Positions 1-64,000 are shown, counted from the stretch's first letter. The stretch: DNA of 64,000 nucleotides from Trichinella spiralis (GCF_000181795.1 NW_003526944.1:3176793-3240792), one strand, 5' to 3'. A program made the numbers and translations. Notes: a model not told the origin generated them from the sequence alone.

Positions 1-3000
1 AATTAACAAACAATCATGCTCGATAACTTACAGCTCGAGTTTATATAGATTACAGACTCAAGAACTCCTCAGTGAAGTTTAACTAATTAGTCTAACTCAA
101 AGAATTATACTTACCTAACTTACCCTTGTCTTTGGGATGTCTTCTTTTATCTTCTATTCTTCTGTATCTAAATGTAGAAGAATTAATTTAATGAAATATT
201 GTATAATAAATAAAAAACAAAGCCGTTTTTAATGGTCTTCTTCGTCTGTCATTGCATTGAAAGCGCCATTGTTCATTCGCCGCACCTCGTTCGCCTACAA
301 TCATTTGAAATGAATTTCTAGAGCAACTAATAGTAGCCTCCGGAAAATTTACATAAAGTTCATTTCCAATGATTAACAAGTATGAAACGTATTTCATTTC
401 GTTGAACAAACATTATTTGGGCCACGCATAAGCTCAAAAGCAAACAAATTGAAATTGCATGCTAATTTTAGTTGAATCTGCACCACGCCTTTGTTTGAAA
501 AGATAACATTTTCTATATCTAAGAACATGCCTACGCCATTGCATAATGCACAAATGAACTGGGCAATTGTCGTTCAACGCTGCTTTTAGTTTACAAAGTC
601 AATATACCTTGTTAATGGCTAATATGAAGGCAATTTTCAAACGGCCCCTATTTGCATAAATGTCAGACACTGCGCATGCAACGTTAAAAGCCGACTTACG
701 TAAGTTGAATATGCTACACAATAATGAATTAGAACCTAATGTCAACATAATATAAACAATGGGTGTGCACATTGGTTGCGCCCTCTGACAAGCAAAATTC
801 ACTATATACAAATTTTGATTTATCTGATGTCCTTATGGTGTTCAGTTTCAAAAACAATGTAGAGTGATAATAAAAATAAATAACTTCTGTATGAAAACAG
901 TATTTTTCTGCCCTGCATAATAGAAAGCACTCTGCGCTTAGTGTAATAGACCTGCTTAGTTTAAAATGAAATTTGAAGCTTAACAACTGAAAATTTAAAA
1001 ATTTATCGTCTTCAACAGTAAAAACTTTGTAACCTTAGTGTTAGTAATCTCGAAATCTTAGTATTACTTAGTAACCTTCTTATCCTTAATTTGTCAATTC
1101 AAATAATGTACAGTACTGTATTTTCTATCATTAAGTATTTTTCAGTAATTTCATTTATGAATTATACTTTAAATTCTTATTATTAGATGCTTTTTCTTTT
1201 CCTCATTTTATTTGCTTAATGTAGTTTATATTTTTTGCTTTGTATTCTGTGCTCGTGTAAGATGAAACTGTCTGTTGGAATTACGTCGTTTATTTGAAAT
1301 GACACTTGTATTTGTTTCACTGACAAGGTTGAAGATGTAGTGCAGTCAAGTTAACTTTCATCAGTTAGGTTAATACCTGCAGATTTGCATGTACTTTTAA
1401 TTAATTGCTTTGTGATTCATGCCTGAATTCTTGATATACTTTTATGTCGCTTGTGCTTTTTGCCGTTTGTGCTTATTTGCACACAACGAGGCGTCTGATG
1501 ATTTTCTGCCATGCTTCATATTCCCGCGTTAACCCAACTAAAAGTAGGTTACATGATTAGCAAATACAATTTTACAGAAGCCGCCATGACTTCACTTTCT
1601 TTCCACGGCTTCCCTATTTTGCATCTATTTTCCCAACAAACTCTGCCTACTGCATCATGTGCAGATTATTGTCTCACTTGCCGTTGACTGTCACTATGAC
1701 GTGTTTTTTTATCCAGCTTGCCTGTCTGATCCCTTTATAAACTGCAATCTGACTGAAATCCTGTTCTCCAAACTCCATTTCAGCTCCTTTCTTCCAAATC
1801 CGTCCCCAAACCACCATCACTATTATGTCTTCCCCCATAACTTCAGGCAGTCGTTTGCTTATAATATTGCTGCACAAATGTTGCTCTGAGCTGTTTTCTC
1901 TGATTTCCTTATTCTTACGTACCTGGCAGTCTTATAAACATTTCAATGTGCTTTGAAATGGTATGATAAGCAGTACTTACTGATGTTGAGTATGACGCAA
2001 GATAAAATATCTTTTCTTGTGGAATCTATTGTGGCTGAACAACACTTTACCAGCAGAAAATTAATTATGGATTAGGAATCAAAACGAAGGTGTGTATTGA
2101 AAATTTTGTAAAAAGAAATAATTATATTCCTTCATATTTGTAAAATATACATAGAGAGGCGTTTAAATTACAGGGAGGGGCGGATATAAATCCCCGTACA
2201 GCTTTTCAGCTGCTTCCCAAATCTCACAAAAACACTCCTCTAATTTAGACCACTATTCTTGCAGAATTCATTTTTTCACAACGTTGCAATGCATCAACAC
2301 GAGAGTTCCGGTGAGGTTATCAAAGCAGCAAGGTTAAAGAATGCACTTTGTTAAGAATCGCCAACAAAATAACAAAAATGCCTCGACATAATGAAACTGG
2401 TAATTGCTCTGCTTTAAAGGCAGTGCTACTATCTTTCCACTCAATAATTTGCTACAAAGTCTCTAAAAATTGGCGGTAAAGAATGAAAAACGTCAAAACT
2501 GAATTATATTGCACGATATGCATCTCGTTTGATGCAGCGTGTCAAGGTGGCCGTATTTTTGGTTCTTAAGCGTAGCATACGCAATCAGTTTCTCGTTGAA
2601 AGCTTTAAAAGCGCTATAGATCTTTTGAAGGTTCACTAGAAAAACAAACCGACCTCTCGAATCATTTTAAAACAGTTGTGAATGGTTTCAACATCAGAAG
2701 ATTTAGTAATGGTCAAACTCAAACAGTGTCATTTTGTAAGCCTTTTTTGTATCTTCAACTTCTGAGACCAATGACAAAATTAAACCGGCAACCAAACACT
2801 GCATGATTGCGAACGCATTTGTTACTTGGCCATAGTGCTGTAAGTAACCGGTGCATTTTTCTGTGAGAATGAATACGTGAATACAACTTCTTCGTTTCAA
2901 TGACATCTATATCTTGAGGTGTCATCGCCGTAGAAATCTGGATACAGTTAGGTTGTTAGTGAACGCCGGATTGTCTATTATTTCTGATTAGTGCTTCTGT

Positions 3001-5399
3001 GATACACTGACAATAAAAGAGGCTTTTCACATGAGTTTGAGTTCCATTAAATTTTCACAATGATGAAGACACCCAAGTCACCCACCTCCCATATCAGCGT
3101 TGCTGTATATATGCCATTATTTATTTGCAGTGGAGTAGTCACTTTTAATTTTTTACCATGAATGTCATGTATTGGTAAAATTTTTCAAAATTTTAAAATG
3201 ACTGAAATATAGATAGAACAATGAATGTCTTCTACTTACATATTGTCTTTCTTCCTTTGTCAGATCTATGTATGCATTTCCAACAATTCCCACTCTGGAA
3301 AAGTAATTAGGAATTAGAAATTTAAAAACAAATCCTATGAATTTTAATATTATTATCAAGCACTGTTATTTGTCTTCAGTTATCTTTTACAACATGGATA
3401 CTGCATATTTGTTTATCTGATGATAAACATGCAAATCCGCAATACATAACCATATATTTATTGTATCACTTACTTGTTTATAATATGCAGATGAATTCAA
3501 GCATGTAGAAAATGCTGAAGGGTTGTAGTTTCAAGGATCAAGTAATTGCTATATTAATATGATACTTGTTTGTCTGCAGTTACTATAAAAAACAAAAGTA
3601 ACATGGAAATTGGAATATTTCAATGTAAGTAATAAACCGGAAAAACCAAATTTATTTGTCATATTAGGCAAATCATGCATAGAATATCTGCACCTTATCG
3701 AATAATACTTACATTTTAATTATAGACGATATACAAGAGTGTGATTAAATTTACGAGCCTTCTATTATGAAGTCAAACTAAATAAGTGACCACAAAGGCG
3801 GCATTCTGCCATATAGTATGGTAGTAAGTTAAGTTGCCTTTGGATATACAACCTATTTTTGATGCGTGAGAGCGTAATAGCATAAATTATAAGTGTAGTT
3901 TTATTAATTTGTCTGTTATAATCAGAGTTCTTTTGCTTAAAGGCATGTAAGCTGATGAACAGTGCAAATAGTATGGAAATTCATTTCATCAATTTCAATT
4001 AGTACATTAGCATTACTGGTTCAATTTGTTATATTAACAAATGTAATTGTTGTATGTTGTAAAAAAATTGAAATTGTTATTCTTTATACTACGTCATATT
4101 TTATATTACCATCATATATTTAGGCGGATAATAGATATCTTTGAAAGAAAAGCGGAAGAACCAGTTAACGGAAAATGAAATTTTATTACATACAATTTCT
4201 AAAGGATCTCTGAAATGAATTCCTTTTTTTAACTCTCATTACTGGAAATTATTAATTTTGCTCCTACATCCAAGCATAGAATGAATGTTAGTAAAAAAAA
4301 TAGAAATTTCATGGTTTTTAGCAGGAATATCGTTAAAGACCTACAGGCTAAGATAAAATAAATTTAATGAAGTGCAAAAATTAAAGTTCAACCATACAGA
4401 AAAAGCATCAGTTACGTTGGAAACCGTTAAAACACTTCCACAAGTTACGTGATCAATACTAACACGGTAATTCGGTTTCAGTAACTCACCATTAGAAAGA
4501 AGATTTGTTGGGGAATTCAATGAGGCTGTACATAAGTATTGGAACCGGTACTGTGGATAAACTATTCGACAAAATTTTGGATAATGTACTGGGCAGTAGT
4601 AGATTTCACCAATTATTCTGATGGATTTCTCAGTACATTCATCTTGCACAATATTGGTCGCACAGCATTTGTGATTAGCAGGTTGTTTTATGTGAAGCAT
4701 ATATGAACAGTAAAGAATAGATGGTCTGAAATGAAATAACAGTTTCTGAAGATAGTATTGAAGAGAAGAGCAGAACGCTCTTCTTGACTGCTGCTCAACA
4801 CACTGAAAGACTAAATAACCATGAGGATGAAATTCTTCTAATTTATACAGGGTCAAGTCGACGGAATTAGCATATGACATTGCCTTAGGTAAAATCAATT
4901 CACTGTTAATCCTAAAAGCGTAATTACATTACATTACATTACATTACAATCGAACATTTCTTTAACCCCTTCAGACACAAATTTTTTTCTGTGGAACAGT
5001 CTTTTTTTAATATGCGTTTTAGACATATTATGTTTTCTGAGGAAAGTGATAATCGTAATCCAAGCAATTATGAGGGCGTTGAGGGGAGTAAATATAATGT
5101 GCATTTTCCGTTAAAGCAGATTGGATCAAAATTGATACAGGTAATCTAAGCAACTGCACTCAGCACCTTAAAACTTTGGAAACTGCTGTCAATTTTAGCA
5201 CCATCTTCACATCAAGGTTTAGTATTAAAAAATTATTATTTTTAATTTCTGCTCAGTTCTCAATTTATACATCAAAATGCAAATTCATGTTTTTTCATCT
5301 CATCTACATGTACAGTAGGGTGCATTATAAAAAATCTACAAAGATGAGAAGAAAATTGGCAATAAAATATTGTTAAGACCAGTGTCAAGAGCTCGTAAA

Positions 5400-8300
5400 C
5401 ACAAGAATGGCTAACAAGCACGTTTTAGTGAATAGCTATGCTGCATAAAACATTATGTATCAAAATTGATACCTTGGGCATTAAAGGTTTTAATAATGAA
5501 AGTTACTTCGTATGTATTCGTCCTTTATGTAATATAATACGATATAGATAAATTTATTTTTAAGTGTATTCTTCATGAATGTTAAAGAAGGAAAATTAGA
5601 TTGATCAAACACGTAAAATATTGCACTGCGCTGCTCATTTTGAATACACAATTTACTCAAATGCCATGATGTTGCATATACTAAAAATCACGCATACTGA
5701 TTCTGTTTCAAGAAAGCAGCAGAATAGTATAGATTAAGATAGACAATGCCTCACATTTACTACATATTTATTGCAAAAACAATGGGCATTTTCTCATGAA
5801 ACCCTGAATAACAGTATCATTCAACGATGTGAAAAACAACTCAACAACAAAAGTATAAATTAAGAAAAAAAGGCTTCAACCGTTCGCCAAAAAACAGCAG
5901 AGGCAAAAATAGTCCAAGGCATTTACTAATAGATCCATAAAACGATTTACTCTCAAAATCATATCAATTAATTGGAAAAATTTAGAAAACAACAACAAAT
6001 TTTGCCTCAAAATTGCTTGTGTAGTATTTGGTGAGATATTGACTTAAAATTTGAAATAAAATGGAACATTGGTGGAAAAGAAAACAAAAGAATTATAATA
6101 TATAGACAATAAATAAAAATGCAAGGAAAGTCATTTTGTAAAAAATTTATTACAATGCATTTAAAAATTTCAGCGAAAAAATCATATCAATCAAATAAAA
6201 TTTCTTCCTGACTTTTCTTTATCATGTACAGCATCTTAAATCTTCAAAATTTTCAAACGTAATTTCTTCGATTAATGGCGCTTCTGAAGTGGTAATTTCT
6301 AAATATAAACAAACGCAATAAAATATAAATATACTATAAAATATATTATATATCAAATATAAATATATTCAAATAAATATAATAAGTAAATAAAGAGATG
6401 GAAATGCAAATTTGTTGCAATATCGCATTTATTCCTTTCATAAATGTCAAATTTTGAAACCAGTTGTTTTATAAATTTCTCAAAAAATCATTGATTAGAT
6501 ATTATAGAAAATTTATGAGCATTTATTCCAGGGGCTACTGCTATCAATTATAACAAATGCAATAACAAATTTTCATTTCAAATTTCCTAGCAACATTTCA
6601 TTATTTTTACAGAACTTTAAAGTGAATATCAAATGGTTGACAAAAATACTATGGAAACGGGCATTTAGTTGTGATAAATATTTAATTTAATTACTTTTAT
6701 TTCAGTTTTATGCAACTTCCATAGCAAGGTACCACATTAAAATCACATTGTCACATGAGGCGCATAGCTACAGTCAAAAAGCGAAATACAATTCAAAGAG
6801 GGACATGCTTGGTATCAATGAAACGCTAATTGAATAATAAATATCATGTACTACATGGTATTCAATGAAATGATTAGTTTTTGAACAAAGAGAGACAGAT
6901 AACAAAGAAGAAATTTTGTGAAAAACTTGCTGGACCTTTTTCGCAAAACAGCGAAGGAAGAAAAATGCGACATTAGTGGGAATGAAAATAATAGAAATAA
7001 AACATACAGTTAAACAAATATGCATGAAAAATGATTTTGTAAAGATTTATTTCATATTTTCGAAGAATCAAGCGAAGGGAATTATTTCCAAACAAAATTT
7101 GTTCCTGAATTTTCTTTTCCGCTTACAGAATCCGTAAGCTTAAAATTTTTCAAAAGTAAATTCTAAGAATAATTGCGCTTCTGAAATGAGAATTAATCAA
7201 AATGAAGAAATGAGAATGCAAATTTGATGCAATATTGCATTTATTCCTTTCATAAATGTGAAACTTTGAAACCAGTTTTGTTATAAAATTTCTCAAAATA
7301 TCAGCGATTGCTTATTCTTCAATATGTGTGCACGTTTATTCTCCCCAGTACTGCTTTCAATGTTTTCAAATGCAATGAATAATTTGTCGCTCTTTCGTAG
7401 CAATATTTTTGCAGAACTTTAAAGAATATCAAATGGTTGACAAAAATACTATGGAAGCGGGCATTTATTTGTGATAAATATTTAATTTAATTACTTTTAT
7501 TTCAATTTTATACAACTGCCATAGCAAGGTACCACATTAAAACCACATTGTCACATGAGGCACATAGCTACAGTTAAAAAGCGAAATACTATTCAAAGGG
7601 GGACATGTTTGGTATCAATGAAACGCAAATTGAATAATAAATACCATGTACTACATGGAATTAAATGAAATAATTAGTTTTTGAACAAAGAGAGACATGC
7701 AAGGCATACGTTATGACATTCAGGCATTAATGCATGTTAAAGGAAGATAATGTTGAAAATTCATTTCAATCAAGCATAATAAAAAGATAAATAAATAAGA
7801 AATAAGTATGTTGAACGAATTCCATTTCAGTTAGTTCTGAAAGAACATCAATAAATTTATCAAAACAGAGTATAAATGAAGAAAAAATGGATTGCTCAAA
7901 CAAGTAATATATTGCAAAAGGCAGCGTAGTTTGATTGCATTCTTTACGCAAATGTCAAAACTGCTACGCTAGATAAAAATCACGCATCCCAGTTTCGTTT
8001 CGAGAAAGTTATAAGTGGCAACTTCCCTATGTATTAACTTAGGCGCAATGCCTTAACTTCAATAGCCATTTATTCAAAAAATGCAGAACAGTTTCACCTG
8101 AAACTCTCCATAACACTATTATTTATCATTGCAAACATCCACCATTTAAAAGAGGAAGAAATTATGAGAAAAACTTTCTGAACTTTTTTCGCAAACAGCG
8201 AAGATATGCTAAAACGATTGAAAAGAAAAGACATAAAATATACAGTTAAATAAATATGCAAGATACATGAATTTGTGAAAATTTATCACCAATGTTCAAA

Positions 8301-9420
8301 TAATCGAGCGAACAGAAGTATCTCTTTCAAACTAAATTTGTTCCTGACTTTCGTTTTTTGTTACAGAATGCTTAAAATTTCAAATTTTTTTAAGCGTAAT
8401 TTCTTTGTTTGACTACTCTTCTCAAATAGATATTAGCGAAAATTATGACAGGAGAATGCAATTCTGACGCAATATTCACTTTCTCTCTTCTATAAATGTT
8501 AAATTTGCTTGGCAGCTTGGCTAATTCATTGTATCTATAAGTTCACTTGTGATGGATTGTTAATTAATTTATTTTTATTGCATTTCCAATTAAGGTTTAC
8601 GCAAACTATTCCATTTTCAATGCATTTTCATAAGCGGTATGCCAGGAGTGTTGGAAAGCGAAAATATACTCAAAGAATCATACTTTTCATATCATTGCTA
8701 AGCTGATTGATCAGTAAAGATGATGAACCACATAGTAATGCGTGCAATGATAGTTTTTAACAAATAAAAGATATGAAAAGCATATAATAGGACAATCAGG
8801 TATTTTTCAAAGTGAAAGCAAAATATCGTTGGAAATTCTTCCAATGGTACATTTTAAATAGATAAATTAATATAAAGTTAGTATTGTCGGATGTTCTATG
8901 TCAAGATCATGCCGATTGGAAACACCTTCGATCAAATTAATCAAAATGGCCTATAAATGGAGGGAAATTTGATCGCAGAAATGCAAAAAATATCATGCGA
9001 GGCATCAAATGTTAAATGATTCCTTTACTAATATACACAAGGTGTTCCATTTGGGGAAACTCACGCATGCTAGTTGCGTATAATGAGAATTTCAGATTGG
9101 CGAATTCTTTGTGTATTAATTTGCAACCAACATATTGTCTGCTGTGATACCTACATAGAACGTTAGTATAACTGTAAAAATCACTTACCTTTTAACCATC
9201 GATTATACTGAAGAGGAGATTTTATTGCACTTCTTGTGGGACGTTCTTTACGCTGTTTACTATGAAGACTATGAATAAGCGTGAAGATGACATTGTCAAA
9301 AGTATTTGAATTTCAAGGAAATAGAATAATATGACATTGCCTTGGGTGATGTGAATTCATTTTTGCTCAGTTTTAGCGTAACGGTATAGAAACATTATGA
9401 TAAAGTGTACTAATTGCTCA
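5400..9420. repeat. Degenerate local tandem/segmental duplication array
   Basis: Visible paralogous blocks: ~6403-6897 vs ~7215-7697 (long near-identical stretches, e.g. aatatcaaatggttgacaaaaatactatggaa...ccatagcaaggtaccacattaaaa); ~6910-7200 vs ~8160-8450; ~5600-5830 vs ~7880-8120 (aaaaatcacgcat motif). No reading frame is conserved between copies. Boundaries are approximate. Confidence 0.8.
8682..9420. repeat. Duplicated segment, copy 1 (blocks A+B joined)
   Basis: 8682-9119 is near-identical to 11267-11702; 9115-~9420 matches 12494-~12830 with more divergence. Confidence 0.9.
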
Positions 9421-10553
9421 TTAAGAAGAACGTGCATGGTTTTGACGTAGCATTCTGTGGAAGCAAATAATGATATATATGAAGTTATTACTGATATAAT
9501 TAGGTAAAGCTATGATGATGACGTAATATTTTACATTTGAACTTCGGATTGTCATTATTCCATTCTTAAATACCTATGAAATTGTCAGAAATTTCCTCTG
9601 GGTGCTTGAATAATGTTAAAATTACAATTGAAATCGAAAATGAAAATGTTCAGTAGATGTCGATCTGATTCAAACGATGAAGTCAATTTTGCCTGAGCTG
9701 CAGTTTTTTGAAAAAGAACTACATGCATATTTTACGTTTATTGAGAGTGTACAGTTAGCATTTGTATTCTAGAGTTGAGGAATGCTGAACAATGAGTTCA
9801 AGAATGGCATTCATCAGCAAAACACTTATTTGGTTTCGAAATGTGCCAGTAATTTTTTAATTACTTTCTAAAAACGTTTTATTAGAAAATGGCAACAGTA
9901 TGAAAAACATTTTTATTAAATTACACAAAAATTTCCAATCTACTTCAAAGATGAAAAATCATTGTCACAATGTTATGAATATTAACGTTCAACTATCCAG
10001 AGCAACGCAGCGTTTTTGCTCTGGGAGATGAACGTATGAGAATCTAATATGAGGAACAAATGCAAGAAGCGCATTTCAAAAGAAATACAATTCCGAAAAA
10101 GATGAATTCAAAAGAATTCCATACCTAAAATAAACCTAAAGCACAAACAAACAAGTGATAAAATTAAAATGCAGCTGTGAATCGTAAAAAGGAAAACGGA
10201 AACATTGCCGCAAACATTAATAGTATTTTAATCAAAATAATCAAGATACAACACGTCGCATAAAAATAATATTTTTATCATAATGCGCTACTCATGGCCA
10301 GGGAAATATTTTATTAACACAAAGTAACCATTCAAAAGATATGAGGAATGAATGCAATCAAACGAAAATCAAATAAAAAGAAACCACATATATATATATA
10401 TATAAACATTATACATTAGAAATTCTCGAATTGTTGGGGAAAAGGGAAAATGTCATGTTACCATTGAAAGTACAATTATAAACACTGCAGCAGTAAAGTA
10501 AATGCATTGACTAGGCCCGTACACCGCAAGCGAATTAATGGAATTAACTGCGT

Positions 10554-11231
10554 TATTGATAACGCAACCATGCCACGTTAATTAATACGCGCAATGCATA
10601 TAAAGACCCGCGCAATGCTAAAGCATAGCAAAGCACGGCATTCAACGACCAAGACGGATAAAGGGTTATTGTACAAAAAACCAGACAGAGTAACATAAAA
10701 AATAACAATTTCGAAATCTGCATTATTTAATGAACTTATTTGATGATATACAAGACAATTATAGTACGCTTGTAATTTTTTGGATTAAAAAATGGAAAAC
10801 TGAAAAAGCAGTATCCAGCTCTTCTAAGATATGCAGCGCAAATCATTTATGGGCAAATTACTGAGATGTAGTTTTCATTTCATGTATTGAACGATTAGTA
10901 ATTACAAGAAAACCAATGACTCATATCAGCTTCATTTTATGCGTGTTTTTGTGAATATTCACCACTCCCGCTCTAAACATTAAACGTACAATTCATAGCT
11001 CAGCAGTGCTCTTCCAACGCTTTGCCCAGGCATGAACTAGCCACGTTAATCAAGCAAACAAGCGCTACGCTATTGATAACGTAACCATGCCACGTTAATT
11101 AATAAGTGCAATGCATATAAAGCCCTGCGCAACGCTAAAGCATTGCAAAGCACGGCATTCAACGACAAACACGGATGGAGGACTATTGTACAAAAAACCA
11201 ACCAGAATAACATAAAAAATGAGAATTTCGA
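10554..11231. repeat. ~160-bp direct repeat pair (10554-10714 and 11071-11231)
   Basis: tattgataacg(c/t)aaccatgccacgttaattaata...gcatataaag...gcaaagcacggcattcaacgac...tattgtacaaaaaa...aacataaaaaat...aatttcga is present twice. Confidence 0.9.
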
Positions 11232-11266
11232 TGAAATTTTGAAATTTTAAATTGTTGAAAAAAAAA

Positions 11267-12830
11267 ACTTTTCATATCATTGTAAGCAAATTGAATAATA
11301 AAGATGATGAACAACATAGTAATGCGAAAATGATAGTTTTTAACAAATAAAAGTTAGGAAAAGCTTACAATTGGACAATCAGGTATTTTTCAAAGTGAAA
11401 GCAAATTATCGTTGGAAATTCTTCCAACGGTACATTATAAATAGATAAATTAATATAAAGTTAGTATTGTCGGATGTTCTATGTCAAGATCATGCCGATT
11501 GGAAACACCTTCGATCAAATTAATCAAAATTGGCTATAAATGGAGGGAAATTTGATCGCAGAAATGCAAAAAATATCGTGCGAGGCATCAAATGTTAAAT
11601 GATTCCTTTACTAATATACACAAGGTGTTTTATTTGGGGAAACTCACGCATGCTAGTTGCGTATAATGAGAATTTCAGATTGGCGAATTCTTTGTGTATT
11701 AACATGGGCAATGTGCTAAGTTTAGGAGCCATTTATTGCAAAAACTCACGGTTCTTTTTCATGAAACATTTCAAAACAATTTACTCTATCCATATGAATC
11801 GAAGTTGGTAGGAAAATGCAAATATTGCGAAACAACGTTTTTCAGCACCCAAAACAGCAAAATCTATTTATTCCATGAAATTTTGATTTCTATTCGAAAA
11901 TCTTTCAAACAAGTGATATAGACGAATTAAAAAAAATGCAAAATCTATTGCCACATTTTCACACAATTCCTAGTAGCGTAGTTTTGGAGATTTTGCTGTA
12001 GTAAATCAGCTACCAAATTTGGATGCTAACGGTAATGACAAAAAAAATAAAATCTTTAATAGTCACGCATACGACTTGTTGTGCTTTTAATTGTCTGAGT
12101 TGCTCAAGTGGCTCTGATTGAAATTTATTTCGACACTGTCAATGGTTCCCGAAATAAGGATGCTCCTTGTTGAGAGAGAAGAACATGAAATTTGTACTTG
12201 ACTGCTATTTATATAATTCAAGCTACATAAAATTTAGATGTTTTATTTGAGCTACTGTATTCAATGATTACGATTTAGAATTAGCGTACAATGAAATTTA
12301 CTATTTTTCAAATTAATAATTTATTGCAACACAATATTTTTTACATAAATCCCATTTTATAAAATGAGATTTGAACAATGTTGCTACGTAGCGCAACGAA
12401 ATGTGCATTAGTATGGATAGTTGATTATATAAATATTATTATATATCTAGGCCGTGAAGCTGATCTGAATGTTAGTCGGAAAAACTGAAATCCATTAATT
12501 TGCAACTAACATATTGTCTGTAGTGATACCTACATAGAACGTTGGTTAGTATAATTGTGAAAATGACTGACTCACTATTTTACCATTGATGATGTTGAAG
12601 AGGAGACTTTATCGCGCTTGTTAACCGCTGTTCTTTCCACAGATTACTATGAAGATTGTGAATAACTATGAAGATGGCATTTTGAAAAGTCGGTCAAGTT
12701 CAAGGAATTATTAATAGTCAAAATATTCAATGTAGAGTAATCTGACTTTGCCTGTAATATGATGTAAATTCTTTTTGGCTCAGTTATGGCGTATTTGCAT
12801 AGAAACATTAAGATAAACTTTTCTAACTGC
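11267..12830. repeat. Duplicated segment, copy 2 (block A + 796-bp extra + block B)
   Basis: Direct comparison with 8682-9420; ATTAA occurs at both ends of the extra segment (11698-11702 and 12494-12498). Confidence 0.85.
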
Positions 12831-12959
12831 TGAAAGTTATTATGATTTCGTTGAAAGTTAATAAAGCATTGCCGGAATAAAGCAAATAAGATTGCGCATT
12901 CGACCCGTTAATTCTCTCTCATCTGATAGATTTTTTCATAATGATGTAATAAAGATATA

Positions 12960-12981
12960 ATAATAATAATAATAATAATAA
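12960..12981. repeat. (AAT)n microsatellite upstream of tRNA
   Basis: ataataataataataataataa seen directly. Many similar (TA)n, (CA)n, (AAT)n, (CAT)n and (AAAC)n tracts occur across the window, e.g. 16784-16813, 27346-27377, 28296-28324. Confidence 0.9.
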
Positions 12982-13009
12982 AATGTTATAGTGATAAATG
13001 CAATGATGA

Positions 13010-13091
13010 GATGAGGTGGCCGAGTGGTTAAGGCGATGGACTGCTAATCCATTGGGGTTTCCCCGCGTGAGTTCGAATCTCATCCTCATCG
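13010..13091 (+). tRNA. tRNA-Ser (anticodon GCT)
   Basis: Full cloverleaf: acceptor GATGAGG/CCTCATC with discriminator G; A-box TGGCCGAGTGG; anticodon arm ATGGA-CTGCTAA-TCCAT (GCT at 13043-13045); long variable arm GGGG-TTT-CCCC; T arm GTGAG-TTCGAAT-CTCAT. 82 nt, no intron. Confidence 0.97.
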
Positions 13092-14055
13092 AATAATTTA
13101 TGTTATTTCCTTGATTTGTCCTTTGTATCCTTTGATTTTGTACTTGAAGTACGGGTACAGCTTGAACGGGTAAAAAGATTTACCAACTCAACTGGTTGGT
13201 ATCTGATAAAGTTTACATAAGACATTTTATTTGTCTTTCTGTACAGTGATTGTTTTCAGCCGAATAATTTGGAAAAAGTAAAGCTGAGATGCAATGATGA
13301 AAGAAAATAGATAAATTGTTTCACACAATTTTAGAATATTTTTCTGCAGAGTACATTTTTGCTGGTTTATGAAATCTTTCTTTGTTTATTTTTTAATAAT
13401 AATGCTGCTGAATTGAGATTATTGATATTATGTTACTGTTACCAACTGCTTGCTCAGTGTTTACCTACGCTTATGCTGTATAGAATAATTTTGGAATGAA
13501 TGTATTATGATATGTTTATGATCATTTTTTTCATATACACAATTAGAATTGTCAAAAATCAACTGATAACGGTTTCGAAAACACAGTTTGTTGATCGCAT
13601 TTAAAGGATAAATAATAAATACATCAGCATGTGAATTTTAATAGGCATACACTTAGAAAAAGTAAACAAACAAGCAATCAATCAATCATTGATTCATAAC
13701 GTTGCATTTGGTTGGCATTCAATTTGTACAAATTGTTGTGCTATTTTTGTTCTGTCTGCAGAATTTTGTCTCCCAATGTTTTTGTGCGCATTTTAACACA
13801 CCAGCACAGATATACATATATATATATATATATATATACATATACAAACGAGTATACACACTGACGTGTAACACTGACAAACATTGGTTGAAAAAATGTG
13901 TATGCACAAAGAGAAAGAAAAAAAATGAAAAAGGCAAGAAAAGCGGGAAAACAAACAAACAAACAAACAAACAAATAAATAAACAAAAATTCAAAATTGA
14001 TTAAATTATACGAAAAAAGAACAACGACGTGTGCATTTATTCGTTTGCTTGTTTG

Positions 14056-16778
14056 TCAAATAAATGAAAATCGAGATCGACCAGAGCTTTCCGATAGAGA
14101 GGCGTTCGTTTCTTCCAAATGCAAACGTTTGCAGATGCTTGCGTACGATTTCAAATTCAGCTTCTCCTCGTCAATACCTTGCAGTTCGTAGTCGGAATAT
14201 ATTTTCTAAAAAAGACCAACAAATCAATGAATAAAATAAAGTGTGCACATTTGAAAATAGAAGCAGCATTCAAAATTCATTACAAATAATAAAAGAAAAA
14301 ATAACTGAATAATGATTATGATAATGATGATGCAATAATAAAAAAGGTTGCTGCTGTTAGTAGAGTTAATAATATCGACGAACAAAAAAAACAGCTCTCT
14401 TCTTCTCACCTTCATCAAATAGCTGAGGCAGGTAAGTTGATAAGCTGACAATGATCGATCGTGCCGTTCAGTCAGCCAGTTGTTAATCAACTGCAACTGA
14501 CCACTGTACCAAACCTTAAAATTATCAAATGTGGAATAAATGGAAATTTGACTGACGTAGTAATTCAAATGTGGAACAATTAAATAATTTTTGTTCATGC
14601 TCGAGAAATGTCAAATATATATATTATATTAATTACTTCGAACAGATGAGTAACAAACAGCTCATCAGTGACCAACTGCCTGAGCTGTTCTAACGATATA
14701 CGCATGAATTCAATGTAACTGTGTCCCAAGTGACTAGCACTGGGTGCTTTGGTTACTGGACGCTAAAATTGTAAAAAAAAATCTCAACGCTACTTCTATA
14801 CTGTTAGTGCCCTGTACTTGTTTTGGCGGTGACTGGGATTGGACAAGCATTGGAGCTTCAGTAACCATCGATTTCACCTGAAAAAAAATTTTCCAATAAA
14901 AAATGAGATTCGATTTCAATCTGATAAAAAATGTAATCCACAAAAACCAACAACAACAACAACCACACATATTATATATGCGCAAAATTACAACACTTAT
15001 GCTTACTTTGGCGAATATGTTGTTCGGTTTTGGCTAAATTGAAACAACTATCAAAAGTGATATTTGAAACTTGAAAATTAAAAAAACAAATATTTTACAA
15101 ATCAAATCAAATATTAAACATGATTATTAATAAGATGATAAGTGATGAAATTTGAAAGGAGAAATTTCCACTACAATTACCGCACAGGGAATAAAAATGA
15201 ACAATAATTAATTAAAATAAAACTTACTGCAATTGACAAAATTGTGCCAATTGGATTTCCTTCGTCATATCTGGCCATTTTCACCAAAGTACTTTCCAAA
15301 ACTGCCAACAGCTGAAAAAGCAAGCAAGCAAGCAAAAAAAAACTGAACATTCGTGCAAATTTATCACTCATGCACAGCATATATATATATAAATAAATAA
15401 TTGTTGCCTTTTCAACAATCAACTTCTCCATAGTTTCCAAAATTTTGTCCAAACTTAAATCCACCGCATTCTGATACCGCTGCTACAAATACAGAAAAAA
15501 AATTAATATGCTTGAAACTGATTAATTGAACAAAGAATAAATTTATGAAAAAGGTCGAAAGAACAACAACATAAAATGAACTACTAATACTACTAGCAGT
15601 ACTACTTACAATATCACCACCATCGCCGCCACAAAGTTTCAATGCCTAAAAAATGGAAAAAATGTCTGCTTGTTATCTGAAGAGAGACAAAAGAGAAGAA
15701 CCAAACAATCGGCAAGCAATATAATATAAGGAAAGAAGAAAATTGCTTCTATTTACTCGTTCTTTGGCGTCGAAAATCACGTTCACCATTACGCAAACTT
15801 CGGTGGGCAAAATGTAATCCGTGTTCCGCTTCGCTCTTCCCAACCATTGTTCAAAAACAGCCATAGTTCTGAAAATTAAAAAAAAACCAACCAACAATGA
15901 CACCGCTTGTCGATAATAATTATTACAATTTACTTTTCAGCACATTTCATAATCATATCCGAAGCCATGCGCTTCATGCGATCCTCCAAATGACTGGCGA
16001 ACTCTTCTTCTGGCCAATGCAAATTGGTGGTAAACGACTGCAACGATTCGAGCTTCCAAAATATATCCTCGGACGTGACACACCCGTGACTGCATAGAAA
16101 AAAAATCCCCAAAATTCAATAGACATCAAAAATAATAACTTGGCAAACAGATATATATATAGATAGATATATTACTTTTTCACTTCCCATTTTTCTTTGG
16201 GAAATTCTTTCTCTATGGACAATTCAATCGAGTGTTCCATGAGATCGACATAACGCACCACAATTGGTGCAAAAATGGCTAACAATTTCGAATGAAAAAT
16301 TCCTTTCTTCAATTGACCTGTGAGAAAATTGAAAGAAAATTCAATCATCAATCTTGATTAATTAATTAATTAATTAATTAATTAAAAACTTTCAAGATAA
16401 CAAACTGCTGCTGCTCACCGTCTTGGCATAAGTAATCGTTGAGCAATTCGAACAGCGGAAATGCGTCCCACGTGTCGGGCGGTTGAACAGCCAGGGCAGC
16501 TTGCATGTCGACCAAAAATAGAGACCAATACGTTTCGGCATGTTCAACCAACAATTCGCTGTACCAAGCAAAAGCCTGAAAATTCCAAACACAACAACAA
16601 ATTTTTTGATTTTAAAAAAAGCATCGAAATTGAAATTACATATACCTCAGCATGATATTCATCGATCTCTTTCAAAAGATCAACGCACATTTCCGCAATT
16701 CGAATCAAATCATCAATTCGAGCTGCCGGTGAAATTCCACTGGCAATACGTTCTGAAAAAGGGCGAAAGAAATAAATT

Positions 16779-16816
<38 letters not shown>

Positions 16817-19800
16817 TTATTAATCCACTTATGCAAACGGAAAATTAACAACATCAAACATTTGTTGTCACCTTCGAGTGATACTTCAGAACATATTTGC
16901 GTGTAATTGACCAACGCTGCATTTTCCAAGCATCTTTTCACAACGTTGTGAACTTCTTCTGATCCCAAAGAACCCTGAGTATCTTTCATCAATACCTGAA
17001 AAAGAAAATCAACAAATATCAATAATTACAATTAATACTGGACAATTAATTAATGTAAATGGACTGAATGGAAATTTATCATTTTCATCACATACTCTCT
17101 CCAAAAGTGACAGTGTTGCTTTGAGTGCACCTTCAGGCCGACCAAATGGAAAGCAGTGCCTGAGAAACAAAATTTCATTTTTTATTATTTCATAAATTAT
17201 ACAATTAAGTGAAAAAGAATACCTGAAATTGGTGATCTGCTTTTCAAGCAAGGCACGCAAACGTGATTTCACTTGATTGAATCGATCACGTTCGTTCAAC
17301 GTCACAGTACCAACACCGTCAGGCCTTAATTAACATATAAATTGTTCCGTAAGCGCAAGAAATAAACAAATAAAAACATATATTCTCATATATGTGCAAT
17401 TTCTGATTATTGTGTATTGAGATTGAAAAATAGCATTTTTGCTTTTTTACATTTAAAAAAGCTACCTGTTTCCATGAACATGCGAAGCGCAAAAAGCAAA
17501 ACTGTAATGCAACAGGGTTGGATCGATGACGTGGTCACTTTCCGCTTTGTTCAGCAAATCGTTCAACAAGCAGACGTTCCTGTGGCAGCCACGAACCATA
17601 TAACGAGCGCAGTATTCGTCGAGCATAAATATCTGAGCCGGTGAAAACCAACCCTAAAAAATGCCAAGTACACACACCAGTGAACGAACGAGAGAACCAA
17701 TCGGCCAGATATGCAACCCCCCTCCCCACCCTCTCATCCCAAGTGATTTTTTATTCTCATTTCACCGGAAAATGTTTACCAACGAACATATGGGTTCATT
17801 CAGGCGATAATTCAAAGTGAGCGACTGCAGCAAAGCAAAGTACTGTTCATGTGGACTTTTCACCGGATCAGCTTGGATAAATTCATCAATGCCCAATTTC
17901 TTCGCCTGTTCGTCTAATAATAGAGTAGAGGAAATTTTAAAAATTGCAAAAGAAAAAAAAAATTCAACAACAATGAATATTGATTGAAAATGCGCTACAA
18001 TTGTGAGCAATTGAATAATTGGGTTGAGTTACCACCAGATTGAGGTTTAGAAAAAGTGCTGTCCACTTTAGATGGCACTGGCTTGTGAGCTTGACCAGTT
18101 GCTCTGTACAACGCTTGGACCCACATGTGCCGTTCGTTGTCATCATCTGTAGCAAATTTGATCTCTTCACCTTCTTTTAAGGCACTGAAAAAATACTTTC
18201 CGCCCAAAGAGAACAATTCTGAAATGCAAATGAAAAAATATTGAGTACAAGCAGCAACAACAAAAGCAACATGTGAATTAATTCATTATGCGTACCCGGA
18301 TCCGGCTCCGCATAATCAACCGTAAAACCGTCCAATTGCATAAATTCTGCCGGTTCACTTGAGCGTTCTTTGTAATTACACATTGCAAATGTATACTGAG
18401 ATACCTGGAAGGTGAAGTAAATTATAGGATTACCTTTTTTGTTCAAAAAAACAAATAAAGAAAAAGACATTTCACCTGAATAAGGCAGATATAGCGTTTT
18501 TTCCAATGCTTCCATACAACTTTACCCAGAACATAACAATATCTAGAAAAAGTAAAATTTCCCATTCCCGTTGTTAAAAGCAAAAGCAAAAAAAGAATCT
18601 ACAAAAAAATTCATCTTCTTACCCGCAGTATTTCAAATTTTGAGGCTTTTCCATTCGAATAGCGATTCGTATGCGCAAATTTTGATCGCTCAATCCTTTC
18701 GGCACGGTCATTTTATACCATTCTGGCGATCGTGAACTGTTCGGCGACGGACGAATGACAACCCAAAATTTATAACAAAAATAAATTACATTACACAATG
18801 TATAAGTAATTGTACAATGCATGTTGGTGTTTTATGTCGTATTTCTGCATTTTTTTTCGTCTCAATACATGATGCATACTGCATACCTTGCCCAATTCTT
18901 TATCTTCAAAAGCAAGAACGCCTGAATTTTCCGCGTATAATTTCACTTTAACTGTAGGAAGAGGATGTTGAGTGGTAAAATCGCCTTGAGTATCCCATCT
19001 AAAACCGACAAGGGGAATTATGCAGAGAAAAATAACTTGCAAAAAAGAAAAATAAATTCACGTTGGATTGGCAGCTTCAGCACTTCCAGTTTGCAATTTG
19101 CCACTACCTTCGACCTCCATCGTGCAATAGACTACTTTGTTCGGCGGTACAGATTTCAAATTCTGTGCTTCCATGACCACTACCTGAAATAATAAATTTA
19201 AAAAGAAATTAAATAAATTGGGAAAAATTCTAAAAATACACATACTTCAAGATTAAAATGAAGCACCACATCACTTTTTGTCAAAACTAATTCATTTTCA
19301 TCACCGTCAATTTTATTGGTAGAATGGGTAGAGGAGCGTCGTTTCAAACTGCAAAATGAAAACTTGCAATGTAAAATATGTTTGCAAAAAATAAATATGT
19401 AACCAATAGACCATCGTATTATGAGTAATGGAAAATGTGAAACAGTTTTGAACTTTTAACATGATCATTATTATTATTATTGCGTAATGCGGTCTCGTGC
19501 AAAACAAAAAAACCGATCCATTCACATCCAGCACCAACTAAAGTAACCTTTAAACTGCAAAAAAGATATACATATATGTATATATGCATATATACACGCG
19601 TGTGTGTAATTTGGAAATTATTTTACATAGGTAAATTTATGAAATTCTGTGGTTCTTACCTAAACCAATCTTTACTAAACCCCTCTCCAATACAACAAAC
19701 AGCAAACTGCCACAACACAGGACACAAGTCAAAACAAAAAGCAACAATTCGACACAACAGCCTTGCCAACCTGTTGAAAAGAAACGTCTCCTGGGATCCA

Positions 19801-20952
19801 CAGTTTCGTTGCCTGAAATAAAATTAATTATTATTAATAACAACAGCAGATTATGAGAAAAATTTTCCAACAGATCATCATTGGAAATGTGAATTGGAAT
19901 CATCACCTGGATCGTGAGCGACGCTTAAATGTACGCTTTGCGGATGATTGTTTCGGATTGACGGGTACCGATTCAAGATTTGAAATCAACAAATTAATCG
20001 ATGCTCGTACTTCGTCCAGGTACAACGTTTCCATATCTTTGACAACGAACTTGGGCATCAATTTTCTGTCCTGATGACGTGAAAATAAACAATGTATGTA
20101 TAGATATATATACGTATGTATGTATGTATGTATTCTTACACGAGCCATTTCTTGAACAAGTTGCATTCGACTGTCCAATTCTCTTCTTATTGAAGCGGCT
20201 TGTTCGTCGGTATTGTCGAGCTGGAAACGACAAAATCATTCCAACAAAAATAATAATAATAAAGGGTTCACCTGAAGAGCATTGTATATGAGCTGATGTT
20301 CGAATTTCTTGACATCCAATATGGCCTGCATCATGTCGTATATTTGTTCGTTAGTCATGATCAGATCGACAATTTGACCACCGGTACGGCTTTTCGGCGG
20401 TCGGCGGCTGCACAGTTCATCTTCGACCCGGTAGATGAAGTCGAATTTGGCCATCCAAGAATTCATGACCGTCTCCTTGCTGAGACCGTTGATTTCGGGC
20501 AAACTGCGCAGACGACGGTCAACGGTGCACCGGAACACGTCGCGAAAATCGATGGAAGAGAACCCACCAGCCGAGACCACATTGACCACCCGGTCGGACA
20601 ACAAGAACACGTCATAATAGGACTGTATGGCGTTGGTGAACGCTTCGTCGACGACGATCTGAATCTCGCCCCGTAGAAAGCTCGAAAAACGTTCGCGGAT
20701 ACGGGCCAATTCTTGGTGGTTGATTTTACACTGGCGACGGACCATGTCGATCGGCTGCTTCGAATTGAAATGATAAGCCACGCACCGGGCGACGAACACG
20801 TAAATTTGCAACCTCGTCTTTCGTTCTTTTTCCTCATCATCTTCTTCACTTTTCACCCTGTGAGCAAAGAAAAAATAACAAAAATTGTTAACTTTTTTTC
20901 CAGCAGATCCCCTGAAATTATTCAAATTACCAAACAAGTTGTAAATAAATAA

Positions 20953-20988
<36 letters not shown>

Positions 20989-23019
20989 CATAATAGAAGA
21001 AAATAAGAGTATCTGTATCTCTGTGTGTGTGTGCGTGATTGGTCTTGCTTTGCTTTCAAAAGCATTTGTTGAAGTAAAAGAAAAAATAAAACAACAATGC
21101 AAAAATGCCCTTTGCCAATGGTTTTTCGGTCACTCGATCAATACAAGTGACCGACCGGTGAAAATGAAAAGCAACCAACCATCCATCGATTTTTCTCTTC
21201 TTCTTCTCCCCCCCCCTCCCCCTCCCCAAAAAGAACAGACAGCAACTCCCCTGGATATGACGAAATCAATCGAAAAGAATGAATTGCCCAAGAAACAGAT
21301 ATATTTTTATTTATACAATCTACAGATTTGATTACAATCGTATTATTACACCATGCACAGTGCTGATTCTCAATTGAACAACAATTAATAAGTGGACAAC
21401 TTTTTATGCTCGAATCTGAAAGCGAACTGTTTCGTTGTTCCCAGAAACGAACGCGTCGAACTTTCCTACACAATAACAAATTAGCACACAAATAAAACGC
21501 CCCAGTGGGTAAATTGCGATTGCCGAAAAATAATTCCAATTTTTTTCCACGATATTCAGATTTCAACAAAATCAACGTCTGATAAACTTGTAAATTTGCA
21601 TAGCTGTGACACGTTTCTTTCAAACGAAACGAAAAACTGATGCCAGCATTGAAAATTTCAATATTATCATCACAAGCAATGATTATTGATTTTCCCATCT
21701 TGTTCGTTCAGACTGGAGGGGAGGGGATAAATTAAATATTTGAGAAATAATAAAGCGACAACAATTATTCGACCTGAAGAAGAAGAAAAAGACAAATGAG
21801 CAAATTGAAAAACCAAGCTAACGAGAAATTTTTGGAAAAAAAAACCAAAACTATGCCTCATTTAATAAATAAACACCAATTTCACACAATTTATCCCCTT
21901 GTCGAGCACATGTATGACAACACAGTGTGCTTTTATCTTATCCCCACAACTGGAAGTGAGAGAAGAACGGTTTAAATAATGTCGAGTAAAAGGAAGAGAT
22001 GGAGAAAAGTGATTTGCATTAAAGCGAAATCAGCCGTATATAAAATGAATGCGTTTCCACTGTTCACCGTTCACATGCTATATCAAAAGGCAACATCATC
22101 ATCAAAATGGCAACTCATCGCCGTGAGGGGAGCAAATTCATCTATCTCCAACGGCGACGCTATTGAAAAGTTAGCAAACAAATACTTCACGTCCTCAAGC
22201 GTATGTGCACGCATAGGCGCCAGAAATAAGCCACAAATGTAAGCATTATGATGATGATGATGATGATAATTATCATTGTTGGAAAGTTGATAAGAATCGA
22301 CCAAATCGCGAAATTGATTAGGTGAAGAGGAACAATTTTCGGTTCAATAGAAATTGGAAATGATTGAAAGAGGGAAGAAGGGTTGGGAAGAAGGGAAAAC
22401 TTTTTCCCTTCGAATATCCATGAAAAATGAACATTGCCAATGTGCAATTATTCATTCACAACGCGAAACCACTTGTGATCATACAACTAATAGCAGAACA
22501 AACGATGCGCATCTCGCCAACCATCTATCTTCAAGAACAGAATTGACTGATCCATCCACACATGCAATTCGACTAGATGGTTCAAAATTGAAATAAAAGC
22601 AAAAGGAAAACAGAAACTCATAACGAATGGAATGAAAAAAAATAATACAAATAGTGAAATTTAGAAATTATTAATAATTTTTCAAAAACTTACTTTTCCC
22701 CTTCGACAGTTGTAGAGGCAGAAGCGGATGCAGCTTGCCTGTTGTCCAACACCAATGACCGTATGGACGAGGAACGGGATTCGGCCAGGGCGGCGGTCGG
22801 CTGACCAAGGAAGCATGTGCCGCCGCTGGTGCTGCGGCTCGGCTCCCCAAGACTGACGCGGTCCGAGTCGACCAAACTCGGCGACCGTACGGACAGAAGA
22901 CTGCCGCCAAACGGCGCCGGTCGAGGACTGGGCGTCAAAGTGCGCTCATCGCGTTCCCAAGCCCCGACGCCGGGTTCGTTGTCTTCCTCATCGCTGCTGC
23001 TACTGCTGGCACCCAACAT
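14056..23019 (-). CDS. unc-31: Calcium-dependent secretion activator CAPS/CADPS (UNC-31), ~30 exons
   Basis: Spliced translation begins [13 protein letters not shown] (exon 22694-23019). It continues [21 protein letters not shown] (20272-20857), C2-type [26 protein letters not shown]...[16 protein letters not shown] region [24 protein letters not shown]...[48 protein letters not shown] region [14 protein letters not shown] and RYDEG, and ends [17 protein letters not shown]...SFI* (TGA 14058-14056). Exon phases checked at many junctions. Confidence 0.95.
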
Positions 23020-26000
23020 TCAGCTTCAGCTTCTTCTTCTTCTTCTTTTAGTAATGCTTATTGTATTGTTGCTTTGCAGCATCAACTGCTTTGTTGTTGT
23101 TGCTTGCTTCGATTTAAACTTCAAACTGCTGCTTCAGTTGACAAGGCTAAAATGAACAAAACTGAAATGAATCTATCTACCACCACCACTACAGCAGCTT
23201 GTACGTGTATACAACACACGCGTCGATTCTCGAACACGGTCGAACCAAGCTGTATTATTATTATTCATTAGTATATTCGCAAAAAAACTTTTTGAAAATA
23301 ATATTTCAACGCAAATTTCATAAAGTATAACAGAAAAAGAGAAATGTTAGAAAGAAAAAAAACGTCGAAAATGAAAAAAACAGACCAAGCAAAAAACAAC
23401 TGTAGCCGAAGTCAACATTGCAAGTTGAATAAACAAATTCTTCTTCTCGCGCTTTATTGATTCGTTGATTTTAGAGAACTTTTCGAAAATAGAGAAAATA
23501 AGACAAAAAAACCAACAAACTTCGACGAGAAAACTGTTGAAAAATTCTTACTGTAGAACAATTGTTGAAAATCGTATATGAAATATATTAAAGGGAAAAT
23601 GGAAAGCAAAAAATACCAAGTTGTGGAATAAGTAGTTCAGAATTAAAGAGCATATTCATTCAGTGGGAAAAGTTGGAATGGTGGAGCAGAGAGAAAGTTA
23701 ACGAGAAGCAATTGTGCCGAAACAAGACCGACCAATTTGGTGGCAAATCGAATCGCCGCCGAGCCGAATATCGTCGAAGAATATGCTCGGTGATTGTTGT
23801 ATTGGAAAAAAAATATGAAAATTTCAAAAAAAATGCAACTTGAATAACAAAAAAAATTAATAATAATAATAATTTCTGTTCAACCAGTTCAAAAATGCTG
23901 ACCAGAGAGAAAAAGTGATTGGAAAATGCAGCCGAAAAGCGACTACTTTTTGGAACCGTTTCCAAGTGAAAAGGAGGGATGTAATCGAATAAAATTGACT
24001 GACCAACTGGACAATTGATAAAGTGGATTCGAAGCGTTTCACTTGTGCAAAAGTGAACCCAAATAACAAGCAAGCAGGCAAAATAACAATCCCATTGTTG
24101 ACAAGTTGTAATTGTCGAAGCAGCCAATGAAATAAATAAATCATTTGTGAATAAAACAAAAGAAATAAATAAATCCCCTTTCGTTATTATTCGACAATTA
24201 CTGCCAAAAATAGGATCGATGGAAGAAGTGAGAATTGCAATTGATCACTCTTGTTCTTCCACCATTCATTCGTTCAATCGCACACTTTAACACACAATAA
24301 AAATTGACACTGGACCAATATGAAAATCACATTTTCGAACAATTTTACAAAAAAAAATTGCTCAACAACAAACAAACAAACAAACAAACACTAAACAACC
24401 AACTAATAAATAACCTTTGAACTTATTTTCCAAATAGCCGACTAGTGTATGCGTGTGTGGAGACGAATTAAAACGGAAAGCGCAATTTCCTCATTCTCAT
24501 GACCAAATCGATTTCGGCGGAGGCCTCCGTTGCTGTTACTGCTACTAAAAAGCTGCTTGGGCTGCTGACTTGGAAATTATCAATCCATGCGAATTCTGAC
24601 GTCCCTATCCCACCAACTGATCGTAAACATTTGACATTTCACTTTGCCTTTGATCACTTACCAACTGTCGACCAAATCAACTCGAAATTGCCAAAAATAA
24701 ATAAATAAATAAATAAATAATAATAATAATACCATCCATTTTATCCATTCTCCCCTTTGACAACGTCATTTTGAAAGGTCCATTCATCACTGACAACAAT
24801 ACCAATAACAATAATCTCAATCATCGTCACCATCATTGTTTATTTTTTTTCTCTTCACTTCTTCTCTTTCAAACAATTGAACTTGCTTGTCATTTTTGTA
24901 CATCGCTCGTTCGTATGGTAATTCTTCTTTTGTTCAATAAATGTCATCAATCCCACTAGTGTTATTCTTTTCTTTTCTTTCTCTCTTTTTTTTATTAATT
25001 ATTTATTACACGAAACATTATCGATTAGAAAATTTTATAATTAAAAAAATAAAATAAAACTACAAACTTACAGTTACAATAGAATGATAATGTCAAAAAC
25101 GATAAACTGTACTTTCTTCAAGTACGGCTATTGAAATTTTTAAATTTCATTCTTTTCATACGTCTTCAAAAGTGAACATCAAAAACTCTGTTCCTTTTAT
25201 TCCCTAATTGCCGTCGATAAAATTTGCAACTTTCAAGGCTTCACAAATCAAGCACAACAAAGATGATGATAATTATAAATTAGACATTTCTTTTTTATAT
25301 CGATAACGATACAATGCACTTTTTTTTGATCATTTGATCAAAACGAAAGTTCATAGTTGAATAGGAACAAAAATGTGGCAAATAAAATTTGCAGCATGAA
25401 AAGAAAAGAAAAAAATCCAGCTAACTACATACAATACAATCGATCAGCAGCATTAAAAAAAAACATCACAAAACAGGCAACAGAATTGCATTCAAAGAAA
25501 AACAACAACAACAACCAAGTCTTATTATATAAAATTATAAAGATGAAATAAACCAAGTGTAGCTAAAGTTGGCATTTTGGTTTAAATTAAAAATTCCATG
25601 TACTCTCAAATTATAACAGTAAAACGAACAGTTGGAATTTTTGTGGAAAAAAAATATCACTAAACAAATAAATAAATAAATAAAGAACTACCTTTGAAAA
25701 ATGAAGTATCAAATGACAAAAGATAAGATAAATATTGAAAAAAAATATATACATATTTCCCAAGATAGAAAAGCGCAATTTTTCAAGCAAGTTGATCATT
25801 TTAGTCGATGAATAATTTTCCATGTACATCGCTGTACGTGTGGAAAGCAATTAAAAACGTGTATTTGTGCAAACGTACTAATACCCCGAAGAGCGTTCAA
25901 TCGATAATAAGGAGAAAATCACCAACACCACCAAGTACACTTCAATTACCTCTAATTACAAGGCAGTGCTGTCGTCAAAGTGGTGTGTACGTTCGGACAA

Positions 26001-27341
26001 TTTTTTTATATAAAAATTAAAAATGCTCAACATGTAGAAATGAAAAATGATCGCTATTTATTTAGCTTGTTCGCTACTCTCTCTCTACTGAAACTCTTCT
26101 TCACCAGAAGTAGCAGAGAAAAAAAACCGCATTCATACTCAATAAAATATTACTGAAGATGAAGTGGAAAAAATTTATCGAGAAATTATGCAATTGATTT
26201 TCAACAACAAAATTTCACAAAAAATTAACAATATTAATAATTTCAACAGACATACGACAAAAATTTAGTCAGTCTGCATTGGAATTTTTCCAGGGAATAA
26301 TAATTTCTTGGATTGTTCGAAAGCTGAACGCGAAACAACAATAATCAAACAAAATTGTCAACAAATTTTGTTTCAACTGCAGTTCAATTCACCAATTATG
26401 CGCAGCTTTTGGGTAAAGCTAAAAATAAAACTGCCGAAAATCTTTCAAATCCTCCAAATTCGCCTGACCATAGATGGAAATCAAAAAGAAGAAGAAGAAG
26501 AAGAAATCAATTTTAATTTAAAAAAATTAATTTGTGAAAAATGATATTTTAAAAGTTGGTGGAAATTTTTAATTGAACGACAGTCAAATGAAATTGCTCA
26601 ACAAACAAACGAACCAATTTTGTGTCGGATCTTCTACAATAAACAGTTGAAGAAGTATATGAGTATAAAAATCAAAATGATATGCTACCGCTTTTGAATA
26701 AATTTCATAAAACTGACAAAAAAAGTATGGGATGAATGAATAACTGAACGAGAAGAAACCTCAGTAAACTAACATCACGTTATTTATAGAGACAGATGTG
26801 AGATAATTCACACAATCAACAGTCGATATGTAAAATGAAATGCAGAAGAGACAATTTTTTTTTCAATAATCCAATTTTATGAACAGAGACAAATTAATAT
26901 AATAAATTTTTACCGACGTGTAGAATTGTGCCATACCGGTGCAAATGTGCGAGTGCATGTGTGTGTGTGATCGATTCAATAATAATATATAAAGCTATCG
27001 CGTGCTCGCTTGTCCGTCTGTCAAGTCACTGCTGACATTGGAATTGATATTTCTAATTTTCCTCTAGAATGATGATAAAAATAATCTTCGCCTCCTTCCT
27101 CACCAATAATAAGTCAATTTTTTTTACCTCGCTGTACGACAAGAATTACAAATACGCGTACATAATATACTCGTCCAATTCAACCCTTTTGATATCCAAT
27201 TACGAAATGATGAAAAATTTATTCTTTGAATATAATTTCTATTTGAACTTGAAAGGAAAAATTAATTACCAATAAAAAGTATCGAATTTGTTATTCGTCA
27301 AGTAAAGGATTATTAAAGCAGTGTAAAAAATAAATAAATAA

Positions 27342-27379
<38 letters not shown>

Positions 27380-29329
27380 AGCATTGCTGGTTGAAAAATT
27401 TAATTTTGAAAACATTTTTCTTTGAATATATAAAAATGAATGTTTGAATGATTGGTACAAACGTGCAATTGTTGCGCAATTGCGCACCAAACTGCCAAAA
27501 ATCATTTCACATAGTTACATAGTTGATTAATAAAACATTCTTCTCATGTTCCAAGAAGAAAAATGTACACAAATTGAAAATGCCACACCACAACCTATTA
27601 AAATTCACATATACTGTACAATTATGCCAAGATTCATGAGAAAAAAAATTAATGGATAAAAAATGCAAAATTCATAATTTCTATCTCACTCCGACAGACG
27701 ACGAGAAAACAGTTATTACACAGTTTATTACAATTTACAATATTATACAATAGTGAAAAATAAATTTCATTTAAAAAAATGAAACTATACCAATTGCCTT
27801 AACAACTGCAGCTCAAACTGACTAAAAGATGAAATTCGAAATAATGATGAAGAAACAACTGTTTTTTCTCAAATTCGTCACACGTACAGTACATCGCAGA
27901 AAAGAAATGTTCAAGATCGAAGAGGAAAATGGAAAAATAAAAATTCAAATCTTACCCTGTGAATTTCTGCAATTTGGAAATAATTTGAGCAAAAAAGCAA
28001 CCGACTGGCGACCAACAACGGGCGTGTTCTCAAGCGAGGCGGATTCGATCAATTTTGTGATTGAAAATTTCGCTTCTCCACGCCTGGTCGTCATTTTCTT
28101 TCTGAAACTCCAACTTGTACAGTATGAGACAGTTGGAGAGAAGGCGTCAATTTCAACGCAGTGCCAGAGAAATGAACACTTTCCACTAGCCGGGCAGCTT
28201 ATTAGCAATGTCTGGAAAATAATGCAAATGAACACTTTCTCACCGTACATAAAACATATATTCAGTAGTAATATAATAATAATAATGATAAGTTGATCAT
28301 CATCATCATCATCATCATCATCATAAATAATATCATGGCAAATCATTTTAATGGCAAGCCAAAAGCAGGTCGAATTGATCAATATGAATAAATCAATAAA
28401 ATCCAAACGCGTGCAACAATCAGGCAAGGAGAGAGATAGAACAGTTTGGCAAAGATTTTCTCGTAAACACTGTTTGAACAGAGCGAACATATATTCATTC
28501 ACAGCCTGCGTTTACATTTCAAGTTTACACTGTACTACTAATTGTCGGATGATCTGCAAAATGTTGAATCATCATCACCAATTCTGGAAACAGATCAAAT
28601 AGATGCTTCTTGCTTTCTTTTATTAATTTTACCATAATAGATGTGAGAAAACATGAACTTCATCATTTCATCGCAGTATTTGTTTGGATTTTTCAAATTT
28701 CAATCTTTGAAAGCTTCGCTCGCTCGACAAGCAAACAAACAACTGACGACTATTAATGAACTGATCAAAGTAAAGCAACAAGAAAAACAATAAAAACAAC
28801 AATTTTGCTAAATAATTCAGTACAAAAAACAACAACTGTTGAATATTCTTATTGTTGTTTGTGAACAGTTGACAAAATAAATGCTCAACAAGACAAAGCA
28901 TTGATATTCACAGATTTTGCTTACCTGAAATTGAAGTTTCCAATAAAACAATGAACAAGACACCAAATGAAGACGCAAACACTGCAAACCGCGATCGTGT
29001 ACTAATGGAAAATTCGCACAGGAAAGTAACCAATACAGAATTCAGGTTCAAATGATAGTTGACAAATAAATAATTGACATACTGTATTTTTGAAAATTTC
29101 ACTTGCGACACACAACATTTGGTACAGTTGATTATTTGAAATGTTGAAAAAACAATACACAATTTTATTAAAAAAATTTTCCTCTCGATTTAACTTTTTC
29201 TGGTCAATGAACATTTCAAACAAACATTTTTTTAAACATTTTGGAAAAAAATCTTACATTCAAAAAGCAAAAACGAAAAAACTTTACATGGTGATGAAGC
29301 ATTTTCTAATTGTTCTTTTGATTGTTAAT

Positions 29330-32300
29330 TCAATGAAGATGGTCCAAGCGGTGCAATTGAATGGAACGAATGTGTTTCGTACCGTCAAGATTCAAATGCA
29401 AATCGAACGTCGAATAGGCAGTATTGGCGGCGATACGCATCGCTGCACCTCGACTGGCCGGACAAAAGCTACCGGGCATCATCAGTTCAGGGCTGAAAAA
29501 GTGGGCAAACAGACGCCTTATTGTACCACCATGACTGACCACCAAAATTGTGGGGCGGAAATTCGGCTCCTCCTTTACCCTCTACCATACCAAAGCAATA
29601 TTACAATAATTTGCATCTACAGTAATACGTTTAATAAAAAAAGTTGTGTTACTTTGTCATAATTGACCAATGTCACTTCGCACATCGATTCGAACCATTC
29701 TCGAACACGGGCATCGAACAGTGGCAAAGGTTCAACTCCTTCGCCGTCAAAGTGTTCCGGCTTGACGTTGCGAGCACGGCTAGCTTCCATCAGCTTGGCG
29801 AACGGTTGTCCATCAAACCTGCCGTAATTCTAGAAAAACAACAAATTTTCTGAAAGACAAGAAAAATCATCCACAATATTTTATTTCTTTTATTCAATCA
29901 CCAGAAATTTAATAAAAAAAAATCTTTTTCTCAACATTTGCCAAAAAAACTGCTGTTTCTTTTTCACAAAAAAGCACTGAGCAGCACACTAGCAAGAGAA
30001 GACTTTCAGATTTCGGACCGCCGTGGCAATGATTCAAAAACATCTACTACATATATACATATATACGTACATACATACGTGGACATTATTATCATTTCGC
30101 ATCTCACCATTGGACAGATTAAGATTGTTCTTAGAATGCAATCATGATAATCACCGACGACTGTTTGTTGAAAACAAACGAGGCAAGATGAGAAAAAGAA
30201 GAAAACAGAAAAAAAGAAAAAAAATAAGAACAAAAGGAGGTAACATGAAGAACACGGATAACTTTAAAAAGCATATCATCTGCATATGTATATATATATA
30301 TATATATTATCGACGAGAAAAGTTGAAATGAGATGAGTTTTTTTTTCTTGAAAAACATGGAATACACACACAATTCATCTTTCTGGCAGTCGATAATGCG
30401 GCATTGAAAATGAACAAATGATTGATAATTTTCTTGTTCTTCCCCATTTTTTGCCAGATTAATGATAGCGACGCTGCTTGATCAGTCGCCCACGACTGCT
30501 GGTCATGGTGGCACCGTCTTCGGTGGAATCAGCCGGGTCTGAATCACTGTCCTCGCTGCATCCATAAGTAACATATTCAGATGCGGCCGGACGTTTTCTC
30601 CGTAAACGATTCTGCCAGTCGTTGCTGCCACTGTCCGCCGCCGCCGGCTGTTGTTGTTGTTGTTGTTTGGACCTGGACGACGACGACATCGTCGGCAAAG
30701 CTTTACTACAGCAGGGCTGTTCTTGTTCGCGTCTCAACATCATCATCTCTTCATCGTTATCATCACCAGCACCGGCATCCTCATCTTCATCGTCATCATC
30801 ATCATCATCATTGCCCGTGTCGCCTCTTCCGCTGTCATTGTTCTGGTCAATATCGAGCAGCGGTTCAGCAGTACGGTCAGTTGCGAGTGTTCGAGAAATA
30901 TTCGAGTTTCCAATTTGACCCTGTGAGCTTCTCGTGTTGTACGGTCGACTGGAGACAGCCGCTCGGCTGGCGGCAGCAGTTCTGGATTCCTGTCTCCGGC
31001 TATTTCTGCCGTTATGTTGCTGCTGCTGTTGCTGTCGCTGTTGCTGTTGCCAGGACTGCAACACCGGCTCAAAGTCCCGCTTGAATTTGGCGTACAACGA
31101 GTCGACGAACGAGATCGACTGTCTGGTCGAACTTCTGGTCGAAAACGACCCCATCGCAGCGTCCATCTCCCGTTCCAACGCTCCAGGACTGGCGAAATGG
31201 CCCAGGGTGAGTCGGCGCTGGATGCCGAGCAAAGACAACGTCAAACGACGGCCCAGTTTCACCGACTGGGATTCGTCGTTGGCTCGGAAAATATTCTGCA
31301 ACAAAGTCTGGCATCGTTCGATCCAATTCGAACCAGTCTGCTGTTGGGACAATCCACTGGGACCCGGCTGGTCGTTGATGAAAAAACCGTTATTCAACGT
31401 CGACGTCGAATCGGCGGCCGCCCCATCAGCCGTCTGGTCCATGAATTCTTGGTAGAGTTGGTCAATTTCGAAACAGTTCGGCCGGGAAATGTAAGCCAAC
31501 AGTACGTTGGTCAACAGTCTGGCCTGGTGGACGATGGTGCTGTTCGGCTCGTTGAACGTGCAGGCGTTCTGGTTGATCCGTTCGACGTCGAATTTCACGG
31601 CCGCCACGCGACGGTAGAACCGATTGGCCAGACGGGCTTTGATCGTCGCCAAATCGCACGGATATTCGATGCACATGCAATACCAAGGATAGACGCCCAA
31701 GTCGACCGGCTCCAGAAACGGTTCGGCAAACGGCTGGCTGCTGATCGTCTCCAAGCCGACCAACAGACGCTGGCATTCGGCATCGCGACCACGGCTCGGC
31801 CATTCGTTCGTTTTCGGAGTGTAGGGCCAAATCGACGCCGCTTCGGTCACATCGAACATTTCGCCGTCGCCGGTGCCGTTGTTGCCCACTTCGAGCGGCA
31901 CCAAATCCCACGGACTGAGGCGATCTTCGTCGTCGTTTTCCCACCGAACCACGATCGACTGGAAATGGGACGTCGACTGGGGCTGGGTCGCCTTGCCGAC
32001 AACGGTGCCGAACCACCAGCGGTCGTCGATCAACGCTTTGAACGAGTCGCCATTGCGCCACCGACGTCTGATCGAACTGTCGTAAAGCTGCCTGAGCACG
32101 ATGAAGTCGATCACGCTCGGGATGTCGTGGAAGCAGACGTAAAAAGTGAACGACGACTGCTCTGCCGACGAACGCGGGTTGATCCGAGTCAACTGCAACC
32201 GACAACTGCGCACTTGGTGCAAGTGGAACGTCACCTCTTTGACCACCGCGAACTCGGTCTCTTCCAAACGCAAACCGCTGTTCCAAGGCAAATCTTTCTC

Positions 32301-35300
32301 TTTCAACTTGTACAAATTCGCCCGCTTCACTTCGTCCACGTACATCCGGTGACCCTGGTGGAAGTAGACCACTTCGTCGCCTTGTTGAGGAAAATACGGA
32401 GATGGTCGGCAAGTGGTCGACGTGATCCAATCGGAAAAGTGGAACTTGGTCAGCAGATCCTCGTAGCGTGCCACGCCGCTCGGCCGCGACGACGCTTCGG
32501 TCGAAGCGACACCGTCGGCAGCCGGTCGTCGACCGCGTCGTCTCGAATCCCTCTGACTGTTGTTGTTGTTGTGTCTGGTCACCCGTTCCTCGTCCGAATG
32601 GTCACTTTCACTGCGCACATTCACCATCGACATATCCGAATACCAGTCGTCATCTTCATCCTCGTCGTCGTCGTCGTCGTCGTCCAAATCCACGTCCTCT
32701 TCGTCATCCTCCTCGTCTTCATCGTTATCCGAACTACCTTGGTAATAATCTTCGTCGTTATCGTCGTCAAAGTAGATAAATTCACCAGCGCTGGAACGAG
32801 CCGTCGAATCGTCCAGCGAGCCGTTGGTCAGCGACGGCCGGCCGAGGTTGGCTTGGGTTCGTCGGCCGCGCCGCCTGCGCGCGCTGCTCCTCGTCCTCAG
32901 CGACCGGGTATTGGCGGCGTCGCCGGCGACAGCGCCACCACTGCCGCCCGAAGAGCCGACGCCCGCGGCCGAGGTTCCGGCACCTGAGCCGCCGTTGCCC
33001 CCTTCGGTGTAGTCGGGATCGTAGTCGTCGTCGTCGGTAGACTCGTCGGCCAGCAGGTCGATGTCGTCGACGCGGAAGCGTCTCGAATCGCGCTCCGATG
33101 TCGCCGTCTCGACTACCCGCGGGGCAGAGTCGGCGGTCACCGACGGCGATTCGGCGCGCGGCGTCGGCAAATGGCGGCTGCTTTCTTTCAAAAACAGCTC
33201 CTCCTCCTGGCGGGCAGTTTCCACAATGCGCCCGTGCAGTGTGGTCAGTTGGTCGGCGTCGAGCGCCGGCACCAGATGCCGGCTGGTCCAACAGCAGAAC
33301 AGTTGTCGGTTAGCGTCGGCTTGGAGGTGGAAGCCGAAACGACTGGGTCCGGCCGAAGCGACCGCCTCTTCGCTCACGAGTGGCAATTCGGGCACCAAAT
33401 ATTGTTCCGAACAATGCTCTTTGCCGGGCACGAACCGCTGCTCGGCCGGCGGATAAGGCTCGCCTTCGGCGTTGACCAGAAACGGCGGTGGCATCAAGTG
33501 GGGCGGCAGTTGGGTCTGCTCGTCGACCACGTATTCAGCTTCGTCGGCCAACAACGGTCGGTAGTCGGTGTGGAAGAACTGTTCGCCGGGCACTGGGGGG
33601 TATTCGTGGTGAAGACCGAAGAACAACGTCGAACCCAACGAGTCGACGGCGGCGAAGTGGAAGCCGTCCGGCGAAAAGCAGCCCTCGTACACTGAACATT
33701 CGACCTCGTGGTTGGAGACCGTTCGCTTGTTCAAATAGCTGTTCACGCGAACCCCCTCGGCCATATTCCAGAAGATCACCTGGCCGTCGTCGCCGGCCGT
33801 GACCATCAAGTCCGGGTCCGACGGGTGAGCGATCAAATTCTGCACGTCGTTGGTGTGGTCGTCGAACGAGCGAACCAACTGACCGCTGGTCGAATCCCAG
33901 ACGCGGATTCGATTGTCGCTGGACGAAGTGACCAGCAGTGTGTCGTCGGCGTTCCAAGTGCACAGCAGCATGCTCAAGCGACGCGTGGTTTCGCCGGCTC
34001 CGCGGTTGAGACTCGGGTCGAGCACCATCGGATTCCACGACGTGTACTGATATTTCCATATTTTCGCCAGACCATCTTTGCTGCAAGTGGCGAAGCGCAG
34101 GCCAGTGTGCGCCCATTGGATGCAGTCGATGCGGTCGTTGTGACCGGCAATGTCGAACGTCATTTCCGGCTCGCCGTCCGAAGGGACTTTGAATACAGTG
34201 ATCGAATGGTCGGAACCGCAGGTACCGACGAACCGACCGCCGCCGCTCACCGACAGACCAATGACGCGGCCGCCGACTTTGGAACGCACGTTGAAGCGCA
34301 CCGGCGAAGCTTCGAAAGCGTCGTGCATGTAATGCCAGAAGAAGACGTTGCCGTCGTTGCCGGTCGACACCAGAACTTGACGGTCGGTTGTCGTCGACGG
34401 CAAAAATTGCAAGTTGGTGATCATGCCGGTGTGGCCGGTCATGGCGGCCACCGGCTGCGCGTTTTTCAAGCTCCAGACGCGGATAAATTTGTCCATGCTG
34501 GCGGCGGCGATCAACGTGTTCTCGTAATTGACGTGCATGTCGGTGATTTGGCCGCAGAAGCCGCGGAACGTGTACAACAGTCGGGCCGATCTGGGCGACC
34601 AGACTTTGATCAAATGGTCATCGCCACCGGTGAACAAGCGTCGACCGGTACGGTCGAACGTGACGCAGCATACCGACGCCAAGTGACCAATCACGGCCGC
34701 TTGGAGGTGGAATTTCGGAAACAGCATCCGGAACGACAACTGCTGCATCAGATTCGCGCTCGACACTTGAGAAGCGAAAAACATGTCGGCCAAATTGAAA
34801 CAGTTCTTCAAATTGCTGGCGACCGGCATCAGCATACAACTGCGCAGACCGGCCACGTCCCGGCGGCGCCATTTTCTCTGCAATGTTGACGACGAATCTG
34901 CTCGCAGCATTGAAAACGGACCAGTGTCCAGCAGTGAAAGCGGCCCAGTCAGACCGGCCGGTGCGAAGCGTTGCGTTTGAGCGATGAAATTTTCCAACAA
35001 CACTGGCAAGTGGTCGTCGCGAATTCGACTGGCGTAAATGGAATGGAACTGAGCCAAAGTTTGGCGCCGTTCGACACCCTGGTAATCGAAACGCAACGGG
35101 ATGTAGCCGGCGGTTTCCAAACTCCGGCCCAAAGCATCGGCCGCATCACCAAGACCCTCTTTCATTGACAAGAAACGATAAATCAAATACAACAAGTGCT
35201 CTTCAAAGCACACTTCCCTGTTATTATTCATTGCCTCCTCTTCTTCTTTATATATATATTGCCAGTTTTTAATTTTTTTTATTCAATATTCTTTAATATC

Positions 35301-36606
35301 TCTTCACTCAACTACTTACTCGTTCACGGAGTCGTGGGTCTGAGACAATTTGCAAATCTTTGGCAAATTTTTGACAAGATATTATCAATTCTGCCGTTTC
35401 AACAGCTCGCAGCAGATCACTGCTATACACCAAAGACAGTGTAGTTCCAACAGCAGTGAAATGACGACCCAAGGAAACTGCTTGCTCGCGTCCTTCTTCG
35501 TTAAGACTGCAATTCAGATGACCTTAAAAAAATTTTCACAAACACATACAAATTACATTTAAAAAATAATTTCAAATTTTCATTTTTATATAGTTGAAAA
35601 AAAACAAAACAAAAACACTTTGGCAAAAAATATTACAACGCGCACTGTTAACATTATTGTTCACTACAAGTAGGCAAACAGAAATAGCTGGCAGTGCTTG
35701 TTCAGCCGTCGGCAGAAGGCAGTTCAGGCGAACGAGCGCACGCTCGCGCGCGACGAAATTGATTGGCCGGCGTGCTCGTTTGAAATTTTGCTCAAATTTT
35801 CAAAAAGAAAAACACCAGAATAATAACAATAATCACAAATTCAAACTTCTATTCATTTATGAATAAAATACTGTCTCAATTATGCAAAAATACAATTTGA
35901 AATGACAAACAACAACATTCCGTCGACAATGGTCGACGAGGAAAAAGTGTGGAAGTTGCTCAACCGACAGCAAGTTACTTGATTATTTCTAAGGAAATCA
36001 AAAATTGAAATTTTTTTCACCAAACAAGTCGACGATTTTAAAGATTGAATGACGAATCAAAATTTCACATCAACGAAATATTGTGAAATTTGACAAATTT
36101 TTGAAAAGTTGGATTTTTTTAATAAAAAAAATTAATAACCAATTTCCAGAATTTATTTGAACGAAATTACCACCAACATGCTAATGTTTTTTAATTTGTA
36201 AATTAAACGCGATAGACCAGTCATACAATTTCACAAAATGTGAAAAACAATTATACTCTACAAATAAAAATTTCAAAAAAAAATATTATACAACTCAAAT
36301 TATTAATAACCAGACCAAAAGAACGGCAACTTTTACGTCAGACAAAGGAGCTCAAAAGCAAAAAATGCTTCCTTAAATCGAAACGCTCAGAAAATCAACT
36401 ATTGCTCTATGAAAAATTTCACCTACTGCTATTTATCTGAAACGAAATGAAACCAAACTATGCACACTTATAAATTATAATTACCTTGAACAACGTGATG
36501 CACATTCAAATCAGTTAGTCCGCTAGAATTACAACTGTTAGGTGAGATAAAGCGGATATTCATTTCTACAAGCTTACTGTCTCACAACTATCACTCTTGC
36601 TTGCAT
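29330..36606 (-). CDS. TIGAR: TIGAR-like histidine phosphatase (PGAM/fructose-2,6-bisphosphatase superfamily), 5 exons, ~232 aa
   Basis: Exons 36606-36578, 36522-36485, 35522-35320, 29829-29653 and 29581-29330 are all GT-AG and phase-compatible (699 nt). Protein: MQARVIVVRHGLTDLNVHHVVQGHLNCSLNEEGREQA...VYSSDLLRAVETA...DPRLRER|NYGRFDG...ILVVSHGGTIRRLF...NTAYSTF...LDHLH*. Contains the RHG, SSDLxR, LRE and SHG catalytic motifs. Mostly missed by the ORF track. Superfamily is secure; the TIGAR subfamily call is from recalled similarity. Confidence 0.88.
29880..29894 (-). terminator. Tandem AATAAA poly(A) signals, probable 3' end of the nested BRWD gene
   Basis: tttatt at 29880-29885 and 29889-29894. 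These are the first canonical hexamers downstream of the BRWD stop and are followed by a U/GU-rich tract. Confidence 0.5.
30459..35231 (-). CDS. BRWD3: Bromodomain and WD-repeat protein (BRWD1/BRWD3/PHIP family), single exon, 1590 aa
   Basis: Uninterrupted GC-rich ORF. N-terminal LisH-like LYLIYRFL; WD40 repeats (GHLASVCCVTFDRTGRRLFTGGDDHLIKVW); family motif EQFFHTDYRPL...DEQTQLPPHLMPPPFLV; PYFPQQGDEVVYFHQGH and cryptic Tudor region RLSPWD; bromodomain EPFLEPVDLGVYPWY...YPCDLATIKARLANRFYRR...NACTFNEP. The paralog-level symbol is not resolved. Confidence 0.93.
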   Translation of the reverse strand: MNNNREVCFEEHLLYLIYRFLSMKEGLGDAADALGRSLETAGYIPLRFDYQGVERRQTLAQFHSIYASRIRDDHLPVLLENFIAQTQRFAPAGLTGPLSLLDTGPFSMLRADSSSTLQRKWRRRDVAGLRSCMLMPVASNLKNCFNLADMFFASQVSSANLMQQLSFRMLFPKFHLQAAVIGHLASVCCVTFDRTGRRLFTGGDDHLIKVWSPRSARLLYTFRGFCGQITDMHVNYENTLIAAASMDKFIRVWSLKNAQPVAAMTGHTGMITNLQFLPSTTTDRQVLVSTGNDGNVFFWHYMHDAFEASPVRFNVRSKVGGRVIGLSVSGGGRFVGTCGSDHSITVFKVPSDGEPEMTFDIAGHNDRIDCIQWAHTGLRFATCSKDGLAKIWKYQYTSWNPMVLDPSLNRGAGETTRRLSMLLCTWNADDTLLVTSSSDNRIRVWDSTSGQLVRSFDDHTNDVQNLIAHPSDPDLMVTAGDDGQVIFWNMAEGVRVNSYLNKRTVSNHEVECSVYEGCFSPDGFHFAAVDSLGSTLFFGLHHEYPPVPGEQFFHTDYRPLLADEAEYVVDEQTQLPPHLMPPPFLVNAEGEPYPPAEQRFVPGKEHCSEQYLVPELPLVSEEAVASAGPSRFGFHLQADANRQLFCCWTSRHLVPALDADQLTTLHGRIVETARQEEELFLKESSRHLPTPRAESPSVTADSAPRVVETATSERDSRRFRVDDIDLLADESTDDDDYDPDYTEGGNGGSGAGTSAAGVGSSGGSGGAVAGDAANTRSLRTRSSARRRRGRRTQANLGRPSLTNGSLDDSTARSSAGEFIYFDDDNDEDYYQGSSDNDEDEEDDEEDVDLDDDDDDDEDEDDDWYSDMSMVNVRSESDHSDEERVTRHNNNNSQRDSRRRGRRPAADGVASTEASSRPSGVARYEDLLTKFHFSDWITSTTCRPSPYFPQQGDEVVYFHQGHRMYVDEVKRANLYKLKEKDLPWNSGLRLEETEFAVVKEVTFHLHQVRSCRLQLTRINPRSSAEQSSFTFYVCFHDIPSVIDFIVLRQLYDSSIRRRWRNGDSFKALIDDRWWFGTVVGKATQPQSTSHFQSIVVRWENDDEDRLSPWDLVPLEVGNNGTGDGEMFDVTEAASIWPYTPKTNEWPSRGRDAECQRLLVGLETISSQPFAEPFLEPVDLGVYPWYCMCIEYPCDLATIKARLANRFYRRVAAVKFDVERINQNACTFNEPNSTIVHQARLLTNVLLAYISRPNCFEIDQLYQEFMDQTADGAAADSTSTLNNGFFINDQPGPSGLSQQQTGSNWIERCQTLLQNIFRANDESQSVKLGRRLTLSLLGIQRRLTLGHFASPGALEREMDAAMGSFSTRSSTRQSISFVDSLYAKFKRDFEPVLQSWQQQQRQQQQQQHNGRNSRRQESRTAAASRAAVSSRPYNTRSSQGQIGNSNISRTLATDRTAEPLLDIDQNNDSGRGDTGNDDDDDDDEDEDAGAGDDNDEEMMMLRREQEQPCCSKALPTMSSSSRSKQQQQQQPAAADSGSNDWQNRLRRKRPAASEYVTYGCSEDSDSDPADSTEDGATMTSSRGRLIKQRRYH
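35695..35790 (-). promoter_or_regulatory. GC/CpG-rich island with CCAAT box in TIGAR intron 2; candidate BRWD promoter
   Basis: aacgagcgcacgctcgcgcgcgacgaaattgattggccggcgtgctcgtt in an otherwise very AT-rich intron; CCAATC on minus at 35766-35761; palindrome tcgcgcgcga. Confidence 0.4.
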
Positions 36607-38320
36607 TACAATATTAATGCTGCACTTTGCATTATTGTAATAAAAACATTCTAGAAAGCACAATAAATAAACGACTTTAAACTGCAACTACCTGCTGTGA
36701 ACAAAATATGCTACAGTATGCCTTAATAAAAGAAGCGTAGGTATAATGGAACATAGGTCAATCAATAAAATTGAAAATTGTCACAAATTTTATTTTAAAT
36801 GATTAAAAAAACAAATAAATTAGTAATTATTAAAACTATTAACATTAAAATCAGCAAAAAATACTTTCCAAGAATTTACTAATCTACGCTGCACGCAGCG
36901 TACGTAAAATAATACAGACATTCTCTTTTCATTATTTTATTTTAGCTTATTTTTAAATTATGTATTACTTTACTCATAATTTTCATTATTTTCCACTTCC
37001 CTGTATTAAAAGTACAGTATAACTAAGGAAAAAAACAAAGTTGTATTTTGTAGAGCAGGCACCAATCAACAATATTTAAATGGTCCGCGACTATTTTAGA
37101 TTAAATTAATTTGAATTTTGCAATAATTTAATACAAAACAAATAAGAGTAATTGTAAATGAGAAATCGCACAATTGGTTTGAGGAATACTTAAAAAAGCG
37201 AAGCATTTCAAAAAAAGAACTGTAATGAATTTTACATTTGTATGCAAATTCGTAAATTGAAAAAACAGACACTTCTATGAAGAAAAGAAGTTTTTCAGCT
37301 TTTTAGGTCAACTTTTCGACATTTCAAATTTGGTGGAACATTAACTGATCAAAAAGATTTTTTGAAAATACTTTTCGAAAATAACACTCGCAAACTTTGC
37401 AGCTAATGAAATCTTCATCTTTTTAAAAATACAGTTTACAGATTCTTCACTTACTTTCCCATAAACAAAAAAAAATTTTCAGTACACTCATTTATTTGAA
37501 AAGTATGCGTAAGAAAATTAAATACAAAATACAAATAATACAAAAATACAACTATAAATTTGGTAAATTCTCATTGAATTCGCACATATGAAAATATTCA
37601 GCGTCGCAGCTGATATTTTAACACTTTAGTGATCTTCACATTTTATATGTTTTCATTATTATAATATGCTTTTAATTTATTTATGTATTTATTTGTAATA
37701 TTATGGCCTAAAAACCTTGCAGCAACAGAAACAATCACTCAGGCTGCCGGTATGCCAATTGCGTATGTGAAATTCCAATGATTTTGACATAAGACTGAAA
37801 CGGCCCTCGTTTCTATAACAGTTGAACTAATTTATAATATGTTAAGTATTCCTTTTAAAAAACATTTTTATTACTAAAGCGTTATTACTTATCAAATCAC
37901 TTAATCAGTTTCAATGTTATACCATTAGTTATCACATGCTAGTTCATATTATCCTAAAAACAACATGAATAATATTTTAAATCATGGCAGAGTCAAAGTT
38001 TATTTTAAATTTATATCTTCGTTTTAAAGCACATTTTCAATATTCTATAACAGCTGAAAAAGCAAATAATCAATACCGGGCATTACCATTTGAATACTAA
38101 ATTGTTATACATGTGTTCCTTTTAATCCTTGGTGGTTTGTTTCTTGAAAAACTGTTCACTCCTAACATTAGATCATTAGAGATTATGAAAGAAATTGTCT
38201 TGCAACATTTTGGTACTGATGTTACAGTATGATGTTAAGACCTATTTTCCGGATTATTATACTGTAATAACATACGTTTTACAATCAGAGGTCGACGATT
38301 TTTGAATAATTCATTTTGCT

Positions 38321-39658
38321 ATGTTTGGTGGTTTCGACTTGGGGTATGTTTATATTCTAATTTTCATTTGTTTTTTAACGATCAACTCTTTTAAGGGATG
38401 CAAAAACAAATTGGGCCGAACAAATTGAGGAAGAATGTAATTCATCGATTGAAGATTCGCTTATATATTCGCATTATCACTTTATTTTAATGCATGTTAT
38501 CTGTGAATTTTTTAGTGGCACTTCCTGAAAGAAGCGAAGAAATCGTGGGGGACGTGAAAACAGTTACAGAATATCATCTGAATGATGAAAATCGTCGTGT
38601 CAAAACAGTTAGCCGCTTTAAGGTGTCAAAAAAGCGAATTCCTAAATCAGTTTTAGAACGTCGAGTAAGTAAATTTGTCAGTATGCACAGAATAATAAAT
38701 ATTTTGATTTCAGTTTTTTCTACATTTAGAAGTGGGCGAGATTCGGTCAAGATGCAGACATGTCATTGGAAGATTTGATGTCAAAAACAACATATTATGA
38801 TGATGAAATCACTATGCAGTTTTTGAGATCTAGAACTGGCGAACTTGTAATAAAATTGCTTCAGTTAACACATACATACATACATACTTACATGTGCTTC
38901 ATTTATTGACTTTCAGTTGGAGTTTGCAAATTCAGAGTTTTCTGGTTTGGATACTCAACGTTCGACAATGCAATTTCGAATGTGTCGGTTTTGCAAAAGT
39001 ATGGATCATTGGTCTACGCAATGTCCATACAGGGATGTGTTTGAAGAAGAAAAGGCGAAGGAAGCCGCTGCAGATGCAGGGGCTCAGTCCGGTGGTGATT
39101 TGCAGTCTTCAAGGTCAGGCGTTTATATTGCTCCAGCGTTGCGTGGTTTGGGTGCCGGATCTAAGCTATCCATGGATCCCCTTCAACGAAGAGGTAATTT
39201 AGAAAAATAAAAATTTTTTGTATAATTTTAAGAAAAATTGAAATACATTTTGATAAATGAAATGAAAATTTTAACCATTAGATGACAACACTGTACGTGT
39301 GACGAATTTGCCCGAAGATATATCTGATGTTGTTTTGAAAGAGCTGTTCAGTCAAGTTGGAAAAGTGGTTCGACTATATCTAGCAAGAGACAAAGTTACC
39401 CAGCGTTGTAAAGTAATGCATTTATTTAAATTTAAATGGGAGATATTGTTGTTATTATTGTTGTTATTTAGGGTTATGCTTTCGTTTCTTACATGAGCCG
39501 GGCAGATGCTCAAAAAGCGATTGATGAATTGTCAGGTTACAAATACGAACATTTAATTTTCAAAGTTGAATGGGCCAAGTATGAACACAAAATTACCCAA
39601 ATAGTTTGTGAACGGGATATTTTAAAGCTAATTTGGTATTTTTAGGCCAAGTACGTGA
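38321..39658 (+). CDS. eif-3.G: Eukaryotic translation initiation factor 3 subunit G, 8 exons, ~285 aa
   Basis: Exons 38321-38343, 38396-38436, 38516-38664, 38730-38846, 38917-39193, 39282-39412, 39472-39578 and 39646-39658 (858 nt, in phase). Motifs: NWAEQIEEE, KTVTEYH, ERRKWARFG, zinc knuckle CRFCKSMDHWSTQCPY, YIAPALR, RRM TVRVTNLPED...KGYAFVSY...YEHLIFKVEWAKPST*. Confidence 0.95.
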
Positions 39659-40185
39659 GTGAATGAATGAATGAAGGATTTGAAGGATTTTACTTTTCAA
39701 ACATATCTACTGTTTCTGTAGATTGTGAATAAAGATATGAAAACAATTCTTTCTACCATCATGCATTAAAAATAAGTTTCATTATATAAACAATTTGAAT
39801 ATTATTAGAAAACTGTTGGTAGAAAAGTAATATTATTATACAAAAAAAGCATATGGATAAAACAAAGTTCAAATGCACAAAATACATTTCAAAGTGCTGT
39901 TTTGAAAGTCTGAATTTAATTTTTCATGGAAAAATATCTATTATTGAATGAAAACACCAATAATTTAAAAAATAACATTCTATACAAATTTTAAAAGTGA
40001 TGATGAAAGACACAGTGCAATTTCACAGCAACATTGTCAAGTTATTTTATGCAAATTAACACAATACAGCCTATGGCATGCAAAGGATATCAATGAATTC
40101 AGGTCACATTGAACAAAAGTCAGTGGAAAATTTGTTAAACAATGTTACTTTATTATTATTCTGCTGAGCGGTCGACACAGAACCA

Positions 40186-43100
40186 ATGGTAATTCCAAAA
40201 GAAGAAGAAAGCTTCGGAAGAAAAGCCTCGTACACGCCGGCTATGAAGCAAGCACAAACGGTTAGTACTTTCCTGTATCATTTAGTTATGCGAAATATTT
40301 TATGTTTATAATTTGTCTGCTTAAATAAATAAAATAATTGAGATTTAACAGTAATAAAATTGCCATTTTAATTTTAGAACCGAAATAAAATTCATTATGA
40401 TCAAAACGCAAACATTAATAGCAGGTACATGTGGTGAACATGCTGATTAAGAATTTTATTTCTACTTTATTCGATCCATTTCAGCAGAGATTCATCTAGA
40501 ATAGCTCCATCGCATAGATCTTCAAGGAAAAAATGCATCATTTTTGCTTTGTACATAATTTTAGTCCTTCTACTCATCATTTTGGCCATTGTTCTTCCTC
40601 TTAATTTGACCAGCGAAGATAATCCGTATGCTCAATTATTATTCGAGAACGACAGTACGTGTTTCTAGCTATTGTTTGCTTTTCTTACAATTTTTAATGT
40701 AGTATATATTGTTTCAGTAACACTCAATGGCAGTGTGATGATACATCTTGCTAATCAATCGAAGCCGGTTAATGCATCCTTGATTGAGAAAATAGAATTA
40801 TTCTGCTATGAACAATTTAACTCATCAGATCCATGTTTTGCTAATTTCAGCACAGTGGAATACGCAACTGATTATTTCATACCAATGGTAACGTTGAAAA
40901 TTATTTGCATGTGTATTTTTCACCATTATGAAATGTATTCATTACTACCTGAATTCACTTAATGCACTGTAAGTTCAATTATTTTAAAATTATTACCTGG
41001 ATGATAATTTTTTTTCTTTATTTTCACTTCATTAACAAACATTATGAATGTAAAATATTGAAAATTCAACTGAATAGTCTTTTTCGATGATTTAGTTGAC
41101 AAATTCAGTCGTGAATACTAAGTTTTGTGAACAATTTGACTGTCATCTCGATACAGTAGAACATGTAGCGTAAGTTTAACAACAGAAAAATCGTTTTTTG
41201 TTGAAATTGTCTCATTTGATTTTACAGAATAGACGAAGAGAATGTCAACTTTGACTTTGCTGTACACTTGAAATTGAACGGAACCAAGTTCAGTGACTTC
41301 CTAAGCATGTCCACGTCTGAATTTATGAAAAATGTAATCTCAAATTTTGAAAAGATTCTCGACAACCCTTTTCGTGATTACCACAAGAACATAACTATAG
41401 GTAGGTAGATTTTGAAAATTGTTTCTGGTCAATCCGTTAGCGTTGAATCGAGAGAATACGTTTCATAAATGTATTTTTAGTACTGGAATTGAAGCAGATC
41501 TGTCAAATTTTCAATATTGACTGCGCGAAATTATTCTTGGAAAATATATACAGTTCAGCCAGTTTGAAAAAAGGTAACTTCAACAAAACGAAATATTCAG
41601 TTTTGAAAAGAATGATTAATTTTCAAGTCCAGAATTGATTGTTCAATATTTTCAAATTTAGAAGATGATAAAAGTGCAACATTTATAATGGATTGGATGT
41701 CCCAGTTCAGGCCACCTGTAGCATATAAAGTTTGTGAAGAAGCTAGCGGATTTGTGTGCAGAAGTGATGTAAGAAGTTTTAATGGAAAAATAAAGCAAAC
41801 AACAACAAGTATCTTTTCTATTAGGGAAAGCGTATTCGTCAAAGCAAAGTTTGCGACGGAATAAAGCATTGCCAGGACGGAAGCGACGAACAAGCATGTG
41901 AAAGTAGAGTTTTCATTTTTGTTCAATTTTTTTCAATTTCTCATGCAAGCATCAACCGTTTTTCAAGAATGCCAAACTGCTTACTCGTGTATAAATAAAG
42001 ATGGCAGTTTAACATGTGTCAGGGGTAAGCAAGTTTGTGATGGACAACATGAGTGTCATCTTCGGGGTTTGGAATTCTCAAAAGTGTGCAACACGCCAAG
42101 TACAAACAGTATCAGAACAGTTGAATTATATAGTGGTGAATAATGGATGCAAATTTCAGAAAATGACTGCAAATCCCCTTTGTATTTCCCGTGTGCAGAT
42201 TCTTCGATTTGTATACCAAAAGAATGGGTCTGCGATGGCGAGGAGCACTGTCCAAATGGAGACGATGAATCCCCTATCTGTGAAAAAGATGGTAAATATC
42301 TGTTAATTGTTAATTATCTGCATTAAAGTTTTTTCCTTCAGTTCAGAAATTTCTTTTCTAGAATGTAATAACAATGCCCATTGGTGCAACGGTCGCTGTA
42401 TCGCTCAGTGGAAATTGTGTGATGGTATTAACGACTGTCATGACAAATCTGATGAAATGAATTGCACTTGTGAACGTATGAATTTGTAATTATTGCGAGC
42501 CATTTATTCAATTATACACATCTCATTTGCTATTATGCAAATTTTTAAAATAATATATATTATGGAAGAGGAAGAAATCACAAGTGACATTGAAATTGAT
42601 TGGGAATTTTAATTTTTTAGAATGCTCAGGTGATGGGGTATTGTTATGCAGCGGGCCGGTTGGTCAGTGTATACTTGAAAATCGTATTTGTGACGGTCGC
42701 GCAGATTGCCCAAATGAGGAAGATGAAAGTGGTTGCCCGGGATGTAAATAATTTGGTATTACAAGTGAATATTTTATTGGTTATTTTAAAATTATTACAA
42801 TTTTCAGGGTGCCTTATAGAGGAAGAAGAGCCAGCAAAAATTACTTGCAGTAGTAATTCTGACCACGTGAGTTGCAAAAGTTGCAATATTGAAAATCAAT
42901 TCCAATGCGGAAATGGTCTGTGCATCAATCGCACTGAGGTAATGTTGCAATATGAAGAAAATAATTTCTGATCAGATTCTTATTTAGTAAACTTCTGAAA
43001 TGCAGATGTTTGATTTGGTGTTTAATAATTTTTAATTTTTCACGACAGATGTGTGATAATAAAAGAGATTGTGATGACGGCTCAGATGAAGATGACAAAC

Positions 43101-43697
43101 TCTGCTCCTGCGACAATTCGGATGGATTTTTTTGTAAATCCAATAACGAAACAAAATTTAATAATTGCAAACCAAACAGCTTTCGCTGCGATGGATTTGC
43201 TGACTGCGAAGGGTGAGTGGAAATTATAAAAACTTTGAAGGTCAATTAAAATACAAAACACTTGAAAATCACTTGAATTACGTTTGTATAAATTGAGCGA
43301 TGTGCTTTGTTTGCAGAGGAACAGATGAAACAGATTGTGATTCCTGTTTCAATAATCCCAAAGCCTTCTACTGTAATGTAACAAGAACATGTTTGCCAGA
43401 GTCTTCCCGTTGCGACGGTGAAGTAGATTGTCCTGACTACAGTGATGAAGATTTTTGCAGTTGTTCTGGTAAATTTAAATATTTTAGGTCCACTGAAAAT
43501 CGAATTCTGTGATCTGATCTGTTTTCACCGTTTCAGTTTGCAAAAGTCAAAAGCACAGCACCTACATGTGCCGAGAGCGTAATCGCTGCTTGCGTGCAGA
43601 ATACGCGTGCAATCCATCGTCAAAATACCATTGTCCGGGTGAACCCAGTGAAGATATGATACTTTGTCCACCGGCTTGGAAGCCACTTGGAGTTTAA
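40186..43697 (+). CDS. Type II membrane protein with ~8 LDL-receptor class A repeats (EGG-1/EGG-2-like)
   Basis: Candidate start [14 protein letters not shown]-terminal TM segment [23 protein letters not shown] (~40533-40601); LDLa repeats e.g. [60 protein letters not shown]; Cys-rich tail [20 protein letters not shown]...LGV* (TAA 43695-43697). No protease domain is seen. The 5' exon structure is less certain. Confidence 0.85.
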
Positions 43698-46597
43698 GAT
43701 AAAAAACGTGAACATTTTCAAAATTTCTGATCGATCTGCATGACCAGTAGTTTGATTTTTGCTTTCTCCAGTTGTATTCATATTCTCTTTGTTCTTGCAA
43801 ACGTTCATTCTAATTTTCATTGCATTAATCGTTGCATTTTTCCAACTAAGCGAGTCACGTAATGTTTTCAGCACTTTGTTTTCAAATGGATAGATAAATC
43901 TGTTTGTGTCGTTGTAAATAAATTTCATAATTACACCCACTTGGATGAGTCGGTATAAAGGTATGCAGAATGTTAAAATTTCATTATCCACTGCTTATGC
44001 GTTACGTAATAATAATGTTGGAAAATTCAATAAACTACGCGAACAACAACAAATTCACCCGGTCGATTTTCTTGTTTAACCTCATCTATCGGAGATTCAC
44101 ATCATAAGCTAATCAGAAAATTCTGCTGCTAATCCTTAAACTTTTTGCACTACACTGAATAAATAAATGCATGTTATCAAATAAAAGAAAAAATACACAA
44201 CAATAAGAATGTGTCAATATTGCATTGGGTTTAAACAATGTGCTAGTAGACAAGTACGAACGAGAGTAATGGAAATGAGAAAAAAATTATTTCATTGAAT
44301 ACCTGTGAATGATAAACTGCCCAAACAACAACAACAACGTAAGAATTTAAGCGACAATTTAGTCTTGAAGATCAATAATCAGAATACCGTGTTACTCCGC
44401 GACAATTGTAAAGTTAATTGTTTCAAAATATTATAAAATACGGTTGGTATTTATTATTAATTCATTTTCATCGATTAGGTGCGTGTATTTTTTACTTTTC
44501 CTATCAACTGTTCAACAATACTGACGGAGAATGAGAATTTCTTTGTTTTTCATTCCCAACTTTTCCACTAGCCGAAGCTTACGCTTGTTGTCATCAGAGT
44601 TCAATTCATAGTTAAATGTGAAATGTTGCATTGTTGAGATTGAAAATCAATCAATCTGGACACTCAATTAACCTCAGCATAGTTGAATTGTTCAAATTTC
44701 CACCTCCACTTTTTGCCACTTCAGTACAACTTTTGCCAGCATTAATGATGCAACATTAACTCGAATGCTTTTCTCGAGAATGCGAACGAATATTGGAACG
44801 GACACAGACACGTTCGTTCATCAATCAAAAACTGACAAGCAGTGATATTTCACAAATTATGCTCATCAAAATCAAAGCAGCTAAACTGATCAATGTTCTC
44901 AAATCTACCAAATTTTTCCATTTGAATACAGTTTGAAATACAAAAATTGAATCCACCAACTATTTTCTCCGTTCTATACATTTTTCAAAATCCATTCCTC
45001 TCATTTCTATTGTTCAATTTACAAATGACGTGAAAAGCATGAAATTCAAAAAAAAGTACCATATATAAATGTATTTTTTGTTTGAATTTTTTTGTACCAA
45101 AAAGTTTAATTTTTGAAATGAATCAAAATTTGTATTGAAGTGAAATAAATTGACGCAGTTGTTCTCAGTTAAAGAGGTAACAAACTACCAATTGGAAAAG
45201 TGATCGTCAAGTAAATTTGAAACGATCGTCATACTATCTTTACCCGAAAGCATTGATGCATCGAAATTGAGAAGAAAATTTTTATGAAAAAAACAATTTG
45301 AAGTGAGAAACATTTGTGGTCAATGAGAAATTAATCATTTTCGACGTTAATTTTTCTTATTTGAATCGAAATGTTTCCGACAATTTTGACCAATCGAAAA
45401 CGGCTCAAAGTAACAATTGAATAATAATGAATTTAATTGATCGTGTCAATTTTGATGAAGCATCACTTTTTGCAACAGTTCAACCTGCTCAGTTTGATTA
45501 TCATAAATTTCTACTCCATACGCCCAGTGTTGTTGAGATGTTTGGTTGATTGTTCGGTTGTGTTGTGCTTAACTGAACAGCTTGAAGAAAATCAATAAAA
45601 TCGCTACGATTTGACGGTTCGCCTGTAAGCTGCTTGCTGTTCGCCGGCTTATTTGCCGCCTGCTTGTCAAGCTATAAGCCATCTTGCATCGTATTACTTG
45701 CTTTCTGGAAAAATGAGAGATTCTCATGCCGTTGTCAATTAGCGCAAAAGCCAATGCCATCACAGCTACGCTTACGCGTGTTTAGCTATCACGTTGCTGT
45801 TGTTGTTGTTGTTGTTGTTACGGTGTTGTCGATGGTTTCCTAGCTGCGGGATCCTAGCGAGAATTATTTCTTGAAATTTCAAAAATGAACCTTCAAATTT
45901 TTTCAATTTTACAGTTTTCTTCTCGTTACGTATTAAATTTGCTTGTATTTATTTATCGTCGATTCGATTCATAACTTGTGATTTTTGTTGTTTGTTGGAA
46001 AAAAAAACAAAAAACACAAGCATTTTAGATATAAATCGAAAAAATATATAAATGCATATATTAAATGTACACGTGGTGCGTGCGTGCGTGCTTGTGTATG
46101 TGTACACGCGTCAGTTGTGAAAAGATAGACAGAGAAGTTTGTGGAAGGAAGAACAGTTGGTGCTTTTTCAGTCTGCCTAGCTGGAAGCTGCAGAGCAGCT
46201 GCTTCATGTCGTCATTGACAGTTGCTATTAGCATGCACAGACGGCCAAAGCGACCATTGTGAGTGCAGAGAGAGGAAGTGGAGAGAAAAAGCGAAAGAAG
46301 AAATTGAATAGTGAACGAGCAAAAACGAGCCAGTCTGAAATATATTTGTTCAGTTGGGAAGTTGATCATCGGCATGGTGCCGGCGCGGGCCGTCGTCGCT
46401 TTGCTTTCAACGTATGCGGATAGGATGTTTTGCCAATCATTCTGCAGACTCATTGCGCAATGGTCACAGAATTTCGCGTTTTTTTTTGGTTTCTCCCTTT
46501 ACATCTATATATATTTTTTATGTCGTTTTTTGTCCTGCTTATCACACATGCTTACAAACGATTTGATTTGAGGAACGACTATTCCACCAGTATCAGG

Positions 46598-49500
46598 ATG
46601 ATGCACCAGTCGTTGTACGGTGCCCTTTGCGCTGCAGATCCTCTCAGTGCTATGGCCGCTTTGATGGACCCACTGTTGGCGAACAAAGATACAACTTTTA
46701 CCAAAATTTTCGTCGGTGGTCTGCCCTACCACACCAACGACAGAACACTGCGCGAACATTTCGAACAATATGGCGAAATTGAAGAAGCGGTCGTCATAAC
46801 TGACCGTCAGACGGGAAAAAGCCGCGGCTACGGATTCGTAAGTATTCATTAACGCTCTGTTCACATTTTTTTTCTCCTTTCAAAAATCTACATAATAATA
46901 TGTCAACAAGTTGCATAAGCATAATAAGACTTGTTTACTGCCCGTGTCCGGGATATTTGCTCAACTGTACCTTTTCAATGGGGCCCATTTGTATTGTTCC
47001 CAACCGCCCCGCCCTCGTTTGCATGTGAGAACATTCTCTTCCGTTCTGAAGCGCACAACAAAGCAGCAGAATGCTGTTTTCGTTTTTCCTCGACGCTCAT
47101 TTTTCATCTCTTCTTCAATGCTAACGCTGCCGCCAACGTACAATTTACTTCCAACCGTCGCTTCTACTGCCGCCTTGCATGTATGTTTTCCATGCAATTC
47201 GGAGTCGAATCTAATCGACTTGCTGCTGCTGTTGCTTTTTCAATTCGACGCAAAAGTTACATTCACAGACAATTTAAAAAGCGGCCCCTCTTAGCACATA
47301 ATGTTTTATCGTTGCCGTAGTTTAATGCGTTGAACACTAAAACTGCAACTTTTTCTAAATCGTCGTCGTCAATTCATCCCCGGCCACATGTGGCTAATCG
47401 TAATAAAATTACCATTGTTGTGTGGGAAAGTTTCAGAATAATTAATTTTGCATAATTCAATGAATTAAAACAGTTTCGAAGAAAGAAAAAGATAAAAAAA
47501 TTGACAAACGATTCACCGACTTTATCCCTTTCAACAATCGAACAAAATTGTGTAAAACTGTTACTTACTGTTTGTCGATTTATAGCACGCAGCGATGAAT
47601 GGTTCTTCTGAATCAGCTTTTCCATATTAAAAAGCTAAAAAAAATAATAATTTTAATAAAAAGTTTATAGTTTCAAAAAATAATAAAAAAATTCAGTACA
47701 AACTGATTTATTGTTATTACTTTAGGTGACAATGAAGGATCGACCATCGGCAGAGCGAGCTTGTAAAGAACCGAATCCAATCATCGATGGCCGTAAAGCT
47801 AATGTCAACTTGGCTTATCTTGGTGCAAAACCGAGAAACAATCTTCATTTGGGTATGCTCTCATAAGAAAAACCTGTTTATAATGAATAAAACTTCTATT
47901 ATTGTTACTGTTCAAATGGGTGTATATTGTAATGAAATTGAAAATCAAGTCTTAATTAATTAATTGTATGGTAATTTTTTGGCAAAAGTTTTTCAACGGA
48001 TAATATTTACTGTTATGAAATTCATTTTAAACCCCAGTTTTGCAATTAAAGTAAAATCGACAGACTTTGTGTATTCTTTTGTTGCAAGTATAGCTAAAAC
48101 AAATACACCCAACTTCTATGACATTCAAAGCGAAATGTTCTTTTTGATTTATCCAATTCATTTATTTACAGGGTTTCCTTTGCCGTTGCCTCAAGCTGCT
48201 GCGGCCATGCCGACATTGTTTCCAGCAAACCGCTTGGGGTAAGTTTAAACATGCTAATTCTATCCTGATCTAATGGAATACGCGTCACATTTTGAATTTT
48301 TTACATTAGGACCACACTAAAACAGTATATCCTTCTCCAAGATGTATCTTAGACCGGTAAATTTGCAATTTTGTGTGGCGCCGTTCGTTCTGTAGTAGTA
48401 TTTTATGCTAGTTGATGTTTTTATTTTGTTTTATTTTTATTTTTTGGTGAGCTTTTTTTCCTCATTGTCGTCGTCTTTATTTTCATGTCATGTATATTAT
48501 ATAGTTGTTTTGTGCAGTTGTATGCGTTGAGACACACACAAACACAAACACACACGCACACACGTCTGCTTTTGTCACGTTTATTGTCGAATTTGAAGTT
48601 TTTGTGTGGTTTGAGTAACTACTTTTCTCACCATTTGCGTTTAATCAATTAATTAATTAATTAATTAGATGAATCAGTTTTTGAAAGGTGATTGTGCATA
48701 TATGGCAGGCCCTGTTTCATAGGAGCCGTTTGCGGTGTTTGCTTGTTTTGTGTTTTATTGTTTAACTGTTGATTTTGCTTTTAATCGATAATAAGATGCT
48801 GCTTTTTGCTGGCTTTCGCCAAGCTTGACGTTCGTCACTCTTTTTCTTGATAGTTGTTGTCAATGTGCTGCTGGTGCTGCTGCTGCTGACTTATTCGCAT
48901 TTGGCATGCAGGATTTGGCGAGTTGTTGCGAGTTCTAGGTGTCTGTCTCAATCTCCCCCTTTGTTTCCCGTTGGCATCTAGCAACTTGTTATATAATTGT
49001 CAGATCCAACGGCACATCTGTACTATCAAGCATTCAAGCTCGCAACCGCAATTTTTGTATAGCTTTGATGCAGCGGTGATTTGCATTAAAAAATTTTTTT
49101 CAAAGACACCCACAGCAAGTGAAAAGCAGCAAAAATCTCACGTGGATATTTCCCTGTTGGTTCAGCCTGTTGTGCTGTTGGTTGATATGACGAAAAAACG
49201 ACCAACTGAAAAGAAGTGAATATGAATGATTGACTGATTGATTGTGCTGTGTGGGGCAGCTGCTGGTTAAATTTTTCTGAAACTGCATTTTATCTGTCTT
49301 TCCAACATTTCTCACTTTCAACCTACGCCACACAAGTGATCATATATATTATAGCTGCTTGCGTTGTGCACACAAAGTCACTATCGCTCAAATAACCATC
49401 ACCAAGTAATTTGCTGTAATTTCTGTTTGCAAACGCTTTTTATGAGCGGTTAGTTTTTGCTTTCTTAAAAAAGCCACCTTTACTACACTATAAAGCATCA

Positions 49501-50494
49501 GTATTGTAAAACATTCGCTTCAGCTATTATCCGAACGTCATTAGCATTCGGTTTTTTACATTATACTGTTATTAGTTGCGTTTCTTTCTGTAGATAATTT
49601 TTTGTTATGTTTTAAAAGTGTGTAGTTTTATTGAAAATTTAAAAATTATTCTCAATTTTTCAATTTCAATTTACGACAATAACCATTCTGTAGAATAAGA
49701 GAAATCAAGTTCAAATATTTATTAGCGGTAAACTTTGAGTTTGAAATTTGTTTGTGCATTGGTTGCACTTTAATGTTCATGTTTCTTTTTTATCTTTAAT
49801 AAGTGCGTTTCAAAATTATTTATTAGTTTATTCTGTTTTTATTGTTTTGTTATGCAGTGGAGTTTCGTTTTCATTTTTTGAAATAATGATATTTCCAATG
49901 GAACAGTGGTTTTTGTTTTTTTCTACATTTTTTAGACTTCAACAGATTTATTATCCAACATCGCAGTTGATTGCATCTCCGGCTGGTTTGATTTTGCCGC
50001 AGCTTGCTTCATCCGCAACACCATCAGCCGCCGCCCAGCATGCTGGTTTGTATTCGGATTACAACAGTGTAGCGGCTGTTGCAGCGGCGGCAGCGGCGGC
50101 CGCTTCATACGCTCCAAACGCAAATGCAGGATCTTTGGGAAATCAGTATCCCCCGGTTCCGGGTGATCCGTACGCGTACGCAGCACTAGCGGCCGCGTAT
50201 GGTCTTGTTCCAGGGGTTGGACAGAGTGCCACCGCGTTTCCACCGGCGACCAACGGCAACAGCAACGGTAGCAACGGTATTGGTGGTAGTGGTGGTGGAG
50301 GTGGGCCATTTGGGGTTGGTTCGGCTGCGTCTGTACTCCAGCAAGTGTCTGCCAGCCAAATAGCTTCTGCTAGTGGTGGTGGTTCGGCTACAATGACCGC
50401 CTCAGCAGTGGTTAATGCGTACAGCAGTAGCAGCGCATCTTCCAGTGCAAGTGCGTTGCAATCGGCAGCAATTGCTGCTTTCGAACGTCAGTGA
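46598..50494 (+). CDS. sup-12: RRM RNA-binding protein of the RBM24/RBM38 (SUP-12/SEB-4) family, ~330 aa
   Basis: Exons 46598-46837, 47726-47852, 48172-48238 and 49936-50494 (993 nt, in phase). Diagnostic [17 protein letters not shown]...[59 protein letters not shown], followed by an Ala/Gly/Ser-rich tail. Confidence 0.93.
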
Positions 50495-51519
50495 AGTAAT
50501 AATAATAATAATGATAATAATAATAATAATAAGAGTAAAAGTAAGAATGAGCATTTTTTTCTTTCCAATGTCATTATAATGCATGTTTTATATGTATTCG
50601 TTTCCGTTCACAGTGATGAACTGTAATGCGAAATCATCTAACCAATAAAGAAAAAGACAACAAAAAAGAATACAACATGCAAGGAAAATAAATAAATAAA
50701 TTTATATTTGAAAATTATTTTGTTTGTTTATGTTTTCCTTTGACAGAAAGTAGTTGACAAGCAAAGTTTTATGATGTACGGTGGTGGTTCCAACAGTTTC
50801 GAAGGAATGGTTTATCGAAGGTATTGTTTATATATATAATATGCAAAGCGGTCTTTTATAAAATTACGACGTGTGTGAAAAACGAAATTCTTGTGTTGTT
50901 TTTTAATAATTATTAACAAGACTATAGAAATGAAAAGCATACGATGAAATGAAAAATGCAATAGAACCTCGCATTTATAACTTTTACGTTCGCCAACGTG
51001 GCATGTTGAACGTGGCGACCCGAGATTGAAAAATAGAAAAAAGAAGATGATATAGAACGAAGAAAAGAGCCAAACTGAAATGATAAAATAAAATGAATGG
51101 ATGGAAGTCCTTGCTAAGGACAATCCGTTGGAATGTACGGTATGTAGATTCATCGGCGAGAGGAGGAGAAAGAAAGAAAAAAAACATTGCTACGAATGAT
51201 ACGCTACCGCATACTACATCCATGCATAGTTGTTCGCTTTCTCACTTTCTCCTCTCTAAAAACTACTTTATATATATATACATATATAAATATAAATACG
51301 TGGTACATGCATGCATGTATATAATATATGTATGCATGCATGCATGTAGTTATTTATGTACAGTGATAGTGGCCGGACGGCAAAAATTAACAAACAAACG
51401 CCAGCCACTGTTCCAACAATAAAACAGATAAAAGTATGGAATTAAGAAGTGGAGTGGAATCCATTGTCGGTTTTCCTTGGTTGTTTGCTTTTGCTTATTT
51501 TTTTTTCAACAGACAATGT

Positions 51520-54500
51520 TCAAAGTTCGCCATTAACGATGAGCTTGGGCCGGATATCATTGTCCACCGGAGCGGTGTCCTGTTGCATGCGAGAACCGTA
51601 ATTGACCAGCATCTCCGTAAGCAAACCTTTGGACACGTGACCGCTAAGCATCTTGTAATATAAGTACTGTTCGCCGCGCAGACCGAGTGATCTAAAGCAG
51701 CAGTAAACAAATAAGTAAAGCAAATTTTAAATAGATAAAAGATTTGCTATTTCTCCGTTTCAACCAACCTCATCTTTTCCATGCAATTCTGAAACTGAAC
51801 CGGAATTTCGGATGTATTGCCATCCTGTACCATTGAACGACGATACTCGAGCCAAGCTTCTCGAATTCGCTGTCGCCCTTCTATTACCAACGCTTTGTTG
51901 CGTAATTTCGAATAATCTTCAAGAAAGAAAAAACAAAATTACAAATCAATTAATTAATTCACTTGCAGTAAAATCAAAAAATCATTTATTTACTTGGATT
52001 TAATAAAATCAAATATTTTATTGCCACATAATCGTAACGATCAAAACCAATAGCATTCAGCTGATTACACAGCTTGTCCCATTCAGATCTGCCTTCGGTC
52101 AAGGCTAGAAGGGCAACTGAGGTCGCCTTGAGCCTTAAAATTAAAAACTCAGCTATAATAAATTATGAAAAATACATCGAATATATATATGCATATATAT
52201 ATAACTAGATTGTTTGTGTGGAAATGAGCATTTAAGTTAAAAGTTCAGTATCTACAAAACCTGTATGCATGTACATCGTCATCAGAGTGATGTAATGACG
52301 AAGGTCAAAGTCACACACACACACACACTGATTGCTCCTATTAGCAAACAGGAACTACGGAAGTGTTTATGGCCTTGATGGATATGAAAATTGTTAGCTC
52401 ATTGTCAAAGAGCTTCGATTTTCCATTAACCAACAACAACTACAAGGTCGATGGAGAAATAACGTATGTCAGTTTTCTTGTTTATCGCTTTTCAAAAAAG
52501 TTGATCGCTCGGTTCAATTCACTTTTATGAGAGGAAAAAATTTACATATGTAAATAAATAATAAACATTTTCCCCAAACCTTGACATGGATTTGGTAAAC
52601 ATTCCTGGAATTAATAAACCGCACTGCTTTGAATTGATAATATCTACAGCAGTGCTGTCGAAGAAGTCGGAAAAGAAAAGTTACATTCGAGAATAGCAAG
52701 CAAGCAACAACAACAACAAAAAAGACCTTGAACAACCTTCACGGTAAAATAGGGTAAAATGATGAGGAAAAGATTTTAAAAAAGTAAAATAATAAAACTG
52801 ACAGATTAAAATTTCAATCTTACCTGTGTCCAGTTTTGAACGACACCGTATCAGGAAGTTTTCCTTGCAGTCGATAGTATGTAAAATCCAGTACGTGCAG
52901 TTCCGCCCATACAGACTGCAGCAATAGCATTTGATCATCAAGCTGCAAAAAAATGAAAATAATTTTTTTCTTAAAAAACGTAACAGATGCTTATTAATAT
53001 GCAAAAACACGAAATAAATTAATAAACAGTTTCCCTTGGAAAACACAACAACAGTATGACGACGACGCCAGCTGATAGGTCAGGGACGTCGGACGATGGA
53101 CTGGACCAGCTGTGTGTTTACTAGTAAACAAACCATTGCGTGGTGACCAATATTCCCCCCGGGGATGATGAAGTCGTGAGAATGGAAACAACTCCCATCA
53201 AACAGCAGCAAATAAGCCGACGACCACAACACATGCATATATATACACACACGTGTTTAACCTTACTCGGTCAACGTGATCATGATGGTCATCATGTGCA
53301 TTATACAAATGTCGATGATAAATAAGCATCATCACATCGACGCTGCACGTGACAATGTAAAAAAGCTCAAATTAGAAAAAAACAGATCCCCCTCAACAAA
53401 AAGTTTCACTCTAATTACTTACTACTTACTGTTCTACAAACAATAGATACGATGAAAATGAATAATGATAATTGAAAAGGAAGTTCAATTTGTCAAATAT
53501 TAGACGAATTTGTTGTAAAAATTAGTTCAATAATAATAATAATAATAATAATAATGAATAAATCGATAATAAATAATAAGAAGAAAACTCACAGTGAGCT
53601 CTTTGAAATGTGGACTGCTTTTGGCCCATTCGACTTGTTTGAACAATTCTTGATCAACGCATTGACAAACAGCCGAAAAAGAATCGGCTTGGGTTTGCTT
53701 GTCACAGGCTTCATCCATGTCGTACTGCCAGGCTGGTGAATCGCATACCGATTGGGATAACTGTTCGAGGAGTTCACAGACAATCGGCGACGTGGGCGCC
53801 GGACGACGGTCCGGGTGAGGGGCGATGTTCGCCGCCGCCGCCGCGGCCGCGGCTAACGAGAAGCCGTGGACGGCAGCGTAGGTGGGCGTGCCCGGCTGTC
53901 CGGTGGTCGCATAACCTGGACCGAGATTCATTTGAAAAGCTTTGCTTGTTGGTATTGGACAAAGCGGCAAAGCGGCACCGTTTCCCAGACAAGGTTCGTA
54001 CGTGGCGGACCGAGATTTCGCGTAACCAGCGTACGGCGTGCTGGACGGTGGTTGGGCGGTGAGCATGGCGCCCCGACTGGGCAAAAAGCCGTTCTCTCCG
54101 TAAGCGGCCACGTTGGCGTAGTCGCCGAAGCCCAGTGTGCTCAACGCGGCCGTGCCGAAACCGTGGTCAGGATCGAATGGAACCGGATCGCTGGCTTTCA
54201 GACCTTCTTGTTTCACACCGTTCAGATTACAATAGTTGCCGGTCGTCGCAGCCAACGTCGCACTCTGACCGGTACTACAGGCGGTGGCCGGCCACGTTCT
54301 CAGCTCTTCCAAACATCCCGCACTCAACAGCGCGGCAACGTTGTCACAGTTTGGTACATAGCTGACCGCTTGCAACGGTGCAACGTTTCCACTCTGACCA
54401 AAATAATCACTTGCCGACGGCACTAGTGTCGTTGCCGATTGTTGCTGTTGTTGTTGTGCCGCTAGCTGAGATTGGTAAAATCCATTTGGTGGAGAATGGG

Positions 54501-57500
54501 TGGATGAAGATAAAGTTGGACTTTGAACATTCTGTTCGTAAACAACCGACGAACATCTGTACGGGCTGAGCTTGTCAGCAGAGCACATGGACTTTTCCGC
54601 ACCCAGCGGTGAACTGCTAGTAACCAGCTGATCTTGATGACGCACAACATGCTGGTGAGGCAGACCGTTGTTGCCGGTGAACTGCAACGAAGAACCATTC
54701 GCACCGTTGGAACCGTCCAAACCAATCCTCTGGTACGCTTGCATTCGTCTGGCTCGATCCCGCTTGTACATGGAACCGAACTTGTTACGTCCACCTCGCA
54801 TTCGATCCTCTCGAACGGCTAAAAAATAATTATTAAATCAAAATAAACATTAAAAACTTGAAATAAATAAAAGCATTACAAACATGATCGAGAAAAAAGA
54901 TTTTCTACCAATAAATTAAATGAATTCTTCCACTTGAAAAAATTCATCTCAACCCCTCCGATTTGAACATTTTTCAACAACCAAGCAAGCAAGAAAGCAA
55001 CTTGCATATTCTCTTCTGGTCCAGTTTTTCAAATCAATCCGGCTTCATCAATTCAGGTGAACTGAACAATTTTCAAAGAAACGATACTGGCAATAAATTA
55101 ATTATGATCAACAGTAAGAAGAACTGGATTTTTACTGTCTTCAAAAGCCAGGTGCCAGTCCAAAAGTACAACAATAGCATTATATAACGTATAGCCAAAT
55201 TATTCCCATATTCTTCTTTTTCATTCATCAAAACATGCTTATTTGAATATTCACCGACAAAATCACTTTTGTAATCAAGTTTCGGTTTGTTTATTTCCAA
55301 GAAAACCCACCACATGTCATTTCAATTTGAAAATATGATCATTTTTCATGAAATTATGATTTATTTCCCCCCCCCTCCTACCCCACTGGTCCTCCCAACT
55401 CGATTTGATCCCAAAAATTGATAATATGACAATTATTTTGAAAAAAAAAGAATTTGTACTCTCAGAAAATCATTGTCGTTGTCGACAAATCAGTAGAATG
55501 ATAATGAGAAAATGATATTTCTATAAAAAAAAGCTGATAAATTTCAACAATTGGACTATTGTTCTTCTGTTTTTGCTTATATCGTAGAATGAATGGCGGG
55601 AAAAAAAGTTCAACATTGGTCGACCTTATAATATGGTGCAATGCGTGCACATATTTGGATGATATTGTCAATTTTGGAAAAATGTCCGTGTTGTTGTCTT
55701 TTCACAAAAGGATGCTACTGTACAAAATGATGACCCTTGTCCACGCGTCGAGACAGTAGCACTGTCTCGAAGCCGTGGCGTGTATAGACGGATTTGAGAC
55801 GGGTCAGGGTTATCACGGGTCATTGGGCCATCGAAAGTGCATTTTCGGTACAAGGTCGCCAGTGATAAACAGGAACTGACGAACGCGTTGGCGTTGGACC
55901 GGCTCCAGTTGCGCGATGGCTAAACAAAAAGCCACCGCCGACCGTTGGTCAGTGGAAAGTTGATGGCGCGGGAACGTCAGTTGCGCCGGATGCGGTCAGA
56001 ATCGTTAATGGCCTGCGGTCACAAAGGCCATGTCGGGACGGATACGAAACCAGACGCGCCTGACAATCCCATAAATTCCGTGAGGTCCTTCGTGAAGAAA
56101 AGCCTTCGGGTCAAAAGTTCACCTAACGCACGCTTTGAAATTGAGCTTCACAATTCTTTTTATATTCATTTGCATGTTTATTAATTATTTATATTCGGTT
56201 GTTGTTTGCAACGCGAATTCGCACAACAATTACATATGACCGTCGAACTTTTATACAAGTCGTTCAAAAGAAAGAAAACAAAAAAGTGACCAATAATCAA
56301 GCAGACAAATTGGTTAATAAAATTCAGTCATATATACATATTTGTACAAAAGAAAGAGAAATTGAAATGATAAATAAAGCAATCATGCAATAAGTAATAA
56401 AGAAAAGCAAAAAAAAACTAGTACAATTGTGACATTTCATCCCTTCACGACAACTGCAGCGACAATTGCAAACATCCTGCCACTACTACATATGCATATA
56501 TATATATATGTATATATATTTATATATTAGGGTTTTTTGTCCAAATTAAAAAAATCAGTACAAACTGAAGAAAAAATTTGAAAAAAAACTGTCACAAAAA
56601 GCAACAACAAAAAAAGCCATAAAAAAAGAATTGCATTCAGGATGATGGGCAGGCTAGTAGTAGTAGTAGTAGTGGTGATGCTTTGGGAGACAGAGAGAAT
56701 GATGATTGGGAACTATTTCAACATACCCGGGGGGTTGACTACGACCCAGCTGTCTATTTCTTTGAATAGGCAAAAAACAGGCCACTACCCAATCTACCTC
56801 CAGTTTTTCAACTCTGAGACGACCGAAAAAGCAGCTGAAACGTGCACACGCACTAATGTGACTAAATTTGCCATTTCAGACCCAGAAAATTTGCCAAGCA
56901 ATTCTACTGCTGGGCAAGCTCTTTTTTCTTTTTTTGGGTTACAAAAATTCTGTTCTAATATAGCAAAGAATGGACAAAAAAAGAGAATCACCCTCGTCGG
57001 TAAATGATGTGAAAAAATTAATCAATTCTGGAATGAAAAAGAAAAAAATAATGATTTTCCCATATTTCGAAAGCAAAGAACCAACAATTTGACATGCATT
57101 GAATAAATGTACTTGTGCGAACATGTACTGTATTTTTCTTTGAAAAATTAATATTCGAAAAAAAGTTAAGAATATCAAGTAAAATAAATATGCATTTTGC
57201 TTTTTCAAACGATCATTATTAGTAGAAATGCCACCATTTATGAAAAGTAGCTTGTCAGTGACTTTGATCTATGCATATCTACAAGATGTCAAATAGTACA
57301 AGTAACACGATTGGTCATTTTATCCAAACCGGTCCGATGGGTCGAAAGTTCGTTCCTAACTGACCGAACTGTACGATAAGGAAATGTCCCTTTCCATTTC
57401 TCTCACAGTACATAGATTCTTGCCAATCTTTTAAACCACTCACACCTAACTTCTTCATACAAGGATATACATATGTTTTTCAAGTAAACTCAATATCTAC

Positions 57501-60180
57501 AATTTAATGTATACAAATATGGTAGTAATAATTTGTATAATATTTCAATTTTTGCTAATTTCAATAAAAAGGGAAAGTTTTGAAATAGGACGAAGCTGGC
57601 CAACTTTTACCAGCAGTCAGCTGGTCACGTGTCATTTCAATTTCCCATCTTATTCTTATTATTCTATACGCTATTAGCAATTGACGGTTGTTTTAATCGA
57701 AAATTGAGGGAAACTTTTTCCACGAGCTTCTGCATGTGGATATGAAAAATTCCACTGCTTTCAATAATTTGCGGCTCATTTTCTCAGAAAATTTTGCCAA
57801 TATTACAAAGAACGATTGACCCGACGTCGGCTGCGGTGGCCCACTTTCACCACTTTGCCAGACGTGCCTATACACGCATGCTCCTATGCTCGGTCGAGGA
57901 AGGGACAGTTGAGAGAAAAAAAAACTTTTTTTTTGGAGATGATATAAAAATTATGATTTCTGTTGAAAAAATTCATAATGAAAATGAAATTAAAAAGAAA
58001 TTTTCATACCTTCAATTTTCATGCCAACTTTGAGACACTTTTGAAAACGACAATGCGGGCAGCGTTTGCGGCATGTTTTATCAATTGGACAGTTTTGGTC
58101 AGCTGAACATTGGTATACCTGTTGGAAAAGAAGAATAATTTAATAAATGCACATGGAACGTATCTTGATGAAGTGATGAAACCTTTTTGTTTTGAACGGT
58201 ACGTTTGAAGAAACCTTTGCAAGATTCACATGTGAGCAGACCGTAGTGATAGCCGGAAACTTTGTCACCACAGACGGGACAACAATCTTGTATGAATGTG
58301 GATGAAGCAGCTGAAGAAGCTGAAGAAGAAGAAGAGGCGATTTTCGCCCGACCGACGTTCAACGATTGCGGCGCCATAGGTGCAGCTGCGGCGAGCATCT
58401 TGCCGGTTACCGGCTCCAAAGTTGCAGTACAGTTAGCATTGCAGTCCGCCTGCAAGCAAGTGATAAAATAATATCTGTCGATTTTTGATGAAGATTTGTT
58501 AATTAATACATGTGAATGGAATTGTTAAAGGAGAAAATTGTATAAACGTTGTTGTTGAGTAACAGATGAGCGACAAATACAAAAATAGAAGAGAGAGCGG
58601 GAGAGAGAGAGAGAGCACGCGAGAGACAGAGAAAGCAAGATAGCAAATGAGATAGAGAGAGAGAGAGCGAGAGAGAGAAAAAAGGAGAGCAAGAATCAGA
58701 CCCACCGGTCGGTAGGCAAAGTGCCGAAACACGTCAGTACGTATCACACCTGTCTGTCAAAGGCGGGCCCAGCAGCTACTAGTTGCCGCCGTACGGGAAC
58801 CGCGATGTCGCCACATAATTGGCCAATCAGAGTTGACCGACTGGCTCAAGTTGACCAATCAGTATTGACAGCGGATCGTCGCCCTCCCCGGGGGTGCCCC
58901 AGCTCGCAATTGTCAATCAACCGCCCGGCAATTCGCGGTTGTTGCGCAAGGACGGTCAGGGTCGACATCTGCAAACCGTTTCCTCATCCCTTACCTACAT
59001 ACTAGGTGCTTTAAGTTTTTGAATGATGAAAGAGGAAATGAAGAAGAAGAAAAAAAAACACATTACACGCACACACACATTTACATGCATAAATGTATAC
59101 ACACGTATTTGTAGGCACACACACACACACATACACATATATGTATATACACAGTGCATACTATAAACTGCACAAATGTGCATACTAACGTGTACCCAGA
59201 GTTAGAGGTGCGTGCGCACAGAAAAAATATAAAAAAACAGTATGCTGCTTTTCAGTCAGCTTGATTATATGTGCAGGCCCAACGGGTGACGAACAAGACA
59301 AAGCACTGTCGTCTTTTCCAGGGTTCCAGTTTTTCTGACACACTTTGGCGTCCTGCACCCGACCAGACGATACTGGTGATTTGGCGTTTTTCACAAATTT
59401 GGCTCAGACCGGCTTTTCGAGACTGTCTCACGTGTGCAGTGGAAAAGCAAGAAGAGGCAAAGGCATACATGCAAGCATGCATGCATTGAGAAGGGGTAGA
59501 AAAAGAGAGTAAGAGATAGAGACAGGGGGAAAGGAGGGAGAAAAATTGAATAAAAAAAAGAAGAAAAAAAATTCGGTCACCCAACCAAACGTTGGTTAAA
59601 GCATTTGTTAATGCTTTCTTGATGTTTTGAACAGCGTCACCGGCCTCTAGTAGCGATGGCCTGGGAATCAGAGCGCCTTTTCGGCAATGGACAATGGCCC
59701 CACTTGAACGCGCTAGCTCAGCCGCTCAGGTCAGCTGGCTTAAACAAACCCGTCGGGCGGGGCCAATTTCGACCATGGAAAATTGCTCCGATCGATTGAA
59801 AACTATTGTCACTTGTTGTACCTGGTCCATTGATCGAATCGAGCCGTTTTATCCAGTCCAAAGTGTGTCTGTCTGGCTGTCTGTCTGTCTGTCGACCGCA
59901 ATATGAATATGCAACTGAGCAATGTGATGTGAAGAACAACAATTACAATAATTATTACAATCTCGAGTTTGGTCAAAAATGGAAAAAAATTCCCACATAT
60001 ACAAATAGATGAACAATTGAACACATATATTTTTGATCATCATATGGAAATTTGCATTTTATAATTTTTGAAAAGTTTTCACGAAACGAAATAAAAAAGG
60101 TGAGATAATTAATCGGTGGAGAAAATGAGAAAAGCATTAAGTTTACAACTTACCCAGTGAAATTGTAGTAGAGGATCCAT
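51520..60180 (-). CDS. nhr-25: Nuclear receptor NR5A (FTZ-F1 / NHR-25), ~735 aa
   Basis: Exons 60180-60154 (candidate start MDPLLQFHW), 58449-58183, 58118-58010, 54818-53593, 52942-52824, 52133-51994, 51916-51769 and 51691-51520, all in phase. [40 protein letters not shown]1 box [26 protein letters not shown] signature [36 protein letters not shown]-2 LLTEML. The first exon is less certain. Confidence 0.94.
52299..52731. promoter_or_regulatory. Cluster of NR5A-type binding motifs in ftz-f1 intron
   Basis: TCAAGGCCA (minus, 52378-52370), ACAAGGTCG (52442-52450), TCAAGGTCT (minus, 52731-52723), TCAAGGTT (minus, 52584-52577), GAAGGTCA (52300-52307). Confidence 0.45.
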
Positions 60181-63100
60181 TAAAAATGAATTATAAGAAA
60201 AATTTTTCACCAAATAAACCAGTGATGAATAGAAAGAAATGAACTCGAACAAGCGCGAAGGTCGAAGTTGCATAAAAGAGACAGCTGACGGCTCCCTGTT
60301 GGACCCAAGAGTGAGACCATTGGGCCTGTCAAAAAATGCCCCCAAAAAGCCTGTTAAGCAGCAGATGGGCGCACTGCAGGGACCCGACGCCTCGAAACTC
60401 TGACGACCCTGAGATGTAAGGGAAAAAAACAACAACAACAACAATAATAATAGCGGTGACTATTACTCTTTTTTAAGCATACATCTAGATACGATCAAAA
60501 AGTAATCAACATGCACAACGACAACAGAAAGCGTTATATACAAATCTCTTGTAACAACATATCGCAATTTTTACCTTGTCGATGGAATATTCATTTTTGC
60601 ATTTCACATTTTTGTACGCCATATTTGTAACAATACGAAAGACTTCTTCACTGAAACAAAGAATATGAAAGAATTATTAAAAGTAAGGAAATATATGCTG
60701 ACAGTTATAAGCGTGTCAATTATAAAATATTCTCTGTAAACAAACTTTAAAATGTTGAGGGTGTGGACAACAGGATGAGCTATTATTATTATTATTATTG
60801 TTCGTGTAAATTGGTAAAAGTTAAAATAAAATTGATAATCATTGCAGCCAACTGAGTGGTATGGTAATTTTTGACAATCTGATTTTCCAATTTCGAAACC
60901 AATTCAAACAAGGAACTGTCGATTTGGCAATAATGATCGCATGACGCAATGCAAATTCGAGATGACGCATCATAGCGGAAATGAAGTTGAAATTTGAAAA
61001 ACAAAAACAAATTATTAATTAATATTTTGAGAAAATTTAAATATATTTGGAAGCATTTCGAAAAATGCCGATTTTCCAAAAAACATAAAAATAATACAGA
61101 AATTTATCTCATTTTTCAAATTTCACAAATCTGCTTTCAGTAGTCAAGGTTGTTGCATGTTTTTTTTTTGAATTTTTCTTCCGTCAAGCAGAGTGAAGAA
61201 GAAAATGGCCAAATTCACCTTGGCCCGCTTCGAAAGCTTCCAATTACCAACAGTGCAATGCGGTTAAGCCGAGGGGTAGAAAGAAAATTTGAAAAAAAAC
61301 TAATGAGTAGAGAGCTTTTCCCAAAAATTAGATTTTTCAACAATAGCAAAAAAAATTTTTGCTAGGTGAGCTAATTTTACAAACGGCCAAGTTTTCCCAG
61401 TTCCAAAATTTCTTTTTTTCCATTTTCTTGGTCACCGGACAAACGGTGGTAATTGGGCAATTTTTTTTTTCAAGTCAAAAACTACTGGCCGGAAAAAAAA
61501 TGCGGGAAATTGTCCACAACGGAAGAGTTTCATAATTTGGTATGAAAAACTGAAGAAGAAAGAAATGGCAGGGGGGTAAAGGCAAAAGCGGGTCAATAGA
61601 TTTGCCAGAATTGCACGCCCTGAGGAGAAGAAACTGCAACCGCACCTGGCCGAGTTAGAACATACGATACAAGAGGGTGTGGGTTTTTCATTATTCTTCT
61701 TCTTTGGCTTTTCCAATTTCATCAACTTTTTGCAAATCATCACCAGCCAGATGCTGCGGATGCTCTACTTGCCTAGCAGACGGGACAATTTGGGACGAGC
61801 AGAAAAAAATTGATTTTTTTTTCAAATTTTATTAAATTTCTCTTATTCTTCTTTTTTTTTGGGAAATTCACCACCGTCCCAGACTGTGGGGTGTGGCCGG
61901 CTTGGAAAAGCCGAATCTGTACCCTCTGCCGACACTGTCAATCATCGAATGGAACTGGAAAAAATTGGCAAAAATGTGAACTGAAAGAATGCTGAAGAAA
62001 TTATACCGGAAATGATACTTTCAAACAACGGAAGTGAAAAGCAATTTGCACAAATATTGTATGAATAAGAATGCTTTCCTTTTCTACTTTGAATACATAA
62101 AAAAAGTGGACCGACGACAATCTCGACAAACACTTTTTTTAAATATGAATCTCAATTTAAATGAAATTTTACATTAAAAAAATTATTTTTAAAATATCTT
62201 ACAAAATACTTTCTTCTGGTATTGATAATTTGGAGCTTGGGCACACGATCCTACTGCGATTTTCGAATTCGTTTCCCAATAAATCAATTTTATTGATCGG
62301 GCTGAAATTTTTTTCGCACTTCAACTTGAAATTCATTTCAGTGCTTCAAATAGAATTTCAAAACGATAAAATTTCAAATTTGAATTTCAAATACAATTTC
62401 AAACGTTGCACATTTGCCAACGATCACACTTGGCAGCGCTTTTCGTATCACGAACGAAACCGCAGACAGTAAAATATGGCTAATGAGGTAGTAATTATTT
62501 TTCAAAATTATTAACTTTATAAAACTTGAAATAAAAATCACTTTTTGACATTTTTTACTTTATTTAGATAAAATTATTAAAAATATACACCAGAATTGTT
62601 GATTTATTAAAATACTTTTATAGTATATATTTTCAGTTTTATGAATATACAAAATTACTTAAAAATTGAATTTATAAAATTTTTTAAATATTTAATTTGA
62701 CAACATAATACACTTTTAAATTAATTTATTGATTGTTTACGCTAAATAACTGCAACTGTACAACATAGAAAGCTAATAAACAGGCTGTTTATAAAATTAT
62801 ATTTTCAAAATTAATTGAATTAGCTAACAATTTCATTTTAAAATTATTTTGACAATGTACAATGGCAATTTTTAAAATGTGAACTAAATTATCATCATAC
62901 AGTAGAATTCAAATGGAAAAAACTTTTTCAAAACTTTCGACATTATTAAAGTATTAAAATTTGAAATATTTGTTAATAAAAAGTTATATGTGATGAATAT
63001 TAAAATATTTTTTCTATATTATACGAAACGCCGTTTCTTTCCCAGAATTAATAGTTCGCGTAATGCAGGTACGTTTGTCAGTTTACAAATGACAGTAGAC

Positions 63101-64000
63101 ACATTTACACGTTAATTAGAGAAATTTCGCAAACTATTTGCAGAAAATTGCAAAAACAATATTTTATGAAATCACATAATATTTTCATTATTTACAATTG
63201 TATTTATAATATACAAAATGGTTTACTAACGCTTTGCAATTTTTTAGTACTTAAGTAAAAATAATAATTTAATTTTTACTATTTATGGACAAATATTTAA
63301 GATTTTACTCAAATTCAAAGCAATACATTTCTTAAATACAAAATAACTGGTATAATGCTTGATTTCTTTTGTTACCTTCATTATTAACACTGATAAATTG
63401 TGTAAATTGGGTAAGAGGCACGTACAAGTAAATGCGAAGCATTGTCATATTGTGTAAACAAGATATCGCATTTTATGATTACTTGAATAACATAAATACA
63501 TATTTTTATAAATATATATTGGTGGACACATATCATAAAGCTATTTTTATTATTTTTTACTGTTGTGGTGAAGATAATAATCTTATAAAGCAGATTTAAG
63601 GTTGTCGTGAACTTTAAAGTTTCATTTAACTTGGATTATTATGTAAAATTAAAGTGAACGAATTTGTTTTTTCATTTTTTACTTATTAAACTCTTTTAGA
63701 TTTCTTCTTGTTAAAATGTTTTTCAAGCATTGACTATGAATTAAATATTATTTGGATTTCAATAGTGCACGCTGTGCTGTTTAAAGAGTAAACACTAAAA
63801 CATTATGTTGAGTAAATTAATTGTTTCTTTCTCATTTCTGTCTCTCTGTATATTTTTAAAACTTCAAAAATTTTGTTTTCACGTAATTTGCTGACTCATT
63901 GTTTAAATAACGTTTTACTACGCTTGTTAAATTTTATTCAAAATCCTACAGGAAATTTTATCATATAAGTTACTTCTTTCTGATTTAATCAATTCTCACA

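Follow-up and report, generated by a model that had tools for sequence, protein, structure and literature searches.

The window, a stretch of 64,000 nucleotides from Trichinella spiralis (GCF_000181795.1 NW_003526944.1:3176793-3240792), carries on its minus strand a TIGAR gene, and the ORF of a BRWD/PHIP gene lies wholly within intron 3 of that gene on the same strand (Table 1). When the five GT..AG-bounded exons of TIGAR were joined in silico, they gave a single frame of 232 aa with one stop, at its end. The GT/AG alternatives around exons 1-3 were searched; of the two combinations obtained, the five-exon one alone was open. The boundary of exon 1 is identical in the public models KRX53593.1 (P0045) and KAL1236220.1 (P0046). 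Exon 3 ends in CGA/GTAAGT and exon 4 starts with TTTTCTAG/AAT TAC GGC, so that intron 3 covers 5,490 nt (35319-29830). The exon 3 and exon 4 coordinates and intron borders given in the first-pass annotation were thus found to be correct, with GT-AG ends and one open frame, and its claim of a BRWD gene nested on the strand of its host is confirmed at the DNA level.

The BRWD ORF has 4,773 nt without a stop and occupies 87% of intron 3; it is about seven times as long as the TIGAR coding sequence. Of the 77 stop-to-stop frames in the window, the second longest has 686 aa and is an antisense shadow of the BRWD ORF. Introns 1 and 4 of TIGAR have 55 and 71 nt, and intron 2 has 962 nt. The mean intron length of Trichinella is 218-284 bp, so intron 3 is about 20 times longer (PMC4740406).

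Table 1. Features of the TIGAR-BRWD locus (positions are those of the window).
Feature	Position	Strand	Remarks
TIGAR coding exon 1	36606-36578	-	Met1 to the second base of the codon for catalytic His10
TIGAR exon 2 (38 nt)	36522-36485	-	Open frame; public models
CpG-rich element, candidate BRWD promoter	35825-35676	-	CCAAT box GGCCAATC; in host intron 2
TIGAR exon 3	35522-35320	-	Through LRER; includes Glu89
Candidate short intron (74 nt)	35319-35246	-	Exon-3 donor to acceptor 14 nt 5′ of the BRWD ATG
BRWD/PHIP coding sequence	35231-30459	-	Single exon, 1,590 aa
Degenerate bromodomain 2	~31320-31050	-	BRWD residues ~1305-1395
Predicted BRWD 3′ UTR and end of intron 3	30458-29830	-	Tandem AATAAA at 29894 and 29885
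TIGAR exon 4	29829-29653	-	First residues NYGRFDG
TIGAR exon 5	29581-29330	-	SHG motif, His166, stop

Judged from its sequence, the host is a TIGAR orthologue of histidine phosphatase branch 1 and a predicted bisphosphatase. Exon 3 matched positions 21-80 of Pfam His_Phos_1 and exon 5 positions 141-163, while a profile built from 79 homologues matched exons 3, 4 and 5 collinearly (29-92, 93-146 and 150-220). The counterpart of the 232-aa protein in genotype T9 is KRX53593.1. The comparison of the spliced product with the His_Phos_1/TIGAR family, which the first-pass annotation had proposed, gave for the T9 product an E value of 1.4e-32 against His_Phos_1 1-160, and human and zebrafish TIGAR were its best PDB matches both by sequence and by structure. 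The alignment-based fold prediction for this product is a single domain (pLDDT 92.5). Annotated animal neighbours of the TIGAR product were TIGAR-like; its matches in the ESM Atlas were to generic His_Phos_1 clusters only.

Residues R34/H35/G36, R86, E114 and H191 of P0045, which correspond to H10, R61, E89 and H166 in the TIGAR of the window, are kept in 75-78 of 78 homologues. Glu89 bears what we take to be the label of the catalytic Glu in human TIGAR, and an intron of the human gene presumably follows the same Arg as Trichinella intron 3. The catalytic residues of human TIGAR are H11 and H198 (PMC6131595). As had been proposed, the nested gene splits the catalytic residues, with H10, R61 and E89 upstream and H166 downstream, so that production of the enzyme would require the entire inner gene to be spliced out. 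None of the 78 homologues has an insertion or gap at the junction of exons 3 and 4. The identity to T. papuae is 89.6% in exon 3, 91.5% in exon 4 and 89.0% in exon 5, close to the folded domains of BRWD and unlike its linkers, and the host TIGAR is, on this reading of its sequence, one working gene and a putative enzyme. Trichuris suis has an unsplit TIGAR orthologue model of 229 aa, KFD57309.1. The similarity of this model starts at exon 2, suggesting that intron 1 is shared.

The inner gene encodes a BRWD1_N domain, a WD40 propeller, a Tudor-like BRWD_AD domain, and one intact and one degenerate bromodomain. PF25437, PF00400, PF25313 and PF00439 were all above the Pfam cut-offs, and the pocket Asn of bromodomain 1 was aligned in a TFNEP motif. 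No Pfam match to a second bromodomain was found in the ORF, and in an alignment with the nemertean PHIP P0050 the ZA loop is interrupted by a gap of 11 residues and the Asn/Thr pocket has no match. The earlier description of the gene as complete therefore holds for one Pfam bromodomain but is overstated for the second, which lacks part of the ZA loop and a pocket residue. This suggests that Trichinella BRWD would read fewer histone marks than human PHIP. The human protein is a three-mark reader and a substrate receptor of CRL4-DDB1 (PMC8653789). The orthology to BRWD1/PHIP/BRWD3 stands despite the reduced three-mark reader.

From residue 9 onwards the protein is homologous to the BRWDs of other animals, with no large insertions in the conserved domains. 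The BRWD models of T. pseudospiralis have the same start Met and the same stop, and identity to T. papuae is 92% in the folded domains and 65-76% in the linkers. The GC content of the ORF is 57.5%; the mean for Trichinella coding sequence is about 43% (PMC4740406). Four AT-richer GT..AG segments at two places were considered as concealed in-frame introns and rejected. Both places align as protein in relatives, which indicates that the BRWD coding region is one exon. 'Intronless', the term used at first, is thus right for the coding region, but beyond it the 74-nt intron may sit just 5′ of the ATG. All the Trichinella BRWD matches listed were this gene, which is therefore probably its only copy.

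The tandem AATAAA signals lie 64 and 55 nt upstream of the exon-4 acceptor. In the predicted 3′ UTR, 11 of the 13 translated positions at 30043-30005 (minus strand) are the same in T. pseudospiralis, and this segment may be a cis-element for 3′ end choice or splicing. BRWD is modelled alone in that species, and its model of the TIGAR C-half opens with a match to the same segment, which is indirect evidence for the nested order in this species. This model, KAL1228469.1 (P0164), is called 'DnaB-like replicative helicase' at source, which looks like a naming error.

Our survey of public gene models covered 35 Trichinella proteins, one cluster of 20 members being represented by 15; the surveyed rows included neither T. 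nelsoni nor T. zimbabwensis. The top matches were Trichinella proteins, those of T. spiralis being 100% identical over the aligned part. TIGAR-N, BRWD and TIGAR-C form one chain in 23 of the 35 models, and one further model holds TIGAR-N and BRWD without TIGAR-C. The junction that skips BRWD (LRER/NYG) is present in three, every one from genotype T9, whose annotation used RNA-seq exon evidence in MAKER2 (PMC4740406). Four models consist of BRWD alone and another four of a lone TIGAR half. T9 is therefore the only taxon with a full-length TIGAR model among the models surveyed. The order TIGAR-N, BRWD, TIGAR-C was found in nine taxa, T. papuae included. Encapsulated and non-encapsulated Trichinella split about 21 Mya (PMC4740406), and the order shared with T. 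papuae indicates that the arrangement is older than this split.

With regard to expression, the likeliest reading, to which we give about an even chance, is that an internal promoter in host intron 2 drives BRWD, with host exon 3 as an untranslated leader. The CpG-rich element of intron 2 holds the sole CGCGCG of the window outside the BRWD ORF, and its CpG peak of 14 per 100 nt was matched by none of 5000 Markov resamples of the intron. The CCAAT box alone was non-significant (732 of 5000 resamples). Coding exons of the window are likewise high in CpG, and the promoter call is one of composition only. RNA folding was not unusual in the intron-2 element (z 0.17), the 3′ UTR element (1.02) or the short intron (-0.02), and the Rfam search gave one match at E 0.56, far below the cut-off.

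The exon-3 donor and the BRWD ATG are just 88 nt apart. This leaves little room for a promoter, and the BRWD transcript therefore probably overlaps exon 3. There is no ATG between 35546 and the BRWD start, and exon 3 is ATG-free in every frame, so that it could double as the BRWD 5′ leader. As a signal of selection the ATG-free leader is weak, given that Met is also missing from the exon-3 region in 41 of 78 homologues and that synonymous recoding left the leader ATG-free 25% of the time. The BRWD mRNA would start near the CpG-rich element, lose the 74-nt intron, be translated from the native Met as the first ATG after 35546, and end at the tandem AATAAA just 5′ of TIGAR exon 4. From the TIGAR mRNA the 5,490-nt intron would be spliced out. 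In any model TIGAR transcripts must cross the AATAAA at 35283, 29894 and 29885, so that competition between splicing and cleavage is likely; the consensus GTAAGT donor and the nearby acceptor probably beat cleavage, and TIGAR transcripts would thus pass the poly(A) signals.

A close rival, which we regard as possible but hold with less confidence, is that a single promoter serves both genes through alternative 3′ splice choice, as in Su(var)3-9/eIF2-gamma, which provides the precedent (PMC1435931). Exons 1-3 would be joined to the distal acceptor for the enzyme or to the proximal acceptor for BRWD, with cleavage then following in intron 3. There is a second GT 4 nt 3′ of the main exon-3 donor. 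Use of the shifted donor would extend BRWD in frame by about 96 aa, most of them half a phosphatase. With the main donor, BRWD would be preceded by an upstream ORF of 95 aa, and the stop of that ORF would overlap the BRWD start (ATGA). The in-frame join of exon 3 to BRWD, which implies the shifted donor, was found in 24 of the 35 models, from nine taxa and at least two annotation efforts, while T. spiralis KAL1236220.1 implies the main donor and the same proximal acceptor (35245), out of frame. Gene finders favour in-frame joins, however, so that the conservation of frame in the models is circular. The 74-nt gap is AT-rich, in which it resembles the remaining short introns, and a run rich in purines comes after it. 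Against a shared promoter, the joining peptide varies among the models (VKEEEAM, VKQM, VKGLG), the in-frame join would use GTAGTT, a weaker donor than GTAAGT, the N-terminal extension would be half a folded domain, and the T. pseudospiralis BRWD models have no such extension; the CpG element of the enlarged intron 2 would also be left unexplained. If both products came from the TIGAR promoter, they would be mutually exclusive for each transcript; the mutual exclusion suggested in the first-pass annotation is plausible and holds only under that condition. An extended form, in which one TIGAR promoter and donor region would have three outcomes, seems to us improbable. In it the main donor would be joined to the far acceptor for the enzyme or, alternatively, to the near acceptor, which would give a two-ORF mRNA with a 95-codon half-phosphatase and the ATGA overlap at which ribosomes would re-initiate on BRWD; the half-phosphatase-BRWD fusion would arise from the 4-nt-shifted donor. 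Were this true, the sole BRWD would depend on a switch of splicing, poly(A) choice and re-initiation inside a metabolic gene.

There is likewise a small chance that the locus is operon-like, with the TIGAR pre-mRNA cut at the AATAAA at 35283 and BRWD freed by spliced-leader trans-splicing at 35245 or 35522. The AATAAA is present, and an acceptor 14 nt 5′ of an ATG is typical of trans-splice sites, but work in C. elegans indicates that, with a strong donor 74 nt upstream, cis-splicing should be preferred. The polycistronic RNA of T. spiralis is resolved by SL2-type leaders (PMC7668243). BRWD as a downstream cistron departs from such operons in poly(A) spacing, with 38 nt from the AATAAA to acceptor 35245 versus the measured intercistronic 74-213 nt (PMC7668243), and in the Ur motif, since TAYYTT is absent within 100 nt upstream of 35245 and nearest at 35381. 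We consider it very unlikely that the 23 three-part models represent a real protein with BRWD between two phosphatase halves, although genuine but non-functional splice artefacts with all exons were described in the Su(var)3-9 study (PMC1435931). The chimeric models leave BRWD at three places (13, 9 and 1 models), most commonly through the poor donor GTGTTG, which points to a gene finder forcing one gene through the nest. Several of them invent differing introns inside BRWD, and BRWD has its own stop, the same in T. pseudospiralis. The insertion point is one residue past the catalytic Glu89, where none of the 78 homologues has an insertion, and, by abridged Pfam lists, PF00300 was restricted to the Trichinella rows among the 120 BRWD matches listed. 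The full TIGAR-BRWD-TIGAR chimeras in the databases are therefore likely to be gene-prediction artefacts. Equally slight is the probability that the TIGAR halves are separate genes or decaying fragments, or that the window is mis-assembled. A recent T. spiralis annotation does give the halves as separate proteins (P0046; P0044, P0048, P0040). However, the order is the same in separate assemblies of the nine taxa and both halves are equally conserved, at about 90% to T. papuae with all catalytic residues intact, which makes mis-assembly and pseudogene halves unlikely; moreover, the halves abut exactly in Pfam (1-80 and 81-162) and no Ur motif occurs within 100 nt upstream of exon 4.

The Trichinella BRWD entries of nine taxa are thus probably chimeric, and their correction is called for. 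Such entries would distort analyses of orthology, expression and pathways.

As for the origin of the nest, we infer that retroposition with loss of the parent gene is the simplest history. A retroposed BRWD copy would have landed in a pre-existing TIGAR intron and then replaced its intron-rich parent, and selection against mis-splicing would then have kept it intron-free. Of 80 metagenome BRWD loci, we counted the 41 with at least 200 aa of the WD region, the other 39 being too short. Intron-like breaks were found in 33 of the 41 and three or more in 20, at recurring positions. Four long eukaryotic metagenome contigs (L006, L014, L015 and L018) carry a near intron-free BRWD with no TIGAR nearby; the first three indicate that intron loss need not mean retroposition. 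TIGAR was not found near BRWD at any of the 80 loci by tblastn or profile search, most of the loci being short and the two matches being chance ones with E above 3. The 18 and 120 matches listed included no BRWD from Trichuris, a blank that is not evidence of absence, so that the dating of the nesting covers Trichinella only.

The statement that most nested genes are antisense to their host agrees with the 71.27% on the opposite strand in Drosophila, which leaves a minority of about 29% on the same strand (PMC3814207). In the same source, nested genes on the host's own strand more often have a single exon, and Drosophila nested pairs show lower co-expression than neighbouring genes do (PMC3814207). 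Human has 75 nested parallel pairs (PMC2330155). The TIGAR-BRWD nest is therefore a new example of an already known class, same-strand nested genes, and is unusual for its size and because it divides an active site. A nested gene is typically a short, young, rapidly evolving insert in a long intron (PMC5174743, PMC3814207), whereas Trichinella BRWD is strongly conserved, apparently the only BRWD of the genus, and fills 87% of its intron. In the literature nothing was found on a TIGAR-BRWD pair, by searches not aimed squarely at TIGAR with BRWD. Eleven names and accessions had no match in 11 of the 12 supplementary files of the T. spiralis operon study (PMC7668243), where other identifiers may be in use.

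The closest known case is insect Su(var)3-9 inside eIF2-gamma. Both there and in Trichinella, a chromatin gene of one large exon lies on the same strand as an unrelated housekeeping host; the inner exon is intron-free, the arrangement is clade-wide, and retroposition has been proposed for Su(var)3-9 as well (PMC1435931). The two differ in that for Su(var)3-9/eIF2-gamma cloning showed common 5′ exons and a fusion made by alternative splicing (PMC1435931), while sharing in Trichinella is putative. They also differ in that the Trichinella split falls inside a folded catalytic domain, beside the active-site Glu, and that an internal promoter is plausible here. In nematodes, unc-17 (VAChT) sits in an intron of cha-1 (ChAT) on the same strand; the two have an upstream exon in common, and the splice route can be one or the other. 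That pair belongs to one pathway and its shared exon is non-coding, whereas the possibly shared exon in Trichinella codes for the host. Another likeness is elav in arginase intron 3 of Drosophila, an intronless regulator that was retroposed, in this one genus only, into the gene of a small metabolic enzyme. It lies antisense to its host, and the competition over splicing or poly(A) that is likely for Trichinella BRWD does not arise (PMC2529313). The locus offers a compact, genus-wide test case for the splicing, in a nematode, of a 5.5-kb intron that holds a whole gene with poly(A) signals 55-64 nt from the acceptor, where the mean intron of the genome has about 260 nt, and a non-insect parallel to Su(var)3-9/eIF2-gamma. 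Nesting by itself shows no link of glycolysis control to chromatin reading, the coupling that had been suggested at first.

Several other features were observed in the window. Past the TIGAR stop (29330-28925, minus strand), public models splice to an acceptor at 29003 and fuse TIGAR with the next gene. This acceptor is preceded by the Ur-type motif TACTTT (29028) and, further upstream, by an AATAAA (29169). The spacing of the three agrees with that in an operon of T. spiralis, and TIGAR may thus form the upstream cistron to that gene. A long GC-rich open frame of 436 aa without a Pfam match lies at 53527-54837 (minus strand), and a weak match to a MUN-domain exon, below the cut-off, at 14227-14610 (minus strand). 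An RRM exon was found at 46424-46849 (plus strand) and an exon with a C4 nuclear-receptor zinc finger at 58102-58524 (minus strand). Head to head with TIGAR/BRWD, at about 38380-39660 on the plus strand, is an eIF3g gene, with a Pfam eIF3g match at 38869-39207.
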